Notes under the pieces: model-generated | Databases searched by the model: none | What the model saw: only the letters and a program-made list of their open reading frames with translations | What the model was told of the DNA's origin: nothing | Part shown: in pieces, positions 1 through 64,000 of the stretch | Layout of the letters: each line of letters opens with the position of its first letter | Position numbering within the stretch: position 1 is the stretch's first letter | From: Methanothrix sp. | GTDB taxonomy: Archaea; Halobacteriota; Methanosarcinia; Methanotrichales; Methanotrichaceae | Direction of reading: 5' to 3' | Assembly: GCA_963682135.1 (NCBI GenBank) | Contig: OY821645.1 | Span: forward strand, 2,240,001-2,304,000 | DNA: 64,000 bases | Made by a program: the position numbers and the translations under genes

Positions 1-515
1 GGGCCTTCAATTTCACAACCAACTGGGCAATGCTTCGTTACTGTCACATGATCAAGGACATACAGATGGAACAGAGCAGGATTGAGATAGAGGAGCTGCA
101 CAAACAAAGAGAGATTGAAGAAAAGGCCGGTGCGATCTACCATTCTCAGGGAATCGAGGAGTGCTGCAAGTTTTTAACTGACTACAGCACCAGAAACGCC
201 CTGTCCGTCATCCATGACTGGTGGAAGCTCTCAGATTCACTGATTGTAAAGTACAGCAACGGTCTGGTCAATGATGTTCAGAACGGGGTCGTAGAGAGCA
301 GCAAGGTAGGCTACCCCAAGGATTGGCTGGCCAATGTGGGATACCAGTATGGTCCCAGGATATATCAGTATCAAGAGCTCCAGGAGATCGGATGTGTCCA
401 ATACGTCGATAAGACTGCACAAGTGGTGGCAGGCACGGAGCTGGAATATATTAAGGAGAATCAGACCTGTCAGAAAGCAGGTCACAGGAAGCCGAGGAAG
501 GCTCAGGAAGATTAA
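1..515 (+). CDS. C-terminal part of a probable peptidase C69-family (dipeptidase-like) protein; 5' end lies outside the window
   Basis: Frame is open from the window start (AFNFTTNWAMLRYCHMIKDI...WWKLSDSLIVKYSNG...GYPKDWL) and resembles C69 C-termini; recalled similarity, not a search. Confidence 0.55.
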   Translation, partial: AFNFTTNWAMLRYCHMIKDIQMEQSRIEIEELHKQREIEEKAGAIYHSQGIEECCKFLTDYSTRNALSVIHDWWKLSDSLIVKYSNGLVNDVQNGVVESSKVGYPKDWLANVGYQYGPRIYQYQELQEIGCVQYVDKTAQVVAGTELEYIKENQTCQKAGHRKPRKAQED

Positions 516-531
516 TGGAAGGTGTTGGACA

Positions 532-3057
532 TTGTCACATAAACTCTCGATTCTGATCATCTCCGGCAAGATGGAGGATCTGAAATCAGCCACACTTCTG
601 GCCATGAGCCGATTAGAGGAAGCAATCAAGGGCCTGGGGTACCCGACTCTTCTGGCCAGCACCGCGAGCGATGGCCTGAGCCTGGTCAACTCCTATCATG
701 GATTCGGGTGCATCATACTGGATGCGGACATACCCAGCGATGAAGAGATTAAACAGCAGGCAAGGATGCGGGCAAGACAACAGGCTGCGACGGATGCCAT
801 GAAAACCATCAATGCGGTGGATATCATCCGGGTCATCAGAGCGATGGACAAAAAGGTCCCGATATTTCTGACAGCCGATAAAACACAATTGAGAGACATT
901 CCTCTGGAAATCATAAATGAGGTGCATGAGTACATCTACCTGGTCCAGGACACCTCGGACTTTATCGCCGGCCGGGTTGATTTTGCCGCAAGACGTTACT
1001 ATGAGCAGCTTCTTCCTCCCTACTTCGGAGAGCTGAAGAAGTTTACCGAAGATGCCGCTTATAGTTGGGATGCTCCCGGCCATATGGGCGGGGTAGCCTA
1101 CCTCAAGCATCCGGTGGGCCTGCAGTTTCATAAGTTCTTTGGCGAGAACATCATGCGGGCGGACATAGGGATCTCCACTGCCCAGATGGGTGATTGGCTG
1201 GAACATATTGGACCGTCAAACGAGTCGGAATGCAATGCAGCCCGTATCTTTGGTGCCGATTGGACCTTTTACGTCCTGGGCGGATCATCAGCTTCAAACA
1301 GGATAGTATGCCAGGGAGCTATAGGCGCTGAGGAGATGATTGTAGCCGATCGCAACTGTCACAAGTCGCTCAACCACGGCCTGACCCTGAGCCGAGCGAG
1401 GGCCGTTTACCTCAAGCCGACCCGCAACAGCTATGGCATGATCGGGCCCATAGCGCTGCGATACTTTGAGCAGCAGCATATAAAGGAGCTAATAGACAAG
1501 AGCGATCTTAAGATGGGTGCCGTCTCATCTCATCCTTCCTATGGCGTTGTGACCAACTGTACCTATGACGGTTTTTGTTATGATGCCAATGCCGTGGTGC
1601 ATCTGCTATCGAGGAGCGTCGCCCGAATTCACTTCGACGAGGCCTGGTACGCCTATGCGAAGTTTCATCCCATCTATGAAGGCAGATTTGCCATGGGCCT
1701 GAAGAATGAGCTGGACGCGACCACCTTATTCGCTGTGCAGTCGACCCACAAGATGCTACCCGCCTTTTCCATGGCATCCATGATCCACATAAAGGTCAAT
1801 AAGAAGAATCCCAATCTGGAAAAAGACCAGTTCAATGAGGCATTTATGATGCACGGCACCACATCACCCTTCTATCCCATGATCGCCTCCATAGATGTGG
1901 CCACTTCTATGATGGATGAGCCTGCTGGTCGCACAATGATGAACGAGACCCTCCTGGATGCCATTGGCCTGAGAAAGGCCATCGCATCTGTTGGCAAACG
2001 CATTAAGGAGAACATTGAGGAGAGCGATGAGAAGAATAAATGGTTCTTTGACTGCTACCAGCCAGAGAAGGTTATCGATCCTGAGAATCCAGATGAACCT
2101 TACGATTTTGTGGATGCGCCTGACGAGCTGTTGGCCAATGAGGCATCTTGCTGGACGCTCAAGTCCAACGACTACTGGCACGGGTTCAAGCATGGAGACC
2201 TATCCAATGATAACTATTGCATGCTCGATCCCACAAAGGTGACCATCCTCTGTCCGGGCATAAATGCAAAGGGAAAGATGGATGAACACTTTGGCATTCC
2301 AGGCACCATCCTGACCCACTTCCTGGATTCTCGTCGCATTGAGATCGCCCGAACAGGAGACTACACTGTGCTGGTGCTCTTCTCTGTGGGAACGAGCAAA
2401 GGCAAGTGGGGCACGCTGCTTGAGGCACTGCTCGAGTTCAAGCGTCTGTACGATGGCGATGCCAGCGTGGCGGATGTCCTGCCGGAGCTTGCGGAAAAGT
2501 ATCCGGAGGAATATGGCAGGGATGCTGACGGCCAGCCGAAAATATCGCTAAAACAGCTTTGCCTGGATATGCACACATGGATGAAAGACAACAGACTGCC
2601 AGAGCTGCTCAACGATGCCTGCAATGTCATTCCTCCTGCCAAGTACTCATCGGCTGAGACCTACCAGAAGCTGATCCGGGATCAGACGGAGAAAGTCAAG
2701 ATCTCTAAGATTGAAAAACAGAAAAATCGGATTGCCGGGCATATGCTTGTGCCCTATCCTCCGGGAATACCCATATTGATGCCCGGAGAGGTCCTGGAAA
2801 AAGGCAATCCTCAGATAAAATTCTTGCTGACGCTGGAGAAGTTCAATGGCAAGTTCCCCGGCTTCGAGCGAGAGATTCATGGCATTGAGATCGACGAAGA
2901 TGGCAGCTTCTGCATGCGAGTTATCAAGAGAGTCCCTGGCGAGAAGGAAGAAGAGACTGAAGAGATGAGGCTCAAGGAAGGAGAAGCGGCCCCGGCCTAC
3001 AAGCCGACGATCAGGCGGCGCGTTATGTCCAGGTCTATCAAGAGAGGACGCTCTTAG
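532..3057 (+). CDS. Orn/Lys/Arg decarboxylase (PLP fold type I, with N-terminal wing domain)
   Basis: Motifs PGHMGG, DRNCHKS, TNCTYDG, HFDEAW, QSTHKML (PLP lysine), TTSPFYP, PYPPGIP, FPGFEREIHG; probable TTG start at 532 after AAGGTG. Confidence 0.92.
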   Translation: MSHKLSILIISGKMEDLKSATLLAMSRLEEAIKGLGYPTLLASTASDGLSLVNSYHGFGCIILDADIPSDEEIKQQARMRARQQAATDAMKTINAVDIIRVIRAMDKKVPIFLTADKTQLRDIPLEIINEVHEYIYLVQDTSDFIAGRVDFAARRYYEQLLPPYFGELKKFTEDAAYSWDAPGHMGGVAYLKHPVGLQFHKFFGENIMRADIGISTAQMGDWLEHIGPSNESECNAARIFGADWTFYVLGGSSASNRIVCQGAIGAEEMIVADRNCHKSLNHGLTLSRARAVYLKPTRNSYGMIGPIALRYFEQQHIKELIDKSDLKMGAVSSHPSYGVVTNCTYDGFCYDANAVVHLLSRSVARIHFDEAWYAYAKFHPIYEGRFAMGLKNELDATTLFAVQSTHKMLPAFSMASMIHIKVNKKNPNLEKDQFNEAFMMHGTTSPFYPMIASIDVATSMMDEPAGRTMMNETLLDAIGLRKAIASVGKRIKENIEESDEKNKWFFDCYQPEKVIDPENPDEPYDFVDAPDELLANEASCWTLKSNDYWHGFKHGDLSNDNYCMLDPTKVTILCPGINAKGKMDEHFGIPGTILTHFLDSRRIEIARTGDYTVLVLFSVGTSKGKWGTLLEALLEFKRLYDGDASVADVLPELAEKYPEEYGRDADGQPKISLKQLCLDMHTWMKDNRLPELLNDACNVIPPAKYSSAETYQKLIRDQTEKVKISKIEKQKNRIAGHMLVPYPPGIPILMPGEVLEKGNPQIKFLLTLEKFNGKFPGFEREIHGIEIDEDGSFCMRVIKRVPGEKEEETEEMRLKEGEAAPAYKPTIRRRVMSRSIKRGRS

Positions 3058-3082
3058 CCAAGGAAAGGATACCAACGGTGGA

Positions 3083-3134
3083 CTGCCGGGATGACTCCTG
3101 GAAATCCGGGAGGAAAGCCGGCAGCAATTTTTTT
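3083..3134 (+). terminator. GC-rich hairpin plus T-tract between convergent genes
   Basis: CTGCCGG...CCGGCAG stem followed by TTTTTTT just after the decarboxylase stop. Confidence 0.45.
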
Positions 3135-3143
3135 AGCCAGAAG

Positions 3144-3638
3144 CTAAAGGCTATGACTCTTCAGCCCTAAAATCTCGTCTAACTTAACGCCCACCAGCTT
3201 CCAGACGGAGCTTTTCTCATCCAGGAGCAGGGCCTCCACCGGCTCCTGGGGCGAATGGCCCAGAGCAGAGAGGACATTGGAGGAGAGGGATTTGCTCTTG
3301 ATCAGGTGCACAAACATCTCTCGCACCGCCCTTTTTTGACCGGCGTCTTCCACCTGCACCAGCCGCCCGGGCAGAGCCACAAAACTGAAAGCGGAAAGAT
3401 CTGGAGAGTAGTGCTCTATCTCCACGGTCACGAAGGGATTGTCCCGAAAATGCTGCACCTTTTTGCCGTAGTTGGTGGATAGGAAGTACATAAACCTGCC
3501 ATCAAAGACATAAATAAATGGAGCAATGTAAGGATGCTTCTGCCCCTTGAAAGCAATGCGGCAGACATATTGCTCCTCAACCAGACCGTCGTATTCCGCT
3601 TTTCCCATGCGGGGCATCTTAAAGATTTCTTCGGGCAT
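3144..3638 (-). CDS. Pyridoxamine 5'-phosphate oxidase-like / NimA-like flavin-binding protein
   Basis: VCRIAF..PYIAPFIYV..MYF..GKK...NPFVTVE split-barrel pattern. Confidence 0.8.
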   Translation of the reverse strand: MPEEIFKMPRMGKAEYDGLVEEQYVCRIAFKGQKHPYIAPFIYVFDGRFMYFLSTNYGKKVQHFRDNPFVTVEIEHYSPDLSAFSFVALPGRLVQVEDAGQKRAVREMFVHLIKSKSLSSNVLSALGHSPQEPVEALLLDEKSSVWKLVGVKLDEILGLKSHSL

Positions 3639-3762
3639 TTATCGTCACCTTCGAGAAGATCTGTCGTAAGGAATTCATTTGATACATGAAAAGGATTTCG
3701 AGGAGATTACTTTCGCTCCGCTTGCATATCGGTTATAATCCATTAGTTCCTGCATAACTGCA

Positions 3763-4989
3763 ATGGTCACCCTGGAGAAGATCGCCCACCTGGCTGAAGA
3801 GTGCAGATTCGACTCATCAGGACCCCTTCAAGGTCCATCCGCTGCAGGCGTGGCAGGAGTAAGTCCCGAGAAGCTTAATAGCCTGGGAGAGGGCACGCGC
3901 CATGATGTTTGCGCGTCCACCTTTTCACCACGCGAGACGCCTCTGCCCGGAATATGCCATGCTTTCACCCAGGATGGCAGATGCGTCAGCCTCTTCAAGA
4001 CGCTTTACACCAACCATTGCACTCATCAATGCAGCTACTGCACCAATGCCGCCAGCTGCAGCAACAAGTCCAGAGCCTTCTCCTATACTCCGGAGGAGCT
4101 GGCCGGGATCACCCATTCCCTTTACCGGTCGAATTTTATCGAAGGGCTCTTTCTCTCCTCAGGAGCCGGCCGGGATGAGGATCACATCACAGAAAAGATG
4201 CTGGAGACCGTGCGGCTATTGCGCCAGAAGTACGCTTTTGGCGGATACATTCACCTCAAGGTGCTGCCTGGATCCGCCCGCGCGCACATCCAGGAAGCCA
4301 GTGAGCTGGCGGATAGGGTCAGCATCAATCTGGAGGCGGCATCTGCCTCGCACATGAATGAGATCTGTGCCACCAAGAATTATGAGAACGATATCCTGCA
4401 AAGGCAGAGATACATCCGTGATATTCTAAGAGGCGCTGGGAAATCCAAATCCATTCTGCCTGCCGGCCAGACCACTCAGCTTGTTGTAGGAGCCTGCGGG
4501 GAGAGCGATGAGGAGATCTTCCAGAGAGTCATTTACGAGTACGGGGAAATTGGGGTGAAGAGGGCCTACTACAGCGCTTTCTCTCCCCAGCAGGGAACAC
4601 CCTTTGAAGATAAAACGGGCCAGCCGCTCTGGAGAGAGCACCGCCTCTATCAGATGGACTGGCTATATCGGATTTACCACTTCCAGGCCGATGAGATCTG
4701 CCATGCCTTTGATGAGAATGGCTTTCTCTGCAACAATGATCCCAAGATGGCCATCGCCAGAGAGTCTATGGATAGACCTCTGGACCCAAATACGGCAACA
4801 ATACAGGAACTTCTCAGAGTGCCGGGCATCGGCCCCAAGAGCGCGCAAAGGATCGTTGCCCTTCGCAAAAGACAGCCGATCGTTGGCAAAGCCGAGCTGG
4901 CGGCCATGGGAATACGAATTAAGAGAGCTGCGCCCTTTCTGAAGATCAATGGCTGGAGAGACACCACTCTGGAGATGTGGCAGGCTTGA
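3763..4989 (+). CDS. Putative DNA modification/repair radical SAM protein with C-terminal HhH (TIGR03916-like)
   Basis: GICHAFTQDGRCVSLFKTL, CTHQCSYC (CxxxCxxC), GYIHLK, REHRLYQMDWLYRIY, LLRVPGIGPKSA. Confidence 0.9.
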   Translation: MVTLEKIAHLAEECRFDSSGPLQGPSAAGVAGVSPEKLNSLGEGTRHDVCASTFSPRETPLPGICHAFTQDGRCVSLFKTLYTNHCTHQCSYCTNAASCSNKSRAFSYTPEELAGITHSLYRSNFIEGLFLSSGAGRDEDHITEKMLETVRLLRQKYAFGGYIHLKVLPGSARAHIQEASELADRVSINLEAASASHMNEICATKNYENDILQRQRYIRDILRGAGKSKSILPAGQTTQLVVGACGESDEEIFQRVIYEYGEIGVKRAYYSAFSPQQGTPFEDKTGQPLWREHRLYQMDWLYRIYHFQADEICHAFDENGFLCNNDPKMAIARESMDRPLDPNTATIQELLRVPGIGPKSAQRIVALRKRQPIVGKAELAAMGIRIKRAAPFLKINGWRDTTLEMWQA

Positions 4990-5612
4990 GGATTCCGGAT
5001 AACTTCTGCTACTACCTCTCCATGCATGAGGAATGCAATGAGAGGCTTCTTGACCGGGCGAAAAACCTTCGGTGCGAAGAGGTGGACATCTCCCAAGATC
5101 ACGAAGTCGTCCGCATAAAGAAGATGGTCTACGCCGTAATGGGCGAAGTGCACAGGATGAAGGCATTTGTGAGGCTTTCTTCTCTTGGCACATCGGTTCT
5201 TTACGGCTTTTTCAAGCCCAGGAACCAAATAGGTGAGCACATCTGCGATTACTTTGCCCGCAGAAACGCCGGAACGATAATAGTACTAGGAAACGGCAGG
5301 GAGAGCTGGATCTCTCTTTGCCGGGATGGCAAAATCTGGCGGGATCATGGCGGGGGAATGGCCATGTCTCTGGAGAAGCTGAAGGGCGCCCTGCATTGCA
5401 GCCCGGATGGACCAAGCGAGGATGGGGCCTTTGAGGATGTGTCCAATGTGGAGGGCCTCTGGCAGATCTACTACGACAGCCAGTACTGTCCAGAGAGAAA
5501 GAATCCGGCGGCATTTAAGAGGCACATGCCCAGAAGAGATCAGGAGTCAGCGGGACTGCGGCTGGTGCAAAATAGGAAGAATGCGTCGCTCGATGACTTT
5601 CTGGGGGACTAA
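4977..5612 (+). CDS. DUF4130 / TIGR03915-like DNA metabolism protein
   Basis: EVHRMKAFVRL and LWQIYYDSQYCPERKNP..HMPRR motifs; overlaps the radical SAM gene, its usual partner. Confidence 0.82.
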   Translation: MAGLRIPDNFCYYLSMHEECNERLLDRAKNLRCEEVDISQDHEVVRIKKMVYAVMGEVHRMKAFVRLSSLGTSVLYGFFKPRNQIGEHICDYFARRNAGTIIVLGNGRESWISLCRDGKIWRDHGGGMAMSLEKLKGALHCSPDGPSEDGAFEDVSNVEGLWQIYYDSQYCPERKNPAAFKRHMPRRDQESAGLRLVQNRKNASLDDFLGD

Positions 5613-5643
5613 AAAATATGAAAATAAAAAATCCGGGAATATC

Positions 5644-6188
5644 TTACTCTCGCCTCTTTCGCATGGCAATTGCCGTCATACCTATCATGACCAGAGCCGT
5701 CAGCGCCGGGAAGCCGGGCTCCTCTCTTGTGGCCTCCCTTGACATTGTGGCGTTTTCGAATCTGCCGACGCTCATCTCTGCCGGTTCAGCAGCCGCCTCC
5801 GCCTCATTGACGAATGCTCCCGTCCTTGTTCCTCTGGCAGCCAGACGCTCCCTGTCACCGAGCATTGTGGTTGCATTGAGCTGCACATAGTCCTGCCCCT
5901 GGCCGACTATTGTGGAATTGCTCCAGATGAGAACGTCCACCACATAGTTGTACCTGTCCGGGACGGTGAGGTTGACGCTCTTTATGACCGTCTCGTCGGG
6001 TGCAATTATGCCGGTATTGCTCCACCGCTTGTCTGCCACCAGCTTCGAATCAATGTCGGTAGCTTTAAGCATCAGTTCGTAATCCTGGCTGGCCTTGCCG
6101 CCATAGTTGGTCACGTAAATGTCACTTTGGATTAAATCAAAGACAGCGTTATAAGAATAGAAACTGCCATATTTTGGTGCATCATCAT
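5644..6188 (-). pseudogene. Broken PGF-CTERM surface protein gene
   Basis: Signal-peptide-like start MMMHQNMAVSILITLSLI stops at 6132-6134; the C-terminal domain ending EPGFPALTALVMIGMTAIAMRKRRE is in another frame. Confidence 0.6.
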
Positions 6189-6239
6189 TCCCCCGCTCGG
6201 AGTATATTCTTAATTCTATTTAAAAATTTTGCATAATTC

Positions 6240-7403
6240 TCAATCATTCTCTTGCGCACCGGCAGGAGACCTGCCAAAGATGCTTCCGCTCCTGGAAGGC
6301 AGCAAGCTTGCTGCCAGAGCCAGGATGGGACCCATGATCAGCCCTGATCCAACCAGCAGGGCGAGAGTTCCCAGGACGGCCAGAAGGACTCTTTGCAGCA
6401 GACCAGCCTCGCCTCTCGCCAGACGAATTGTCACTACCCCCAGGATTGCATGCAAAGCGGCGATTGCAAAGGTGATGTAAACCTCCGGCCCAAATGGAGC
6501 GCGGGTGAGATTGAAGACCATCTGGGTGAAGACGGAGGCGCTGCTGGCCAGGAAAAGAAATCCGGCCAGAGATCCGGCCAGGCAGAATGAGGTGCGCCGG
6601 GAGCCACGCCAGAAGATAAGGAGGGCCAGGATCTCTGCTACCAGATAGGGAATGAGAATAACCCCCAGGCTCTGTCCCTCCCAGAGGTAAACGGCTATGA
6701 GCTGCAAAGGTGTGGTAATCCTCTCCAGGAAGCCGAACTCCTCCCGATAGCCCACCACCAATCCGTAATGCCCGAGATTCACGCTTGTGCCGTTAATACT
6801 ATTTATATCACTATTATTAATATTACTGCCAGCGAAATTGCTGTAAACTGCAGCATAGTAGCGGGCTGATTTTGGAGCGGTCAGGTTTATCTCCGCGACT
6901 TCTCTAAAACTGCTGGGCCCGAATGGCTCGTAGACGGCATCGGCTGCACCCTTACTCTCTGCCGCCAGAATTTTCATGTCGGATGCTTGCGCCGGCAGGG
7001 ACAACTGCCCAGGCGGCAGACCGCTCGCATTCAATCCCGGACCCAGGAGCAGCAGAGCAGGAAGAAAATCATTTTCCTTTGCATCCGCCGACTTGAAGAG
7101 CGATAGGTAGATTCGCTCCCCCTCCTCCAGATCCAGGCTGTAGTAATGCACCTGATCCTTCTCTAGAGAGCCGTAAACCGCCCAGGACTTTCCCGGATCG
7201 GATATGTACATGGCTGAGGAGATGTTGTCATTTTCACCGGCCATGAGGGGTACGTGAGCAGAGGCTGGAAATGCGAAAGAAAGCATTACGAGCAAAACTG
7301 CGAAGAGGATGGGGCTTGGTCTCACAACTATACCTGGCACACGATCGGTATTCAATTTTTCGGCCTTGGCCAGTGAAATTGCGGCGGCGCACCCGCGCAG
7401 CAA
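6240..7403 (-). CDS. Exported/membrane hypothetical protein (signal peptide, soluble domain, several C-terminal TM helices); true start probably downstream of 7403
   Basis: 387-aa ORF with FAFPASAH cleavage-like site, YEPFGP motif and hydrophobic C-terminus. Confidence 0.7.
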   Translation of the reverse strand: MLRGCAAAISLAKAEKLNTDRVPGIVVRPSPILFAVLLVMLSFAFPASAHVPLMAGENDNISSAMYISDPGKSWAVYGSLEKDQVHYYSLDLEEGERIYLSLFKSADAKENDFLPALLLLGPGLNASGLPPGQLSLPAQASDMKILAAESKGAADAVYEPFGPSSFREVAEINLTAPKSARYYAAVYSNFAGSNINNSDINSINGTSVNLGHYGLVVGYREEFGFLERITTPLQLIAVYLWEGQSLGVILIPYLVAEILALLIFWRGSRRTSFCLAGSLAGFLFLASSASVFTQMVFNLTRAPFGPEVYITFAIAALHAILGVVTIRLARGEAGLLQRVLLAVLGTLALLVGSGLIMGPILALAASLLPSRSGSIFGRSPAGAQEND

Positions 7404-7448
7404 GCAACGTAGAGCTTTATACCGGTAAAGTTTAAGTACCTTGAGCTC

Positions 7449-10400
7449 CTACTGGCACGTTCCATAATTTCTTCTCCCAGTGCCGTCTGACCTAACTAGC
7501 TTCCTACCGCCATTCTCAACATCTTGCGCAATATTTGCAGATAGTTTAACTCCTTCGATGTTGTCTCCATCGAGTTTGGCTCTGTAAATGTTGGCTCCTG
7601 CAAGGTTTGCTCCATCAAGATTGGCTCCTGTAAGGTTTGCTCCTACAAGATTGGCTCCTGCAAGGTTTGCTCCTACAAGATTGGCTCCTGCAAGGCTTGC
7701 TCCATCGAGTTTGGCTCTGTAAATGTTGGCTCCTGCAAGGTTTGCTCCATCAAGATTGGCTCCCATAAGGTTTGCTCCTACAAGATTGGCTTCTACGAGT
7801 TTCACATCTACAAGTATGGCTCCTGCTAGGAAGCCATTTGCAAGGTTTGCTCCTACAAGATTGACTTTATAAAGGTTGGCCCCGTTTAGGTTGACTTCGT
7901 TTAGGTTGGCTCCTACGAGGTTGGCTTCGTTTAGATTAGCATTGTTTAGATTGGCTCCGTTTAGGTTGGCTCCTACGAGGTTGGCTCTGCTGAGATCTGA
8001 CGAGCATAGATTTGCTTGCCCAAAATCAATGGTTTGCAAAATCGCCCCTATTAGCTTTAAATGCGACAAACATTCTACAACCAAAACCGACTCGCCTTCT
8101 GCCCTTTGCCCCTGGACTCTCTTTAACCACGCTCCGAAGGCTGTTTTATCTGGATGCTCAATGTCGCTGATTTTTCCAGTTATGTATGCACATGCATTCA
8201 AGACCGCTAGCAATGCTTCTTCGGCGTTTCGGGATTGGAAGAGGGCTTCTCTAAATGATGCAAGTTGAAGCTGTTCCATTGGCATCCCATGTCGCAACAT
8301 ATAGCTGAAAAGTTTTGCAAGCATCTCCTGCCAGTGATCCAAGTCCTGAACGAGCTGAAGCCTAATTTCATTGAGAAGGAAGTCATGAAGGTATTGCGAT
8401 ATCGCACTTGGTCCACAGATCTGCGCCCAGTACTTGAGCGCGTCCCGTTCGTCCCAACCTCCATCGGGATTATTGGCACGGCTCTCCAACTCACGGATAA
8501 CTCTTTTGGTAGCTCTAACTATTCGTCTCGCTGTTAAATATTCGCCAAAACTCTTGTGAGTGAATATAAATGTAGGATCTCCGCTGGGGCGTTGGCCATA
8601 TTGTCGAAAGAAAAAGGCTGCGAGCAGCCGCGTAACGCCTGCCTTGGCCCCCTCCTGAAACGCTTCCAGCAACACACCCAGTCCGCTATCGCGACAATGT
8701 TTCTCGATTTCATGCACCGTAGTCGTTCGCCCATCTCCGTGCCAGGCCGCCAAGCCAATCTCTTCAAGCACGCGGGAGAAATCGTCAAGCTTCATGTGAC
8801 GAATGGGTGCGTAAGGCCGGTGCTTTTCGTAGCCACGTTCATGGACCGCGGCGACTAAATCCTCGTAAATTGAGTTCAGATTAACGCCCTTGGTGAAATC
8901 AAGCTTGTCTCGTGTGAAGCTGAGCGCGACTAGATAGTTGAGCAGTGGTTGGGCGGTAACCTCAGCGAGGTCGTCTCGATCCAGCTCATACGGCAGATTA
9001 TTGTATCCTTTGCCAGTCAGAGCGCCGTAGTTCTTCCACCACTGTTGTCGTAGATCGCATTTTAGCAAATTTTCTGGGTCATCATACTCCTCCCCATCTT
9101 GCACAAAATGCCGCTTATGTTCAGGCGGTCGAGGTACAAAGTAAGGAAGCAAAGTGAGGATTTGATGTGGCCGACGAAATTCGGATTCATTCTCCTGCAC
9201 GACTAATTCTCGGCCGCTAATCAGAACGCGAAGCTTAACGCTTTCAAGATTCCGCTTCTCGACGGTCCTATCTATCTCTCGAATAAAAGCTCTTGCAGTC
9301 TCTGCCGCAGCTTTCCCTTGGCTGGCCAATTCGTCAAGGCCATCGAAGATGATTAGCATGCTTGGTTCAGGAGACTCGGGATCTAACGGATTCTGAGGCA
9401 GCACTCCTTCAGCCCTAACAAATCGTCCAACCTCCTCAACTAAGTCTTTGGAGGGGTCGATCAAATGTAATGGAATATACAACGCCTTAAGTTTCGGATC
9501 ATTCGAGAGTTTTGCCGCGAAAACGCGCGCGAATGAAGATTTTCCGCTGCCTGGGCCACCGCTGATGACCCGAATGGCATCCTGCGAGCTAGGATTCTGC
9601 AGCCATTGATCCAACTCTTTTTGCAAAGAAACAACGATGCGTCGGCGCTGCTTACCAGTGAAAGTCATTTCTTCGGACAACTCTTTGGCAGACTTATCCA
9701 CAAAGTAAAATGCGTTCAGTGGAACATAAATCTGGCTTAGGCTAAACGGCTCGTCGAAAATTCCTTCATGGACTCGACGCTGTAGGAGCGCGGAATAAGT
9801 TCTCCACGCACACTCTCGCTCCCCAGCCTTAGCAAAGGGCGTATCCAGCGTAGCAATGAGCGGGCGGTAGTAGTTCGCGTTACATCGCCATTCCTGATTG
9901 AGTGCGTAAACAAAGTAGCTCGGTAGACGGCCAGCAATTGCCTTTGCTGCTGGCTCGCTCACATCGAGGTATTCGAGCCACTTCTGAAGGAGGGATTGAA
10001 TCTCTTTAACCAGAAGCAATTCCGCAGGTCGGTCGAAAAACTTGTGATCAATATGAGCCTCTCCGGTTGAGATGGAAATATCAAATTGGTCCGCCAAGAC
10101 ATCGGAAGCTTTCTTGTTGTCGATCAGTTGTTGGCTGGAATTTTCACCTACTAACTCAAAGATGGCCTTGATAACGGAACGTTGGATGAGGATGTATGCA
10201 AGTTCTTCTGGTTTTGTTTCTAATCCTATGGCAGATAAAGTCTCCCCTGCGTCGGTGCTGAGTTCTTCCCACTTGCCGTAAGCGGTGTGGCCAATGCCTT
10301 TGGAGAGCGCTTTGAAAAGTTGCCTGTAATCAATCTGTAGTGACTTTTCGAAAATTCTCTTGGGTTTTGTCACCTTCAGTTTTGGATTTAATTCAGACAT
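7449..10400 (-). CDS. NACHT/STAND NTPase with C-terminal pentapeptide repeats
   Basis: Walker A GGPGSGKS, Walker [25 protein letters not shown], long (A/N)L.GA pentapeptide tract; ATG at 10400 (MSELNPK). Confidence 0.88.
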
Positions 10401-10432
10401 ATTAAACCTCTGTAAGAACGCTATAAAATTCG

Positions 10433-10723
10433 CTAAGTGAAGTGAAGTCCGCCATTGTCCGGATAGCGAAAGAGCAGGGTTCTGCTTTCCAGCCATACCC
10501 AATCTGATCCCAGTGCCGCCAGAGAGAGGTAGGGCAGGAGCGTATGCGACGTTTCTACCCCGCGCTCCATAGCCAAGTAAATGCCATACACTGGCTGGAT
10601 GATCCTTTCACCGAACCAAATACTCTGCCAAGCCGCCCGAATCCGTTCCGCCAGCGTCCGAACCGGTAGCTTATCGGCCTGATTGGCGCTCAGAAAGACG
10701 TTATACTCGAATGTTCTGCTCAT
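10433..10723 (-). pseudogene. Degenerate or truncated TIR domain (TIR_2-like)
   Basis: YNVFLS..ADK..VRTLAERI....IWF...IQP...YLAMERG......S.AALGSDWVWLE; only 96 aa, with several substitutions from the TIR consensus. Confidence 0.65.
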
Positions 10724-11397
10724 CGACTCTCCTATTGCTTTGGATATCGACGTAATTTCCGCCCTATGGTAATAAAGCTACTCCTTTCTTTTCTGGCCGA
10801 TGACTAAGAATAGTTATTCGATACTTATGGAAGTTCAGCATTCCACGCAATCAATTGAATCACCTTAGCTTGGCTCTCGTCGAACAGATCGACAAAATTG
10901 CTTTTTGCTATCGGACTGAGATGAAGTGGATCGTACTTGGTCTTTGATATGAAGATGCCCTTTTGAACCGGGGGCATTTTCATCACTCATGGGTGTCCCA
11001 ACGGACATGAAGGTATCTTGTGAGTCTAATAATTTCGTTTAGGCTAACTCGTTTGAAATGGATGTGGCAAGGCTTTTTCGAGACCATAAGTAGCGAACGG
11101 AATGCCAACCAGTTAGTTCAATACCGGTAATAACTTACAAGTTGCAAGCTGCGGGGTATTCGTCAAAAATAAACTGAGATCGGAGCATCAACTGATCAGC
11201 TTCTTGTCAAAAACCGAAAAATGGATCGATTTGGTGGTTGCCTTTCTGGCAGAAGATTTCAAGATGGGGTGCTACCAATATAGGCCACTTCGGCTCAGAA
11301 TAGATAGCAGAAGCTATAACAACTGCATGGCTTTCCAATAAATTTATCTTCAAGGCCCGCTATCACTTATCTGTTGAAAAGAGTGGAGGTTAAATTG

Positions 11398-12342
11398 ATG
11401 TTCAGGAAAATTAGGATAATTTTGAGCCTATTCTTTGTAGCAATGCTATGTATGAGCTTTAGCTTTGCTCAAGATAGCGAAGCAGCAAAATCAAACATAA
11501 TGGATGCGGCAAGCGAGCTTGGCCTCAACGAATTCGCTGCAGCGATTGAGGGGTCGGGACTGGCAGATACTCTGAATAACCAGGGTGTGCTCATAATCGG
11601 CTCCGGCTCCTTTGTGATCTTCGCGCCCAGTGATGACGCATTTGCAGAGGTCACGCAGGTTGATATGAACGCCATCAATGAGAACGCCACCGAGCTGAAA
11701 AGAGTGCTCGGCCATCATATCGTCTGGAACGACGGCAGCTTTGAGAACATCTCCGAGCTCTCCACAGCAAGAACATTGCAGGGAGAAAATCTAACCATCG
11801 ATAACATAGAAGGCATGAAGGTAAATGGAGCCAACATAACGGCGTCTAGAAGCTACGGCAACGGCACCATCTATGTGATCGACAGAGTACTGCTGCCAGA
11901 GAAGGCTTCGGGCCTTGGTGTGATTGAGGCTGCCAATGATCTGGGCGCCAAAAAGTTCGCTGCAGCCATCGATTCCGCCGGCCTCAGAGAGACACTCAAC
12001 GGCCAGGGACTCATGGGGATGGAGAGCCTCTCAGAAGGGCCATTTACAGTATTCGCCCCGAGCGACAGCGCCTTTGACGCAGCAAAAGCCGCCATTGATG
12101 CCATCAGCAAGAAAGATGCTACAGGCATGGTGAACCTTCTCTCCTACCATATGGTGAATTCCAGGAGCCTGCTTAATGCGACCGATATCAATTCCGCCAG
12201 GACCATGCTGGGAGACTCACTGGCAGTGGATGCAAACCTGGGCCTGGTGGGCAGCGCCAATGTCCTGAGGTCCGAGAGATATGCTAACGGCATTGTCTAT
12301 GTCATAGACCAGGTGCTTGTGCCCATAAGGCTGGCCATGTAA
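11398..12342 (+). CDS. Secreted fasciclin (two FAS1 domains) protein
   Basis: Signal peptide; two copies of F.(I/V)FAPSD.AF and NG.(I/V)YVID.VL. Confidence 0.9.
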   Translation: MFRKIRIILSLFFVAMLCMSFSFAQDSEAAKSNIMDAASELGLNEFAAAIEGSGLADTLNNQGVLIIGSGSFVIFAPSDDAFAEVTQVDMNAINENATELKRVLGHHIVWNDGSFENISELSTARTLQGENLTIDNIEGMKVNGANITASRSYGNGTIYVIDRVLLPEKASGLGVIEAANDLGAKKFAAAIDSAGLRETLNGQGLMGMESLSEGPFTVFAPSDSAFDAAKAAIDAISKKDATGMVNLLSYHMVNSRSLLNATDINSARTMLGDSLAVDANLGLVGSANVLRSERYANGIVYVIDQVLVPIRLAM

Positions 12343-12437
12343 AGCAAAGAGTGATAATTTTTTTTTGGAATCGAGGAGCTGAATCAGGGCAGGACCAATA
12401 TCAGCTTCTCATTCTTATACTATCATCATTTCCAAGG

Positions 12438-13808
12438 CTAACGCTTGAGCGGGCACTTTACCGATCTCCAGCCGGCCATGCCTCCTAAAATGACGTTCAG
12501 TCTCTTCCAGCCCCGCGCCTTCAGATAGCTCGCCGCCACCATGGACCGCATGCCGCTTCCGCAGAAGATGGATACCTCCCGGTCCAGCGGCACCTCATTC
12601 ATCCTCTCTCTTATGGCAGTGATGGGAATATGCTGCGCACCCTCGATTCTGCCGTCTCTTGCAAGCTCACCCTCAAATCTGACATCCAAAATCCATAAAG
12701 GCTCGCCTTCATCCAACTGACGGCAGAACTCCTGCACCGTTTGGGTTCTGACGGACTGCGACTCCTGTCCGAACATGTGCCAGCTGAGCATGCCACCCGC
12801 CAGAAATCCGGCAATGTCATCAAACCCCAGGCGCAGGAGAATGACTGCTATGCTCTCCACCAAATTGCCTTCGCCCACGAGAAGAATCGGCCGATCGTAG
12901 CTGAGGAACCAGCCGGCAAAGCTGGCCAGGCCATCTTGCCAGATGGATTGAGAGCCTGGAACATGAGCGGCAGCAAAAGCCAGCTCCTGGCGCGTATCCA
13001 GAACCTGAGCATTCTGCGTCTCAGAAAGGTCAAAAAAGCTCCTGGCATCCAGGGGCCGGGAAGATGGCAGGACCCCCAGAAGCGGCCTGCCTTCCAGATT
13101 CACCTTTTCCATACGGCGAAAGTAAGGAGGCCGATCCGGCTGGCTCTGCAATATTGAAGCCACAAACTGCTCTTTGCTCTTGGCCTGCAATCGTGCATTA
13201 TGCTTTTTCTCAATGCCAATGCTCGTCCAGAGACGCTCGGCAATCGACTCGCCACACACCGAGCCTGACCCGTGCGCCGGGCAGAGGATGACTTCATCTC
13301 CCAGCGGCAGTATTCTGGAAAAGAGACTCTCGTAAAGCAGTCCTGCATTCTCCTCAGCTAAATTTTTGCCCAGCAGATCGATTCTGCCCACCTCTCCGGC
13401 AAAGAGAGTATCCCCACAAAAGAGAATCCAGGGAATGCCGGCCGGATCACGCAGCAAATAGCTCATGCTTCCCGGGGTGTGGCCGGGCGTAGCGAGGGCT
13501 TCGACCTCCAGGCGGCCCACCCTCCATCTCTGGCTGGCGGTGACGGCACGACCATATTGGTAGTCCCACTGACCGTCGGCATGCCAGACCTCCGCTCCCG
13601 TCCGGGCAGCCAGTTCCATCGACCCTACAAAATAGTCCTCATTCCTGTGCGTCTCCAGAACGTAGGCAATACTCATTCCTGCCCCGAAGGCCATTTTCAT
13701 GTAGTCGTCAACATCCCTTCTGGGATCAATTACCAGGGCCTGGTTCTTGTCGCCGACCAGATAGGAGTAATGAGCAAGGCCTGCAGAGACAATCCGTTCC
13801 AGGAGCAT
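12438..13808 (-). CDS. MBL-fold metallo-hydrolase with two rhodanese domains
   Basis: ETHRNEDY, TPGHTPGS, GDTLFAGEVGR, PAHGSGSVCG, C-terminal FCGSGMRS rhodanese loop. Confidence 0.9.
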   Translation of the reverse strand: MLLERIVSAGLAHYSYLVGDKNQALVIDPRRDVDDYMKMAFGAGMSIAYVLETHRNEDYFVGSMELAARTGAEVWHADGQWDYQYGRAVTASQRWRVGRLEVEALATPGHTPGSMSYLLRDPAGIPWILFCGDTLFAGEVGRIDLLGKNLAEENAGLLYESLFSRILPLGDEVILCPAHGSGSVCGESIAERLWTSIGIEKKHNARLQAKSKEQFVASILQSQPDRPPYFRRMEKVNLEGRPLLGVLPSSRPLDARSFFDLSETQNAQVLDTRQELAFAAAHVPGSQSIWQDGLASFAGWFLSYDRPILLVGEGNLVESIAVILLRLGFDDIAGFLAGGMLSWHMFGQESQSVRTQTVQEFCRQLDEGEPLWILDVRFEGELARDGRIEGAQHIPITAIRERMNEVPLDREVSIFCGSGMRSMVAASYLKARGWKRLNVILGGMAGWRSVKCPLKR

Positions 13809-14504
13809 TTATTGCACCCCGATTCCAGGAGATCTTTGACTGCATCTTTTGCAATTAAATACATCATCTGCGCTGAGGAGCACCGGCTTGGCAGGATAAA
13901 TATCATAGCTTTCCCCACAGCAGTAGAGCCAGCCATCAAAGGATCTCTTTGTAGAGTAGCTGTTGTTAATGGCAAAATTTTTGGTTATATGATATGTGCC
14001 AATATATTCCTCTTCGATCTCAATGGCCGGATTCTTCCAGGCATGGCCGTCGCGTCCGGAAAGCACACCGATTTGCACCTTGCCGCTCGTAACGGTTTCA
14101 TCGATCTGCATCTGAGTTGTGGCATAGTTTATGTTTTCGTATTCACTCTGCATGCTGCGAGAAGTGGCCGTATATTCCCTCTTGCCGGAAACATCCTGGG
14201 CAAAACCAACCTCGTGACTCATGGATGTAGCTGAATTGGCATTAGAAAGCTCGGTCCTGCTGCCAATTCCGCCGCCAATAGCGAAAGGATGGGATGAATA
14301 GTAACCGCTTCCCGGCGTAAGGTCCACGGGAGCGCTGGATATTTTGTTCTCGCTTACAAAAGAGATAGATGAATTATTATAAGATGAATTGGCGTTGATA
14401 AAATCATCCGAGACTTGATCCAAAGAAGCATCGGCAGCGACAGCATTAGTCGCAACTGAAATTATGAGGAGCAGCAATAGAATCATTTTATCCTGCAAAT
14501 TCAC
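13809..14504 (-). CDS. Secreted hypothetical protein
   Basis: 231-aa ORF with signal peptide, tightly coupled to both neighbours. Confidence 0.7.
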   Translation of the reverse strand: MNLQDKMILLLLLIISVATNAVAADASLDQVSDDFINANSSYNNSSISFVSENKISSAPVDLTPGSGYYSSHPFAIGGGIGSRTELSNANSATSMSHEVGFAQDVSGKREYTATSRSMQSEYENINYATTQMQIDETVTSGKVQIGVLSGRDGHAWKNPAIEIEEEYIGTYHITKNFAINNSYSTKRSFDGWLYCCGESYDIYPAKPVLLSADDVFNCKRCSQRSPGIGVQ

Positions 14505-14989
14505 AAATTAAGCCTCCAGAGGGTGTAATTGAGAAACGTGGCAAAGCTCACCCAGAATATGTAAGGAACAAGAAGCAGAGATGCATATTTGCTGATATAC
14601 CAAAACCGGATGATGCATTGCAGTATGAGAAGCCAGAGGAACACAATTACTACGATTGCGGCCAGGGGCGACTGCAAACCAAAAAAAGCGTAGGACCAGA
14701 GAATATTGACCAGGAGCTGAAAAGCAAATACGACCAGAGCAATTTTGGTGTTATTGCTGCTTGTCCCCTTTTGCCAGATCAAGAAGAGAGATAGGCCCAT
14801 GAGAGCAAAGAGAATTATCCACACGGCAGAGATGATCGACCCGGGCGGCGTAAACCAGGGTTTATCAAGGGTCGTATACCAGGTGGTAACGGACCCTGCC
14901 GTGAACTGCGAACCTATGACTCCGGCTAGCTGGCATGTAGCTATACATAAAATGAGCCTGGCAAGCTCCCTCAACATTATGGAATTCAT
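14501..14989 (-). CDS. tspO: TspO/MBR tryptophan-rich sensory protein
   Basis: WYTTLDKPWFTPP, NILWSYAFFG, LLVPYIFWVSFATFLN; start uncertain. Confidence 0.9.
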   Translation of the reverse strand: MNSIMLRELARLILCIATCQLAGVIGSQFTAGSVTTWYTTLDKPWFTPPGSIISAVWIILFALMGLSLFLIWQKGTSSNNTKIALVVFAFQLLVNILWSYAFFGLQSPLAAIVVIVFLWLLILQCIIRFWYISKYASLLLVPYIFWVSFATFLNYTLWRLNL

Positions 14990-15073
14990 CAGCCATTCCT
15001 TGCCATTCATGCGAGGCAAATATTCCGAAAGCCTTGCTTTCCTTAAGCCTATATTGCATATATTTATTTCTGT

Positions 15074-16180
15074 TCACTGCTTTGCTGTAGCGGCCGTGAG
15101 GCTGGTAACATTCGATTTAGTGAAGAAGCCATCAAAATCCCCGTATCGATGAATATACTCCAAGACCAGGAGAGTATTCCTGGAAGGCTGGCTGAAGATC
15201 TGCTTCAGGCCTTCTTCGGGAGAGCCAACCAAATCGAGGAGGAACTTCATTTTATCTTTTCGCAGAGCCTCTACAGTTGCATCAATTTCTTCCGTTTGGA
15301 AGGCGATGTGATGGACACGAGGGCCGAAGTTGCTTATGAATTTCTCTGTGGGCCCGGAGGCTTCCCGGCTGACAAAAGGAGTAATCCCGGAGGTGAAGAC
15401 CATAGCAAAGTCAGAAGAGGAGAGACGGGCTACATTGGTGATGGAATTTAGACTCTTCACATAAATAGCGAAATCGAAATTGTAGTTGGTAAGCCGCATG
15501 AACTCCAGTATGGCAGGATCACGATCTTGAGCCCTTACCCGGGTGGCGGCGTGGTCCAGCCAGCGAACATTGCCAAGAGCAGAAGGCTTTGCAGATATAT
15601 TCCAGTCAACGCCGTGGCTTTCTGGAGAGGAATAGACACCCCTATCGCCCTTCCATTCAATGAATCCCAGAGAGTTTCCGGTGAACCGGGAAGGCATTGT
15701 CTGGATAAAATAGTAGTTGCCAAAATCAAGTATTTCGCTCTGGAATTTTATGTTTGCCGGGGATTGCAGGGATACGTACCTCTTGATATCATAGGTCTCA
15801 AAGACAAAGGTCTCCAGTCGAGTATTAGGATAATCACGGGCCTGTGGGGCAGTGTTAAATTCGCTGAACGGATTGCTGCCCTTCAGCCTGGACCGAATGA
15901 GGAAGTCTGCCGAGCGAGACTTATCTGAGCCTGGGACTTTGAGAACGCAGGTTTTGTGCTCTCCATCCATAAATGCCTCTTGAAATTGAAGGCCGCTATA
16001 TCTGATGAGCTCCTCTGCGGCAGATTTATGCAGATGCTTCTCGGTGTTGATAATTACAGCCTGTAGCCCTCCCACCAGGCCTTCCAGCCCGCAGAGCTTT
16101 CGCTCTTCCATGACACGGGCCGCCTCTTTTCTCAGGACTTCATCGCGGTTTTGCTGATCCATTTCCATTGCCACCCCCAA
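15074..16180 (-). CDS. VOC/glyoxalase-superfamily protein, 4-hydroxyphenylpyruvate dioxygenase-like
   Basis: LDHAATRV, GPRVHHIAF, LKQIFSQP, LEYIHR..FDGFF (His/His/Glu triad pattern). Confidence 0.75.
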   Translation of the reverse strand: MGVAMEMDQQNRDEVLRKEAARVMEERKLCGLEGLVGGLQAVIINTEKHLHKSAAEELIRYSGLQFQEAFMDGEHKTCVLKVPGSDKSRSADFLIRSRLKGSNPFSEFNTAPQARDYPNTRLETFVFETYDIKRYVSLQSPANIKFQSEILDFGNYYFIQTMPSRFTGNSLGFIEWKGDRGVYSSPESHGVDWNISAKPSALGNVRWLDHAATRVRAQDRDPAILEFMRLTNYNFDFAIYVKSLNSITNVARLSSSDFAMVFTSGITPFVSREASGPTEKFISNFGPRVHHIAFQTEEIDATVEALRKDKMKFLLDLVGSPEEGLKQIFSQPSRNTLLVLEYIHRYGDFDGFFTKSNVTSLTAATAKQ

Positions 16181-16193
16181 ATTTCATCCTTCC

Positions 16194-16592
16194 TTAAGCC
16201 TCAATTTGGTGAGTCTCGTCAATCTCTTTATCGTAAATCTCTTCATCTTCTGCCCGCCAGGAGGGACTGACCATGCAAATGAATTTTAGAATAATGTCTC
16301 CTGTATTTTGAATATATTGCCGGGAGCCGGGCGGAATCAGGGCGGCCTGGCCGGCTGAAACCAGGGCCATCTCGGTGTCGATGTGCATCTTACCCTCACC
16401 CTCCAGGATAAAGTAGATCTCTGTAGAGGTTTTCAGCCGATGAGGAAGGGATGCCGCGCCGGGCTGCAAGACAGCATGAGCGATGCTGTAGGGGAGATCC
16501 AGCCCCTCCCGCTCAGGGTGAAGCAGCTCGCAGATAAGAGTATTATCTGCCGCCCGAAAGTATCTGCAATTTGCCAAATCTCTTATGATCAT
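16194..16592 (-). CDS. Cupin domain protein
   Basis: PHRLKTSTEIYFILEGEG...IPPGSRQYIQNTG. Confidence 0.88.
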   Translation of the reverse strand: MIIRDLANCRYFRAADNTLICELLHPEREGLDLPYSIAHAVLQPGAASLPHRLKTSTEIYFILEGEGKMHIDTEMALVSAGQAALIPPGSRQYIQNTGDIILKFICMVSPSWRAEDEEIYDKEIDETHQIEA

Positions 16593-16816
16593 TTATTGGA
16601 CCTTCCTTTCCGAAAGCCTGTATTCTTGAATTGTCATTACTACTACAAGGAGATTTTTATTGACCAGAGTGGCCACAGAATGAATGACCCTGGTTCTTGC
16701 CATCCGAGATAATTGATGAGATGATCCAATCCATCAGATCTGGCATCCTGGAAATCATATGCATCAGACGGGAGGGGAGTGGATATTTATCTCAGTTAAG
16801 ATAAGGAAAATAGCGA

Positions 16817-17416
16817 ATGCGCCTGATAGAGATATTCTATTCCATACAGGGCGAGGGCCCGGCCATGGGAAGGCCTGCCACCTTCGTTCGGCTGGCCGGC
16901 TGCAATCTTCGTTGCCAGGGATGCGATACAGACGAACGGCCATGCCAGGAATTATCCATAGAAGAGGTGATGAAGTGCATCCCAAGCCGAATGGTAGTCA
17001 TCACCGGAGGAGAGCCTACCCTGCAGATGGAGCAGCTGTCGGAATTGATTATATCATTGCATGGCCAGGGTAAGGAGATTCACATTGAGACCAACGGCAC
17101 CAATCCCATTGCGCAAGATATCCTGGAAAAGATCCATTACGCAGTAGTCAGCCCCAAGCGGGGATCGGACTTCCATCTCAACTTTTGGGCAGGGAAAAAG
17201 AATGTCCACCTCAAATTTGTATTGGGCGAAGCTCCTTGGTGCTGGACCTCTGAACTATTGCATGATATTGTCCTCGCCCTGGAAAAAAAGAGGACCTGGA
17301 TTATGGCCTACGGAACAGACCCCACGATGCCGGAAGCCCGGAGGGCCTGGGATCTGGCTTTGAGCCTGGGCATCAATTACTCGGACAGACTGCATGTCCG
17401 TCTGAAGAGAAGATAG
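16817..17416 (+). CDS. queE: 7-carboxy-7-deazaguanine synthase (radical SAM)
   Basis: EIFYSIQGEG, FVRLAGCNLRCQGCDT, VITGGEPTLQ, IETNGT, VSPK, RLHV. Confidence 0.88.
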   Translation: MRLIEIFYSIQGEGPAMGRPATFVRLAGCNLRCQGCDTDERPCQELSIEEVMKCIPSRMVVITGGEPTLQMEQLSELIISLHGQGKEIHIETNGTNPIAQDILEKIHYAVVSPKRGSDFHLNFWAGKKNVHLKFVLGEAPWCWTSELLHDIVLALEKKRTWIMAYGTDPTMPEARRAWDLALSLGINYSDRLHVRLKRR

Positions 17417-17564
17417 ATCAAATTAGATCTTCAATCATTGAGGGGATGGATCCGCCCGCCGGGAGTAGTCAAAAGAGAGTCTGGCCGGGCGGTCTAAATC
17501 GTAGTAGTACCAGTGGCTATGAGTAGATTTGCCGCGCGGGGCGAAAGTAAGGAGGTTGAAATTT

Positions 17565-17918
17565 ATGAGAATCATGGAGATCGAGATTATGGGAAAGGGA
17601 AAAGCAATGGCAAAGCTGGACGAAAGGAATCCCAAGACAAGAGAGGCATTCTTTGATGCACTTCCCATAGAGGGTATAGCCAACCTCTGGGGTGAGGAGG
17701 TTTACTTCGATGTGCCTTTGCAGATGGACAACGAGAATCCGTCACCCACGGCAGCCGCTGGTGATATTTGCTACTGGTCGCCAGGCCCGGCATTTTGCAT
17801 CTTCTTTGGTAAGACCCAGCCATATTCTTCAGTGAACCATATCGGGAAGATCACACAGGGATTGGAGATATTCAAACACGTGTCCAGCGGAGATCGGATA
17901 GTTTTGAGGAAAAGGTGA
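17565..17918 (+). CDS. Cyclophilin-like fold protein (DUF369/TM1367-like)
   Basis: LWGEEVYF, GDICYWSPGPAFCIFFGKT; ATG follows GGAGG. Confidence 0.82.
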   Translation: MRIMEIEIMGKGKAMAKLDERNPKTREAFFDALPIEGIANLWGEEVYFDVPLQMDNENPSPTAAAGDICYWSPGPAFCIFFGKTQPYSSVNHIGKITQGLEIFKHVSSGDRIVLRKR

Positions 17919-18038
17919 GCGTTCGTTGTTCTTTGTGAGGCTCGTTCTCTTTAAAGTTGATCTCTTCGCGAGAACTGATTATTCGTGAGACCTGAAAGAA
18001 AAAAGTGAATTGAACGGACCTTAGACAGACGAAAATAG

Positions 18039-18359
18039 CTACTTTCTACGCTTGACCACCACTATTCTTTCCACATCTGTCTCAGGCTTATCCAAATATT
18101 CCATACCCACCTTTTTGACCTTGGGCTTCCAGATCTCAGCCGGCATCCATGCAGGAGCATTCTTTGGTTTCTTTATTTGTACCCGCTCGCCGGTAAAAAT
18201 ATGCACCTTCTTTGTGCCACGCTCCCGAAGTCTGATGTCCGTGTGACCACGATTGGCAGCCTTCAAAGCAGCTTGTCTCGGTGCTTTCCCTGTAAAGACA
18301 CCGATCTCGTTACCATCCTTGTCCCGCAGGGCAAAGTTCCTCATCTCTTTCTCAGCCAA
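18039..18359 (-). CDS. Non-histone chromosomal protein MC1
   Basis: RNFALRD..GNEIGVFTGKAPRQAALKAANRG..IRLRERGTKKVHIF..PAWMP..IWKP. Confidence 0.95.
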   Translation of the reverse strand: MAEKEMRNFALRDKDGNEIGVFTGKAPRQAALKAANRGHTDIRLRERGTKKVHIFTGERVQIKKPKNAPAWMPAEIWKPKVKKVGMEYLDKPETDVERIVVVKRRK

Positions 18360-18446
18360 ACTATCCCTCCTTGATCAAAGACCGATAAGCATTGAAAGGA
18401 CTACTTGTATAAATTGGTTCCGTGTAATATGTAATTATTGTGCTGC

Positions 18447-20951
18447 TCAGATATTTCTGATAACTTCAGCGTTCTCTGCCGTGAGATTGCCAAGGGCATC
18501 TATTGCCCTTCTGGCTGCCTCTCGGATATCACCGTCGCTATCATTAAGAGCCTGCTTCAATGGCCCAGCGGACCTGCTGTCTTTGATTTTTCCTAGGGCT
18601 ACAGCAGCACCATACCGTACCACGTTGTAGTTGTCCTGGAGAGACTGGATCAATGGTTCTACGGCCCTGCCATCTTTCAGTTCTCCGAGAGCCAAAGCTA
18701 CACTTGATCGCACACCGCTGTAGCCGTCCTGGAGAGCCAGGATCAATGGTTCTACGGCTCTGGCATCTTTGATATTTCCCAGAGCCGATGCAGCAAACCT
18801 TTGAACATCATAATCGCTATCATTGAGAGCCAGGATCAATGAGTCGACAGCTCGGCTATCGTTAAGATCGCCAAGAGCAAAAGCTGCGCTTGATCTGACA
18901 CCACTATCGCTATCATTGAGTGCCAGGATCAGTGAGTCGACAGCTCGGCTATCGTTAAGATCGCCAAGAGCAGAAGCTGCGCGCGATCTGACAAAACTGC
19001 TGCTATCATTGAGTGCCTTGATCAGTGGGACAACAGCTCTGCTATCGTGAAGGTCGCCGATAGCCGATGCTGCGCTTGATCTGACACCACTATCGCTATC
19101 ATTGAGAGCCAGGATCAATGGATCGATCCCATCTATCTCAACGATAGCCGATGACGCAATCGTTTGTACATCCCAGTAGCTGTCATTGAGTGCCAGGATC
19201 AATGGACCTATGGCCCTGCTATCGCTGAGATTGCCGAGAGATTGGGCAGCACTCATTCTGACATCGCTGTCGCTGTCATTCAGAGCCCGAATCAGTGAAT
19301 CGACTGCATTGGGGTCGTTGAGCTTCCCGAGAGATTTTGCGCTCTCACTTCGGACCTGCCAATCGCCGTCATTGAGAGCCTGAATCAATGGGCCAACGGC
19401 TCTGCCATCATGAAGAAGGCCGAGAGACTGAGCAGCACTCGATCTGACGTCGCTTTCGCTATCATTGAGAGCCAGGACCAGTGACTCGACGGCTCTGCTA
19501 TCGTTGAGATTGCCAAGAGCTGCAGCAGAACCTTCCCGTACGTCGCTATCACTATCATTAAGGACCTTAATCAGAGGATCAAAGGCTCTTTGGTCTCCCA
19601 GTTCACCAAGAACCACGGCTGCATTCTCTCGGACATAGCTGTTCTCATCTTTGAGTGCCAAGATCAGCGGATCGATAGCCCGGCTATCATTGAGCTTGCC
19701 CAGAGCGAGAACTGCATGCTGTCGGACATCGCTGTCCTCATCTCCGAGAGCCAGGATCAGAGGACCAACTGCCCTGGGATCTATGAGATCAACAAGAGCC
19801 TCGGCAGCATATTCCCGGACATTCGCGTTGCCATCCTCGAGAGCCGAGATGAATGCACCGGCCTCTCCTATGTCGATCAGAGCCGATGATGCCATCTCTT
19901 GAACATCCCAATCACTGTCATTGAGAGCCAGAACCAGTGGATCGACTGCCCTTGGATCTTTGATATGGCCCAGAGCCAATGCGGCCATTTCTCGGACCCA
20001 CTCATCTTCATCCTTGAGTGCCTGGATCAGCGGGACAACAGCTCGGCTATCGTTGAGATTGCCAAGGGACTGGGCTGCAATTTCTCGCAAATCACTGTCG
20101 CGATCACCAAGAGCCAGGATTAACGGATCGACGGCCCGGCTATCATTGAGATTGCCCAGAGCCAGGGCAGCGTTCATTCGGACATAGAGATCACTATCAT
20201 TGAGTGCCTCGATCAATGGACCGACAGCTCTGGAATCATTAATCTCTCCCAGAGACAATGCAGCCCTCCATCGGACATAGTGATCGCTATCATGCAGTGC
20301 CCGGATCAATGAATCGACTGCCCTTGCATCTCTAAAATCACCAAGAGCCGATGCAGCACCCGATCGGACATCTCTGTCGCTATCATTCAAATCCTCGATC
20401 AGAGATTCGAAAGTTTTAGAGCTGTAGGGTATTACATGAGTCTTGTTCTTTGCCATACCTTTGATGAGTTCGGCTGCTTTTTCGTAAGCTTGCGGTGCAG
20501 CGAAATTACTTACGCCCACCGAACTTGTTGAATTGTTTCTTGTAATCGAAATACTTTCGCAAGAGCCATCCCTTACCTCGGGATTATAGTAGCTATCATT
20601 GAGAGAATAGAATCCACTTTTTCCAAGTTTATCGAGAAGGTCTTTCAATTCGGTCTCATTTAGTGCAAACGTCTTTCTGAACTCTTCCTGCTCGAACCTC
20701 TGTCCATCTTCGAAAATAATAAGGTTGCCACTCCCACTCTCGTAGAGGCCAAACCCATCTGATTCTATCCAGATATCCGTCCTGCCCCATTCGGCATGAC
20801 AGGCACCATAAGAATAATGAATAATCAAAGGCATGCTTTCGTTCATGGGCTGGGGTGAAGACTCTATGCCAGCGCCAGTACATGCTGACACAAGTACCAG
20901 CATATAGATGCAAAACAATATTCTCATGTATTTCATTCTCTTGCGTTCCAT
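18447..20951 (-). CDS. Secreted HEAT (PBS-lyase-like) repeat protein, about 21 repeats of about 31 aa
   Basis: Repeats of LI.ALNDSD..VR..AA.ALG.L.D.RAV.P; N-terminal signal peptide ending LVSAC; start at 20951 or 20936. Confidence 0.9.
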   Translation of the reverse strand: MERKRMKYMRILFCIYMLVLVSACTGAGIESSPQPMNESMPLIIHYSYGACHAEWGRTDIWIESDGFGLYESGSGNLIIFEDGQRFEQEEFRKTFALNETELKDLLDKLGKSGFYSLNDSYYNPEVRDGSCESISITRNNSTSSVGVSNFAAPQAYEKAAELIKGMAKNKTHVIPYSSKTFESLIEDLNDSDRDVRSGAASALGDFRDARAVDSLIRALHDSDHYVRWRAALSLGEINDSRAVGPLIEALNDSDLYVRMNAALALGNLNDSRAVDPLILALGDRDSDLREIAAQSLGNLNDSRAVVPLIQALKDEDEWVREMAALALGHIKDPRAVDPLVLALNDSDWDVQEMASSALIDIGEAGAFISALEDGNANVREYAAEALVDLIDPRAVGPLILALGDEDSDVRQHAVLALGKLNDSRAIDPLILALKDENSYVRENAAVVLGELGDQRAFDPLIKVLNDSDSDVREGSAAALGNLNDSRAVESLVLALNDSESDVRSSAAQSLGLLHDGRAVGPLIQALNDGDWQVRSESAKSLGKLNDPNAVDSLIRALNDSDSDVRMSAAQSLGNLSDSRAIGPLILALNDSYWDVQTIASSAIVEIDGIDPLILALNDSDSGVRSSAASAIGDLHDSRAVVPLIKALNDSSSFVRSRAASALGDLNDSRAVDSLILALNDSDSGVRSSAAFALGDLNDSRAVDSLILALNDSDYDVQRFAASALGNIKDARAVEPLILALQDGYSGVRSSVALALGELKDGRAVEPLIQSLQDNYNVVRYGAAVALGKIKDSRSAGPLKQALNDSDGDIREAARRAIDALGNLTAENAEVIRNI

Positions 20952-21263
20952 TAATGGTGATCCGATCTTGATATTTCCTTTGCCGGTTGTTACATTGCCT
21001 GCATAGTATTTATTCTCACCTAAGGCAACTACGATGCACTTCTGATGCTTTGATAAAATCCTAATGTTTGAGGGGAAGTAAATCTGAGGTCTTCTTCGGA
21101 CATTCTTATGACTTGCCGTCAAGGAGAAGAAGTCTTAAATATTGCTTACAAAAATATCAAGTATTATGAACAAATTATATTTGTATCAGCAAAATCTTAC
21201 AATGAGATGCTCAATTCGGAAACGATCCATAAGGAAATTAACTATGGGTGTGGTATCATAGGG

Positions 21264-22139
21264 ATGTATTCAATAGAGGTTCATAACCTAACTAAGAAGT
21301 TTTTATTACATCGAGGACTGCTCGATTTTGTCACTCGTCCACTCAAAAAAGATGAGATTACATCCCTGGAAATGATCAATTTAAAGGTACGAGAGGGTGA
21401 AGTATTCGGTTTGCTCGGACCAAATGGTGCCGGAAAGACCACACTAATAAAAATATTATGCACCTTGATTTTTCCGAGCGCGGGAACAGCAAGGGTGAAT
21501 GGATATGATGTATTAAAGGAGAGCAAAAAGGTCAGAGAATCCATCGGCTATGTCACCACAGACGAAAGAAGTTTCTACTGGAGGCTTACCGGTCGACAAA
21601 ATCTAGAATTTTTTGCCAATCTTCACAACTATTATTCTCACGAGGCCCGTGAAAGAGTGTCAGAGATTCTGGATATCGTCGACCTGGAAAATAGAGCAGA
21701 TGACCCCTTTCTAAGCTATTCTGCCGGGATGAAGCAGCGGCTGGCCATAGCCAGAGGGCTGATCAACGACCCTCGGGTTCTCTTCATGGATGAGCCGACA
21801 AGGAGCTTGGACCCAAAAGCTTCTCAGAACGCCAGGGACTTTATCAGCGATTACATTGTAAGAGAGCGAGAGAAGACCATATTCTTATCCACTCATAACC
21901 TGGGCGAAGCCGAGCAGCTCTGCGATAGAATTGCTATTCTTGACGAGGGAAAGATAAAGATTGCCGGCAGCCCTCAGGAGCTAAAAAGCGGTCTGGGCAA
22001 TGATTCCACATTAAGCGACGTCTTCTCATTCTACTCAGGCAGGAGGCTCGAAGAGGAAAAACTACCGAAATCGTCCTTCATGAAAGAGAGGCGCTTTCGG
22101 CACGCAGGCGGATTTGGCATGAGGGGGAGAGGATTGTGA
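21264..22139 (+). CDS. ABC-2 exporter ATP-binding protein
   Basis: GPNGAGKT, YSAGMKQR, LFMDEPT. Confidence 0.92.
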   Translation: MYSIEVHNLTKKFLLHRGLLDFVTRPLKKDEITSLEMINLKVREGEVFGLLGPNGAGKTTLIKILCTLIFPSAGTARVNGYDVLKESKKVRESIGYVTTDERSFYWRLTGRQNLEFFANLHNYYSHEARERVSEILDIVDLENRADDPFLSYSAGMKQRLAIARGLINDPRVLFMDEPTRSLDPKASQNARDFISDYIVREREKTIFLSTHNLGEAEQLCDRIAILDEGKIKIAGSPQELKSGLGNDSTLSDVFSFYSGRRLEEEKLPKSSFMKERRFRHAGGFGMRGRGL

Positions 22140-22942
22140 TCTTGAGAAAGGCTTTCGCTTTCATAAAGCGCAGCTATATGCTGCAGATGAGCTATCGGTT
22201 GGAGTCTATTTTACGAATATTCTTCATGCTATTTAATATATTGACATATTACTTCGTTGCAAAGCTAGTAGGAACCGCGGGAGCCAAATATCTTGAACCC
22301 TATGGTGGAGACTATTTCTCCTTTGTACTGATCGGCATAGCTTTTTCCACATATCTAATGGTCTCGCTGCGGGGCTTCTCCGAGACCATAAGAGATGAAC
22401 AGATGATGGGAACTTTAGAAGCCATGCTCGTAACCCCCACCGATACGGCTACGGTGATAACCTTTTCATCACTATGGAGCTTCATATTTGCCTCCATTAG
22501 AGTTCTGTTGTATCTCATAGTCGGCATTCTCTTGGGCGTGAACATGACAAATGCCAACTTAATAGGAGCATTAATCATTCTCATCCTAACAATACTGAGT
22601 TTTAGCAGCCTCGGCATATTGGCGGCGAGCTTCATCATGATCTTTAAAAGAGGAGATCCCATCAATATGATGTTCATGAGCACATCAGAACTCTTTGGAG
22701 GCGTGTTTTTTCCTATCGAAGTATTGCCTTGGTGGCTACAGAGCATCTCTCATCTCTTTCCCATGACCTATTCGCTGAGCGGTATGAGACATGCGCTCTT
22801 GCAGGGATATTCGTTGCATGATTTGCTCCCGGAAATATCTACATTGGTAATTTTCGCCCTAATTCTTCTGCCACTGAGTCTATTCATCATCAGATTCGCC
22901 GTAAAAAGAGTCAAGGAAGAGGGGACACTGGTTCAATATTGA
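22136..22942 (+). CDS. ABC-2 exporter permease
   Basis: Hydrophobic protein with GTLEAMLVTP and GGVFFPIEVLP; overlaps the ATPase gene. Confidence 0.9.
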   Translation: MILRKAFAFIKRSYMLQMSYRLESILRIFFMLFNILTYYFVAKLVGTAGAKYLEPYGGDYFSFVLIGIAFSTYLMVSLRGFSETIRDEQMMGTLEAMLVTPTDTATVITFSSLWSFIFASIRVLLYLIVGILLGVNMTNANLIGALIILILTILSFSSLGILAASFIMIFKRGDPINMMFMSTSELFGGVFFPIEVLPWWLQSISHLFPMTYSLSGMRHALLQGYSLHDLLPEISTLVIFALILLPLSLFIIRFAVKRVKEEGTLVQY

Positions 22943-23045
22943 GTGATTTTCTTTCTATTTTTTTACATCAGGTTGCTTCCTTCAAACAGAACTCCTCCCG
23001 TGCTAAGTTTGATGATCAACATACTCGATGGATAAATATTAAATA

Positions 23046-23073
23046 GTATGATAATTCAATCGAATTATCATAT
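23046..23073. promoter_or_regulatory. Candidate NikR-type operator
   Basis: GTATGA-N16-TCATAT within the palindrome ATGATAATTC-AATC-GAATTATCAT, next to a TATA-like box upstream of the SBP gene; one mismatch to the E. coli NikR consensus GTATGA-N16-TCATAC. Confidence 0.6.
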
Positions 23074-23156
23074 CAGTTCACATATCAAGAAGATAAATCT
23101 TGCAGAAATGTCGAATGAAGCAATATGAATTGGATAATGCATATGAGGTGATCTTG

Positions 23157-24389
23157 ATGAAACAAACCCATAAAGAATTAGCATTGCTCTTATGCCTGTT
23201 ACTCTGGGCAGTTCCATCTGTATGGGGAGATGAAACGCTCAGGATATTCGGGAATGCCAATATGGATCAAACCATTGACGAAAAAGACCTAGCTTATGTA
23301 GAAGAAATTATTAGCGGCAAGGCGCAGACAACGGAGTTTGCAGATGCGAATAATGATGGAAATGTCGATGCTCAGGATATCGATCAAATCCAGGCCCTAA
23401 TTGACGACAATGCAAAATCGATAACGGTTAAGGATGCCGGAAATAGAGTAGTAACTGTAAAACTGCCGGTTAACCATTTCATTTCTGCGGATTACCGCAC
23501 GACTGAGCCCATGATAGCAATGGGAGCAACAGATAAGATTTGTGCCGTTGACACGACCTTTCACGAGCGAATGGCGGAATTTGGGCTCGCCGATAGGCCG
23601 GAAGTTGCAGTTCATGCTGGTGAGGTTAATTACGAGCTGATTCTGAAGATGCAATCCGACCTGGTATTGGTTGCTGCCAGCAAGGCATCCACTGCAAATG
23701 ATACTTCAGAGAAACTCAAAGGATGCCCGGTTATTGCCATCAGTCCCACCAATAGAAAATCCATAATCCCGGATTTAAGACTCTTGGGCTATGTATTGGG
23801 AGAACGAGAAGGATCGGAGAAACTGATCGGCTGGATAAAGGATCACGAAGGTATTGTGGAAGATCGTGTTAAAGATATCCCATCATCAGAATATCCCACA
23901 TTCTATTACGAATCCCAGGCCGACCAAAAACTGTGGTTCGCCTACACACCGGTTGGCGGAAACATCTTTGATGGATGCGCGGCCAATAATATCGCATCCA
24001 CGCTTGGGTCCAGTTCATCTTATGAGATCGAGCCAGAGTGGTTGCTGACTCAAAATCCGGATTTCATATTCCTGGACATGATGCAAGGGACGGACAGCGG
24101 TCCCGGAAAGAGCGAAGAAGATATGGCTGCATTGTGGCAGGAGCTTAAAGACAAGAGGATCTTCCCGGGATTTCTCGATATGAAAGCAATCAAGAACAAC
24201 AATATGTACATCATAGATAGAGATATCTCAAATGGACCAAGATGGGTAGTGGGCCATGCATATTTTGCCAAATGCATGCATCCGGAACTGTTTACTGACA
24301 TCAATCCTGATGAGTGGAACCAGGAATATCTCGAAGAATTCTTTGGCCATGATATAACAGGAACTTGGGCATATCCCATGCCCAAGTAA
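23157..24389 (+). CDS. Metal-chelate (Fe/Ni/B12-type) ABC substrate-binding protein with N-terminal dockerin-like motif
   Basis: IFGNANMDQTID...ADANNDGNVD; EWLLTQNPDFI; AIKNNNMY; AKCMHPELF. Confidence 0.88.
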   Translation: MKQTHKELALLLCLLLWAVPSVWGDETLRIFGNANMDQTIDEKDLAYVEEIISGKAQTTEFADANNDGNVDAQDIDQIQALIDDNAKSITVKDAGNRVVTVKLPVNHFISADYRTTEPMIAMGATDKICAVDTTFHERMAEFGLADRPEVAVHAGEVNYELILKMQSDLVLVAASKASTANDTSEKLKGCPVIAISPTNRKSIIPDLRLLGYVLGEREGSEKLIGWIKDHEGIVEDRVKDIPSSEYPTFYYESQADQKLWFAYTPVGGNIFDGCAANNIASTLGSSSSYEIEPEWLLTQNPDFIFLDMMQGTDSGPGKSEEDMAALWQELKDKRIFPGFLDMKAIKNNNMYIIDRDISNGPRWVVGHAYFAKCMHPELFTDINPDEWNQEYLEEFFGHDITGTWAYPMPK

Positions 24390-24468
24390 ATAATTTTTCA
24401 TGGACCAGCAGAACCTCTACCACGCCAGCAATGCGAATGAACATTTCAGTTTTTTGGGAGAATGAAAT

Positions 24469-25131
24469 ATGCAGCCAAATAAATCGGAAATTAAAGAGAA
24501 GATAAGAGCATTCTGGGACAATCCCAGCCACGATTATGATGCAGCACCAGCCCACGGGGTAAACTCTCCATCAGAGAAGGAGATGTGGAGAAAGGGAATG
24601 TCTCAATTGCTCGGCACTAACAAGGAACTAAAGATTCTGGATATCGGCACAGGTACCGGCTTTCTGGCGTTGCTGCTCGCCGAGATGGGATACGATGTCA
24701 CCGGAGTTGACTGGGCAAAAAGCAAGATACAAAAGGCAAAAGATAAAGCTGCAGCTCTAAAGATCAAGGTGAATTTCGAGGTACAGGATGCGGAGACACT
24801 ATCATTTCCGGACAACACCTTTGATGCCGTGGTGAGCAGGCATGTGATCTGGACATTGGCCGATCCTCTAACTGCGGCCAGAGATTGGGCAAGAGTTGTT
24901 CGCCTTCAAGGAAAAGTCATAGCAGATATCCCTCAGATGAAATCCCACTGCGCAAGCCATCACTTTGGAGAAGGGGTGGGCAGAAATCTGCCATTTTATA
25001 ACGGAGCGAAGCCTGAGAAGGTGGCAAGCATGTTCAGGGAAGCTGGATTGATAAAAGTAGATCTACTCACGTTGGACAGAGCAGTCGACTTGGATAAAAC
25101 GACTGTGCTGGTACATGGCGAAAAAGGATAA
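24469..25131 (+). CDS. Class I SAM-dependent methyltransferase
   Basis: ILDIGTGTGFLA, DAETLSFPDNTFDAVVSRHVIWTL. Confidence 0.92.
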   Translation: MQPNKSEIKEKIRAFWDNPSHDYDAAPAHGVNSPSEKEMWRKGMSQLLGTNKELKILDIGTGTGFLALLLAEMGYDVTGVDWAKSKIQKAKDKAAALKIKVNFEVQDAETLSFPDNTFDAVVSRHVIWTLADPLTAARDWARVVRLQGKVIADIPQMKSHCASHHFGEGVGRNLPFYNGAKPEKVASMFREAGLIKVDLLTLDRAVDLDKTTVLVHGEKG

Positions 25132-25158
25132 GAGGTTCGCAGAGGAAGGATAACGTGC

Positions 25159-26238
25159 ATGACACCAGAGATCTCCAATAAGAATGCGAATTCCGATTTG
25201 AGGATTGAATATCAGAAGTTTATTGGCAGAAAGATATTCTTTCTTATATCACTCCTTCTGGGTATAATTCTCCTGGGAGGCTATGCCGCCACTCAGGGCT
25301 CGGCGGAATTAAGTGTCCTTGATGTTTACTCTACCATTGGGGCAAAATTTTTTCCAGGAGTATTTGAAACCAACTGGTTTTCAGAGCAGATAGTATGGGG
25401 GCTGAGGCTGCACAGAATCTTCATGGCGATCGTGGGCGGAATTGGCCTGGCCATAGCAGGAGCTGTCATGCAGGGAATCTTAAAAAATCCCCTGGCCAGT
25501 CCTTTTACATTGGGGATATCGTCTGCCGCGGGATTCGGTGCTTCTTTGGCCATGATCGTGGGTGCAGGATTTGTAGGCGGAGAATACCTTATTATTGGCA
25601 ACGCCTTCATATTCACCTTCATCGCCTCATTAGTCGTTCTGGGCCTGGCGAAGTATAAGGGGATCTCCTCCGAGACAATGATCTTGGCAGGAATCGCAGT
25701 CAGTTACATCTTTTCGGCCATGACCTCATTTTTGCAGTACCTGGGTGATGCCGATCAGGTGCAGGGAGTGGTCTTCTGGATGATGGGCTCTCTGGGCAGG
25801 TCTGACTGGGACAAAGCAGCGATTGTAGCGGGCGTCATCCTCCTCTGTTTCCCCTATCTGCTCTTGCGCTCCTGGGATATCAATGCCATGGGAACTGGTG
25901 ACGAGACTGCCAAGAGCCTGGGTGTGAATGTTGAGCGGACGCGCGTCTTATGCATGATGCTGGTATCCGTAATCGTGGCAAGCATTGTCTGCTTCACCGG
26001 CACAATCGGATTTATCGGTCTTGTATCACCACACATAACAAGAATGGTTATTGGCGGAGACCATCGATTCCTTATGCCGGCCTCTGCCCTGGTAGGAGCA
26101 TTATTGCTGTTGGGCGCTGACACCGTGGCCAGAACGATTCTAGCTCCCGTAATACTCCCGGTAGGGATAATGACTTCCTTCATTGGAGTGCCGTTCTTTA
26201 TTTACCTATTCCTGCGCAAAAAGAAGGAGTTATTTTAG
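25159..26238 (+). CDS. FecCD/BtuC-family ABC permease
   Basis: MQGILKNPLASPFTLGISS, GDETAKSLGV, GTIGFIGLVSPH. Confidence 0.95.
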   Translation: MTPEISNKNANSDLRIEYQKFIGRKIFFLISLLLGIILLGGYAATQGSAELSVLDVYSTIGAKFFPGVFETNWFSEQIVWGLRLHRIFMAIVGGIGLAIAGAVMQGILKNPLASPFTLGISSAAGFGASLAMIVGAGFVGGEYLIIGNAFIFTFIASLVVLGLAKYKGISSETMILAGIAVSYIFSAMTSFLQYLGDADQVQGVVFWMMGSLGRSDWDKAAIVAGVILLCFPYLLLRSWDINAMGTGDETAKSLGVNVERTRVLCMMLVSVIVASIVCFTGTIGFIGLVSPHITRMVIGGDHRFLMPASALVGALLLLGADTVARTILAPVILPVGIMTSFIGVPFFIYLFLRKKKELF

Positions 26239-26310
26239 CAATGAATTTGCATTGCTTTTCCCATAGATAGCATGGGATGAGGGAATAGGTAGCTCTTCAC
26301 CCATGCTTCT
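26237..26310 (+). terminator. Two tandem hairpins after the permease gene
   Basis: AGCAATG/CATTGCT (26237-26256) followed by TTT, and AGCATGGG/CCCATGCT (26269-26307). Confidence 0.4.
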
Positions 26311-26468
26311 TCCCCCGAATAGTTTAAATAATCATACTTGGTAATACTAGATAATTAGATAGTTTTATTAATAATGCCGACGTCTGGCACAACTATGTTA
26401 TGGCCCTATGTTATACCCACAACGACGCATGAGCGAATCGACTGCTATCCAATGGAGTGCGATGGTTT

Positions 26469-27257
26469 ATGGTAAAAATCACGATTAAGGATCTGACCTT
26501 TAGCTATGCAAGCAACAAGATCTTGGATAATCTGGACCTGGTAATTGATTCATCAGAGATCCTCAGCCTGGTGGGTCCCAATGGGTCTGGCAAGACCACC
26601 CTCATAAAATGCATGGATCGCATTCTCAGGCCGAAGGGGAGCATCCTGCTTGATTCTCGCAAGCTTGATGACATGAGTGGCGTGGAGATTGCCCGTATTT
26701 TCGGTTATGTACCACAGTCCAGTTCAACGCCCTTAAACACAACCGTATTCGATACCGTGCTCATGGGCAGAAGGCCGCACATTAGCTGGCGAGTCTCCGA
26801 CGCAGACATCGAGAAAGTGGCAGACACCCTTGAACTCTTGCACCTGGAGAAGTTTTCCATGAGAGATTTTTCACAGCTCTCTGGTGGCCAGAAGCAAAAA
26901 GTCCTGATCGCCCGTGCCTTATGTCAGGAGCCAGAGGTACTACTATTGGACGAACCAACCTCGAACCTGGATATGAAGCATCAGCTCGATGTCATGGAAA
27001 CGATAAGCTCACTTGTTAAGGATAAAGGCATCTCCGCAGTCATGGCCATACATGACCTCAACCTGGCCTCCAGGTTCTCAGATAAGCTGGCTATGTTGAT
27101 GGGCGGGAAGGTATATGCTGTTGGCAGCCCAAATTCACTTATTACAGAGAGCAACATCGGTTACGTCTATGGGATTGAGGCACAGGTGAGAAATGATCTT
27201 GACAAGCCCTATGTTGTACCCATCCGATCAATGAACGCAAGCACTGTATGTAGCTGA
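26469..27257 (+). CDS. Fe-chelate/B12-type ABC ATP-binding protein
   Basis: GPNGSGKT, LSGGQKQK, LLLDEPTSNLD, HDLNLA. Confidence 0.95.
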   Translation: MVKITIKDLTFSYASNKILDNLDLVIDSSEILSLVGPNGSGKTTLIKCMDRILRPKGSILLDSRKLDDMSGVEIARIFGYVPQSSSTPLNTTVFDTVLMGRRPHISWRVSDADIEKVADTLELLHLEKFSMRDFSQLSGGQKQKVLIARALCQEPEVLLLDEPTSNLDMKHQLDVMETISSLVKDKGISAVMAIHDLNLASRFSDKLAMLMGGKVYAVGSPNSLITESNIGYVYGIEAQVRNDLDKPYVVPIRSMNASTVCS

Positions 27258-27321
27258 AGGCACATATCATCCATTTGAGCAGGAGACGAACGAGTTCGAA
27301 TCGTCTCTTGCATATTGTTTT

Positions 27322-28092
27322 TCACTCAATGATCTTTCTGAAGCTGATCGATGCCACGATAAAGATCACTGCATCAAAGGCGATTACAGCCATGAAGTCC
27401 AGGGGGACATTTGCCACATCTCCGCTAATCATCAAGCCCCTCACCGCGTCCACGGCGTAGGTCAATGGATTTAAAACCGCTATGGACTGCAAGAATGGAG
27501 GCATCAGCTTGATAGGATAAAGCGCATTGCTGGCGAAGAATAGCGGCATGATCATGGCCTGGCCGATGCCCATGAAGCGTTCCCTGGTCTTCATGAGAGA
27601 TGCCACAAAAATGGAGAGTGCCGCAAATCCTCCCGAAACCATGAATAGCATCAGGAAGGCGGCTAAGATGTAGATGGGATTGGGAATAAACTTCACACCG
27701 AGCAAGATGGCTACCGGGAAGATTATCAGAGCTTGGACCACGGCCCTGACCCCAGAGGCAATGGCCCGACCGATGACAGTAGCGTATCTGGATGCAGGAG
27801 CCACCAGCAGGCGCTTTAAAATCCCAGTCTCCCTCTCCCAGACGATGGTGAGGCCGTAGAAGACGGAGACAAAGATAGTGGACTGGAGCAGCACGCCAGG
27901 CGTGATGTAATCGATATAAGGGATGCCGTTGGTGGGAATGTCCCGCACATGACTCATGACCGTTCCATAGACTGCCAGCCACAAGATTGGCTGAACAGCG
28001 CGTGTGTAAATCTCTGTCCGGTCGTGCCTGAGCCGTCTCATCTCAAGCTCGATCATAGCAAACATCTCTCTTCGTGAATCATTAAATGCCAT
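27322..28092 (-). CDS. ABC-2 exporter permease (DrrB-like)
   Basis: DYITPG, WERETGILKRLLVAP, FFASNALYP, NPLTYAVDAVR. Confidence 0.92.
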   Translation of the reverse strand: MAFNDSRREMFAMIELEMRRLRHDRTEIYTRAVQPILWLAVYGTVMSHVRDIPTNGIPYIDYITPGVLLQSTIFVSVFYGLTIVWERETGILKRLLVAPASRYATVIGRAIASGVRAVVQALIIFPVAILLGVKFIPNPIYILAAFLMLFMVSGGFAALSIFVASLMKTRERFMGIGQAMIMPLFFASNALYPIKLMPPFLQSIAVLNPLTYAVDAVRGLMISGDVANVPLDFMAVIAFDAVIFIVASISFRKIIE

Positions 28093-28217
28093 AGTGGTAA
28101 CCTGATTGATCTCGTATCTCGAAAAACTCAAACACGTCGTTTTTCGGCCGTCTCATTTCATTGGAAGCGATCGCCAGTGGCCTACTCGATTGACCGGCTA
28201 TGCCAAATTTTGCCCAC

Positions 28218-29201
28218 CTACACCGTATGTCGCATCCCAGCATACTTTAAGAATACGTCATCCAGTGTCGGCCTTGTCGCTCTGATCCATTCCAGCGAGA
28301 TTCCTTCGTTCCGCAAGACTTCGATGATCAAAGGCATCGCAAACTCTCCATTCTCGACTACAACGTCCATGATGCAGTCATGAACAGTCGCATCGTCAAC
28401 GAAGTTCAGAGCTCTGATCTTCGTCAGGGTATCCAATTCCCGTCTAAGAGGAGATGCGGATGGATGCTTGGACTCAGTCCCATTGTCTGCCAGGCGAATG
28501 GATATGATCTCGCCATGAAGTGAGCGTTTAAGCTCGCTGGCGGAGCCGGTTTTGACGATTTTGCCCTTGTTGATGATGGCAACCTCATCGGAATACAGGT
28601 CAGCTTCATCCATGTAATGAGTGTTAAAAAAGACCGTGGTGCCATATTCTTTCTTGAACGATCTCAGATTCTCCCAGACCGCTTTTCTGGCGGAAGGGTC
28701 GAGACCCAGAGTAGGCTCGTCCAGAAAGAGAATTTTGGGTTTGATCAGCAGGGCACAGGCAATCTCAAGCCTGCGAATCATGCCACCCGAGTATTTCTTG
28801 ACGGGCCCGTTTGCTACGTCCTCCAGGCCCATGTTTTGCAGGGCATCCCAGATGATCTTCTTTCTCTGGGTGGAGGATACACCATAGATCTTGGCATATA
28901 TGAGGAGATTCTCAAAGCCGGTGATATCGGTCCAGACGCTCATCTCCTGGGGCACGTATCCGATGATCTTTCGGACTTTATCATCATCCTTAACAACATC
29001 ATAGGAAAAGGCACGCGCAAGTCCCATTGTGGGATGGATCTGGGTGGTCAAGATGCGCATCAAGGTGGTCTTGCCCGATCCATTGGGGCCAAGCAAAGCA
29101 AAGATGCTGGCGGCCTTGACCGTCAGATCGACTCCGTCCAGGGCGTTTACCTTGCCGTCATAGACTTTAGTAAGCTGCTTAATATCAATTGCAGATGCCA
29201 T
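28218..29201 (-). CDS. ABC-2 exporter ATP-binding protein (DrrA-like)
   Basis: GPNGSGKT, YSGGMIRRLEIA, LFLDEPTLGLDP, PTLDDVF. Confidence 0.92.
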   Translation of the reverse strand: MASAIDIKQLTKVYDGKVNALDGVDLTVKAASIFALLGPNGSGKTTLMRILTTQIHPTMGLARAFSYDVVKDDDKVRKIIGYVPQEMSVWTDITGFENLLIYAKIYGVSSTQRKKIIWDALQNMGLEDVANGPVKKYSGGMIRRLEIACALLIKPKILFLDEPTLGLDPSARKAVWENLRSFKKEYGTTVFFNTHYMDEADLYSDEVAIINKGKIVKTGSASELKRSLHGEIISIRLADNGTESKHPSASPLRRELDTLTKIRALNFVDDATVHDCIMDVVVENGEFAMPLIIEVLRNEGISLEWIRATRPTLDDVFLKYAGMRHTV

Positions 29202-29483
29202 GTTCACCTTCTGGATTTTGGTTTCATATCTTTTGATTTGATATATAAATTCTGCGATTAGTAGCATAAATTTCTGTATTCATCGATAAATTTAGCGTGC
29301 TTATTGATATTAATTTAAAATCTACTAAGATTTAATGTTACTACTGTATGGTTTTCGGTTTTGGATTTGAATTGTAATACAATCAATTAAAATAGCGATC
29401 GTTTTTTGCTACATAAAATATAAGTAGTATGAAAAAACTCATTTGATCGCGTAATCTATGTGAACCACTACGGAGGAAGATCG

Positions 29484-30617
29484 ATGAATAGAGCAAATGT
29501 GATGAAAATTATGCAGTATGCAATATTGGTAATGCTCTTCTTGGGACTTGCGGTATTGCCATCAACTGCAGAAATAGATATAAAAGAGAAAATCGTGGAT
29601 AAAAGCGCGGATTCTATCACAGTAGTCGATGAGGTGGGAAGAACAGTAACTATTAACCTGCCCATTAAAAATATCATTTCAACCGACTATCGCCAAATGG
29701 AAGCACTTCTGGCTCTTGGGGTACAGGATAAGATAGTAGGTGTGGATTCAAATTTCCCCAGACAAATGCCCTATTTCGGCCCAAAAGACGCAGCTGAAGT
29801 GGGACTGCATGCCACTGAGGTCAACTATGAACAGATCCTGATGCTGGAGCCGAGTCTGGTAATAATACCGGCAAGACAAGGATCTACTGCGGATGAGATT
29901 TCGAAGAAACTGAAGGGCGTTCCGGTGGTGGCTTTTGGCTTAAGTTCCAGAGATCACATGATCCCTCAATTGGAGATAATGGGACAAATCCTGGGAAAGG
30001 AGGAAGAAGCCAATAAACTGATCAACTGGACAAAGAAGTACGAGGTGATTGTAGAGGAGAGGATTAAAAATGTTGATCCATCGGATATGCCGACATTCTA
30101 CTACGATTACATGTCTGACACCCATAAGAAATGGTGGGCTCTGACCCCAGATAACCTTGCTGTAAGGGCGGCAGAAGACTGTGGCGGAAAGAATATCGCC
30201 TCCGACCTCGATCTAAATAAGACGACCACTTCCGTGGAAGTAGAAGCTGAATGGGTTCTCTCTAAGGATCCCGAGTTCATATTCCTGGATTTCATGGGCG
30301 GCTTGCGTGATGACCCGGTGCAGAGCGGTCCGGGAAAGACGGAAGATGATCTGAAAAAAACGCTATCTTCAATGATTGATGAGAGAGAGAAGGAAGGATT
30401 TCAGAATTTTGCCGCGGTAAAAAATAACCACGTGTATATCGTGGATAGAGATTACATTTCAGGTCCTCGATGGATCATAGGTCATGTACTATTTGCTAAA
30501 CTGCTCCATCCGAGTCTATTCGAAGATCTGGACCCGGCTGAATTGAACAAGGAATATCTCAAAGAATTCCAGGGAGTTGAGTTAGAGGGAACCTGGGTGT
30601 ACCCGGTTCCGACGTGA
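29484..30617 (+). CDS. Metal-chelate ABC substrate-binding protein (paralog of 23157-24389)
   Basis: Signal peptide; shares STDYR, H..EVNYE, EWVL..DPEFIFLD, SGPGK, GPRW..GH with the first SBP. Confidence 0.9.
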   Translation: MNRANVMKIMQYAILVMLFLGLAVLPSTAEIDIKEKIVDKSADSITVVDEVGRTVTINLPIKNIISTDYRQMEALLALGVQDKIVGVDSNFPRQMPYFGPKDAAEVGLHATEVNYEQILMLEPSLVIIPARQGSTADEISKKLKGVPVVAFGLSSRDHMIPQLEIMGQILGKEEEANKLINWTKKYEVIVEERIKNVDPSDMPTFYYDYMSDTHKKWWALTPDNLAVRAAEDCGGKNIASDLDLNKTTTSVEVEAEWVLSKDPEFIFLDFMGGLRDDPVQSGPGKTEDDLKKTLSSMIDEREKEGFQNFAAVKNNHVYIVDRDYISGPRWIIGHVLFAKLLHPSLFEDLDPAELNKEYLKEFQGVELEGTWVYPVPT

Positions 30618-30749
30618 CCTATCAATTCAATAACCGATCAATGAAATGCATTGACAAGTTGATCATTACTACCTAGAAGAGAGATGCATGGACAAAATGC
30701 CCATCATCCCTGAAAATTTTTGTTTCACGGATACAAGATTGAGGATTGG

Positions 30750-31418
30750 ATGTCATCAGATATAAAGCAATCAGAAATCAAGAATAAAATTAGGGAATGG
30801 TGGGATGATCCCCATCAGGACTACGATGGATTTATTGGTCACGGTGTGAATTCAGAGATAGAAAAAGAATTGTGGGGAAATGAGATTGCGCAACTGCTCG
30901 GCCGTAAGCATAATCTAAAAATCCTGGACATAGGCACAGGCACCGGCTTTCTGGCACTTCTCCTGGCAGGCATGGGCTACAGTGTAACTGCCGTGGATTG
31001 GTCCACGACTATGATGCAAAAAGCGAGAGAAAAAGCGAAGGCTTCTCAAATCCCTGTCTTGTTCGAAGTTCAAGATGCGGAGAATCTTTCATTTCCCGAT
31101 GGCTCTTTTGATGCCGTGGTGAGCAGGCATGTGCTCTGGACTTTAGCGGACCCATTTAGAGCATCAAAGGAATGGGTCAGGGTGATTAAACCCGATGGAT
31201 TGGTCATAACCGACATTCCACGCCAGGGATCGGATTCAGGAAAGCATCATTACGGAGACGAAATCGGCAAAGAGTTGCCGCTTGGCAATGGTGCAGATCC
31301 GGAAACGATCTTAGCCATGTTCAAGGAAGCCGGGCTGACTAATCTCAATCTGAAACTTATGGAAAAGCAAGGCGAGCAGCATAGAAAGACACTTATTATC
31401 TACGGAGAGAAAATATGA
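30750..31418 (+). CDS. Class I SAM-dependent methyltransferase (paralog of 24469-25131)
   Basis: ILDIGTGTGFLA, DAENLSFPDGSFDAVVSRHVLWTL. Confidence 0.92.
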   Translation: MSSDIKQSEIKNKIREWWDDPHQDYDGFIGHGVNSEIEKELWGNEIAQLLGRKHNLKILDIGTGTGFLALLLAGMGYSVTAVDWSTTMMQKAREKAKASQIPVLFEVQDAENLSFPDGSFDAVVSRHVLWTLADPFRASKEWVRVIKPDGLVITDIPRQGSDSGKHHYGDEIGKELPLGNGADPETILAMFKEAGLTNLNLKLMEKQGEQHRKTLIIYGEKI

Positions 31419-32182
31419 GCGACCATATGTTATGGGCAGAGGCCATAGACAAGGTAGTGGCAGGGGACCCGGCAAAGGCTTATGCATTCTTCGGGCACCC
31501 TTCCATGTCAACAAGCATCTTTGCACCTCGAATAGATTGCGCATTCCTGCTGACACCAGCGGGAGAGAAACTAAGTCTGGCTTTGAAAAAAGGAGACTGG
31601 CTGCCTGGATACGGCCATATGGAATACCTGTTCTCGGATATGATGCTCTATTGGCCAGGAGATTACGTCTTTTGCCTGGTTAGAACTCCGGGAGTATATG
31701 ATATGTCCTGGCATGGAGGAGAGAGCGGGCTGTTTCTCACACGCAGCTTTGCCAAGGTGATAATTCATGCAAGAAAAGAGGATCAGAATGCTCAGGAGGG
31801 CCAGAAAAGCCAAGGCACCTGGGATGCAGGATTTCCTCTGGAAATAATTCCGGAGCGCGCTCCTTACGATGCAAAGGCAATGGAGACACTCAAGTTCAGG
31901 GTAAAATATCTGAACCAGCCTATCAAAGCCAATTACTATGCATCTTACTGGGCATGGGACGAAAAAGGTGATCCCAGAGTTCAAAGAGGGACAACTGACG
32001 AAAACGGGTCATTCTCCGTCAATCTGATCCGGGGTGGCATGTGGATCATTGATGCCAGTTTTACTCAAGAGGAATCAGGAACTTTGATTGCAGAAGATTC
32101 TCGCAAATTCTACAAGGCAGGAGATGTTCTGGAGTACAAGACCATCCAGGTAAAGACTGAACTCACAATATGGGTTCGATGA
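31415..32182 (+). CDS. DUF4198-like (nickel uptake-associated) protein
   Basis: HMLW...FFGHP, FAKVI, PLEIIP...PY, TTDENG.F......GMWII. Confidence 0.65.
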   Translation: MSDHMLWAEAIDKVVAGDPAKAYAFFGHPSMSTSIFAPRIDCAFLLTPAGEKLSLALKKGDWLPGYGHMEYLFSDMMLYWPGDYVFCLVRTPGVYDMSWHGGESGLFLTRSFAKVIIHARKEDQNAQEGQKSQGTWDAGFPLEIIPERAPYDAKAMETLKFRVKYLNQPIKANYYASYWAWDEKGDPRVQRGTTDENGSFSVNLIRGGMWIIDASFTQEESGTLIAEDSRKFYKAGDVLEYKTIQVKTELTIWVR

Positions 32183-32280
32183 TGCCAGCATAAAGACGGT
32201 TCCATCGCCGCTGACCACGATCGTCTGGCGGACATCGATCACAGTTACCTTTAAGTCGCAAGAGAGCAGAAAAAGTGCTG

Positions 32281-32727
32281 ATGGCATTTTCCGATGATCG
32301 GCAGGGGATGAACAAGAACATCCTGGTCAAGACCATTCAGACCATGAACCAGCACCTGCCCACTAAGCGACTCAATTTGGCAGAACTGATGACCATGGAA
32401 AAGCCCGGCGTCAAGGGAAAAGATAATACATTTTTTATCATAGACAAGGCCGAGCTGAATCTGATCTCAGAGAGCCTGCCCCGGTTTCTCTGGAGCCGTC
32501 TGAGACTGCCCATGCTAATTGAGATGTCTCCGGACTACGGCAACGGCGCCGCCCGGGTGCAGGGCGAACCGGAGGTGGAGCTGGTAGCCAAGATCCTGGG
32601 CAAGGAGAGGCCGCATGAAAGGCAGATAATAATCTATCTTCCTGAGGTAAGGGAGCTACGACGAAAGCTTCCCACCACCACGCAGTATGCTTTTGTAACC
32701 AATCTTCGGGAGAGAATAGGAGACTGA
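32281..32727 (+). CDS. DUF61/UPF0216 family protein
   Basis: MNQHLPTKR.NLAELM, LRLPMLIE, LRRKLPTTTQYAF. Confidence 0.8.
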   Translation: MAFSDDRQGMNKNILVKTIQTMNQHLPTKRLNLAELMTMEKPGVKGKDNTFFIIDKAELNLISESLPRFLWSRLRLPMLIEMSPDYGNGAARVQGEPEVELVAKILGKERPHERQIIIYLPEVRELRRKLPTTTQYAFVTNLRERIGD

Positions 32728-32762
32728 TAGGTTCTTATTCATCAGGCACTAATAGTAATCTC

Positions 32763-33314
32763 ATGGCTGATAGTAAGCTGGCCGAAGGCGCGAAGCTTTT
32801 CGCCATAAAGATGAACCTGGGTGCCTACCAGGAGGCGGCCAAGATCAAGTCTGATTTCGGCCTGCCCAATGATATGCTGGCGGGTGCGGTTCGCACGGCC
32901 TACGACGTCAATATGAAGAAAGGCGAATACTCCCTGGCTGCCGATCTGGCCAAGAAGTACGATCTTTCCGAGGATCTGCGCCTGGATGCGGCTGAGCGCT
33001 CTTTTGACCGAAAGATCGACAGCGAGTTTTATCGAGCGGCTGCCGATTATGCCAAAGAGTACGGCCTTTCCCAGGATCTCGTCCGGCAGGCTGCCGTTCA
33101 GGCTTATAATAAGAGCATGAGCTTTGGTCTGGTCAAGAATGCGGCTGAGATCGCCAAGGAGTTTGAGCTTCCTCATGAGATGATGCTGCAAGCTGCCACC
33201 AGGTCATTTGATCAGCATATGAAGGCCGGCCTCTACCGCAAGGCACTCCAGATCGCTCAAAAGTACAAGCTTCCTATGGAAATGGAGGCTGCGGCTGAGA
33301 AGAAGATCTCCTGA
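32763..33314 (+). CDS. Hypothetical all-alpha repeat protein
   Basis: 183-aa ORF with internal repeats of about 34 aa (Y..AA..AK.Y.L). Confidence 0.75.
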   Translation: MADSKLAEGAKLFAIKMNLGAYQEAAKIKSDFGLPNDMLAGAVRTAYDVNMKKGEYSLAADLAKKYDLSEDLRLDAAERSFDRKIDSEFYRAAADYAKEYGLSQDLVRQAAVQAYNKSMSFGLVKNAAEIAKEFELPHEMMLQAATRSFDQHMKAGLYRKALQIAQKYKLPMEMEAAAEKKIS

Positions 33315-33339
33315 ATTATCCGGACGAAAAGGGATACAA

Positions 33340-34158
33340 ATGCAGCAACAAGTCGTGCTTACCATAGGCGGCTCCGACTCGGGCGGTGGGGCCGGCATCC
33401 AGGCGGACCTCAAGACATTCTGTGTGCTAAGGCTGCATGGCACCAGCGCCATCACCGCCATTACCGCCCAAAACACCCTGGGAGTGCAACGGGTGTTCGG
33501 CCTGGAACCAGAGATAGTAGTAGAGCAGCTGCGGTCGATCACCGATGATTTCTCCATCGCCTTTGCCAAGACCGGCATGCTTCACAGCGCCGAGATTGTC
33601 ATAGCTGTGGCCCGGCACCTGAGGATGAGGGATATTCCCTTCGTCCTGGACCCGGTAATTTCCGCGGAAGCGGGCGGAAGGCTGCTTCGTCCTGATGCCG
33701 TAGAGGCGCTAAAAGCGCATCTCATTGCGCGAGCCAATGTCGTAACACCCAATATCTTCGAGGCCCAGGCTCTGACGGGAATTGTTGTTCGCGATAGGGA
33801 GAGTTGCCATCAGGCTGCCCAGAAGATCTTAGAGCTCGGAGCGAAGGCGGTAATCATTAAGGGCGGACACCTGGACTATATCGATCTCCTGATGACCGAC
33901 AAAGAGGTCATCCTTTTGCCGGGTGAGAGGGTGAAGGGCGAAAACCACGGAGTGGGATGCACCTACTCTGCCGCATTAACCGCATTTCTCGCACGGGGTT
34001 GCTCCCTGAAAGAAGCAGCCCGCCAGGCCAAAGGGTTCGCAGAACGGGCGCTTCTGGGCAGCATGCGGGTGGGCAAGGGAGTGGGGCCGGTGAGCCAGGC
34101 GGCGGCTGCGGCAGCAGCGAATGGCAATGGCCATGAGCTTGGCCTTAGCATGCGATAA
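33340..34158 (+). CDS. thiD: Hydroxymethylpyrimidine/phosphomethylpyrimidine kinase
   Basis: IGGSDSGGGAGIQADLKT, TAQNT, KTGML, TPNIFEA, KGGH, HGVGCTYSAA. Confidence 0.95.
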   Translation: MQQQVVLTIGGSDSGGGAGIQADLKTFCVLRLHGTSAITAITAQNTLGVQRVFGLEPEIVVEQLRSITDDFSIAFAKTGMLHSAEIVIAVARHLRMRDIPFVLDPVISAEAGGRLLRPDAVEALKAHLIARANVVTPNIFEAQALTGIVVRDRESCHQAAQKILELGAKAVIIKGGHLDYIDLLMTDKEVILLPGERVKGENHGVGCTYSAALTAFLARGCSLKEAARQAKGFAERALLGSMRVGKGVGPVSQAAAAAAANGNGHELGLSMR

Positions 34159-34236
34159 GGACAACCCTGAGGACGGGAAGATATAAATTGGTGAGGCAAG
34201 GATGCACAAAGGATTGCTCTAGCTGGAGTGTTGATT

Positions 34237-34455
34237 ATGGGAAGTGTAAAACCTAGTTATATCAAGAATTTCGCAATGGATCTGTTGAGAACCTACGAAA
34301 GCTCATTTAGCCCCGACTTTGAACAAAACAAACTAAAAGTATCCGAGTATACCGACATCAAAAATAAGACCATACGGAATCGTGTGGCAGGATATATTTC
34401 TAATGTGATGCGGCAGAGACGCACTCGCCGAGGCGAGGTCGAGATTGATGTTTAA
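34237..34455 (+). CDS. rps17e: 30S ribosomal protein S17e
   Basis: MGSVKPSYIK...FS.DFEQNK......I.NK.IRNRVAGYI. Confidence 0.95.
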   Translation: MGSVKPSYIKNFAMDLLRTYESSFSPDFEQNKLKVSEYTDIKNKTIRNRVAGYISNVMRQRRTRRGEVEIDV

Positions 34456-35323
34456 AGGCGTGTTTCCTGCTATAATCACGCCGTTTTTAGAAGATGAGAG
34501 CTTAGATGAGGAGGGACTGAAGAAGAACATTAAGTACCTGAATAATACAGGTATAGCAGGTATTGTTCCCTGCGGCACAACTGGTGAGTCGGCCACATTA
34601 ACCTTTGAGGAGCATAAAAGGGTAGTGGAGATTGCTGTGGAATCCTCCAAAGTGCCGGTTATAGCTGGTACGGGTTCAAATAATACCCGCGAGGCTCTGG
34701 AGCTGACGCGCCATGCCGCCAAAGCAGGTGCATCTGCTGCTCTATTGATCACCCCTTACTACAATAAACCCAATGACAGGGGCATGTTCGAGCATTTCAA
34801 GACCGTCGCCGATAAGTGCGATATTCCCATTGTGCTCTATAATGTTCCCAAGAGAACCGGAATAGATCTCAAGCCGGAATTGGTCGCGAAGCTATCCAAG
34901 GTAAGGAACATCGTGGCCATAAAGGAGGCCAGCGGAAGCCTTTCTCAACAATCTCAGATTATCGAGCAGACCCGGGGCAGTGATTTTGTCGTTCTTTCGG
35001 GTGATGATGATCTGACTCTTCCTACCATGTCACTGGGCGCTCAGGGCGTCGTCTCAGTTGTGGCCAATGTGGCTCCCAGAAAGACGGTGGCCATGGTGGA
35101 CGCTATTTTGAAGGGCGACATGGAGAAAGCCAGGTCGCTGCACTATGAGCTTGCTCCACTGGTGCGAGCCATGTTCCTGGAGACCAATCCCATTCCGGTT
35201 AAGACGGCTCAAAGGTATCTGGGACTGGCCGGTGGACCGATGCGTCTTCCTCTGGCACCAATGGCTCCGGAGAAAGAGCTTATCTTAAAAGAGATACTCA
35301 ATCGGCTGGGCGAGAGAGCATGA
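34448..35323 (+). CDS. dapA: 4-hydroxy-tetrahydrodipicolinate synthase
   Basis: CGTTGES, TPYYNKP, LYNVPKRTG, IKEASG, SGDD, ETNPIPVK. Confidence 0.97.
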   Translation: MFKGVFPAIITPFLEDESLDEEGLKKNIKYLNNTGIAGIVPCGTTGESATLTFEEHKRVVEIAVESSKVPVIAGTGSNNTREALELTRHAAKAGASAALLITPYYNKPNDRGMFEHFKTVADKCDIPIVLYNVPKRTGIDLKPELVAKLSKVRNIVAIKEASGSLSQQSQIIEQTRGSDFVVLSGDDDLTLPTMSLGAQGVVSVVANVAPRKTVAMVDAILKGDMEKARSLHYELAPLVRAMFLETNPIPVKTAQRYLGLAGGPMRLPLAPMAPEKELILKEILNRLGERA

Positions 35324-36090
35324 CGAAGATCGCCATTACCGGTGCCCTGGGACGCATGGGCACTCTGGTCATCCAGGAAGCGGCCAAGGTTAAAAATATG
35401 CAGCTAGTGGCAGGACTAGATGCTATCGGGGCGGGGGCGACTCTCCCCGGCGGCATTATCGTTAGAGATGCCACAGAGCTGGAGTCGGTCTTGAGGGAGA
35501 GCAAACCGGATGTGATCATCGACTTTACCATCGCCAAAGCTGCGGTAAATAACGTATGCACGGCTGCGGGCCTTGGAATTGACCTCGTGGTGGGAACAAC
35601 CGGCTTTTCTGCTGAGCAGCATTCCCGGATGAAAGAAGCAATAGACGGCCATGTGGCCGCAGTCATAACGCCTAACTTCGCCCTGGGCGTAAATGTATTC
35701 TGGAAGCTGGTAGCCGATGCAGCGGCGGCACTCAGAGACTACGACATTGAGATCATTGAAGCTCATCACAATCAGAAGAAAGATGCCCCTAGCGGCACAG
35801 CTCTGGCCACAGTGCAGGCGATAAAGGCGGCTCTGGGCGAAAGAGAGGTCGTCTATGGCCGGGAAGGAGTCATGCCGCGAGGACGGGAGATTGGAGTACA
35901 TGCCGTGCGCGGTGGAGACATTGTAGGAGATCACACTGTGCTCCTGGCAGGAGCCGGCGAGCGGCTGGAGATAAAGCACCAGGCACATAGCAGAACCGCA
36001 TTTGCCAGCGGCGCCGTGCGGGCAGCAGATTGGGTAGCCGGCAAAGAACCCGGAATTTATACCATGGCTGACGTCCTAAAGTCGAGATGA
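35320..36090 (+). CDS. dapB: 4-hydroxy-tetrahydrodipicolinate reductase
   Basis: GALGRMG, IDFT, GTTGF, EAHHNQKKDAPSGTA, RGGDIVGDH. Confidence 0.97.
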   Translation: MTKIAITGALGRMGTLVIQEAAKVKNMQLVAGLDAIGAGATLPGGIIVRDATELESVLRESKPDVIIDFTIAKAAVNNVCTAAGLGIDLVVGTTGFSAEQHSRMKEAIDGHVAAVITPNFALGVNVFWKLVADAAAALRDYDIEIIEAHHNQKKDAPSGTALATVQAIKAALGEREVVYGREGVMPRGREIGVHAVRGGDIVGDHTVLLAGAGERLEIKHQAHSRTAFASGAVRAADWVAGKEPGIYTMADVLKSR

Positions 36091-36512
36091 ACCAACTTGC
36101 TAAGTCCAGCCGTAATCTAATTTTTGAAGGAAAGACGCTGGAGCCAGTCTCATTAGAGCGCAATATGGTCGGATTTTGCAGCAAATGCGACCGGGATCTG
36201 GAGAGCCTGGCATATCACTGTACAGAATCAAGATGGCTGGTCTGTGCTCACTGCAATAATGAGCACCTTATTCTGATGTGCTATGACAGGCAGTGGAACT
36301 GGCAGGGTGACTATGATCTGGAGATCTATACGGAAAAGGTTAGCATATCCTCTGTTGCCAAAGAGAAGCTGCAAGCGGTATTTACTCAAGCTGAGATCAG
36401 GGACATGATGGCCTGCCAGCAGGGCTTGCCCTACACCCGGCAAAACCTCTATCGGGCGCGGGCCAAGTATGAGAAATTCGAGAAGCTCTTCGGCATAGTG
36501 ATAGACGTCTAG
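36087..36512 (+). CDS. Hypothetical zinc-ribbon protein
   Basis: CSKC...C..C..H; VFT.AEIRDM..C....YTRQNLYRAR; overlaps dapB. Confidence 0.7.
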   Translation: MNQLAKSSRNLIFEGKTLEPVSLERNMVGFCSKCDRDLESLAYHCTESRWLVCAHCNNEHLILMCYDRQWNWQGDYDLEIYTEKVSISSVAKEKLQAVFTQAEIRDMMACQQGLPYTRQNLYRARAKYEKFEKLFGIVIDV

Positions 36513-36572
36513 CGATCAGATGTATAGAACTAGAGACTAAAAAAGAAAATATGTTGATTGGCAAGCTAATGG

Positions 36573-37427
36573 TTAAGCATTCTTGCTGCTTTCCACCAGT
36601 TCTTTAGTGGCGACAAAGCTTGCACCTTTGCCTGCAGCATATTCGACGAACTTCTTGTAGGCATCCAGGTATTCATCGAATCCAGAGACTGTATTTGTGA
36701 AGACCGCTACCATTGGCTCGCCCTTGCCAGCAGATTCATCGAATTTGCTGACCAGAAGATTATACCAATCGGTGCCGTTCAAGCCGGCATCTTTTGCCGT
36801 CATATCCTTCAAGATAACTTCTTGCACCACGCTCACAGGGACCACATAGAAGGCAGATCCGTTCATGAGATAGGGGCCCGTCTTGCCCTGGCTCTCCGGC
36901 ATTCCCACGTCATCTACCAGGTACAATATCGCCAGATCATCCAGAATCTTGTAGCTGCTCTGGTTAAAGGAATTGGGCACGGGCATGTAACCTGCTACCT
37001 TGAACTGCGTTCCACCGCAGATATAATCATCTTCAACATATCTCTTGGTCTTGCGAAGCCGGGCGTCCTGATCCTCAAAGGAGACCAATTCATCGCTTGC
37101 GCTCATGCCTCCCATCATCAGTTCATGATTGCTCTTGGAGCCGAGCATAGTGACATAGAGTGGATACACTTTATTGGCAATATCTCCCGTGACGGATATC
37201 GAGACGGCAAGTCCTCGGGAGTCAGCCTCATTGAGCAGGTTTGTGGTGGAGTTCATCTCCAAGTTCTCCTTTTCCGCCAGACTCTTACCCTCTGCCAGGG
37301 GGGATTGCTGCATATCAATAATCACATTCAAAACGCCTGATCCGCCCTCTGCTGCAACGACCGCAAAAAGTTGCTGGGCCATTAGTAAGGCCAGTCCTAC
37401 AAATAACAGCATTTTCTTTGGATACAT
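36573..37427 (-). CDS. Secreted protein, polysaccharide-deacetylase-like fold (probably degenerate)
   Basis: Signal peptide; ...SVTGDIA...NHELMMGG...QDARL pattern without a clear metal triad. Confidence 0.6.
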   Translation of the reverse strand: MYPKKMLLFVGLALLMAQQLFAVVAAEGGSGVLNVIIDMQQSPLAEGKSLAEKENLEMNSTTNLLNEADSRGLAVSISVTGDIANKVYPLYVTMLGSKSNHELMMGGMSASDELVSFEDQDARLRKTKRYVEDDYICGGTQFKVAGYMPVPNSFNQSSYKILDDLAILYLVDDVGMPESQGKTGPYLMNGSAFYVVPVSVVQEVILKDMTAKDAGLNGTDWYNLLVSKFDESAGKGEPMVAVFTNTVSGFDEYLDAYKKFVEYAAGKGASFVATKELVESSKNA

Positions 37428-38023
37428 TTTATATACACCTCTACAGTTTATTTTAAACATATTATGTGTTCAATTACGATATACTACAAATCTTCTAAAT
37501 TATTTGTGCTTTTCCTGCTAATAATACTTGTGGTTGTTCTTAATCATAATCATCGCGCACAAAATTTAATGAGAAATTAATATCATTACAATATCATCTA
37601 TTTTTGATCTGTACAAAATAAATATTAAACTTTTGTTTTGCGAATCACATACTGAATACACATAAAAATTGAAATTAAGAAGTTTGAATGACTGCCAGGA
37701 TAATAATAGTTGTAATTTGAATATCAATATATAAAATTAATAATTTTTGAAACTATGAGCTTAAGTTAAAATAGATAAGACTAAGACATGTTATATGGTT
37801 ATCAGGATCTGGTCTTTGACAGGATGTATCGAATGCTATTGCCTGCATCAATGAAGAAAGACAGAATGAAACAAGAATGAATTGCACCTATAGATATCAA
37901 TGAATGTTGGTAGTAATGATAATTATGGGATCTGTTTGAAAAAAACCAGATAGCAATAGGTGAGATGCCCCTGATCGGGATAACCGGATGCAAATCAAGA
38001 AATATGGATAGGAGGAAGGAACC

Positions 38024-41000
38024 ATGTCATATCGCAATAAGGCGATAGCTTTAGTAATGCTTTTATCGCTGGTTTACCTGCTGGCGGGATTGTCGCTGGG
38101 TGCAGTCGCAGCGCCGCCCAGCCTCACGATAAACCAGCTCGTAACCTCTGAACAGACTGTGACCCTTAAAGCTCCTTCAGGAGATTACTACTACCAATGG
38201 ACCGCTGATACTGGCGGCGCTACCATTGGTCAGGCGACGACGCAGAGTTTTTCGTTTAAAGCTCCCCTGGTAACTCAGGATGAGGGCTCGAAGGCGGTCA
38301 CAATCTCGCTATACATAAGAACCAAAGAAGGAGGTTGTGTCAACCAAACGAGCACCACGATCAATGTCTATTCCCTGCCGGTTTGCGGCATAAGCGGACC
38401 CATATCAGTTGGTCCCTATGAGACTGCCACATACAGTTATTCGGGTGGAACCAGCGGCAAAACGACATTCGTGTGGAATGTTGACGGCAAGAATATCGAT
38501 GGAGCCACCGGGCCAAGTGTTGCCATAGATTGGACCAAATACAGTCTTGTCAATCACACCATCGGCATGACATTGACCAAGGATTACTCTGATGTGGCCC
38601 CCGGTTCAACCAATCCGTTCCGCAGCATAAGCTGTACTTTCCAGACAAATGTGACTTACACCACCGGGATGCAGGTAACCAAGACCCCCTCGGCAGCTTT
38701 TGCAGCGGTAGGCCAGTCAGTTATCTATACCTACACGGTCCAAAATACAGGGACAATAGGCATAAACTCACTGACACTGAGCGATGACAAGCTTGGCACT
38801 CTTACGCCTGCTGCCAAGACGATCCTGCCAGGAGCATCTACAACTGCAACTGCGACCTATATCATAAAAGAGAGCGATCTGCCAGGACCTCTGACCAATA
38901 CAGTAACCGTATCTGGTGTCGAGGACAGAACCAACAAGCCGGTCAGTGCCAAAGCTAATGCTACCGTGGCTCTGACCTATAACGCAGCCTTAAATCTGAC
39001 CAAAGTGCCCTCCTCCGCCACCGCCAAGGTGGGAGATACGGTGACCTACAAGTTCACGGTTACAAATACCGGAAACGTCACAATAAAGGGCTTGAACCTG
39101 ACGGACGATAAGCTGGGAACCATAAAGACCGACAAGACTGAACTTGCTCCGGGAGCTGTTGCAACAGCTTCGGCAACCCATGTCGTATTGGAAAGCGATC
39201 TGCCCGGACCTCTGACCAACGTGGCCACCATAGAGGGCACAGATATCCAAGATCAACCGGTTACGGCGACGGCCACAGCATCGATTGCGCTGACCTACAC
39301 ATCCGGTCTGGCTGTGACTAAGAAGCCATCCTCCAATACTGCAAAAATTGGTGATACTGTAACTTACCAGTTCAGCGTAACGAACAACGGTACGGTCACC
39401 ATAAATGGATTGGCGCTCAATGATGACAAGCTGGGAATCATCACTCTGGACAAGGCATCTCTGCCACCAGGCGAGACCGCCACAGGATCGGCAACGCACA
39501 CCATCATCGAGACCGACCTGCCCGGCCCTCTGACCAATATCGCCACGGCCACAGGCACGGACAGCCAGGGAGTGGCAGTCACAGGCCAAGCAACCGCCGC
39601 GGTCCAGCTTACTTACACTTCCACTTTGCAGGTGACCAAGACTCCATCCACCACAAAGGCAAACGTGGGAGAGACCATAACCTACCAATTCCAGGTTAAG
39701 AACACTGGATCAGTCACTATCAATGCACTGGCTCTGAACGACGATAAGCTTGGGGGCGTCACTCTGGACAGGGAGTCCCTTCTGCCTGGCGAGAGTGCCA
39801 ACGGTACGGCAACACATGTCGTTGTAGAAGGCGATTTGCCCGGACCTCTGACCAATGTCGCCACAGCCACGGGAACAGACCGCCTGGGTACTACGGTTAC
39901 AACAACGGCTACGGCTACAGTCCAGCTTACCTATACCGCTGCTCTGCAGGTGACCAAGATTCCATCTGCGAACACGGCGGCAATCGGTGAGACTGTAACC
40001 TACCAGTACTCCATCGTGAACACTGGAAACGTAACCGTAAATGCTCTGACCCTGACGGATGACAAGCTCGGCGACATAACCCTCAATACCGCCCAGCTGG
40101 CTCCCGGCGGGACAGCCACGGGATCAGCGACGCACACCATCGTCGAGAAGGACCTGCCCGGACCTCTGACCAACATTGCAACGGCTAAAGCAACTGACAG
40201 CCAGAATAAGCCGGTTACAGCAACGGCAACGGCGACGGTCCAGCTTACCTACACGTCCAGCATGAGCGTGACCAAGGTGCCTTCAAGCACAACGGCCGGC
40301 GTGGGAGAACCGGTAACATACACCTACACCGTCAGTAACACGGGCACTATTAACATCACCGGGTTGTCTCTAAGCGACGACAAACTCGGCAAGATAACCA
40401 TAGACAGGACTTCACTGGCCCCCGGAGAGAGCGCAATCGGCACTATTACTTATACTGTGCTCGAAGGCGATCTGCCCGGACCGCTCACCAATATCGTAAC
40501 CGCTACGGCTACGGATAGCTTGAAGCAGCCGATTACTGCAACGGCTACCGCAACAGTTGCTCTGACCTATACGGCCAGCCTGGACGTTGCCAAGGTGCCT
40601 TCAAGCACAACCGCCGTCGTAGGAGAACAGGTAACATACACCTACACCGTTACCAACACGGGTAACGTAACCCTCAAAGGTCTGGCTCTGAGCGACGACA
40701 AGATCGGCACCATAACACCAGCCAAGACCACCATCGCTTCGGGAGAGACAACTACCGCAACGGGAACATACACCGTGCTCGAAGGCGATCTGCCCGGACC
40801 GCTCACTAACGTAGTCACAGTAACGGCCACGGACAGCCAGAACCAGCCGGTCACAAATACGGCAACAGCTACGGTCACCCTGACCTATACGGCCAGCATG
40901 AGCGTGACCAAGGTGCCTTCAAGCACAACAGCCGGCGTAGGAGAACAGGTAACATACACCTACACCGTAAAGAACACGGGTAATGTAACCCTCAATGCTC

Positions 41001-43702
41001 TGGCTCTGAGCGATGACAAGATCGGAACTATAACTCCTGGCCAGACAACTCTCGCTTCGGGAGAGACCACTACTGCAACAGGCATATACACCGTGCTCGA
41101 AGGCGATCTGCCCGGACCGCTCACCAACATCGTCACAGTTTCGGCCACGGACAGCCAGAACCAGGCCGTAACAGCTACGCAGACAGCCACAGTCGCCCTG
41201 ACTTATACCACCAAACTGGAAGTTGCCAAGGTGGCGTCGACGGGAACTGCAGCCGTAGGATCAACCATAACCTATAGCTACACAGTCAAGAACTCCGGAA
41301 CGGTCACCATAAATGGGCTCTCCATGAATGATGACAAGCTCGGCGACATAACCCTGGACGCGAATACACTCGCACCGGGTGCAACTGCCAATGGAACGGC
41401 AACTCACCTCGTAGTGGAAGCCGATCTGCCTGGACCTATTATCAATACGGTAATTGTGACAGGTACAGACAGCCAGAACAATCCTGCCACGGCAACAGCA
41501 ACGGCCACGGTCCAGCTTACCTATACCGCTGCTCTGCAGGTGACCAAGACTCCATCATCCAACACTGCTGCTGTGGGTGAGACTGTAACCTACCAGTATT
41601 CCGTTGTGAACACTGGAAACGTAACCGTAAATGCTCTGACCCTGACAGATGACAAGCTCGGCGATATTACCATGAGTGCCGCCTCGCTGGCTCCGGGAGC
41701 GACGGCCACAGGATCAGCGACGCACACCATCGTCGAGACTGACCTGCCCGGACCTCTGACCAACACGGCAACGGCTAAAGCAACTGACAGCCAGAATAAG
41801 CCGGTTACAGCAACGGCAACGGCGACGGTAACCCTGACCTACACGGCCACGATGGAAGTTACCAAGTCTCCGTCCGCAGCTTCGGCCAGAGTAGGAGAGA
41901 GCATAACCTACACCTACACTGTAAGAAACACGGGAACAGTCTCCATCAAAGGACTGAAGTTGAGTGACGACAAGCTAAAGGAAATCAAAGTAGATAAAGA
42001 TACATTGGTACCGGGCGATACGGCTACCGGAACGGCTACCTACACTATCCTCGAGACGGATCTGCCAGGACCGTTGACAAATGTAGTCACGGTGACGGCA
42101 ACGGATAGCGCCGGGAAGGCAATGACGAGCGAAGCTCGGGCCTCTGTGGAATTAACCTATTCTGCAAGCATGGAGATCGTCAAGACGCCATCCTCCACCA
42201 CGGCCAAAGTGGGAGATACCGTAACCTACTCCTATACAGTGAGGAACACAGGAGAAGTAACTCTCAATGGTCTGGCGCTCACCGACGACAAGCTTGGCGC
42301 TATCAAGATCAACGCCAATACGCTGGCTGCCGGCGAAACGGCGACGGGCACATCAACGCACATCGTAGTTGAGGGCGATCTGCCCGGACCTTTGACCAAC
42401 ATCGTCACAGGTACGGCTACGGACACCCAGGGACAGCCGATTACCGCCACGGCAACAGCAACGGTCGCATTGACCTACACAGCCGCCCTGAACGTTACCA
42501 AGGAGCCATCTGCCAAAACCGCAGCCATCGGTGACACGGTAACCTACAGGTTCACTGTGAAGAACACAGGAAGCGTTACGGTTAACGGTCTGACCCTGAC
42601 GGATGACAAGCTAGGCACCATAAATCCACAACAGGCCACACTTGCACCGGGTGAGACCACGACCGCCTCGATGGATCACATAGTTGTCGAGTCGGATCTG
42701 CCCAGCCCCTTAACCAACGTGGTTACCGCTGCGGCCAATGACATCCTGGGGCAGCCGGTCACATCTACCGCCACTGCTACTGTAGCTCTGACCTACACGG
42801 CAACTGTAGAGATGACAAAGGTTGCATCTCCCACTTCAGCAAAGGTGGGTGAGAAGGTAACTTACACCTACACCATAAGGAATAGCGGAAAGGTCACAAT
42901 CAGCGAACTGGTACTGACGGACGATAAGCTGGGTAGCGTTACTCTGGGCCAAAGATCGGTAGCACCAGGAGGAACGGTAACCGGAAGTGCAACTTACACC
43001 ATCGACGTGAAAGATGTACCGGGACCCATAATCAACACCGCACTACTTGCGGGCAAGGATCCGGCAGGCGGTAGCGTCAGCACCAGGGCCACGGCAACCG
43101 TGACCATAACCAGGGATGCCATTACTCCGACGGTGACATGCGTTGCAGCCAACAGCGACGGCACTTTCACCGCATTCTTTGGCTACAACAATCCCAACAG
43201 CTATGCAGTCACCATAGAGGTAGGAAAGGATAACCAGTTCACGCCACCCCCAGACAGCCGGGGACAGCCCACCACCTTTGAACCGGGAAGCCAGACAGCC
43301 GTCTTTACGGTCGATTCCAAGGGCGAATCTCTAGTATGGCATCTGGAGGGTACCATTGCAGAAGCCAACAAGAACTCAGGCGGATGCTCCATGGCTTCTT
43401 GCGCCTTGGACGGGCCGACTGCCCTCTGCCAGAATAAGGAGGAGACTTACAGCTACACTGCAAAAGAGGATGCAAAGTTCAAGCATAACTACGACTGGTC
43501 CATGGATGACAAACCCCTGGGCTCCGGCAAGAGCATCACCATCTCCGGCAGCAAATTCGAGATGGGAGAGCATAAGCTCAAGCTGAAGGTCAGCAGGAAT
43601 TACAGAGAAAAAGCCTGGTCGAGTGCAGAGTGCAGCATGGCTGTAAAGGTCATACCCGAACCATCCGCGGACATATCCATGGACGAGGAGGGAGGTGACT
43701 AA
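38024..43702 (+). CDS. Giant secreted surface protein with 14 tandem DUF11/DUF7507-like Ig domains
   Basis: Signal peptide; 106-aa (318-bp) repeats L.VTK.PS....VG..VTYTYTV.NTG.V....L.L.DDKLG...E.DLPGPLTN. Confidence 0.9.
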   Translation: MSYRNKAIALVMLLSLVYLLAGLSLGAVAAPPSLTINQLVTSEQTVTLKAPSGDYYYQWTADTGGATIGQATTQSFSFKAPLVTQDEGSKAVTISLYIRTKEGGCVNQTSTTINVYSLPVCGISGPISVGPYETATYSYSGGTSGKTTFVWNVDGKNIDGATGPSVAIDWTKYSLVNHTIGMTLTKDYSDVAPGSTNPFRSISCTFQTNVTYTTGMQVTKTPSAAFAAVGQSVIYTYTVQNTGTIGINSLTLSDDKLGTLTPAAKTILPGASTTATATYIIKESDLPGPLTNTVTVSGVEDRTNKPVSAKANATVALTYNAALNLTKVPSSATAKVGDTVTYKFTVTNTGNVTIKGLNLTDDKLGTIKTDKTELAPGAVATASATHVVLESDLPGPLTNVATIEGTDIQDQPVTATATASIALTYTSGLAVTKKPSSNTAKIGDTVTYQFSVTNNGTVTINGLALNDDKLGIITLDKASLPPGETATGSATHTIIETDLPGPLTNIATATGTDSQGVAVTGQATAAVQLTYTSTLQVTKTPSTTKANVGETITYQFQVKNTGSVTINALALNDDKLGGVTLDRESLLPGESANGTATHVVVEGDLPGPLTNVATATGTDRLGTTVTTTATATVQLTYTAALQVTKIPSANTAAIGETVTYQYSIVNTGNVTVNALTLTDDKLGDITLNTAQLAPGGTATGSATHTIVEKDLPGPLTNIATAKATDSQNKPVTATATATVQLTYTSSMSVTKVPSSTTAGVGEPVTYTYTVSNTGTINITGLSLSDDKLGKITIDRTSLAPGESAIGTITYTVLEGDLPGPLTNIVTATATDSLKQPITATATATVALTYTASLDVAKVPSSTTAVVGEQVTYTYTVTNTGNVTLKGLALSDDKIGTITPAKTTIASGETTTATGTYTVLEGDLPGPLTNVVTVTATDSQNQPVTNTATATVTLTYTASMSVTKVPSSTTAGVGEQVTYTYTVKNTGNVTLNALALSDDKIGTITPGQTTLASGETTTATGIYTVLEGDLPGPLTNIVTVSATDSQNQAVTATQTATVALTYTTKLEVAKVASTGTAAVGSTITYSYTVKNSGTVTINGLSMNDDKLGDITLDANTLAPGATANGTATHLVVEADLPGPIINTVIVTGTDSQNNPATATATATVQLTYTAALQVTKTPSSNTAAVGETVTYQYSVVNTGNVTVNALTLTDDKLGDITMSAASLAPGATATGSATHTIVETDLPGPLTNTATAKATDSQNKPVTATATATVTLTYTATMEVTKSPSAASARVGESITYTYTVRNTGTVSIKGLKLSDDKLKEIKVDKDTLVPGDTATGTATYTILETDLPGPLTNVVTVTATDSAGKAMTSEARASVELTYSASMEIVKTPSSTTAKVGDTVTYSYTVRNTGEVTLNGLALTDDKLGAIKINANTLAAGETATGTSTHIVVEGDLPGPLTNIVTGTATDTQGQPITATATATVALTYTAALNVTKEPSAKTAAIGDTVTYRFTVKNTGSVTVNGLTLTDDKLGTINPQQATLAPGETTTASMDHIVVESDLPSPLTNVVTAAANDILGQPVTSTATATVALTYTATVEMTKVASPTSAKVGEKVTYTYTIRNSGKVTISELVLTDDKLGSVTLGQRSVAPGGTVTGSATYTIDVKDVPGPIINTALLAGKDPAGGSVSTRATATVTITRDAITPTVTCVAANSDGTFTAFFGYNNPNSYAVTIEVGKDNQFTPPPDSRGQPTTFEPGSQTAVFTVDSKGESLVWHLEGTIAEANKNSGGCSMASCALDGPTALCQNKEETYSYTAKEDAKFKHNYDWSMDDKPLGSGKSITISGSKFEMGEHKLKLKVSRNYREKAWSSAECSMAVKVIPEPSADISMDEEGGD
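38650..43110 (+). repeat. 14 x 318-bp coding tandem repeat (boundaries approximate)
   Basis: Recurrent GATCTGCCCGGACC and GACAAGCT motifs at a 318-bp period. Confidence 0.85.
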
Positions 43703-44051
43703 GAAGCTGAGAGTATTCTTCATGCACCTGGTGGCTGCTCCGCCCCAGGTGTAACCATTTTTATTAATTTTATGCACTAAATAAATATAAATTTTTAATC
43801 TGCATTAAATCCTATCCGGAAAAAAGATACTGCCGCCGGATGACGAGCCGTCATTGGCTTCCAGGTTTCAATCCTTGTTTTTGTGGAACTCACCCACGGA
43901 GCTCAAGGGGCCGGATTATCCGATCAATATTATCGCGTTTCAATCCTTGTTTTTGTGGAACTCGCCCCCGGAGTTCATGCAGATTCGTGCAGAAGAGGCG
44001 CACCGTCCGGTTTCCCATGGAAAACCACATAAATCATAATCAGGAGGCGAC

Positions 44052-45377
44052 CTATTCACCTCCCCCGGATGGCCTTTTCTGGCCGGGTTTTGTTATAGAA
44101 ATGGCTCCAAGCTCACGCATAAGAGCATTCTTCCTGCTGCCCTCTTTCAGGTGATAAAAGGCGTCCACAATTGCAGCTACTCTATCCGTCAATTGCTCAT
44201 CCTGAAATGAAGGTGCCTGGCAGGACTTATCCTGACTTGCTCCTCTCGATCTGCATTCACCTTCCTGATACAGCTCCTGGTTGATAAGAAGATGATGAAT
44301 GAGACAGATAAGCTTCCTGGCTACAGCAATAGTGGCTACATTTGGCTCCTTCTTTTTGACCAACCTCTGGAAGAACCTGGAAAGCCGTGTATTTTTCATT
44401 CTTCCGATGGTCTTTGCAGCCTGAACCAGCATAACTCTAATGTACTTGGAACCCTTCTTTGTAATTCCGCATTTTTTCTTTTTGCCCGCAGATTCGCTTT
44501 CTCCAGGATTGAGGCCGCACCATTTAGCGAGTTGGTCAGGTGTCTGAAAATCACGGTAATTTCCAATTTCAGACAATATGGCCGATGCGGATACGAATCC
44601 AATTCCTGGAATTGACATGACGATGGCCAGGTCTTTGCTCTTCTGCTGAATCTTTTTCAGGACCTCATGGCTCAGCTTTTCTATTTTGGATTCGAGATTA
44701 TCAATGAATTCCAGGGCATCTATTAAGAGCATTCTGTTTGTATCATCAAGACTTCTTTCAAGTGCTACCCTAATTTCGTCTTGCTTTTTCCTTATTTTTC
44801 CGGATGGGATGCCTTTCAAGATCTTCTCGATGGACTTCTTTTTTGCCAGACCGTCCAAAATATATCTGCCGGATTTGCAGAATATGTCGTCCATGCAAGA
44901 ACTGAGTTTGATCCCGCATGATGAAAGGTATTTGTGTATCCGATTCCGGAACTGAGTTCGTGTCTTGACATATCCGGACCTGGCTCGAGTTAGAGTCCTG
45001 AGATCTCGGTCTTCATTGGTAAATACCCTAGAGCGCTTGATTTGATTGTTCAGGCAAAGAGATGCAATCCGCTTTGAGTCTTTTGAATCAGATTTGTCGT
45101 TGGGAATAGTCTTTATCTGCAACGGATTGGCAACGATTGTATCTATGGTTTTGCTCAATGCATCATAGATCGGTATCCAATAGACTCCAGTAGCCTCAAA
45201 TGCCACCTGTTCGCATTTGTTGGCTACCAGCCATTTGCGAAATTTCCTAAGTTCAGTTTTCGTTGTCCCAAAATCCATTCGAATCGGTTGAAAATCATCG
45301 CCTGTTATTGTTGCCACGATCAAATCTTTATGGACATCTGCACCGCAAACTCTATCTCTTCGTTTTTTCATATACAT
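44052..45377 (-). CDS. IS110-family (DEDD) transposase/recombinase, copy A
   Basis: GADVHKD, AFEATG.YW, KSD.KD, SIPGIG, GLNPGESESAG (catalytic Ser loop), VARKL; start at 45377 or 45371. Confidence 0.96.
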   Translation of the reverse strand: MYMKKRRDRVCGADVHKDLIVATITGDDFQPIRMDFGTTKTELRKFRKWLVANKCEQVAFEATGVYWIPIYDALSKTIDTIVANPLQIKTIPNDKSDSKDSKRIASLCLNNQIKRSRVFTNEDRDLRTLTRARSGYVKTRTQFRNRIHKYLSSCGIKLSSCMDDIFCKSGRYILDGLAKKKSIEKILKGIPSGKIRKKQDEIRVALERSLDDTNRMLLIDALEFIDNLESKIEKLSHEVLKKIQQKSKDLAIVMSIPGIGFVSASAILSEIGNYRDFQTPDQLAKWCGLNPGESESAGKKKKCGITKKGSKYIRVMLVQAAKTIGRMKNTRLSRFFQRLVKKKEPNVATIAVARKLICLIHHLLINQELYQEGECRSRGASQDKSCQAPSFQDEQLTDRVAAIVDAFYHLKEGSRKNALMRELGAISITKPGQKRPSGGGE

Positions 45378-45604
45378 TTCTGCCTGGTATGGGCAGATGA
45401 TGTTTCCCTGATATGAGATAATTTCCCATACGCGTTCTATGACGCAGTCCCGTATTCGGGGGATCTTGGCTCGTTTCAATCGCGGGATCAGCCGTCCCAT
45501 AAACTTGTCAGCCTTCACTGCCCATAACCACATTTAACGTGAACGGATTACAATATGTGGTTTTCCATCCGTCACGTGTGAGCCTCTGCCTGGGGCGCAT
45601 GGGC
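45378..45604 (-). ncRNA. Candidate bridge RNA region of IS110 copy A
   Basis: About 230-nt 5' non-coding end with hairpins, a 9-nt match to the target repeat (45473-45481) and matches to the donor junction; RNA ends unknown. Confidence 0.6.
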
Positions 45605-46305
45605 GTTTCAATCCTTGTTTTTGTGGAACTCGCCCTCGGAGGATACCGATTTCAGTTATATCAAGTGTTTCACAAAGAAGTTTCAATCCTTGTTTTTGTG
45701 GAACTCGCCCTCGGAGTTTCTGCTATCCTGGCCGTCGCCGGGTAGTTCCTGAGTTTCAATCCTTGTTTTTGTGGAACTCGCCCTCGGAGATGTCTATCCT
45801 CATTCCGGTCCTACGAGCAAAGTCTTGTTTCAATCCTTGTTTTTGTGGAACTCGCCCTCGGAGGCAGAAGATGAAAAGATAGAGTACCGGATGAACGAGT
45901 TTCAATCCTTGTTTTTGTGGAACTCGCCCTCGGAGCAAACTACGGTCGATGCTATCAAGGCCAAGACTGAGTTTCAATCCTTGTTTTTGTGGAACTCGCC
46001 CTCGGAGCCAGGATGAAGCAACTTGACCTTTCCAGCTTCAAAAGGTTTCAATCCTTGTTTTTGTGGAACTCGCCCTCGGAGTCATTTAAGCCACCGCCTC
46101 TGTCCACTCATAGTTCAGTTTCAATCCTTGTTTTTGTGGAACTCGCCCTCGGAGGCCAAGATTACCCTCAAGGATGCAGCAGAGGTGGGTTTCAATCCTT
46201 GTTTTTGTGGAACTCGCCCTCGGAGGGACTGGACAATCAAGGGAAGCGGTGCCGTCACCGCCAGTTTCCCATGGAAAACCACATAAATCATAATCAGGAG
46301 GCGAC

Positions 46306-47631
46306 CTATTCACCTCCCCCGGATGGCCTTTTCTGGCCGGGTTTTGTTATAGAAATGGCTCCAAGCTCACGCATAAGAGCATTCTTCCTGCTGCCCTCTT
46401 TCAGGTGATAAAAGGCGTCCACAATTGCAGCTACTCTATCCGTCAATTGCTCATCCTGAAATGAAGGTGCCTGGCAGGACTTATCCTGACTTGCTCCTCT
46501 CGATCTGCATTCACCTTCCTGATACAGCTCCTGGTTGATAAGAAGATGATGAATGAGACAGATAAGCTTCCTGGCTACAGCAATAGTGGCTACATTTGGC
46601 TCCTTCTTTTTGACCAACCTCTGGAAGAACCTGGAAAGCCGTGTATTTTTCATTCTTCCGATGGTCTTTGCAGCCTGAACCAGCATAACTCTAATGTACT
46701 TGGAACCCTTCTTTGTAATTCCGCATTTTTTCTTTTTGCCCGCAGATTCGCTTTCTCCAGGATTGAGGCCGCACCATTTAGCGAGTTGGTCAGGTGTCTG
46801 AAAATCACGGTAATTTCCAATTTCAGACAATATGGCCGATGCGGATACGAATCCAATTCCTGGAATTGACATGACGATGGCCAGGTCTTTGCTCTTCTGC
46901 TGAATCTTTTTCAGGACCTCATGGCTCAGCTTTTCTATTTTGGATTCGAGATTATCAATGAATTCCAGGGCATCTATTAAGAGCATTCTGTTTGTATCAT
47001 CAAGACTTCTTTCAAGTGCTACCCTAATTTCGTCTTGCTTTTTCCTTATTTTTCCGGATGGGATGCCTTTCAAGATCTTCTCGATGGACTTCTTTTTTGC
47101 CAGACCGTCCAAAATATATCTGCCGGATTTGCAGAATATGTCGTCCATGCAAGAACTGAGTTTGATCCCGCATGATGAAAGGTATTTGTGTATCCGATTC
47201 CGGAACTGAGTTCGTGTCTTGACATATCCGGACCTGGCTCGAGTTAGAGTCCTGAGATCTCGGTCTTCATTGGTAAATACCCTAGAGCGCTTGATTTGAT
47301 TGTTCAGGCAAAGAGATGCAATCCGCTTTGAGTCTTTTGAATCAGATTTGTCGTTGGGAATAGTCTTTATCTGCAACGGATTGGCAACGATTGTATCTAT
47401 GGTTTTGCTCAATGCATCATAGATCGGTATCCAATAGACTCCAGTAGCCTCAAATGCCACCTGTTCGCATTTGTTGGCTACCAGCCATTTGCGAAATTTC
47501 CTAAGTTCAGTTTTCGTTGTCCCAAAATCCATTCGAATCGGTTGAAAATCATCGCCTGTTATTGTTGCCACGATCAAATCTTTATGGACATCTGCACCGC
47601 AAACTCTATCTCTTCGTTTTTTCATATACAT
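46306..47631 (-). CDS. IS110-family transposase/recombinase, copy B
   Basis: Translation identical to copy A. Confidence 0.96.
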   Translation of the reverse strand: MYMKKRRDRVCGADVHKDLIVATITGDDFQPIRMDFGTTKTELRKFRKWLVANKCEQVAFEATGVYWIPIYDALSKTIDTIVANPLQIKTIPNDKSDSKDSKRIASLCLNNQIKRSRVFTNEDRDLRTLTRARSGYVKTRTQFRNRIHKYLSSCGIKLSSCMDDIFCKSGRYILDGLAKKKSIEKILKGIPSGKIRKKQDEIRVALERSLDDTNRMLLIDALEFIDNLESKIEKLSHEVLKKIQQKSKDLAIVMSIPGIGFVSASAILSEIGNYRDFQTPDQLAKWCGLNPGESESAGKKKKCGITKKGSKYIRVMLVQAAKTIGRMKNTRLSRFFQRLVKKKEPNVATIAVARKLICLIHHLLINQELYQEGECRSRGASQDKSCQAPSFQDEQLTDRVAAIVDAFYHLKEGSRKNALMRELGAISITKPGQKRPSGGGE

Positions 47632-47858
47632 TTCTGCCTGGTATGGGCAGATGATGTTTCCCTGATATGAGATAATTTCCCATACGCGTTCTATGACGCA
47701 GTCCCGTATTCGGGGGATCTTGGCTCGTTTCAATCGCGGGATCAGCCGTCCCATAAACTTGTCAGCCTTCACTGCCCATAACCACATTTAACGTGAACGG
47801 ATTACAATATGTGGTTTTCCATCCGTCACGTGTGAGCCTCTGCCTGGGGCGCATGGGC
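47632..47858 (-). ncRNA. Candidate bridge RNA region of IS110 copy B
   Basis: Same sequence as copy A; GTTTCAATC at 47727-47735. Confidence 0.6.
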
Positions 47859-48189
47859 GTTTCAATCCTTGTTTTTGTGGAACTCGCCCTCGGAGATTGA
47901 ACGATAATGTCACGGATGACAGTGGAAATGGTAAGTTTCAATCCTTGTTTTTGTGGAACTCGCCCTCGGAGTTCGGGGCGATATACTGGAGCTTTCCGGG
48001 TCGGAGGGTTTCAATCCTTGTTTTTGTGGAACTCGCCCTCGGAGCCTGGAACGGTCCGGCCAGTGCGGTGTCTGAGCTGTGTTTCAATCCTTGTTTTTGT
48101 GGAACTCGCCCTCGGAGAGGGAACATTTCGTTGAAGCCGACAAATTGATTGAGTTTCAATCCTTGTTTTTGTGGAACTCGCCCTCGGAG

Positions 48190-48400
48190 AGCGGCTTTTT
48201 TTCGTCCTTTTCCCTGTTTCTCATCGTCAAACCGGCCTTTTCTCACCCTCCTTAAATCATGAGTAGAATTTATTAGAGGGCTTATAAATTCATTCCGGCA
48301 GGTGGGCCAAAAAATAGGCTTCCTGCCAAAAAACAGATAATGCATACCTATTTCTGTTTTGCATATGCACCGTGACTTTTGTAAACCTATTTCTCATCTG
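48190..48400 (-). promoter_or_regulatory. CRISPR leader with archaeal TATA box
   Basis: AT-rich non-coding DNA beside the conserved end of the array; minus-strand TTTATAAG near 48281-48289. Confidence 0.7.
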
Positions 48401-48541
48401 CAAATATCCTCTTGGTAGAAAAAGGTTTTTATGGAAAGGCTTCCATAAAACATACTCAATGTGCGAGAGTTCGAATCCAGTGAATTACTCCATGCGCAAG
48501 ATTTTCTTCGCAGATGACTCGACTCTGATCTCAATATATTA

Positions 48542-49216
48542 TTAGCCTTTGTTTTCCGCAAGCTTCAGCCCAACAACCGCCCCGTAACCTCTGGAGACAG
48601 ACTTGCCCAGCCCCAGGAGGTCTGGAATGGCGAAGGTTGTGGTGAACTCGCCTCGTATTCCCGTTACCTTTGTTCCCTTCAGCAGGCAGATCTCGTCCTG
48701 CATCCTGCCAACCTCCAGCCGAATGTGCTCTTTGGCCACGTAGCCCAGCCCCTTGGAGGCGGATAGGATGTTGCCCACCAGTATTCTTCTCAGCAGATCT
48801 CTTCTTTCCTCTCTGTTTGCATTTATGTATTTGGGATAGTTTTCCTGGCTCAGCGCCAACCAGGGCGTGGCGAAACTGTAGCTGTGAATCACCTCAGAGC
48901 AGCCGAACTCCTCACTCTTTAGGGTAATGCCGCGCTCCATGATGCTGTATTTGCTATCGCCCAATTTGATCTCATCGAATTTGTCGTAGATCTCCTTCAG
49001 GACATCTGCCCCCTCGTTGATGCCCAGCACGAGGGGACTATCTTCCAGCATCTTGTACTGGATGAGCGGATACTTGTAGATCAGCTTGTCTGTCACATGC
49101 TGGTGTAGCAGTGCATGCTCATTGAAGCTGGTGGCAAAGAAGCCGCGCAGTTTGGCGGCGTCCCCGTGCATGGGCGCGTCCGAGTGCAGGGTGAGGCGGA
49201 GGATTTTGAGGATCAT
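48542..49216 (-). CDS. cas6: CRISPR endoribonuclease Cas6 (Cas6b type)
   Basis: KLRGFF, IYKYPLIQYK, F.TPWLAL.QENY, LVGNILS..KGL, GLGKSVSRGYG glycine loop. Confidence 0.93.
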   Translation of the reverse strand: MILKILRLTLHSDAPMHGDAAKLRGFFATSFNEHALLHQHVTDKLIYKYPLIQYKMLEDSPLVLGINEGADVLKEIYDKFDEIKLGDSKYSIMERGITLKSEEFGCSEVIHSYSFATPWLALSQENYPKYINANREERRDLLRRILVGNILSASKGLGYVAKEHIRLEVGRMQDEICLLKGTKVTGIRGEFTTTFAIPDLLGLGKSVSRGYGAVVGLKLAENKG

Positions 49217-49240
49217 GGTCGTCAAGGATTTTCGTTTCGT

Positions 49241-49486
49241 CTAAACTTCGGCATTTGTTTCAATGGCAATCGTACGTGCCACTGAACCACAACTTTCAAC
49301 AGGCACTTCTTCGCCGCGGGCAATCATGCAAGCTACGAAGCCTTCAATGGCCTCCCTTGCCATCACCAGCGCCTCTTCAATCGTTCGCCCGAATGTCAGA
49401 CAACCTGGGAGAGATGGTACAATCACCGTGTAAGTTCCATCTTCCTCTTTTCGGAGCAGAACTTCGTAACGCAATGTCTCCATCAT
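49241..49486 (-). CDS. hicB: HicB-family antitoxin-like protein (no adjacent hicA)
   Basis: EEDGTYTVIVPSLPGCLTFGRTIEEALVMAREAIE. Confidence 0.88.
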   Translation of the reverse strand: MMETLRYEVLLRKEEDGTYTVIVPSLPGCLTFGRTIEEALVMAREAIEGFVACMIARGEEVPVESCGSVARTIAIETNAEV

Positions 49487-49598
49487 AGTAGTCTCCTATT
49501 TTATGTTGATGTTGCGGCTTTGCGGTCCTCCCGCGCATGAGCGCGTGCGAGGGCGGGAACGGGGGGGAGGATTTTTAGGAACCTGAGAATCTCCCGGT

Positions 49599-52094
49599 TT
49601 AGATAATCATGGAGCCCCCTCCGGCTCCGTCACGCATGAATCCAGTCTCCTTATCATAATAGTTGGGCAGCTCATCTCTTGAAATGTAGCCCATCTCAGA
49701 TTCATCCGCGACCAGGTTATGAGCGTATTTCTCTGGTGCGGAGATCACGTACTCGCTGAAATCTTTCCTTATAGCCAGTTTCTTTCTCATTTGTTCTTTT
49801 ATGTCCTTCTCCATTTTCAAATCTTGATATTTCTTCCAGATTTCTGCAGCGGTTATATCAATCTCCACAAATACATTTACCTTGGGATAGTCGTCTTCAA
49901 TGAGCTTGAACTTCTTGCTAAGATCTTGGAAAGACAACTGCGCCAGACAGGCCAGGTTTTCTTTTGACTTCTCGTCACCCATGCCACTCTTGACCGACTT
50001 GAAGTACTTGTTATTCAACTCCAAAATAGCTGATTCTCGAATTGAATCATTAATCGGTTTTAGGATGTCCAGGGTTTTGCTCATCAAGAACGGATCGTAG
50101 ATATATCTATAAAATTCTTTTCGATCATCTCTTAAAATAAAAATTGATACCGTGCCCTTTTCTGATTTAGCTGAGTTCCTGTTGCACCTGCCTGCCACCT
50201 GGTTTATGGAGTCCATTGGAGCGAAGTCTCGGTAGACTGTGTGCGCATCGATGTCTACGCCAGCCTCGATCAATTGAGTGCTCACAATGACCTTTCTTTT
50301 TCGTGAAGATTCATCGGCTTTTTTTCCCAAAGACCCCTTGATACTTCGTATCCGCTCCAGCCTCTCTTTTGGAATCACATTTGTAGATAGGTAAAAATTC
50401 TCCGTGTTCTCCAACTCCAGGCTCTTGATAAAATGGTAAACATTGTTGGCCGAGTTAATGGTGTTGAGAACAATCAAGAAATCTTTTTCGGGATTGTTGG
50501 TTAGATCTTCTTGTATGATAGAATTGAATTCCTCCAGGGTCAAAGCCGTCTCAATTCTGGGAATTAGTCTAATCCTATCCAGGTCCCTGAAATACTCTTC
50601 TTTATTCTGAGTTATCTCTTTTATCTCTCCCAATGCCTCATCAAAGATAAGCGGCTGCGTTGCCGTAACGAAGATGACATAGCTATTGAACTTCTCGCAA
50701 AGCATTTTCGTTGCGTCGTGAATCAATTGCCAGTACTGGTGAGGAACTGCCTGTACTTCGTCCAGAATAATTATGGCGTTTGCTAGCTTATTGAATTTGC
50801 GCAGTAACTTATTTCGGTTAGAAAAAAGGGTATAGAAGAACTGCCAGAATGTTGTTACTATTATCTCTGCGTTCCAGCCCTCCAGGAGCAGCAAGCTTTC
50901 GTCTGCCTTATAAAATTCTTCGTCCTTATCCTCAATTTTGTAGTTTACATCTGCCAGATGATGGTGCTTGAGAAGAAGCCTGGAATCCTTAAGTTTTCCC
51001 CCCTGGCTGACTACATCTTCAAAGACATCGTAATTTTGATCTATTATGCTCAGAAAGGGCAGAGCGTAGATTATCCTTGGCGTGAAATCTTTCTTATTCT
51101 TCAATCGGTCTCTCAGCTTTAGGGCAAAAGAAAGAGAAGTCAAAGTCTTGCCGGTGCCGGTTGGGACATTCAACGAGAGAATTCTGTTGTCCAGGTTCCA
51201 ATCCCTAACTCCTATCATTGTATCTTCGTAGATCTGATTCCTGAGATTATTAATATTATTTCTGTCCGAAGTGAACCCTTTCCGTTCTCTATACAGATCT
51301 ACCAGGTCTGCTGGAAGGTCTAAACGATCTGTATCTAGATCTTTGTCTCCTAGCCCCGCGTCGGTCTTGTCTGCATCCAAGAGGGCGGAGTAGAGAAACT
51401 GAGTTATGAAATATGGGTAAAGATCGGTCTTTTCACGAAGATACCTTATCATTCGCTCATCTTTTCTACTGATTTCCTTGCACGCATTTTGCAAAATATA
51501 GTTAGAAATATCATTAATATCGATTTTTAAATTTATCGTTCCTTCTCGAAAAAGCAATGCAAGAATTTGGTTTATCTCGCCTTTATCCATAGACTCAATT
51601 TGCTCTTTCGCTACTTGCAGAATTTTCTCCCTCTCCACATCCACTTCACTTATCTCGCCCATGGCGTTCATGAGGTTTCCGTGATGCTTCTTCACGGCCA
51701 GGAAAGATAATATTGGCAGAAAATTCGCTAATTCACCATTTCTTCCCGATTGGCTAAGGTATTCTTTGATTACCGCGTAAGTAAAGAAAGCAGAGAGCCG
51801 GCCATGATGGGTGCTTTCCTTGGCTTTGAGGGACTTCTTTTTTCGCTCATCTTTCTCAATAATGTATTCCTGGAAAAATCTCGTAGCTTTTCCCAGGTCG
51901 TGCGTTACACCTATGAGATAAGCAGCGTCTGCCAGGAGATCCTTATCATCTATGTTTAGAGATTTGTCTGTTACTGTTTTTCTGCTCAATTGCCCCACTT
52001 TTCTCAAGTGATCCACCAAAAGCCTGATTCGACCATCCTGCGAATCCGGGCGAGACTTGAGCTTAAAGGAATACGATTCGCTCTCGCTTTTCAT
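49599..52094 (-). CDS. cas3: CRISPR helicase/nuclease Cas3
   Basis: HDLGKA, KHHG, DADK, PTGTGKT, LDEVQ, TAT, STQLIEAGVD, QVAGRCNR. Confidence 0.96.
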   Translation of the reverse strand: MKSESESYSFKLKSRPDSQDGRIRLLVDHLRKVGQLSRKTVTDKSLNIDDKDLLADAAYLIGVTHDLGKATRFFQEYIIEKDERKKKSLKAKESTHHGRLSAFFTYAVIKEYLSQSGRNGELANFLPILSFLAVKKHHGNLMNAMGEISEVDVEREKILQVAKEQIESMDKGEINQILALLFREGTINLKIDINDISNYILQNACKEISRKDERMIRYLREKTDLYPYFITQFLYSALLDADKTDAGLGDKDLDTDRLDLPADLVDLYRERKGFTSDRNNINNLRNQIYEDTMIGVRDWNLDNRILSLNVPTGTGKTLTSLSFALKLRDRLKNKKDFTPRIIYALPFLSIIDQNYDVFEDVVSQGGKLKDSRLLLKHHHLADVNYKIEDKDEEFYKADESLLLLEGWNAEIIVTTFWQFFYTLFSNRNKLLRKFNKLANAIIILDEVQAVPHQYWQLIHDATKMLCEKFNSYVIFVTATQPLIFDEALGEIKEITQNKEEYFRDLDRIRLIPRIETALTLEEFNSIIQEDLTNNPEKDFLIVLNTINSANNVYHFIKSLELENTENFYLSTNVIPKERLERIRSIKGSLGKKADESSRKRKVIVSTQLIEAGVDIDAHTVYRDFAPMDSINQVAGRCNRNSAKSEKGTVSIFILRDDRKEFYRYIYDPFLMSKTLDILKPINDSIRESAILELNNKYFKSVKSGMGDEKSKENLACLAQLSFQDLSKKFKLIEDDYPKVNVFVEIDITAAEIWKKYQDLKMEKDIKEQMRKKLAIRKDFSEYVISAPEKYAHNLVADESEMGYISRDELPNYYDKETGFMRDGAGGGSMII

Positions 52095-52773
52095 TCTCTA
52101 CCTCCCAAAGTTCCTTTGCCTTGGCTTTGATGCACTCTCCGTTCCTTTCAAACAGAATCTCGCTGTAGTCAGTTACTTCTCTTGCTTCTCCCATCTCGCC
52201 TGGCATCACTTCTGAGAAGTATTCCTTTCCTTCCTCGAAATCCGGCTCAAGAAGGCATTTACCAGGCACCACGCTATCGATATCCTGGACATCTTCGCCT
52301 GAATTATGTAGCCCAAACTCACCAATGAATTTAAAGTTGCAGATGAGCTCGCTTAGTCCAAGACACGGAGTATACACCGACTGGTGACTGATGAGCAAGT
52401 CTTTAAGCTTTTTATACAATTGCTCATCGGAGTGAGAGAAATAAATTCTATAATTCGGATCTTTGACGAACTCGAATCTGATCTGGGTTCTGTTTTTGAT
52501 CAGATGCATCTTAAATGCGCTCTTGGTATCAATCAGGTTCTCTCCAATCCTCACTTTTTTCACGGGCGCCATAATTTTGCAGCCTATTTGTGCATCAACC
52601 TTAAAGAAGTGCCTGAAATACTCCGCTTTATCCAGACCGACAATGGCCCCGATCAGCCCAGAGAGAGCCGTTCGGGGTGGGAAAGAATAGGTGAGTGGAG
52701 AGCTGGTAGAGTAATTCTTCCTAAAATGGGCGTAGTCCCCCCACACATCGAATACTATTACTCTCTCCGGCAT
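52063..52773 (-). CDS. cas5: Cas5, type I-B (Cas5h)
   Basis: FDVWGDYAHFRK..STSSPLTY.FPPRTAL.GLIGAI.G; YTPCLG. Confidence 0.93.
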   Translation of the reverse strand: MPERVIVFDVWGDYAHFRKNYSTSSPLTYSFPPRTALSGLIGAIVGLDKAEYFRHFFKVDAQIGCKIMAPVKKVRIGENLIDTKSAFKMHLIKNRTQIRFEFVKDPNYRIYFSHSDEQLYKKLKDLLISHQSVYTPCLGLSELICNFKFIGEFGLHNSGEDVQDIDSVVPGKCLLEPDFEEGKEYFSEVMPGEMGEAREVTDYSEILFERNGECIKAKAKELWEVENEKRERIVFL

Positions 52774-52780
52774 CTGGACC

Positions 52781-53809
52781 TCAAAACGCTATTGGCTTTA
52801 TGGCTATGCCGGTAGCTGCTGCCAATCCTTCAATTGGGAAACCGGCCCCTTCTTTGCAGAACTTAATTCTGTCGTCCACGCAAATCTCAATATCCTTGAT
52901 TGAGCCCTTCTCAGCAGCAAGTTTATTGACCAGCTCCGATATCTCCAGCTGGTAATCTATGGTGTCACGAATATTCTCATGAGGCATCTCGGTTACCAGT
53001 TTCAGCATCTTATCCAGATCCCCGATGTGATAACTCTCTTTGCTGTAATTCACCTTAAGGAGCAACCTGGGAACCTGTCCTGCTTTAGATCTGGAAATCA
53101 GGCTCTTGGTTCCATTCCAGATGCCATCCAGCAAAAGTTTTACATCATCTTCTGAGAGACCGGTGTGCTTAGCAGCGTTCTCATTTATTATACCATAGAA
53201 TGATATTAGTGAATATGGCAGAAAATCTTCTTCTCTGAACGTTGCTCTTGTAGATTTATCATCAGATGCAAAAGCTCCTTTACCCCTAAAATGCTTCATC
53301 GAGACACGATGAAGAGATCGACCGATCTTGAACTGTACTGGTCCCGTAAAGGTCAAAGATCCTTTTTCATCTTTTTCTTTATTGGTATCTTTATCGTTTT
53401 CAGTTTTTTTTCCGGGCTTTACTTTAATCTCCAAAGGTATTGTAGCACCAAATAATCTAACATCCAAGCAATTAGCTAAAATTCTATCAGATATAATTTT
53501 TCTTTGTTGTTCAAATGATAATTCTTTGATATCTACAGTTTCATCTTTTAAGAAGTCCATTGCTCTTTTCTTTGCTGTTTGCATATTGCCGCTATCATCC
53601 TTTATTTCTCGAATAAAGATCTCTTTGCCCTTAAAGTCATACAGAAAATCTCGAATAGTTCTCTTTAATCGGACATCTGTTACAATATTTACACCAGTTT
53701 CCTCGTCCATCCTAGGCTTGTTTTCATCCAGAGGATCCCCATTTGGATTTCCATCTCTTATGTCGTAGATGAAAATAATCTCTGACCTGTTCTTTATAGT
53801 TTCGCTCAT
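52781..53809 (-). CDS. cas7: Cas7, type I-B (Csh2)
   Basis: NPNGDP, VTDVRLKRTIRD, DVRLFGA, TGPVQF, SRSKAGQ.PRLL. Confidence 0.95.
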   Translation of the reverse strand: MSETIKNRSEIIFIYDIRDGNPNGDPLDENKPRMDEETGVNIVTDVRLKRTIRDFLYDFKGKEIFIREIKDDSGNMQTAKKRAMDFLKDETVDIKELSFEQQRKIISDRILANCLDVRLFGATIPLEIKVKPGKKTENDKDTNKEKDEKGSLTFTGPVQFKIGRSLHRVSMKHFRGKGAFASDDKSTRATFREEDFLPYSLISFYGIINENAAKHTGLSEDDVKLLLDGIWNGTKSLISRSKAGQVPRLLLKVNYSKESYHIGDLDKMLKLVTEMPHENIRDTIDYQLEISELVNKLAAEKGSIKDIEICVDDRIKFCKEGAGFPIEGLAAATGIAIKPIAF

Positions 53810-55706
53810 TCTTGTGTCTCCCCTTCAATCTCTGGCTCATCTTCTGTTGAATTCTTGAACAACTTATGCAAATCCATTCCCAAAACAAAATAGAAGCTTA
53901 GCTCGTCATCTCCTTCTTTCCAATTTATTCCAGACGAGACAAAGTGATTTGCAATGATCTCTTCCAGTTGCCGATAATAATTCTTGTCGTACTCTTCCAG
54001 CTTAATTTGAATTTTTGGAAGGAGTCTCTTGATCAGTGCTTCATTCATCTTCAAGCCATGTAATTTATTGCGAAATGGAGTTGCATTTTTGTCCCTCCAC
54101 TGTATGTTAAGGAGCTTCTGAGTCAATACCCCTTCCAAAAAGGTCGCCTTCTTAGAATCGCTATTGAAGAACGCCTTATTTGCTTCGAAGAACCTCTCAA
54201 TACGTAGCTCTAATGGGAGGCTTTCCAGCTCTTCGATGCGAAGAACCTCACGTTCCTGTTCATTCATGTCTTTCATCTCCGCGTTCTTTGCTTTGAAAAG
54301 AATTAGCTTCTCTATGTAGTGCAAGAGCAAGAAGCCATTCAATGAAGTTATCTTAGTAGAATAACCCTTTATGAACGCCTCTCTTACCTTACTCATTATA
54401 AAATCTATCAACAAATAATAGCTGATTTGATCTCCAACAAATATCTTGTCAACCATTTCCAAGAATATTTTATCGAAAGTTCTATTTTTAGATTCGGATG
54501 GGAAGAATCGTCTCAAAACTCCAAAATTAAAAACTAATTGGTGGTTTTCCCTCTGACCTTCGCCTAATATTAAATCATTATAAATTTTGAATATCTCATC
54601 CACTTTTTCTTTGGCTTTGAAAAGTGCTCTTAGTCTTGATGGAAAAATTCCCTCAATTAAAAGGAGGATTCTATATGATGATTGCTCCTTCTTATAAAAT
54701 ATCAAGCTGTTGCTAAAGAAATCTTTTTCATCTTTGACAGCATCACAGCATCAATGATCTTATACTCGTCAGAAGTTATCATGTTCTTATCATCACGATT
54801 TAGTTTTAGCTCCCGTTTTTGTTCCTTCTTACCCAGGATGCTCAATACCTCTTTAAGGAGCTTTTTATCATCTCCTTTAAACGTTATTTTTGGCACGAGG
54901 AGATATCTGAAGCCGTAGAAGCTAAAGTCAAGGTTTTCTTCGATGTACTTCTTTCCAACTTCCAGACGCGTGGCACAATCGAAACATACTGGTGTATTCT
55001 TCCAGGATTCATTGACATCAAATCCACCTGCAATAAATCCAGGCTTATCAAAGGTGTGGAAAGTCCAGGGAATAGCGAAGCCATATACTTCATCTTTGAC
55101 CCCTTTGCAGACTGAGCAGGCAGCATTTTTTCCCCGCGATTCTCCATGAGTCTTCTTAAGAAAATACTTGTCCTTACCCATTCGAAGCAAGATCTTTTCA
55201 AAAATCGGACATTTGCTAAGATAAGAATAGTCTTCGCCATTTTCAAAACCCAGAGTGATAATGGCGTTATCTTTCGAGTCTTTTTCGGAGTATTCCTCTT
55301 GTAGTCCTGCCAAAATTTTATCTCTCTGATCATTGATTGCGATTTTCATCTTTTTGAGGATCTCCTTTTCTTCCTCAGAAATATCATAGCTATCATAATT
55401 CTCGAACCATTTTAGGAATCTATTCTGGAAGGTCTTTTCTAAATTGCCCGCCAATTTGCTCGTGGGTGTCGCGTCAGTGCCATTTGGAGCACCTTTTTTA
55501 TATAAATATAAATTAAAATCTGTCTTAAACTCGTCTCGTATAACACGGCTAAAAGAATACTCCCCGTCCTTTTCGCATAATAATACTAATAATACCCATT
55601 TATATTTTCCATTGCTATTGGGATTCTCGATATATGTGGAAAGCGAATCTACTCCCACACTATTCTTTTGGATGTAGTCCCCGATTTTGCTTACCGCTTC
55701 AATCAC
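53806..55706 (-). pseudogene. cas8b: Cas8b (Csh1) split by a frameshift into 54702-55706 and 53806-54705
   Basis: CSVC, FHTFDKPGF, PVCFDC, FPSR, FLEGVL...LL.IQ, FYFVLG; the 8-bp tandem duplication at 54738-54753 breaks the frame. Confidence 0.9.
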
Positions 55707-55722
55707 CCGAAATCACCATCAA

Positions 55723-56388
55723 TCAAACGCAAATATTCCTGTACGTGCAGTCCACGCACCTGGCCTTCTGCTTTGTCCCATCGGGAAAGTATCCCTTCTG
55801 AATTATCATTAGTATCTCGCGCACAATCTCCTTTGCTTTCTCATAATCTTTTTTCTTGAAGTCTATCTCGGCGACATAATTATTGCTTCTTGTGTAGCAC
55901 ACAAAGCCCCTCTTCACTTCAACCCCGAAGTGTTCCATGATGAGCAGCCCGTAAAGAGCCGCCTGAAATTTGTGCGTCCTGTAAATTGTATTTTTAAACA
56001 TGGCATACTTGTAATCCAAAGGCGCAGCGGTCCCATCATCCAGAAAGAGAACTTCGTCTACCTCTCCCTTGAAGTGATGCTTGTGAGAAGTCAGGTAAAC
56101 CGAAATCTCCTTTCCCGTGCAATTCAACTTCTTTCGGACATAATCCCGGTTTACCTTCTCTCGGATCTCGTGAAGCTCCCTGCCCTTCAAGACCTTGTAG
56201 CGGCGCTCCTCTCTCTGAGCGATGCCCAGGCAGTGCATGAAAAATATGAACCTCGGGCAGAACAGCCACTCCAGCGCATCAGATACCGTGACGAAAATCT
56301 CCTGCGCGGGTGCGCTCCCACTCGCGCCCTCCTGCACCCGCCCGCGCGTGGCCGCGGTCGTGGTCTCTTCCTCTGCCCCCGTCTTCAT
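55723..56388 (-). CDS. cas4: Cas4
   Basis: FCPR, G.VDE, PLDYKY, Q...Y, C..C.Y...C four-cysteine pattern. Confidence 0.93.
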   Translation of the reverse strand: MKTGAEEETTTAATRGRVQEGASGSAPAQEIFVTVSDALEWLFCPRFIFFMHCLGIAQREERRYKVLKGRELHEIREKVNRDYVRKKLNCTGKEISVYLTSHKHHFKGEVDEVLFLDDGTAAPLDYKYAMFKNTIYRTHKFQAALYGLLIMEHFGVEVKRGFVCYTRSNNYVAEIDFKKKDYEKAKEIVREILMIIQKGYFPDGTKQKARCVDCTYRNICV

Positions 56389-56395
56389 TTCGCCC

Positions 56396-56621
56396 TCAGA
56401 ACACCTTGGTAATCGTCATTCCCGCCACCAGCTCCCGGTCAAATCCTGCCCCGATTAGCTTGATCTTTTCAAAGCAGTCCTCGCACATGGGAAAGACGTA
56501 GACGGAATCCGATTCATCGATGACCGCCTCGCACTCCAGGGCCAGAGAGTCGGACTGATTACGGTTCAAATCGCCCAGAAAGGCGCTCTTCTGCCGCCCG
56601 GAACAGGCCGTAGTTTTTGCA
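56396..56621 (-). pseudogene. cas2: 5'-truncated, frameshifted second copy of cas2
   Basis: QKSAFLGDLNRNQSDSLALECEAVI...ITKVF; lacks the YDI N-terminus. Confidence 0.88.
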
Positions 56622-56669
56622 TAAGCAAAATTATGCGGCGAGATGATACGGGTTTTCAACCGATAGCAT

Positions 56670-56828
56670 CTAAATAAGCGGCTTAAAAGGGACAGACTTG
56701 TTCTCTTCGTCCGGGCAATCTTCATTTAGCCACTCTAAGTCGCCATCGCTCAATTGGTCTATGACGGCATCTAGGTAAGCCCCTTTATCCGTGACGACAT
56801 GCCTTTCCTGCATAATTTCAACTGCCAT
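56670..56828 (-). CDS. 52-aa acidic protein, candidate antitoxin (not in the ORF track)
   Basis: MAVEIMQERHVVTDKGAYLDAVIDQLSDGDLEWLNEDCPDEENKSVPFKPLI; preceded by AGGGGT; lies directly downstream of relE. Confidence 0.55.
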   Translation of the reverse strand: MAVEIMQERHVVTDKGAYLDAVIDQLSDGDLEWLNEDCPDEENKSVPFKPLI

Positions 56829-56900
56829 TTAAACCCCTGGTCATGCATCTGCTTTCGATCTATATAATTCTTTAGACAAATGGATTTTTGTAGAATATAA

Positions 56901-57197
56901 TCAAATTCTATAGTCTGTATTTCTCCTCTTAGTTATTATTATATCTACCACATCAACAATGTGCGCGAGGTCATCTACCGTATACTCTATTCTTGTTTGT
57001 GCTCCTATTCGGATGCGATATTTGCGCGGATTAGATCCCGCTATCGGTGAGATATCCATCATTGGGCGAGGTGTATATGGGTCTATGCTTAATTCATTTA
57101 TGCGATCCGATATAATAACTGCCGCCTCATGGTTCAGTCGATTGAATTTATTCAAAACCTTATTCGCTCTCGTTTTTATTGTAATCTCATATGGCAA
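56901..57197 (-). CDS. RelE/ParE-family toxin
   Basis: YEI.I...A.K.L......I...I.EL..DPY.....YRIRIG..RI.Y.VDD....V.V......R...Y. Confidence 0.82.
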   Translation of the reverse strand: MPYEITIKTRANKVLNKFNRLNHEAAVIISDRINELSIDPYTPRPMMDISPIAGSNPRKYRIRIGAQTRIEYTVDDLAHIVDVVDIIITKRRNTDYRI

Positions 57198-57382
57198 CCT
57201 TTCTTCTCCTTAAATTTCTACGGTTAGATGCGAGATCAGACGACCACAGCAAACCATACAGCTTGTTGATAGATCCCCGGCGACATATAGTTATGCCGTA
57301 GAACGAAAGTAATCTGGGAGGGGCACGATTCATCCCGCCTTTGAAATGGCAGGAATTCTCTGTCCCCGTCTTCATTTCGCCC

Positions 57383-57670
57383 TCAGAACACCTTGGTAAT
57401 CGTCATTCCCGCCACCAGCTCCCGGTCAAAGCCCGCCCCGATTAGCTTGATCTTTTCATTGCAGTCCTCGCACATCGGAAAGACGTAGACGGAATCCGAC
57501 TCCTCAATGACCGCCTCGCACTCCAGGGCCAGAGAGTCGGACTGATTACGGTTCAAATCCCCCAGGAAGGCGCTCTTCTGCACCCGGAACAGGCCGTAGT
57601 TCTTGCACAGCTTCGCCACCCGGCTTCTGATTCTGTTCTCGGATATGTCGTAAATGACCCAGACCAGCAT
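57383..57670 (-). CDS. cas2: Cas2
   Basis: MLVWVIYDIS...R..VAKLCK.YGL.RVQKSAFLG. Confidence 0.95.
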   Translation of the reverse strand: MLVWVIYDISENRIRSRVAKLCKNYGLFRVQKSAFLGDLNRNQSDSLALECEAVIEESDSVYVFPMCEDCNEKIKLIGAGFDRELVAGMTITKVF

Positions 57671-57672
57671 TA

Positions 57673-58782
57673 TCAACCTCGATTACTATCATTCTGATCC
57701 GCATTGGGCTCTCTTGCCGGTGTTTCGCATGATGTGCTTTCTCGTTCTCCTCCGCCATCTTCCCCATCCAGCTCCAGGATATTTTGATCATAATCCTCCG
57801 CCAGCTCCTGGCCTGGTCGGATGAGCGAATTGGCAATCCTGTGGCACTCCATCTGAATGGTGTTACGGGTCTTGATATTGCGGCCCCGGTAGAGAATCGT
57901 CTCCTCGAAATTCTTGTTGAGAGCCTCGATGAGGGCAGCTTTGCCGTCCTTGGAGAGGCCCATGCCCTGCTCCAGCGGCTCGAAGAACTCGTCTTTGATC
58001 ATGCGCCTGCTGAAGAGATAGACCACAGTCTCATCCACGTAAATGCGAAACATCTCAATGATATCAAAGACCAGTGACATCTTGTTGTAAGAGTCGGTGT
58101 GCAAAAAACCCACGTAGGGATCCAAGCCGGCGATGATGCAGCCCTTTTCCACCATCGAATAGAGAACGCCATATCCGTAGTTGAGCAGAGCATTGAACTC
58201 GTCTTTAGCCGGATTTCTGCTCCTTCCGGCAAAGCGATACTTCTCGGGCATGATGGCGGAGATGGCATTGAAGTAGGCCCGCGCCGCTTTGCCCTCCAAT
58301 CCGAGCATATCCTGCCGCCGGGCGTCGATGCTGCCCCGCAGCCTCTTCATCTGCTCTTTGGACTGCTCAATCTCCTCGATGAACCCATCCAGCTCCACTC
58401 TCTTCTCCTCTCTGGTCTTCCTCAATTTGACCAGAAGCAGAGTCTGGTTGTCCAATTTCTTCAGGCCCCACTCTTTAGCCAAATTCAGGCCGTCCGTTGT
58501 GTCGTAAATCTCCAGTTGCCTTCTGCGAATCAATGTGGTGCTGCCCAGCTTGGGATGCCATACCCTGCCGTAGGGGTCCCCGTGGGAATCAAGAAAAACG
58601 ATATCAATGTTGTTGTCCACAGCCAGCTTGATGGCATCGGTAGTGATATATGCAGACGTTGTAATTAAAATGCTACTGACTTTGCCCACCGCTACTTCAA
58701 AACTCCTATCCTCTCTCTTTACTAGAAAACAGTTCCCGCTCTTGCGAAGATATGCACCATAGCTGTTGATTACAAGCTGCAC
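57673..58782 (-). CDS. cas1: Cas1
   Basis: GLEG..AR.YF, F.GR...PA.D..NALLNYGYG.LY, GLDPY.GFLH, SLVFDIIE.FR. Confidence 0.97.
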   Translation of the reverse strand: MQLVINSYGAYLRKSGNCFLVKREDRSFEVAVGKVSSILITTSAYITTDAIKLAVDNNIDIVFLDSHGDPYGRVWHPKLGSTTLIRRRQLEIYDTTDGLNLAKEWGLKKLDNQTLLLVKLRKTREEKRVELDGFIEEIEQSKEQMKRLRGSIDARRQDMLGLEGKAARAYFNAISAIMPEKYRFAGRSRNPAKDEFNALLNYGYGVLYSMVEKGCIIAGLDPYVGFLHTDSYNKMSLVFDIIEMFRIYVDETVVYLFSRRMIKDEFFEPLEQGMGLSKDGKAALIEALNKNFEETILYRGRNIKTRNTIQMECHRIANSLIRPGQELAEDYDQNILELDGEDGGGERESTSCETPAREPNADQNDSNRG

Positions 58783-58862
58783 GCCGTTACCCCTGGCCTT
58801 CTTACCTTCAGCAATCCATTGGCCAGTAGGCTCTGCAACTCTTCAGGTTTAATATCTTTGTA

Positions 58863-59057
58863 TCAGCGCCGCAACCGCCCCTCCAGCGGCCCCAGGGAGA
58901 TGGAGCTGATGGGCGAGTCGTGCGTGTGTTTGGCCATGGCAGAGTCTTCCTCCCCCATGATGTGAAGCAGCGCCGAGTAGAGCTGGTAGCCCTCACTGTA
59001 AGGCATCTCAAAGGCGGCCTCGGGCCGAAGGGCCAGTGTGATCTTTTGCGGCATCAC
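58863..59057 (-). pseudogene. cas6: N-terminal fragment of a second, different Cas6
   Basis: ITLALRP...F.MPYSEGYQLYSALL......HDS.......GPL.G resembles archaeal Cas6 N-termini; stops after 64 aa. Confidence 0.6.
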
Positions 59058-59096
59058 TTCGGCATTACATTCCCTTCCATTTAAACCTGTCGATTA

Positions 59097-59121
59097 TTGC
59101 AATAGTTTCATAATATTGCAA
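59097..59121. promoter_or_regulatory. Palindromic operator upstream of the cas operon
   Basis: TTGCAATA-N9-TATTGCAA, about 40 bp upstream of the first cas reading frame. Confidence 0.55.
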
Positions 59122-59456
59122 CTAAAAGCTTTTGCACTCCAGCGCCTGCAAGGATAATCTTATGATCCAAAATCCAGGTTAATCGTAGTCTCCGTTCGTT
59201 CGTCCTTTGTGCGCTCTGTGCCTCTGTGGTGATAGTTCGTAAACCCCTGGTTAAAATTCGCACCCAAGAATATAAACCTGAAAGCAAGCAAGATCCTACC
59301 AGCTACTATTATCAATTCCGCCCAGTGCCTGGAGCCACTTCCGAGGGTACAGTCTCACCGTCTTCTGGCCCGCCTGGCCAGTTCATGGCCCTAAATCTGG
59401 TGAAGATGGACAAGACAAAGCAGATAATTCTTTAAGGAAGAAAGCATAAGCATAGC

Positions 59457-59663
59457 ATGATGCCTGTAAAAGTGAGATACGAAAACAATGTTCTAAAACC
59501 TCTGGAAAAGTTGGATCTAATAGATGGAGAAGAGGTTGAAATTGAGATAATTGAATCAAATGCAGATAGAATCGTAGGCCTCCTAAAAGACATCGATATA
59601 GACTCTGTTGATCTCCAACATGCTGCAAGAGATATCTGGGTGAGAAAGATTGTATCTGATTGA
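59457..59663 (+). CDS. DUF104/AF2212-like antitoxin (VapB-type)
   Basis: VRYENNVLKPLEKLDL.DGEEVEIEI; overlaps the PIN gene. Confidence 0.85.
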   Translation: MMPVKVRYENNVLKPLEKLDLIDGEEVEIEIIESNADRIVGLLKDIDIDSVDLQHAARDIWVRKIVSD

Positions 59664-60078
59664 TACCAACATCTTTCTGGAGGCTATGCTGAAGCGGATA
59701 CATAAAAATGATTGTCAGGCTCTGCTCAGAATGATTGATCGAGGAGATGTTAAAGCCTTTGTAACAACCTATTCGATTCATTCCATCGAAACCATATTGG
59801 ACAAAATAGGGGATTTGGAAGCCCTTAAGATATTTCTGAAAAGCATTGGCAAGATGAAGGGGCTGAGCATCTATAATACCGATCTTAGAGATGAGATTGC
59901 AGTTATCGACGAGATGGAAGTAGGCTTGGATTTTGATGATGCGCTCCAATCATATGTTGCCAAGAAGCTCAATTTGGAAATAATCAGTTTTGACAGACAT
60001 TTCGATGGAGTTGAAGGATTAACCAGACTTAGGCCGAAGGATGTTCTCTCCAGCGGGAAACGAAATGAACGATTTTGA
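59650..60078 (+). CDS. vapC: VapC PIN-domain toxin
   Basis: YLIDTNIFLE, LDFDDALQ, IISFDRHFD. Confidence 0.9.
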   Translation: MYLIDTNIFLEAMLKRIHKNDCQALLRMIDRGDVKAFVTTYSIHSIETILDKIGDLEALKIFLKSIGKMKGLSIYNTDLRDEIAVIDEMEVGLDFDDALQSYVAKKLNLEIISFDRHFDGVEGLTRLRPKDVLSSGKRNERF

Positions 60079-60372
60079 AACCCAGGTTTCCAAATCATAG
60101 TTCTCTATCCCGTTCCTCATGCCCTGCGCCAAACTATGCAAAATTCGTCTCTGTGCCTCTTTGGTGAAAGTTCGTAAACCCCTGGTTAAAATTCGCGCCT
60201 CAGAATATAAACCTGAAAGCAAGATCCTCCCAGCGCCTGGAGCCTCTCCGGGGATACAGTCTCCCGCTGTGTAGCCCACACTCCACGTGCCCCCGGGCCC
60301 GACCGGTCATTTGCAGCATCATGCAATTGTAACACGGAAAAGCATTTATGCATTGATCGGCCATATTGATTA

Positions 60373-61002
60373 ATGAAAACCTACATCTCCCTTTCAGGCT
60401 TCGACTCCTCCCAGATCGTATCCCTGATTGTGAAATACGGTGTGGAGGGCAAAGATACAATAATCCTCATCCGCCCGGAAGTTGAGCCGGACGCACGCGG
60501 CGAGCAGACGGTGCAGGCCATCCGGGATCTCTCCCGCCAAATTGACAGCTCCATCGATCTGCAAATCCATCGCGTCGATCACAGAGATTTTGAGGGAATG
60601 GTGGTCTCCTTGAAAGCTCTCCTGGAGAATGCAAAAGGCCAGATCATCGCCAACCTCTCCGGCGGGCCGCGGGAGATCTTCCTGGCCTTCACCATCGCCT
60701 GCCTCTCAGAGGCGGGGAGGATCTTCAAGGCCACCAACTACAGCGATATCGAAAGAAGCCTCCAGGAGGTCACCCTGCCCAATATCACCGCCATCCTGGA
60801 AGATCGGCAAAAGACGATCTTAAAGGACGTAAGCGAGAATCAGCCCACTAATATTACAGATATCGCAAAGCGGCTCTCGGTCTCTGAGAGCACCATCTCC
60901 CGCCAGGTGGCCCGACTGGCTGATCTTGGGGCTTTGCACCTCCTGCAAAGGGGCAAGACAAAAGTGGTACGAATAACCCTGGCAGGAAAGATACTTCTCT
61001 AA
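60373..61002 (+). CDS. csa3: CRISPR-associated CARF-wHTH regulator Csa3
   Basis: TYISLSGFD, ANLSGGPR CARF motifs; C-terminal ITDIAKRLSVSESTISRQV HTH. Confidence 0.88.
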   Translation: MKTYISLSGFDSSQIVSLIVKYGVEGKDTIILIRPEVEPDARGEQTVQAIRDLSRQIDSSIDLQIHRVDHRDFEGMVVSLKALLENAKGQIIANLSGGPREIFLAFTIACLSEAGRIFKATNYSDIERSLQEVTLPNITAILEDRQKTILKDVSENQPTNITDIAKRLSVSESTISRQVARLADLGALHLLQRGKTKVVRITLAGKILL

Positions 61003-61005
61003 AAT

Positions 61006-61200
61006 ATGATGCAATCCACTGCAAACCACAAAGAGACTGATAATAGCCATCCCCGAAAAATCCTCCTGGTCACAGGCAGAATGGCACAGGCCCAGGTCAG
61101 AGCCTTTGCAGAGGGCGCGGACGTTCTGGTGGACAATATGGCCGCCTTCCTCACACCTGAGCTATTTCTCTGCGCCTCCCCACGCGGCTACGACCCGTTT
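61006..61200 (+). pseudogene. N-terminal remnant of a dihydropteroate synthase-like (MJ0107-type) gene
   Basis: KILLVTGRMA...V......DVLV..AAFLTP......GYD, after which similarity is lost. Confidence 0.55.
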
Positions 61201-61205
61201 CTCTC

Positions 61206-61820
61206 TTACCGCTCTTCCTTCCTTCTCTTGCGAAGCTCTATTGCATCATTTCTTATCTTCTCGAAGTATTCAGACTCCACAATCATGGAAACCTCCCTTC
61301 TTGTCCTCTCCTGATCGATGCGAATTTCAAGCTCCTTTGCTGCCTGCAGAATATCCCTTAGCGAAAAAGCTGCCAGGACGGTAAAAATGCTCTGCAGAAT
61401 GCCGGAAAACTCCTCCCCTACCAGCAGCAGCATTCCGACCTTCGAGTCAGACCCGCACAGACCGCTGGGAAGGTGCTGCAGATTAGGGCAGAACTCCTGA
61501 TAGACCAAACCGGCAAACCAGAAGAGATCGCTCAGCATCCAGTAGAAAAGCCCCAGGGCCAAAAGCCCGATTCCCGGTCCGAACTGGTTGCCCTTCATCC
61601 TCTCGGCGAGCACTGCGGCAATGACAAACGCAGCCATCTCAGCCAGGAGCTCTATTGCTCCATTCGTGAGGCTGATCCAGTTTGATGCCGCCGCCATGTA
61701 GTCGCCGCTTGCGAAGATGGTTGAAAGCGGCAGGACGAGGATCAGCAGGACGAGATTGGCTGCTAATACCGGCATCCACCTCTTGCCGATCAGCTTGCAG
61801 ACCTCATTTATCTCTGTCAT
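61206..61820 (-). CDS. Hypothetical membrane protein (about 4 TM helices)
   Basis: Hydrophobic segments and a charged C-terminal tail; last gene of a minus-strand operon. Confidence 0.7.
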   Translation of the reverse strand: MTEINEVCKLIGKRWMPVLAANLVLLILVLPLSTIFASGDYMAAASNWISLTNGAIELLAEMAAFVIAAVLAERMKGNQFGPGIGLLALGLFYWMLSDLFWFAGLVYQEFCPNLQHLPSGLCGSDSKVGMLLLVGEEFSGILQSIFTVLAAFSLRDILQAAKELEIRIDQERTRREVSMIVESEYFEKIRNDAIELRKRRKEER

Positions 61821-61871
61821 TTCCGCTCTCCTAAGTCACGTCGGATGCTCCCTCAAGCTCCTTAATGCACC

Positions 61872-62294
61872 TTAAGCATCCTTCTTAATCCGCCCCTTAA
61901 GAGAATTCCAGATGTTCTGTGGAACCCTGCGGGGCTGCTTTTTGGCCATGACTGCCAGATATCTGCTCTTTCCCTCCTTGATTGTCTCCTTCACATATCC
62001 CATATCTTGAAGTCTCTTCAGCCTTCCCCTGATCGTCTCCTCATCAGCATCCGCTCTTCTGGCCAGATCAGAGAGGCTGGCGCCTCCCAGCTTCGTCAAA
62101 TCAAGAACGATAGACCTCAAGAGCGGATCTGTTTCCAGCAGGCCGGCCAGGGAGAAGCCTTTATGGCCCTCTTTCGCAGTCGTCTCGTCTTTCTCTTCCA
62201 TCTCATCTCTGAGCAGACTCTCCAGTTCGTCTAACCGCTCACGTATTGCCTTCAGTTCGTCCAGAATCGACAGAGCCAGATCCTCACTTACCAT
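61872..62294 (-). CDS. Coiled-coil plus winged-HTH protein
   Basis: GASLSDLARRA......IRGRLKRLQDMGYV. Confidence 0.75.
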   Translation of the reverse strand: MVSEDLALSILDELKAIRERLDELESLLRDEMEEKDETTAKEGHKGFSLAGLLETDPLLRSIVLDLTKLGGASLSDLARRADADEETIRGRLKRLQDMGYVKETIKEGKSRYLAVMAKKQPRRVPQNIWNSLKGRIKKDA

Positions 62295-62520
62295 CTTCCC
62301 ACCTCCTTTCATCCAGCTCCGGCATATCCACCGGCGAGGGAAGGGGCTTGCACATTCCGCAATACAGAGCGCCTGATACTACTATGGCTCTGGAGCCTCC
62401 CCCGCCCGGGCAATACACCGATAAGATGAAGGGCATTTCAGCAGCATGCTCCTTGCATACCGCTCTTCCGCAAAACCGGCAAATGCCGTATGCTTCTTGG
62501 CCACATTTCCAGCATTTCAT
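62284..62520 (-). CDS. Small Cys-rich zinc-finger protein (DUF2180-like)
   Basis: MKCWKC...A.GICRFCGRAVCKEH...LYCGMC. Confidence 0.75.
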   Translation of the reverse strand: MKCWKCGQEAYGICRFCGRAVCKEHAAEMPFILSVYCPGGGGSRAIVVSGALYCGMCKPLPSPVDMPELDERRWEDGK

Positions 62521-63917
62521 CTCTCTTCACCATGATGCATCAGTTTAATGGATTTGATCCCCTTCCTGAGAGCCTCGATTATCGAGCTTGCCAGCGAGAG
62601 CAGAATCAGGATCCCGGCAGCGGCAAGAATGATCCTGACGCCAATTCCCTCCTCCTGCCATATGATCTGAAAGGCCGGATAGATGGCATGGGCCCAGAGA
62701 GACGGAACCATGCTGATGAATATGATCGACCAGAGAGCAGACATCATGCCGAAGACCACAAAGATCTTCTCCTCGCGGCTAAAGCTGATTGAACTGATTC
62801 GGCCCGCCCGCAGCCTCTGCCACAGCTCTCCCTTGATAAACGCCAGAGACCTTGCCCGCAGGCCCGGCATCTCAAGATAGTTCATGAGCATGTAGTATCC
62901 ATCCCATTCCAGGAGAGGGTTGAGATTCATCAGCATGCTGAACATTCCCAGCACGGAGATCATGAAGAGCAGAGGAACAAACCCGGACGAGGGAAAGAGT
63001 GCCATGGCAATGGAGCAGATCGATGCAATTATCATAGTCACAAAAGGCCCTGCCCAGCTCACGGCAATTCTCTGATTCTTTGTGCCTAGCCACATATCGG
63101 TCGTATCCACAAAGAAGCACGGTGCTCCAAAATAGAGCAGGAAACCGCCCTTTATGACCTTCCTGCCGAAAGCCTTGACCGCGAGACCATGACCGTGTTC
63201 GTGCACAATGGCAAGCGCATAGTTGAGGAAAAAAAGGCCGACGACTCCCAGAAAAGCGCTGCCGCTATAGTTCGACAGTGCCTCTTCTTCATGGAGCAGC
63301 TGCCAAAGAAATAGGACAGATCCGATTGCGGAAAAGGCCGCCAGAATCGCCAGAGAGGGTGCGGTAAAGAGTATCCTGCCGCCGTTTCGGTATAGCCAAT
63401 CAAAATACCTGTCTGCATCTATGGCAAGCTCTCCCTGAGAGAGCCTTTGAAAGAGGCGAGCCGATCGATGGGCTACACTTTTAGCCTCGGTTCGCTCAAA
63501 GATCAATTTGTACAGGTCCCACTTGCTCTTCACCAGGAAGGAGTTGCTCTGCAGCGTGGCCAGCAGACCAAAGAGCTGATTGATGGGAGGATTGCCGAAT
63601 TTCAGCATATAATCCATTATGATATCTGTCAGGGAATGCTTTCCATCCATAAGTTTCCAGAGATAGAATCCCTTTTCATCCAGCTTGATGTATGTATCCT
63701 GGAGCGTATTCCTTATGACGTAATACTTCTCGCGGCAGAATTCCTGCTCATTGATCTCGACCTTATCGATAACCAGGGGCTTGGACCGGGAAAAGTCAAT
63801 CCTGTCCCTTAACCCAGCCCATAGGTCTTGACCCGTCGGATGCTCTTCCTCAAGCTTCCCCTCCAGGTCAGACCATAATCCTCCCTGCTCTCCTGTGCCA
63901 CCTGTGTCTGATCTCAT
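62517..63917 (-). CDS. M50 (site-2) metalloprotease with N-terminal PqqD/RRE-like domain
   Basis: Y.KLDE....LWKLMDG..SL.DI (PqqD-like); HEHGH; AGP; NLNPLLEWDGYY. Confidence 0.85.
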   Translation of the reverse strand: MRSDTGGTGEQGGLWSDLEGKLEEEHPTGQDLWAGLRDRIDFSRSKPLVIDKVEINEQEFCREKYYVIRNTLQDTYIKLDEKGFYLWKLMDGKHSLTDIIMDYMLKFGNPPINQLFGLLATLQSNSFLVKSKWDLYKLIFERTEAKSVAHRSARLFQRLSQGELAIDADRYFDWLYRNGGRILFTAPSLAILAAFSAIGSVLFLWQLLHEEEALSNYSGSAFLGVVGLFFLNYALAIVHEHGHGLAVKAFGRKVIKGGFLLYFGAPCFFVDTTDMWLGTKNQRIAVSWAGPFVTMIIASICSIAMALFPSSGFVPLLFMISVLGMFSMLMNLNPLLEWDGYYMLMNYLEMPGLRARSLAFIKGELWQRLRAGRISSISFSREEKIFVVFGMMSALWSIIFISMVPSLWAHAIYPAFQIIWQEEGIGVRIILAAAGILILLSLASSIIEALRKGIKSIKLMHHGEER

Positions 63918-63923
63918 CCAACT

Positions 63924-64000
63924 TCATCTAGCCGCAGCAATCCGGTCTGCAATTTTGTCAATCTCCCTGGAGATCGGATGGTCCCTCTGGCTCGCGTAGA
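63924..64000 (-). CDS. C-terminal end of an upstream gene, possibly MinD/ParA-like (partial)
   Basis: YASQRDHPISREIDKIADRIAAAR-stop; too short to assign firmly. Confidence 0.35.
   Translation of the reverse strand, partial: YASQRDHPISREIDKIADRIAAAR

Follow-up and report, generated by a model that had tools for sequence, protein, structure and literature searches.

Two copies of a 1590-bp IS110-family element interrupt the type I-B CRISPR array of a Methanothrix-like genome, each at the end of a repeat, and it is very probable that they represent two independent insertions of an active element whose recombinase is directed by a bridge RNA encoded in the 227-nt left end. The window, that is, the whole 64,000-nt stretch of DNA analysed, to which all positions below refer, contains the array at 43865..48189 on the minus strand as 16 copies of a 37-nt repeat (CTCCGAGGGCGAGTTCCACAAAAACAAGGATTGAAAC) separated by spacers of 35-39 nt, with a repeat-spacer unit of ~73 bp. 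The array was read on the minus strand because Rfam family CRISPR-DR7 matched all 16 repeats on that strand (16/16, at most 34.5 bits, the gathering score being 37), because the repeat in this direction ends in ATTGAAAC, because the low-coordinate end is where the two degenerate repeats are found, and because the opposite end adjoins cas6b and a non-repeat stretch. The latter, located between cas6b and the first repeat (48190..48541, minus strand), is presumed from its position to be the leader; cas6b itself (48542-49225, minus strand) belongs to a set of type I-B cas genes on the same strand (cas6b, cas3, cas5b, cas7b, cas8b in two ORFs, cas4 and cas1; 48542..58782). The 8 nt of ATTGAAAC are the part of the repeat that we take to become the crRNA 5' handle.

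Copy A (44015..45604) follows the 14th repeat from the leader and copy B (46269..47858) the 5th; both lie on the minus strand and are 100% identical over 1590 bp. On the plus strand, the order at both loci is spacer-GTTTC-[1590 bp]-GTTTCAATCC..(full repeat); the transposase is encoded on the minus strand, and the spacers upstream and downstream are unlike, so that coordinates and repeat map agree with the earlier note, which had described 1590-bp copies at the same repeat position, in the same orientation and with different flanking spacers. The GTTTC (GAAAC on the minus strand) at the boundary between the downstream spacer and the element occupies 44010..44014 at copy A and 46264-46268 at copy B. 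When it is left aside, the downstream spacers measure 36 and 38 nt, within the range of the array, which indicates that GTTTC is extra sequence and not part of the spacer. Two random insertions into a ~73-bp unit would share phase and orientation with a chance of ~1 in 146; this coincidence, together with the differing spacers at both copies, bears out the proposal of two independent site-specific events.

Across the family, left junctions end in NAAAC (74/74) and right junctions begin with GAAAN (62/64), and the flanking bases are unlike in 21 of the 64 paired junctions, a pattern that identifies AAA as the shared core and the flanking G and C as element ends. As the junctions read, the apparent 5-bp duplication is this shared core plus element termini, not a target-site duplication: the GTTTC/GAAAC beside copies A and B comprises the G of the right end, the core AAA and the last C of the repeat itself, and the true ends of copy A are displaced by 1 nt around the core. 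An insertion right after the terminal GAAAC, as originally described, is thus correct as to the repeat end, but the crossover actually lies inside GAAAC. Insertion around a short core common to donor and target, lacking a true target-site duplication, is a property of the IS110 family, and one relative (L050) carries a joint of the form right end-GAAAC-left end, as expected of a circle or a tandem.

The element holds one gene, of IS110 type, which encodes a recombinase of 441 aa from MYMKK (44052..45377 in copy A; identical at 46306..47631 in copy B; both minus strand) with DEDD_Tnp_IS110 and Transposase_20 domains. The N-terminal DEDD/RuvC-like domain (PF01548) matched residues 63-205 of the long ORF at 3.1e-21 and the C-terminal Transposase_20 domain (PF02371) matched at 3.5e-24, and the PDB match was IS621 (E 4.6e-6). 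In that alignment, D14, E61, D97 and D100 correspond to D11, E60, D102 and D105 of IS621 (chain numbering +2), and S296 corresponds to the serine in ..YES.. (chain S243 = S241); the four acidic residues were all invariant in comparison with a 59% relative. The domains and the aligned catalytic residues confirm the IS110 identity that had been assigned before.

The gene is preceded by a non-coding left end of 227 nt, which fold prediction suggests to be a bridge RNA (45378..45604 in copy A and, by sequence identity, 47632..47858 in copy B; minus strand), and is followed after the stop codon by a right end of 37 nt (44015..44051 in copy A, minus strand) with a GGAGG..CCTCC hairpin and a T-rich stretch ending in CCATGG. 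The ends, GCCCATG.. and ..CCATGG, are not mutual inverted repeats; a long non-coding left end, a short right end and the lack of terminal inverted repeats are all as in the IS110 family. The left end is predicted to fold into a stem-loop at its 5' end, a long hairpin, and two loops that bear the guides and are enclosed by a stem; the consensus form of this fold has compensatory changes in 7 of 32 pairs and a z-score of -2.0, and no family of Rfam 15 matches the left end. In copy A, a stretch within a hairpin loop of the left end (45554..45568, minus strand) is reverse-complementary to subterminal right-end sequence at 44017-44031.

Three segments of the left end resemble bridge RNA guides. The predicted left target guide, GATTGAAAC (45473..45481 in copy A, 47727-47735 in copy B), equals the last 9 nt of the repeat, to which the left-end segment GAUUGAAAC likewise corresponds. 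The right target guide region, ACAAGTTT (45501..45508; copy B, 47755-47762), includes a GTTT complementary to AAAC, and the left donor guide, ATGGGAAA (45422..45429; copy B, 47676-47683), equals the right end plus core, CATGG-GAAA; all are on the minus strand. In consensus as well as single-sequence folds, the two target guides occupy opposite strands of an internal loop that GGC/GCC closes. No convincing right donor guide was found; (C/U)GUU, around left-end position 66-69, is a weak candidate.

These features suggest a mechanism in which the 227-nt left end, the location of the RNA in IS110-type elements, would be transcribed into a bridge RNA that directs the recombinase. The left target guide, which reproduces the final 9 nt of the repeat, would select the end of that repeat. 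The right target guide is short, (A)GUUU, and would pair with top-strand AAAC; the entire target would then fall inside the repeat end, which leaves the adjoining spacer free to vary. In the second loop, the left donor guide AUGGGAAA would match the right end of the putatively circularised element, and recombination at the shared AAA core would place the element in sense orientation at the repeat end. The upstream repeat would be left intact, and the next spacer would keep only GAAAC ahead of it. The ATTGAAAC stretch is common to different repeat families, and the clade accordingly colonises the arrays of several of them in Methanotrichaceae. Recognition of the CRISPR repeat, proposed earlier, accordingly agrees with the guide match at the repeat end, but the part recognised would be this 8-9 nt end and not the whole repeat.

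The distribution of relatives agrees with such a preference. Elements that carry the ATTGAAAC guide occupy 50 distinct insertion sites, of which 28 are in CRISPR arrays (26 recognised by periodic repeats in flanking sequence and two by a match to a verified repeat; L056 was re-read by eye), in contrast to 0 of 24 for elements with other guides, and at least four repeat families have been invaded. In five related genomes, which were selected through loci where the element had already been seen (4 of these 5 index loci are in CRISPR arrays), 12 of 14 left junctions lie in periodic arrays, and other genomes contain two to three full copies within one array. Within the present genome, a third 100% identical copy, copy C, occupies a non-CRISPR look-alike site inside or just before a glycosyltransferase gene, and of the 50 sites used by elements with the ATTGAAAC guide, 21 are not in CRISPR arrays, including 8 that lack the full ATTGAAAC. 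The idea of a lineage specialised on CRISPR arrays therefore survives as a habit and not as an exclusive rule: tabulating the flanks of the other copies, as the earlier note had advised, returned arrays for 28 of 50 sites together with copy C and the 21 sites elsewhere.

A minority reading that we consider possible is that the element simply targets a short motif of 8-9 nt, and that its presence in arrays reflects mass action and purifying selection against insertions into genes, with no adaptation to CRISPR. Arrays hold dozens of copies of the motif (51-83 periodic ATTGAAAC pairs in each related genome, a large share of the sites); merely 16 of the 132 ATTGAAAC sites in this genome belong to the array; and the 21 non-CRISPR sites and the position of copy C in or just before the glycosyltransferase ORF also fit this explanation. 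In this genome, the two insertions at perfect sites both fall among the 16 of 36 such sites that the array provides, for which the chance is ~0.2; the 20 other perfect GATTGAAAC sites are all empty. The related genomes argue against mass action: with the index copies excluded, 8 of 9 further junctions in the five genomes are in arrays, whereas ~0.4 would be expected (binomial tail ~0.004, with a baseline of ~110 non-CRISPR sites per genome extrapolated from this genome). Moreover, the guide stops exactly at the part common to several repeat families, and the right guide asks nothing of the spacer. The two explanations differ in evolutionary cause only; the mechanism is the same.

Guided insertion into the repeat end, the reading we prefer, is further supported by guides and their DNA partners changing together in relatives. 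Covariation was counted by class and not as independent events because related elements share ancestry. Over 15 guide classes and 79 elements, covariation links the left flank to the left-end segment that precedes NNGCC, the two matching at a mean of 4.6 of 6 variable positions as against 2.27 after shuffling, and none of 20000 shuffles reached the observed value; GATTGAAAC, CCCTAAAC, GGCTAAAAC, CTAAAAAAAC and GGCCTAAAC are examples of left target guides among the relatives. In L105, L016, L077 and L012, the right target guide is reverse-complementary to 7 to 9 nt of the right flank, counting the core. In the ATTGAAAC class, it matches only the base next to the core (36 of 45 pairs), as predicted for a spacer-independent target; the shuffles that reached the observed value numbered 182 of 20000 for the other guides and 10 of 20000 for the ATTGAAAC class. 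The left donor guide is otherwise invariant apart from two compensated variants, ATGAGAAA with the right end CATGA-GAAA in L093, L096 and L097, and ATAGGAAA with CATAG-GAAA in L027. This covariation bears on another explanation, in which the repeat end is recognised through protein-DNA contacts and the left-end match arose incidentally, for instance as a captured copy of the target. The guide RNA is here predicted from sequence, and the inverted stretch of 10-15 nt common to the left and right ends could be a protein site; nevertheless, three left-end segments covary with three DNA partners in a strand pattern as in IS621, and they sit in loops of a conserved fold, which makes recognition by protein highly improbable.

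It is harder still to credit a single insertion, with the second copy derived from duplication within the array or created by misassembly of repeated sequence. In its favour, A and B do not differ from each other, arrays pose problems for assembly, and the short unitigs from public runs include none with 31 nt on both sides of a junction. However, the spacers upstream and downstream differ at both copies, which segmental duplication would not give; the assembly is one 3.04-Mb contig with 99.87% completeness; a 93-nt unitig of run X1, possibly the source sample, extends over repeat, spacer and GTTTC and includes 13 nt of element B; and arrays in other genomes also hold more than one full copy. 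Repeated insertion of an active element remains the far better account. A further CRISPR insertion, the fourth, on metagenome contig L035 encodes a 100% identical protein beside another adjoining spacer, and we count the three 100% identical copies in this genome in favour of probable current activity.

IS621 of E. coli, a member of the IS110 group with a bridge RNA (Durrant 2024, PMC11208160; Hiraizumi 2024, PMC11208158), shares with this element the two-domain DEDD/Ser recombinase with five aligned catalytic residues and the long non-coding left end before the gene with a short right end. In both, as far as those reports describe IS621, one guide has the sequence of the top strand across left target and core, another complements the core plus right target, the left donor guide reproduces the right end together with the core, and insertion is into repeated host sequence. 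The similarity is nonetheless distant, and the core is AAA here but CT in IS621. The order here is right target guide, stem-loop, left target guide and is reversed in the IS621 accounts, so the IS621 geometry may not transfer directly. The present system also differs in its unrecognised right donor guide, in the extra inverted stretch common to its ends, in its archaeal host, and in having the CRISPR repeat end as target instead of a REP element. IS110/IS1111 elements that target REP sequences, attC sites or the ends of Tn21 (PMC12288879; 10.64898/2026.03.19.712850) are reported to show the same specialisation on multi-copy non-coding host or mobile-element sequence; the target here differs in gaining one site per spacer acquired and in being partly constrained as the crRNA handle.

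The earlier note knew of no characterised example, which has to be qualified by two precedents. In Thermoanaerobacter, several IS110 copies, including a dimer, were reported in 2016 to split one long CRISPR array with the same flanks (PMC4852346); these are bacterial hosts, the likeness is by description, and guide RNA or repeat position appears to be no part of the analysis in the sections of that report considered here. A Tn7-like cyanobacterial family targets CRISPR repeats, with 18 of 22 in CRISPR arrays (PMC11837452, 2025), and is likewise described as minimal and cargo-free, with occasional non-CRISPR sites and several copies per genome, but it relies on TnsA-B, TnsC and a TnsD-like DNA-binding protein, a choice of target by protein that, as that account has it, uses no RNA guide; no TnsA/TnsB, TnsC or TnsD-like gene was found within the 1590-bp element. 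The claim does hold for a bridge-RNA guide linked to a CRISPR repeat, for which our literature search, partly of incomplete texts, found no paper. The element thus offers a concrete, testable case of one RNA-guided system, the bridge recombinase, apparently programmed against the DNA of another, CRISPR, in which natural variation reveals the guide, core and donor sequences. The element also offers a mechanism-level account of an IS110 pile-up in arrays noted earlier in print without explanation, shows how a target confined to the repeat end could let one element cross repeat families, and adds for comparison a natural archaeal bridge system with an AAA core and reversed guide order.

A bolder proposal, which we regard as doubtful, is that the lineage has its guide set to the handle-forming 8 nt, the one part of the repeat not easily changed by the host, crosses unrelated repeat families and lives off CRISPR expression. 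The element is always in sense, directly after the handle, and read-through from the leader would hence carry the bridge RNA and the recombinase message; a cut by Cas6b 8 nt before the element would give a defined RNA 5' end with the crRNA handle. If so, the array would serve the element as an expression platform and, at the same time, as a safe harbour that renews itself. Questions that the case as a whole raises for bench work are whether each insertion silences the next spacer or the distal array, whether the element depends on the leader promoter and Cas6, and whether a host could escape when the handle is constrained. That the array has instead co-opted the element, for example as an internal promoter or terminator altering which spacers are expressed, is barely plausible: the constant sense orientation and the right-end hairpin with its T-rich stretch would suit such a role, but the copies are identical, multi-copy, also present outside arrays, nested (L056, L007, L064) and partly decayed (L011, L031), which is the behaviour of a selfish element.

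The two IS110-family copies, copy A (44015-45604) and copy B (46269-47858), both on the minus strand, 1590 bp long and 100% identical, lie within a CRISPR array that comprises 16 repeats, each 37 nt long (43865-48189), on a single contig of 3.04 Mb, of which the window is positions 2240001-2304000. The array, whose repeat reads CTCCGAGGGCGAGTTCCACAAAAACAAGGATTGAAAC on the minus strand, runs from right to left, as judged by the CRISPR-DR7 model of Rfam, which matched all 16 repeats on that strand, each below the gathering score (43700-48600, E up to 1), by two degenerate repeats at the low-coordinate end, and by cas6b and a type I-B operon (cas3, cas5b, cas7b, cas8b, cas4 and cas1) beyond the opposite end. 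On the plus strand, both copies are flanked as spacer-GTTTC-element-GTTTCAATCC, just as an earlier note on this DNA had described. In the direction of reading, an intact repeat, the 14th (copy A) or the 5th (copy B) from the leader, comes before each copy, and GAAAC plus a normal-length spacer (36 and 38 nt, respectively) comes after it. The spacers on either side are unlike between the copies, which excludes a segmental duplication and confirms the two separate events that the note had proposed; two random insertions would share phase and orientation in the unit of approximately 73 bp with a chance of about 1 in 146. Four public sequencing runs (X1, which may be the source sample, X3, X5 and X7) were checked as Logan contigs; none of the runs listed for this stretch was an RNA run. 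Since their junction pieces (46189-46281 in X1, 47835-47886 in X3 and 47809-47888 in X5) each extend into the element by fewer than 31 nt, and no piece in the four runs spans the array stretch, the reads neither prove nor disprove the presence of both copies; no empty-site joint was reported in these runs.

Each copy carries one gene on the minus strand, listed as an ORF of 493 codons; judging from its relatives and the domain start, translation is likely to begin at MYMKK, giving 441 aa. The recombinase contains both IS110 domains (PF01548, 3.1e-21; PF02371, 3.5e-24) and, in comparison with solved structures, gives a match to the IS621 recombinase (E 4.6e-6), with D14, E61, D97, D100 and S296 aligning with D11, E60, D102, D105 and S241 of IS621 (chain numbering offset by 2), the residues named as catalytic by Hiraizumi et al. 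(PMC11208158). The IS110 identity assigned earlier is thereby upheld. The gene is preceded by a non-coding left end of 227 nt and followed by 37 nt, a layout shared with IS110-type elements, in which the left end encodes the bridge RNA. The element qualifies as a member of the IS110 family and has most of the defining features of bridge-RNA systems. We infer its RNA guidance and transposition from sequence comparison. The Rfam scan (43700-48600, E up to 1) returned only the 16 CRISPR-DR7 matches and assigned the left end to no RNA family, and a search for recombinase relatives in viral contigs yielded 51 pattern matches, none of which was confirmed. Further IS110 genes in the same genome are a relative with 59% identity and two that are more distant. 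We weighed an outward promoter for the right end and dropped it; the stretch is T-rich, and no TATA-like box is conserved among relatives.

Across the family, the left junction ends in NAAAC (74/74) and the right junction begins with GAAAN (62/64, excluding the related loci L090 and L109, whose right ends were misplaced). As the N is supplied by the target, for example in TAAAC paired with GAAAG at 7 sites, the shared core is AAA, and the C that follows the core at the left junction and the G that precedes it at the right junction belong to the element. Insertion at the repeat end (..TTG-AAA-C) mimics a 5-bp target-site duplication, which was rejected because relatives carry unlike bases at the two junctions. 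At the related locus L050, a right end-GAAAC-left end joint was found, as expected for a circle or a tandem.

The relatives comprised 29 loci from reference genomes, titled Methanotrichaceae, Methanothrix, Methanosaeta or Methanosarcinales with the exception of one 'uncultured archaeon', and the best 80 of 187 metagenome loci. From these 109 loci and 4 own sequences (113 in total), 79 sequences that had both a guide and 13 nt or more of flank were used; the remaining sequences, without left-end anchors or a left-end start, were excluded, and L110 was dropped as misparsed. In our element, the sense strand of the left end contains GATTGAAAC (45473-45481), which is identical to the final 9 nt of the repeat. 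This segment, GAUUGAAAC in the predicted left-end RNA, varies by clade and tracks the left flank: GATTGAAAC occurs with ..ATTGAAAC, CCCTAAAC with ..CCCTAAAC, GGCTAAAAC with ..GGCTAAAAC, CTAAAAAAAC with ..AAAAAAAC, GGCCTAAAC with ..GGCCTAAAC and GACTGAAAC with ..GACTGAAAC. On average, 4.6 of 6 variable positions agree, versus 2.27 after shuffling (15 distinct classes, 79 elements), an agreement reached by 0 of 20000 shuffles; as the relatives share ancestry, site counts stand for events but the guide classes are few. By this covariation, the segment behaves like a left target guide in the IS621 sense, one that equals the top strand because it pairs with the bottom one (PMC11208160).

A second segment, located 5' of the left target guide and ending in UUU, is reverse-complementary to the right flank over 7 to 9 nt, core included, in four relatives (L105, L016, L077 and L012). 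In the ATTGAAAC class, only the base adjoining the core matches this right guide (36 of 45 pairs), other positions being little above chance; the recognised target is therefore (G)ATTG-AAA-C, which lies wholly within the repeat and makes no demand on the spacer. A choice of spacer by the right guide was unconvincing, the first spacer base being T at 8 of 19 CRISPR sites in a count made by eye. A third, nearly invariant segment, AUGGGAAA, corresponds to the right end plus core, and two lineages show compensated changes in this donor guide, ATGAGAAA with CATGA/GAAA and ATAGGAAA with CATAG/GAAA. In contrast to IS621, no convincing right donor guide was found.

A consensus fold built from 64 left ends places the target guides on opposite strands of one internal loop, with GGC/GCC closing this loop and a small hairpin capping it, and puts the donor guide in a second loop. 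Compensatory change is seen in 7 of 32 pairs, and the single-sequence fold agrees with the consensus (z-score -2.0). The guides are ordered right guide, stem-loop, left guide, whereas IS621 shows the reverse. Additionally, the loop of a left-end hairpin (45554-45568) is perfectly reverse-complementary over 15 nt to the subterminal right end (44017-44031, minus strand), and this stretch (10-15 nt) covaries between clades; it could be either an RNA-DNA contact or a protein site.

We grouped elements by guide and defined distinct sites by their 24-nt left and 14-nt right flanks, calling a site CRISPR when its 30-nt flank recurred periodically within the locus. Among 50 sites of the ATTGAAAC-guide class with enough flank, 26 lay in periodic arrays, 2 matched a repeat verified elsewhere, 1 (L056, moved by eye from 'periodic') lay inside the guide-coding DNA of another copy, and 21 lay elsewhere, including L051 and L109, whose repeat-like flanks are candidate repeats. 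Elements with other guides gave no CRISPR site (0/24). At least four repeat families are hit (..GTTCCACAAAAACAAGGATTGAAAC; the CCATNNCTG..GTGGC..ATTGAAAC group; ..CCAGAAAACCCGATAGGGATTGAAAC; ..CCCGATGAAAAGGGAATTGAAAC); one related genome has copies in arrays of two families, and a single array in a related genome (G001:C12:111778-115794; L115, L120 and L124) holds three full copies and a 5'-truncated one. A whole-genome search for left junctions in five related genomes placed 12 of 14 in periodic arrays; as these genomes were picked from loci already known, leaving out the index copies gives 8 of 9. The five genomes have 51-83 periodic ATTGAAAC pairs each; against a baseline of approximately 110 non-CRISPR ATTGAAAC sites per genome, extrapolated from our own genome (132 minus 16 repeats and 3 element copies), uniform use would put approximately 0.4 of insertions in arrays, and the tail probability for 8 of 9 is about 0.004. 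A targeting preference and selection against gene insertions would produce this excess alike.

A third identical copy (L001) lies outside CRISPR arrays at 2834629-2836218 of the same genome, flanked as ..GGATATGAAAC-element-GAAATCT... This copy and the 21 sites elsewhere show that targeting is not exclusive; the colonisation of arrays (28 of 50 sites, 12 of 14 junctions) supports the lineage specialised on CRISPR arrays that the note had envisaged. The rebuilt empty site of the third copy is 153 nt into an open frame of 465 codons, whose downstream part is a group-1 glycosyltransferase; the copy may disrupt this gene or its 5' region, and the frame might have an internal start immediately past the site. 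The genome has 20 other perfect GATTGAAAC sites, all empty, and since two hits among 16 of 36 perfect sites have a chance of about 0.2, our own genome taken alone argues only weakly for a CRISPR preference. Another sequence repeated three times there, at 827057 (-), 2880936 (+) and 2994475 (+), holds GATTGAAAC in an identical 60-nt context and is element-free at all three places.

The array insertion L118 (G005:C1:545655) lies at a repeat ending in ..CAATGGAAAC instead of ATTGAAAC, which shows that mismatches are tolerated within an array. The element's own guide-coding DNA is also a target, as seen at L056; at L007 and L064, the element is followed by a copy starting just after the guide. Sister clades with other guides occupy other recurrent targets: ..CTTCTGGGGCTAAAAC/GAAACTAATGG.. 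with a conserved GC-rich stretch after it (L018, L020-L024, L026, L030 and L108; at least 8 copies in one MAG), and the imperfect palindrome CCCCACCCTAAA/GGATGGGG (L015, L016, L086, L104 and 3001944-3003470 in our own genome).

Because the guide would fix the strand, array insertions all point in the sense direction and sit immediately downstream of the 8 nt that become the 5' handle of the crRNA; cleavage by Cas6b falls 8 nt ahead of the end of the repeat. No effect is expected on the upstream crRNA, since the element's first base restores its repeat, and the spacer after each copy should be lost as crRNA, since only GAAAC of its repeat is left. A hairpin and T-rich run in the right end could stop transcription of the distal array, and read-through followed by Cas6 processing could supply the element's RNA.

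Specialisation of the IS110 family on repeated targets is well known (PMC11208160, PMC11208158). Several IS110 copies with the same flanks were reported in Thermoanaerobacter CRISPR arrays in 2016 (PMC4852346), a Tn7-like family in which a protein targets CRISPR repeats was described in 2025 (PMC11837452), and Cbp1-bound sites are known in the Sulfolobus IS110-family element ISC1229 (PMC10883916). A full-text literature search, supplementary tables being outside its scope, found no published statement matching an IS110 bridge-RNA guide to a CRISPR repeat; natural IS110 targets are listed in the supplementary tables of Durrant 2024 (PMC11208160). We therefore regard this element as a case of a known mechanism aimed at a target that is new and biologically pointed, with some departures in structure.

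In the cas operon, cas8b consists of two overlapping ORFs (53806-54705 and 54702-55706, minus strand) matching positions 1-287 and 309-570 of TIGR02556, either a frameshift or a natural split. The 1.3-kb gap between cas4 and cas1 (56389-57672) has no ORF of at least 110 aa, and cas2 was not located. Just past the old end of the array, an ORF of 1892 aa (38024-43702, plus strand) contains tandem repeats of 318 bp (106 aa), at least 9 in number, that share 61-77% identity with the reference copy; it looks like a surface protein.

Follow-up and report, generated by a model that had tools for sequence, protein, structure and literature searches.

The type I-B CRISPR-Cas locus and its two insertions

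The window (the whole stretch of Methanothrix sp. DNA analysed here, 64,000 nt) carries a type I-B CRISPR-Cas locus whose array is interrupted by two copies of an insertion sequence (IS). The features on which the analysis centres are the following.

43865 to 48189, minus strand: CRISPR array of the type I-B locus, 16 full 37-nt repeats (CTCCGAGGGCGAGTTCCACAAAAACAAGGATTGAAAC), interrupted by the two IS copies
48190 to 48541, minus strand: presumed leader, between the first repeat and cas6b, so named from its position only
48542 to 49225, minus strand: cas6b (Cas6b_N + Cas6b_C), first gene of the type I-B cas cluster
57673 to 58782: cas1, far end of the type I-B cas cluster
44015 to 45604, minus strand: IS110-family element, copy A, 1590 nt between two GAAAC
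46269 to 47858, minus strand: copy B of the IS110-family element, with 100% identity to copy A
44052 to 45371, minus strand: copy A recombinase gene, coding for 439 aa when read from the ATG that is conserved among relatives, with DEDD_Tnp_IS110 and Transposase_20 domains
46306 to 47625, minus strand: recombinase gene of copy B

Upstream of the array and on the same strand lie cas6b, a HicB-like ORF, cas3, cas5, cas7, cas8b (as two ORFs), cas4 and cas1; these seven cas genes, beside 37-nt repeats ending in ATTGAAAC, place the locus in type I-B. Since its two leader-distal repeats are degenerate, the array is read from high to low coordinates on the minus strand, the strand that also encodes the transposase; leader and cas6b stand at the high-coordinate end and the degenerate repeats at the low-coordinate one. 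Uninterrupted spacers measure 34–39 nt. Against the Rfam family CRISPR-DR7 the repeats scored 30–34.5 bits, short of the gathering score of 37 bits, and an Rfam search with E up to 1 returned CRISPR-DR7 matches only and no bridge-RNA family.

Some further features of the neighbourhood may be recorded here. The HicB-like antitoxin-family ORF (49241–49486, minus) sits between cas6b and cas3. The two ORFs of cas8b (53806–55706, minus) overlap by 4 nt and match PF09484 positions 1–323 and 334–601; the gene is possibly frameshifted, in which case Cascade may be defective and Cas6b intact. A 1892-aa ORF on the plus strand (38024–43702), with nine tandem 318-nt (106-aa) repeats of 61–77% identity, probably encodes a repetitive surface protein. 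The host genome (G000), a single 3.04-Mb contig, has three more arrays (G000:C1 69803–70390, 75311–76409 and 2949593–2950362, with 9, 16 and 11 repeats) of two other repeat types that likewise end in ATTGAAAC; none of them holds the element in this genome, and the second of the two repeat types carries it three times in another one (G083).

Boundaries and copies of the element

The junctions of copy A are made up as follows, with the corresponding positions of copy B in brackets.

45605 to 45641, minus strand (47859 to 47895): sequence-intact repeat before the element, its last C (45605) probably element-borne
45569 to 45604, minus strand (47823 to 47858): 36-nt segment GCCCATGCGCCCCAGGCAGAGGCTCACACGTGACGG after the repeat, the first 36 nt of the left end past the C
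45554 to 45568, minus strand (47808 to 47822): left inverted-repeat arm ATGGAAAACCACATA, 15 nt
44017 to 44031, minus strand (46271 to 46285): right inverted-repeat arm TATGTGGTTTTCCAT, perfect complement of the left arm
44010 to 44014, minus strand (46264 to 46268): GAAAC past the right end, read as a G from the element, the AAA core and the C that closed the repeat before insertion

The two copies, of which copy B lies 2254 nt upstream, are 100% identical over the 1632 bases compared, and each has a sequence-intact repeat before it and GAAAC plus a spacer after it. The repeat at 45605–45641 matches the other full repeats of the array exactly (CRISPR-DR7, 34.5 bits). The geometry given in a preliminary description of the locus was reproduced in full: exactly 36 nt separate this repeat from the 15-bp inverted-repeat arm, a length inside the spacer range; the other arm ends 2 nt (GG) before the GAAAC at 44014–44010 (GTTTC on the opposite strand); and behind a sequence-intact repeat stands an IS110-type element with a guide RNA region, oriented in sense with the array. 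As had also been stated there, GAAAC precedes every copy, so any crRNA-like product would have a self-like flank. A block duplication was rejected as the origin of the two copies, as the spacers flanking each of them are all different.

A third copy, again 100% identical, lies outside any array in the host genome, with the same 36 nt and with flanks ...GGATATGAAAC / GAAAT... (at greater length, ...CTCGGATATGAAAC on the left and GAAATCTAATTC on the right). Because the same 36 nt travel with this non-array copy, they are element DNA and not a spacer. The host genome has in addition a 66% identical paralogue, in which the homologous segment measures 31 nt.

Among the relatives compared, the left junction always reads AAAC followed by a (G/A/C)CCCATG-like sequence, and the right junction reads CATGG, then GAAA, then C, T, G or A depending on the site. 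The simplest reading is that the core lies within AAA and that the element starts with C and ends with ...CATGG(G), which suggests that the last C of the seemingly intact repeat was supplied by the element and that this repeat is a hybrid. For the exact core, and for where the C came from, the comparison of junctions is the basis, since no empty site was recovered: in the contigs of four DNA runs none joined across either IS, and a search of 59 genomes of the genus for the orthologous empty site of the third copy gave only fragments of 65–73% identity. Nor did the contigs of those runs contain a circle junction. Annotators should be aware that the repeat before such an element would be a hybrid, and that the end of an IS inside an array can pass for a spacer.

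At 45610, 47864 and 46265, contigs of runs X1, X2, X5 and X6 have loose ends in which the left end is joined to two or more other flanks, each with ATGAAAC as its last bases, which points to further insertion sites in those communities.

The recombinase and its family

The recombinase matched PF01548 with 76.2 bits (cut-off 29, 3.1e-21) and PF02371 with 85.4 bits (cut-off 21.3, 3.5e-24), and in a comparison with the PDB it showed weak homology to the transposases of IS621 (E = 4.6e-6) and ISCro4. The start of a longer ORF of 493 aa was rejected as the true gene start since this ORF crosses the conserved non-coding RNA region. The left end upstream of the recombinase, some 233 nt, is non-coding and has a consensus fold of 51 pairs. 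By its domains and architecture the element is an IS110-family, bridge-RNA-guided insertion sequence, and we infer that the structured left end is its bridge RNA, starting at or before left-end nt 7.

A search with the recombinase in 105 genomes of the order gave matches at E ≤ 1e-40 in 52 of them. A wider scan through the genomes of 185,579 species returned 16 loci, all of them labelled Methanothrix, Methanotrichaceae or Methanosarcinales; as these duplicate genomes already analysed, they were left out of the counts.

Guide segments and target

Three short segments of the left end correspond to the insertion site or to the ends of the element itself (positions in copy B in brackets).

45473 to 45481, minus strand (47727 to 47735): target guide GATTGAAAC, equal to the last 9 nt of the repeat
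45501 to 45506, minus strand (47755 to 47760): AAGTTT, candidate right-target guide, complementing AAAC and two bases of the right flank
45422 to 45429, minus strand (47676 to 47683): ATGGGAAA, candidate donor guide, equal to the right end plus core

The target guide equals the 3' end of the repeat, which encodes the crRNA 5' tag AUUGAAAC. Type I-B Cas6b is described as cutting 37-nt repeats so as to leave this 8-nt 5' tag on the crRNA (PMC3479195), in agreement with the preliminary description, which had the Cas6 cut fall 8 nt before the repeat end. To judge from this correspondence, the target of the element is the crRNA-tag octamer ATTGAAAC, and we would have here a natural guide set to the crRNA tag sequence.

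When the left ends of 17 relatives are aligned, the guide stands out as a variable stretch with conserved blocks on either side. In five clades (that of the window, L004, L030, L045 and L048) the left-end segment at about nt 114–136 equals the left flank plus C, in the last four as follows.

L028 and L057 (L004 clade): left-end block CCCTAAAC, left flank CCCTAAAC (including the element's C)
L030 clade: left-end block GGCTAAAAC, left flank GGCTAAAAC (including the element's C)
L045: left-end block CGCAAAGA, left flank CGCAAAGA (including the element's C)
L048: left-end block CACAAAAA, left flank CACAAAAA

Across the relatives this co-variation of guide and left flank extends over more than ten specificities. 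A check of further relatives, which took in 18 of the 20 matches of the covariance model described below, gave an exact match of 8–10 nt between the flank (with the first element bases) and left-end nt 114–128 in 13 of 18, a match of 5–6 nt only in four and none in one.

The right flank is complemented by the 5' side of the loop in three clades: CATCCTTT against the right flank AAAGGATG in L057, CCCTTT against AAAGGG in L004, and 7 of 8 positions of core plus right flank in L030. It is from this co-variation in the L004, L057 and L030 clades that AAGTTT is put forward as a candidate right-target guide. Other left-end segments match the element's own ends, namely ATGGGAAA (right end and core) and, for the left end, GCCCAT and ATGGGC; as the family shows no variation at these ends, the matches come without co-variation.

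In the predicted target-binding loop (45473–45506 and 47727–47760, minus), the right guide is on the 5' side and the 9-nt left guide on the 3' side. The bridge RNA of IS621, as described by Durrant et al. 2024 (PMC11208160), has a target-binding loop with the left guide on its 5' side and the right guide on its 3' side. This canonical layout was not found in the fold predicted here and, with the order of the target guides reversed relative to IS621, the RNA architecture is not simply canonical.

The 36-nt segment

Segment length was counted from the base that follows the first C as far as the conserved ATG(A/G/T)AAAAC arm, in 23 distinct left ends (two more were left out).

30 nt: 6 distinct left ends
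31 nt: 4 distinct left ends
35 nt: 8 distinct left ends
36 nt: 3 distinct left ends
37 nt: 2 distinct left ends

Segments of 35–37 nt occur in eight distinct relatives whose targets are not CRISPR repeats (L045, L048, L049, L038, L044, L034, L040 and L039). These have other guides and recombinases of 42–47% identity, and the flank is single-copy in seven of the eight, that of L049 being too short to test. The close CRISPR-homing clade has 35–36 nt and the nearest non-CRISPR sister clade 31 nt, a difference that maps to the loop of SL1, the terminal one of two hairpins.

about 45579 to 45599, minus strand: hairpin SL1, within the 36-nt segment
45538 to 45576, minus strand: hairpin SL2, with its 5' strand in the 36-nt segment and the left arm ATGGAAAACCACATA mostly in its loop

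The segment thus holds the terminal CCCATG, SL1 and the 5' strand of SL2. The SL1 stem co-varies between relatives (GAGCC/GGCTC, GATCC/GGATC, GAGGC/GCCTC), and in SL2 left-end nt 30–36 pair with nt 60–68, past the inverted-repeat arm. Over 13 pairs of SL1 and SL2, 96.7% of the cells were paired, against 25–48% with slid partners; compensatory changes were seen in 2 of the 13, a modest number from related sequences. In some clades G-U stands in for G-C, which argues for a sense-strand RNA. In a comparison with 200 shuffled versions, the left end in the window folded only slightly better (z = -1.65), 11 of the shuffles folding as well. Searched against 22 further loci, a covariance model covering the first 97 positions of the left end yielded 20 matches, of which 19 were full-length and the twentieth was cut by a contig end.

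The central claim of the preliminary description, that the end of the element mimics a spacer, did not hold up against these results. The segment measures 36 nt at the non-CRISPR copy as well, 35–37 nt in the eight non-CRISPR relatives and 30–31 nt in others, while conserved hairpins run past nt 36 and no repeat-like sequence comes after it. A similar end length in homologs outside arrays had been named beforehand as the finding that would count against the claim, and eight homologs have one (35–37 nt). Because nothing repeat-like was found past nt 36 in the window, Cas6b could not make a spacer-sized product there. On the comparison of left ends, the 36 nt are an ordinary, ancestral part of the left end of the family, and their falling in the spacer range is a coincidence.

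Insertions into arrays among relatives

Within the clade of 76–100% recombinase identity, 12 of 21 left junctions lie in CRISPR arrays, where the flank recurs 5–35 times at a spacing of about 73 nt. They come from six genomes (G000 with two, G076 with three, G035 with two, G078 and G079 with one each, G083 with three) and hit four repeat types (...GAGTTCCACAAAAACAAGGATTGAAAC, ...AGCAAGTTCCACGAAAACAAGGATTGAAAC, ...ATTTCTGAGAAGAAGTGGCCCCATTGAAAC and ...CGAACCAGAAAACCCGATAGGGATTGAAAC). The remaining 9 of 21 are single-copy sites that end in ATTGAAAC or a one-off variant of it (L003, L021, L022, L024, L026, L042, L052, L053 and L054). These junctions indicate that a bridge-RNA IS110 lineage with its guide set to the crRNA tag is recurrently colonising arrays of several repeat types, which would explain the presence of several identical IS copies in the same orientation in archaeal CRISPR arrays. 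All 12 array insertions are in sense; since the guide dictates orientation, this is not independent evidence.

The octamer ATTGAAAC occurs 132 times in the host genome, three of these being the elements' own guides, and 52 of the remaining 129 sites are CRISPR repeats, in four arrays. The array share of insertions (12 of 21) is therefore not clearly above the array share of target sites in the host genome (52 of 129): arrays are the richest target pool, and no preference beyond that is apparent. The spacers of the four arrays of the host genome gave no match to the element, the longest exact one being 13 nt.

Neighbouring copies are exactly 8 spacers (9 repeats) apart in three of four intervals (window 44015–47858, L051 in G035 and L050 in G076), measuring 2254, 2256 and 2259 nt from left end to left end; the fourth interval is one spacer. 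The three genomes with the 9-repeat interval share no spacers with one another, and the spacing hints at an additional local rule of target choice. At L050 (G076:C12, minus, about 7290–8766) a copy that lacks its first 127 nt or so lies directly past the right end and GAAAC of a full copy, and starts just past its own GATTGAAAC guide; apparently the guide-coding DNA of one copy served as the target of another. In the G035 array (L051), spacers 5–7 are identical to spacers 17–19, an internal duplication beside a copy of the element.

Integration into the array and possible expression through it

The locus is very probably the outcome of a bridge-RNA IS110 element having integrated twice in the type I-B array by way of a guide that equals the crRNA-tag end of the repeat, with the 36 nt being simply its left end. 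Four observations underlie this reading: the boundaries of the element, the co-variation of guide and flank, the conserved pairing and the recurrent insertion into arrays of relatives. The left end would encode a structured RNA, one loop of which carries GATTGAAAC, letter for letter the final 9 nt of the repeat, and the complex of recombinase and RNA would recombine the circular element with the repeat end at the AAA core. A full repeat would be regenerated on the left from the element's own first C, and GAAAC would be left before the old spacer on the right; the junction of the circle would then read ...CCATGG-GAAA-CGCCCATG.... As the guide would fix the orientation, every array insertion would come to lie in sense with pre-crRNA transcription. 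The 36 nt, in turn, would consist of the donor site (the terminal CCCATG), followed by a conserved hairpin and then by the 5' strand of the next, an arrangement common to relatives with quite different targets. Once integrated, read-through from the leader and a Cas6b cut 8 nt before the element would give an RNA tagged with AUUGAAAC.

Two other accounts give the 36 nt themselves a role as, or like, a spacer. One takes the segment for a genuine spacer, with the element bounded by the 15-bp inverted repeats and the copies arising through duplication of a repeat-spacer-IS block. In its favour, the inverted repeats are perfect and the right arm is nearly terminal, but it would require the loss of 32 nt of repeat on the right side, and it is contradicted by the 36 nt going with the element at the non-array site and being conserved in relatives from other genomes, by the spacers flanking the two copies all being different, and by what a genuine spacer should show: no repeat follows the segment, and each of its three copies in the genome comes with the element. 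We consider it extremely improbable. The other, the strong form of the idea in the preliminary description, holds that the left end is shaped like a spacer, so that the leader promoter, Cas6b and perhaps Cascade would express, process and load the RNA of the element. The length within the 34–39 nt of spacers, the intact repeat upstream and the sense orientation in 12 of 12 array insertions all fit with it, as does the contrast between the CRISPR-homing clade and its nearest non-CRISPR sister clade (35–36 against 31 nt). However, this contrast amounts to the loop of SL1, eight relatives with other targets (42–47% recombinase identity) also have 35–37 nt, nt 30–36 pair beyond the inverted-repeat arm, nothing repeat-like follows nt 36, orientation is set by the guide, and the element thrives outside arrays too (9 of 21 junctions). 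This account is accordingly quite unlikely, if less so than the genuine spacer.

A weaker form of the same idea is compatible with integration through the tag-directed guide, and proposes that homing into arrays pays because pre-crRNA read-through would express the element, with the Cas6b cut fixing the 5' end of its RNA 8 nt ahead of the left end. For integrated IS621, read-through from the flank is reported to express bridge RNA and recombinase and to be needed for excision, which a terminator placed upstream of the left end abolishes (PMC13626964). I-B arrays, for their part, are described as constitutively transcribed and cut to the AUUGAAAC tag (PMC3479195). As conserved pairing reaches back to left-end nt 7, the start of the RNA must lie at the element boundary or upstream of it, and the sense strand of the element contains no T-run of five or more that could stop the archaeal polymerase, although in 1.6 kb such an absence is not significant (about one would be expected, by our estimate). 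On the other hand, repeats may be just an abundant, conserved and harmless target, as REP elements are for bacterial IS110s (PMC11208160). Leader read-through and Cas6b processing of the element RNA are thus plausible; that they are what makes array homing pay is a possibility that we take seriously while leaning against it. The AUUGAAAC-tagged RNA would be an automatic by-product of integration through the tag-directed guide and might help expression. In either case such arrays offer a natural test of how integrated IS110 copies get the read-through transcription required for excision.

An AT/T-rich box lies 18–30 nt before the right end in all clades and, speculatively, could be a TATA-type junction promoter or an outward one. 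A broader scenario can be put together from these elements, which we offer tentatively and rate a little below the read-through proposal: a lineage whose guide is set to the near-universal tag octamer ATTGAAAC would home in sense into arrays of unrelated repeat types, where pre-crRNA transcription and Cas6b would supply and trim the read-through RNA that it needs, the AT-rich box at the right end may restart transcription of the array, and the 9-repeat spacing would reflect a local rule.

Relation to known systems

Bridge recombinases are intensely studied as programmable genome-writing tools, and their described natural targets are mostly REP-like repeats. A different connection between mobile elements and CRISPR is that of the CRISPR-associated Tn7-like transposons (CASTs), whose targets are chosen by crRNA and Cas proteins. 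Like CASTs, the element described here interacts with CRISPR components; unlike them, it brings its own guide RNA, and the array is its landing site and possibly its source of transcription. Two RNA-guided systems would in this way be linked, with the transposon using CRISPR arrays as a multi-copy landing pad.

The literature search returned no description of an IS110 element or bridge RNA targeting CRISPR repeats, although the supplementary target list of PMC11208160 may already include CRISPR-like ones. The nearest leads to homing on CRISPR repeats came from two articles only, PMC6352166 and PMC10883916. The former concerns IS1000A/B of Thermus thermophilus, members of the IS110 family, whose catalogued end is identical to host CRISPR repeats over 32 bp, an identity to be expected of an element that targets a CRISPR repeat or was taken into the catalogue from one. 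In the passages on IS1000, compared here by description, the case is read as CRISPR recruiting IS fragments, with no guide RNA, analysis of insertion sites or relation to the crRNA tag brought in (PMC6352166). The latter concerns ISC1229 of Saccharolobus, likewise of the IS110 family and archaeal, which is bound by the CRISPR-repeat-binding protein Cbp1 at a sequence recognised in the manner of a CRISPR repeat; what is reported in its account of this element is protein binding in the 3' flank and not array insertion (PMC10883916).

The closest parallels are with IS621 and the IS110 bridge recombinases as described in PMC11208160 and by Hiraizumi et al. 2026 (PMC13626964). The element of the window shares with them the same two recombinase domains, a long non-coding left end in which a 5' stem-loop is followed by guide-holding loops, one guide identical to the left target together with the core and another, shorter, complementing the right target, candidate segments matching the donor, a short core at both junctions and repeated natural targets. 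It departs from them in its archaeal host, in having the 3' end of a CRISPR repeat as its target instead of REP elements, in an apparent AAA core against CT, in carrying the target guides on opposite sides of the loop, and in that any junction promoter would have to be TATA-type. A further difference from IS621 is the extra inverted repeat of 10–15 bp, through which the right end is linked to one of the loops in the left end. The arms of this repeat co-vary between clades, ATGGAAAACC occurring with GGTTTTCCAT and ATGAAAAACC with GGTTTTTCAT.

Follow-up and report, generated by a model that had tools for sequence, protein, structure and literature searches.

The systems closest to the one treated here are insertion sequences (IS) that act with a guide RNA of their own. 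For IS621, the description of the target-binding loop in PMC11208160 assigns pairing with the target's bottom strand to the 5′ strand of the loop, and the corresponding part of Hiraizumi et al. (PMC11208158) gives the order as stem, left target guide (LTG), stem-loop and right target guide (RTG). The section of Siddiquee et al. (PMC11187229) on IS1111-type seekRNAs presents the strand order that is also found here; according to the same section, in IS1111 elements the non-coding region usually lies downstream of the gene, with rare upstream exceptions, and their sub-terminal repeats measure 11-13 bp.

CRISPR sequences have also been met with in connection with mobile elements. The Tn7-like transposons of cyanobacteria, as portrayed in the relevant part of PMC11837452, are small and cargo-free, prefer CRISPR arrays and occur in several copies per genome, traits that they share with the element described below; they differ from it in their use of TnsD/TniQ proteins, in place of which we find a DEDD recombinase and a putative 9-nt guide in an RNA gene of the element's own. 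In the case of IS1000A/B of Thermus thermophilus, which belong to the IS110 family, the database entry has 32 bp in common with the CRISPR repeats of the host, and the passage of PMC6352166 devoted to them reads this as IS segments recruited into CRISPR and proposes no guide. Such an identity would be expected if the reference copy had been cut out of an array. Our literature search returned no paper on an IS110 or IS1111 guide RNA aimed at CRISPR repeats; the supplementary target tables of PMC11208160, PMC11187229 and a 2026 preprint (10.64898/2026.10.21.760802) could list such cases.

The stretch of DNA analyzed here, hereafter called the window, comprises 64,000 nt of Methanothrix sp. (GCA_963682135.1, contig OY821645.1, positions 2,240,001-2,304,000), and all coordinates below refer to it. 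The comparisons set out in the following sections indicate that the 9-mer GATTGAAAC, carried by two IS copies that lie within a CRISPR array, is very probably the target-recognition guide of an RNA-guided insertion sequence of the IS110 family. The element resembles IS621 in its DEDD recombinase (PF01548 and PF02371), in the long non-coding region upstream of the gene, and in a predicted RNA in which a 5′ stem-loop is followed by internal-loop modules, the second of them for the element's own ends. Further likenesses are a 9-nt left-flank guide of top-strand sense with a shorter complement of the right flank, a G-containing linker before each guide and, possibly, handshake-like letters after the core. 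It differs from IS621, as the latter is described in PMC11208160, in the reversed order of the loop strands, complementarity to the top strand residing in the 5′ strand of the target loop and identity with it in the 3′ strand; moreover, both modules are enclosed by a basal stem that covaries, the two proteins are very distantly related, the host is an archaeon and the natural target is the end of a CRISPR repeat. With IS1111 elements, going by the description in PMC11187229, it shares the strand order within the loop and short sub-terminal inverted repeats (CCCATG/CATGGG), but its non-coding region lies upstream and its repeats are only about 6 bp long.

Two Identical Insertion Sequences in a Type I-B CRISPR Array

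The CRISPR array of the window (43865-48189, minus strand) holds 16 repeats CTCCGAGGGCGAGTTCCACAAAAACAAGGATTGAAAC at a spacing of 71-76 nt, together with the two IS copies. Its leader side lies at about 48190, and at the leader-distal end the last two repeats have degenerated. The Rfam model CRISPR-DR7 scored 30.4-34.5 bits on these repeats, under its gathering score of 37. Adjoining the array on the leader side are the cas genes cas6b, cas3, cas5, cas7, cas8b, cas4 and cas1 (48542-58782, minus strand), of which cas8b belongs to the TM1802 family and is split over two open reading frames; array and neighboring cas gene set together identify a type I-B CRISPR-Cas locus.

Copy A (44010-45604) and copy B (46264-47858), both on the minus strand and 1,595 bp long, are 100% identical at an offset of 2254, their ends being ambiguous within a shared GAAAC. 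Read on the minus strand, and with junctions marked by a slash, each copy runs from the repeat through GGATTGAAAC/GCCCATGCG to CCATGGGAAAC/spacer, with an intact repeat ending in AAGGATTGAAAC upstream and a full-length spacer downstream. As different repeats and spacers flank the two copies, they represent separate insertions. A third identical copy (L003) is found elsewhere in the genome, outside arrays, at the site GGATATGAAAC/.../TCTAATTC, and this copy fixes the ends of the element. The sub-terminal inverted repeats mentioned above, CCCATG and CATGGG, lie near these ends. At the junctions only GAAA(C) is common to the target and the element ends (GGAA in the L041 lineage discussed below), and there is no true target duplication, as is characteristic of IS110 elements.

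The recombinase gene of copy A (44052-45377, minus strand) encodes 441 aa from the ATG at 45377, although the conserved start may instead be the ATG at 45371; that of copy B (46306-47631, minus strand) is the same. Some 227-233 nt of non-coding DNA separate the 5′ end of the element from the ATG, and 42 nt follow the stop codon. The protein carries DEDD_Tnp_IS110 (PF01548, 2.3e-21) followed by Transposase_20 (PF02371, 3.1e-24), both above the curated cut-offs. Its similarity to the IS621 transposase 8wt6 is distant (E = 4.6e-6), with weak domain-level E-values of 2.7 and 0.021, yet residues D14, E61, D97, D100 and S296 align with D11, E60, D102, D105 and S241 of 8wt6 (chain numbering offset 2). 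The domain order and the catalytic D/E/D/D/S residues place the element in the IS110 family in the broad sense of ISfinder.

The window contains 18 exact occurrences of the 9-mer that reads GTTTCAATC on the plus strand and GATTGAAAC on the strand of the transposase, 16 in the repeats and two in the IS copies, against 0.87 expected by shuffling (maximum 4; 0 of 100 shuffles reached 18). In the element the 9-mer occupies nt 124-132, at 45473-45481 in copy A and at 47727-47735 in the fully identical copy B, on the minus strand and in the same sense as the left flank. The repeat matches are the first 9 nt of the repeats on the plus strand, and hence the last 9 nt on the crRNA strand. The 3′-terminal 8-9 nt of the type I-B repeats found here are conserved and form the part generally known as the crRNA 5′ handle. 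A sequence-only reading of this DNA had placed the 9-mer at these positions, had equated it with the end of the repeat and had noted that it is the sequence directly left of the insertion point. All three observations were borne out, with the qualification that the shared GAAAC leaves the exact point of crossover ambiguous. The third copy outside arrays has the same 9-mer, so that the latter is part of the element and not a captured scrap of repeat.

Covariation of the Guide With the Left Target Flank

The same reading had pointed to covariation with target flanks among homologues as the check on a guide function. Relatives were collected from sets with one genome per species, and 47 copies with a readable 5′ end were compared at a homologous slot, defined as 44-47 nt before the invariant GAACGCG. 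In 44 of the 47, the copy's own left-flank 9-mer found its best match within its own 5′ region at this slot, the match being 9/9 in 17 copies, 8/9 in 20 and 7/9 in 5; the three misses (L003, L043 and L059) all concern poorly matching sites. The automatic grouping returned 20 guides, two of which were off-by-one registers of GATTGAAAC and TGCGGAAAC, leaving 18 distinct guide variants among the 47 copies, and these variants differ from each other at several positions each. Of the five variable positions, guides matched their own flanks at 3.8 on average, compared with 1.23 for cross-lineage pairs (n = 570). Permutation of the guide/flank pairs never reached the observed sum in 100,000 trials, related copies not being independent samples. 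Covariation of the 9-mer with the flanks in homologues is thus present. An example from the same genome is a paralogue whose DNA is 67% identical and which has TCCCTAAAC in the slot and ACTCTAAAC as left flank. The guide GATTGAAAC itself is unchanged across copies whose recombinases are 77-100% identical.

Insertion Into CRISPR Arrays

The GATTGAAAC guide is carried by 18 genome copies; 10 of them sit in arrays, always at the 3′ end of repeats and in three clearly different repeat types, and the remaining 8 occupy single sites reading (A/C/T)ATTGAAAC or worse. All of the perfect 9/9 flanks (7/7) are CRISPR repeats. Of the 29 copies with other guides, none has a flank that is repeated in its own locus. 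A scan of metagenomes for junctions added at least 120 loci and 3 viral contigs, amounting to at least 129 junctions; its pattern demanded TTGAAAC, which excludes poorly matching sites, and contigs from a single study may duplicate one another. Among the matches listed, 87 of 129 metagenome and viral-contig junctions lie in five CRISPR repeat families, and for 63 of these 87 listed array junctions the locus contains 3 or more occurrences of the repeat body (61 at most). The other listed junctions comprise 40 of 129 at single sites, one in the guide of another copy and one with a flank too short to classify.

A share of this size is to be read against the supply of sites. The genome of the window has 132 ATTGAAAC sites, of which 50 belong to arrays, and 39 GATTGAAAC sites, of which 16 do; 2 of its 3 copies are in the array, a number of events too small for significance. 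Since sites in arrays are already numerous at baseline, the array share of the insertions needs no factor beyond the guide. Nor does sequence match alone predict occupancy: no insertion is present at 20 sites that match GATTGAAAC perfectly and lie outside arrays, nor in 14 of the 16 repeats, and the third copy sits at the imperfect GGATATGAAAC. Three other arrays of this genome, which match the guide at 8/9, are likewise unoccupied.

These figures lend themselves to another view, in which the guide is real and the CRISPR insertions are a by-product, any (A/G)ATTGAAAC site being selected, arrays merely holding many of them, and the element having no specialization for arrays. We consider this view possible, though on balance doubtful. 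The baseline counts, with which the 10/18 share requires nothing specific to arrays, agree with it, as do the single-copy sites (8 of 18 genome copies and, among the matches listed, 40 of 129 metagenome and viral-contig junctions) and the empty 8/9 arrays. It does not lead one to expect, however, that among the occupied sites a 9/9 guide match should be confined to CRISPR repeats, that the guide should be conserved unchanged while the recombinases diverge to 77% identity, or that five different repeat families should be used. The right-flank guide, moreover, is in effect reduced to AAAC, which fits a target that stands before variable spacers.

The sequence-only reading had also suggested that an element programmed against so widely conserved a repeat end could reach arrays in many hosts. 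This was not what we found within the scope covered: in 392 genomes of the class, all examined copies with the GATTGAAAC guide belong to the genus of the window, the metagenome contigs being without taxonomy, and those relatives that have public titles are Methanothrix or Methanotrichaceae assemblies.

A Predicted Guide RNA With Target and Donor Modules

An alignment of 38 distinct 5′ regions (A1), on which four helices were tested, together with the covariation of their stems, delimits a predicted guide-RNA core at 45388-45526 in copy A and, equivalently, at 47642-47780 in copy B, both on the minus strand. The basal stem P1, formed by UAUGGGCAG with CUGCCCAUA, shows 99.7% pairing, and 3 of its pairs carry compensatory changes. 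On the minus strand, P2, the outer stem of the target loop, joins GGCU (45510-45513) to AGCC (45468-45471), and P3, an inner hairpin, joins GGGA (45495-45498) to UCCC (45484-45487); both covary, with 2 pairs each changed on both sides and 92-93% of cells paired. The invariant hairpin P4 (GCGUC...GAACGC, 45431-45446, minus strand) stands 5′ of the donor guide. Over the four helices together, 97% of cells are paired and 7 pairs are changed on both sides, which none of 500 shuffles reached. Pairing falls to 27-50% when the partners are slid as a control, and RNAalifold recovers P1-P4 independently. P2 and P3 contain 8 G-U cells, which would be A-C mismatches on the other strand, so that a transcript in the sense of the transposase is favored; an antisense transcript is less likely, given these G-U pairs and the geometry of the guide.

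Folded as a single sequence, the 233-nt 5′ region gave an unexceptional z = -1.80, with 12 of 200 shuffles folding as well, and some local pairings around the donor guide that are absent from the alignment-based structure. An Rfam search of 43000-49000 at E ≤ 1 returned only CRISPR-DR7, and no RNA family over the 5′ region of the IS. One RNA-library run (word share 0.06), which consists of contigs and may contain DNA, yielded fragments of a 90-97% relative.

The whole target-binding loop (45468-45513, minus strand) is closed by P2, and a G-N linker (45482-45483) stands directly 5′ of the guide. Its 5′ strand, GACAAGUUUAU (45499-45509, minus strand), is the reverse complement of AAAC plus the preferred right flank. 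Across lineages this strand is complementary to core and right flank at 9/9 in L040, L031, L033, L041 and L042 and at 8/9 in six more; on average it matches its own flanks at 6.77 positions (n = 39) vs 4.89 for the flanks of other lineages (n = 1,308). The ideal target of the window's lineage would be GATTGAAACTTGT. In this lineage, the 5′ strand reads GACAAGUUU, and at CRISPR sites only its GUUU with AAAC is matched, the variable spacer being tolerated; some sites outside arrays extend the right-flank match (e.g., ACTTGCA in L019). Guide segments therefore covary with both target flanks, left and right, as would be expected of RNA-guided targeting.

The putative donor guide AUGGGAAA (45422-45429, minus strand) equals the 3′ end of the element, CATGGGAAA (44012-44020). 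More fully, P4 and a G-N linker are followed by UAUGGGAAA, which is equal to that same end, and in every variant the donor 9-mer changes together with it (GGGAAA, AGGAAA, AGAAAA, AGGAAT, GCGAAA, GTGAA, GGCAA and GGTAA). Such covariation of a segment with the element's own 3′ end is the behavior expected of a donor-recognition guide. For the 5′ end of the element, a candidate complement was read by eye in distant lineages as a discontinuous CUC..AUG match to CATGAG; a complement of this type gave no fit in the window's lineage, where alignment A1 is inconsistent. The segment UAUGGGCAG was also considered as a right-donor guide and was ruled out, as it forms the covarying basal stem P1 with CUGCCCAUA.

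This structure corrects the sequence-only reading in part. That reading had set the 9-mer between complementary arms, either GGCT...AGCC or TCCCG...CGGGA: the former are upheld by covariation as P2, and the latter are rejected, since TCCC has its partner, with compensatory changes, in a GGGA that lies upstream, and a CGGGA counterpart is missing from distant homologues. The comparison with IS621 needs amending too: a model with the guide on the 5′ side of the loop, as in IS621, was considered and rejected, the 9-mer forming the 3′ strand of this internal loop, with P3 before it. The central proposal of the sequence-only reading, which makes the 9-mer the target guide of an RNA whose gene lies upstream of the recombinase and has it match the conserved 3′ end of CRISPR repeats, is supported by the flank covariation, the stem covariation and the insertion into arrays that tracks the guide.

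Crossover Point

The lineage of L041 has unambiguous junctions, GTGCGGAA/ACCCTCATG on the left and CATAGGAA/TGTGGGA on the right. Its target guide is CUGCGGAAAC and its donor guide UAUAGGAAUU, and as each ends with letters of the other partner, the two resemble the published handshake idea. Because the window's element is homologous to this lineage, its crossover would fall after GAA, and the final AC of the 9-mer would correspond to the first two letters of the element itself. The 9-mer would then run past the core by these two letters, and would not end at it as had been supposed from the sequence alone.

Guide DNA as a Target, and Miniature Elements

In L056, a complete copy follows a repeat, and its 3′ end joins what is left of another copy at the very point where the guide of the latter ends (...CCATGGGAAA/CAGGCCAAGATCCCC). 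The same junction also occurs in a contig of the RNA-library run, the reciprocal junction ...GATCCCGAGATTGAAAC/GCCCATG is found in L097, and L013 has lost an internal stretch that runs from the guide to a later GGGAAAC. These junctions and the deletion are as expected if GATTGAAAC alone suffices as a target.

Miniature elements account for 35 of the 129 listed junctions; they measure 83-86 nt, apart from one of 71 and one of 90 nt. About 45 nt come from the left end and about 40 nt from the right end, guide region and gene being absent, and 23 of the 35 listed miniature-element junctions are in arrays. The window's genome has one miniature of the paralogue's lineage, flanked by the target of that lineage. 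Between repeats, elements of 83-86 nt can pass for long spacers in the annotation of arrays.

That the guide-encoding DNA is itself a site of insertion and recombination could also be taken to mean that the 9-mer acts as DNA, as a protein-binding or regulatory site (a target mimic conferring transposition immunity, or a site of the recombinase), with no guide RNA involved, and the RNA-library data, being contig fragments of a relative and possibly DNA, would agree with this. We hold this explanation to be very unlikely. The compensatory changes in the stems and the G-U pairs indicate a folded single strand in the sense of the transposase, two loop strands track two flanks while a third segment tracks the end of the element, and the RNA logic published for the family, as set out in PMC11208160 and PMC11187229, points the same way.

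Even less probable, in our estimate, is that the RNA segment AUUGAAAC mimics the crRNA handle and serves as a decoy for Cas proteins, that is, as an RNA anti-CRISPR. It reproduces the final 8 nt of the repeat exactly, and the element does reside within arrays; against this stand the mere 9 nt in common, the missing repeat hairpin, and the 17 other guide variants at the same slot, which are unrelated to CRISPR repeats and track their own flanks. Hardly any credence is due to the idea that chance, or the capture of a functionless repeat fragment, accounts for the 9-mer, for although it is short and the element adjoins repeats with the same letters, the third copy outside arrays has it too, homologues with other flanks hold the 9-mer of their own flank at the same slot, and fewer than one match would be expected by chance in 64 kb.

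A Proposed Mechanism

Under the preferred reading, in which the 9-mer is a target guide, the non-coding region of 230 nt upstream of the DEDD recombinase gene would encode a bridge or seek RNA whose basal stem encloses two recognition modules, one for the target and one for the donor. The 5′ strand of the target module, GACAAGUUU, would complement the top strand at AAAC and the right flank. The 3′ strand, GAUUGAAAC, which follows the small hairpin and the G-N linker, would, being of left-flank sense, pair with the bottom strand. The donor module would hold AUGGGAAA, which matches the element's own 3′ end. Using this RNA, the recombinase would join the circularized element, whose RE-LE junction would read ...CCATGGGAA/ACGCCCATG..., to any DNA reading (G)ATTGAAAC. 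Arrays supply a large share of the matching sites in these genomes, and as (G)ATTGAAAC is the conserved end of the repeat, the element lands precisely at the boundary of repeat and spacer, always in the orientation of crRNA transcription. We infer transcription of the region and the RNA-DNA pairing; with a recombinase so distant from that of IS621 and a reversed loop order, the mechanism is transferred by analogy.

A further and more tentative suggestion, which we think rather improbable as it stands, is that this lineage, together with its 83-86-nt miniatures, parasitizes CRISPR arrays as a specialist and takes advantage of crRNA biogenesis. Because the guide equals the last 9 nt of the repeat, all insertions would be co-oriented with the array, the leader promoter might transcribe guide RNA and recombinase within the pre-crRNA, and cleavage by Cas6b 8 nt before the junction might set the 5′ end of the guide RNA. 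Insertion would presumably affect crRNA production, and the host would pay for each insertion with one spacer and, in addition, with a polar loss of older ones. The guide DNA, as a complete target, would also account for tandem, nested and internally deleted copies. If true, an RNA-guided transposon would be eroding an RNA-guided immune system from within.

Significance

Recombinases of the IS110 family are under development as tools for genome writing, and the element described here would offer a natural programmed target that is directly readable and biologically meaningful. It would connect two RNA-guided systems, the guide of the element being aimed at the repeat of the other, which is of relevance to the fields of bridge recombinases and of CRISPR biology alike. 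Beside the Tn7-like elements of cyanobacteria, it would represent a second and mechanistically different class of array-targeting transposon. The 18 guide variants on one scaffold would form a natural series of reprogramming, and the mixed architecture, with an upstream region of the IS110 type and a strand order of the IS1111 type, bears on the relation between these two architectures within the family.

Array and cas Gene Neighborhood

Degenerate repeats are usual at the old end of a CRISPR array, and the two leader-distal repeats of the array that hosts the IS110-family copies (window 43865-43973) carry CACCCACGGAG and CGCCCCCGGAG in place of CGCCCTCGGAG. About 160 nt from this distal end, a 1,892 aa ORF terminates (window 38024-43702, + strand). 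The cas8b homologue of the TM1802 family (window 53809-55706, - strand) is split into two adjacent ORFs, one of 334 aa covering profile positions 1-323 and the other of 299 aa covering positions 334-601, which may reflect either a frameshift or a natural split.

Unoccupied Sites in the Same Genome

Three further CRISPR arrays lie outside the window in the same genome (G000:C1:69774-70436, 75282-76402 and 2949564-2950418). Their repeats end in AATTGAAAC or CATTGAAAC, matching the predicted target guide, a 9-mer in the 5′ non-coding region of the IS, at 8 of 9 positions, and no IS copies were found in these three arrays. A perfect GATTGAAAC site is also present, unoccupied, within a 49-nt context, ATCCGTAAGGATCGGGAACGTCCCGGATTGAAAC|ATCTTAGTAGGGACA, that forms part of some other repeated element and occurs three times in identical form, likewise outside the window (G000:C1:827057, - strand; 2880936 and 2994475, + strand).

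Junctions and Deletions at the Guide

At several loci one IS copy meets another precisely at the guide 9-mer: L056 (about 3204-4900 in - orientation), L097, and a contig from the RNA-library sequencing run X1, which holds fragments of an IS relative. Two kinds of event would yield such junctions: an IS inserting into the DNA of the guide itself, or a deletion in which the donor is joined to an internal target. L013, a contig of a Methanothrix sp. MAG whose protein is 97% identical, has an internally deleted 5′ region; the deletion extends from the guide GATTGAAAC as far as the ATCATCTGCC located after a GGGAAAC, and two GAAAC words, one donor-like and one target-like, bracket it.

Right End of the IS and Miniature Elements

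The right end of the IS contains an AT-rich stretch, TGATTATGATTTATGTGG (window 44021-44051, - strand), about 20-35 nt upstream of its 3′ end. We speculate that in a circular IS this stretch, which would then stand upstream of the left end, could act as a junction promoter.

Miniature elements of 83-86 nt, composed solely of the left and right IS ends (GCCCATG...CCATGGGAAA), occupy ATTGAAAC sites in metagenome loci (for example L069, L072, L083 and L092) and in three viral contigs (L188-L190), where each adjoins a single repeat-like sequence. One further miniature element, in the window's own genome (G000:C1:2839547, + strand, outside the window), belongs to the paralogue lineage, a related IS with its own guide, and has the target of that lineage on its flanks. 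Many miniature elements have CRISPR repeats on both sides, and those lying between repeats could be mistaken for long spacers.
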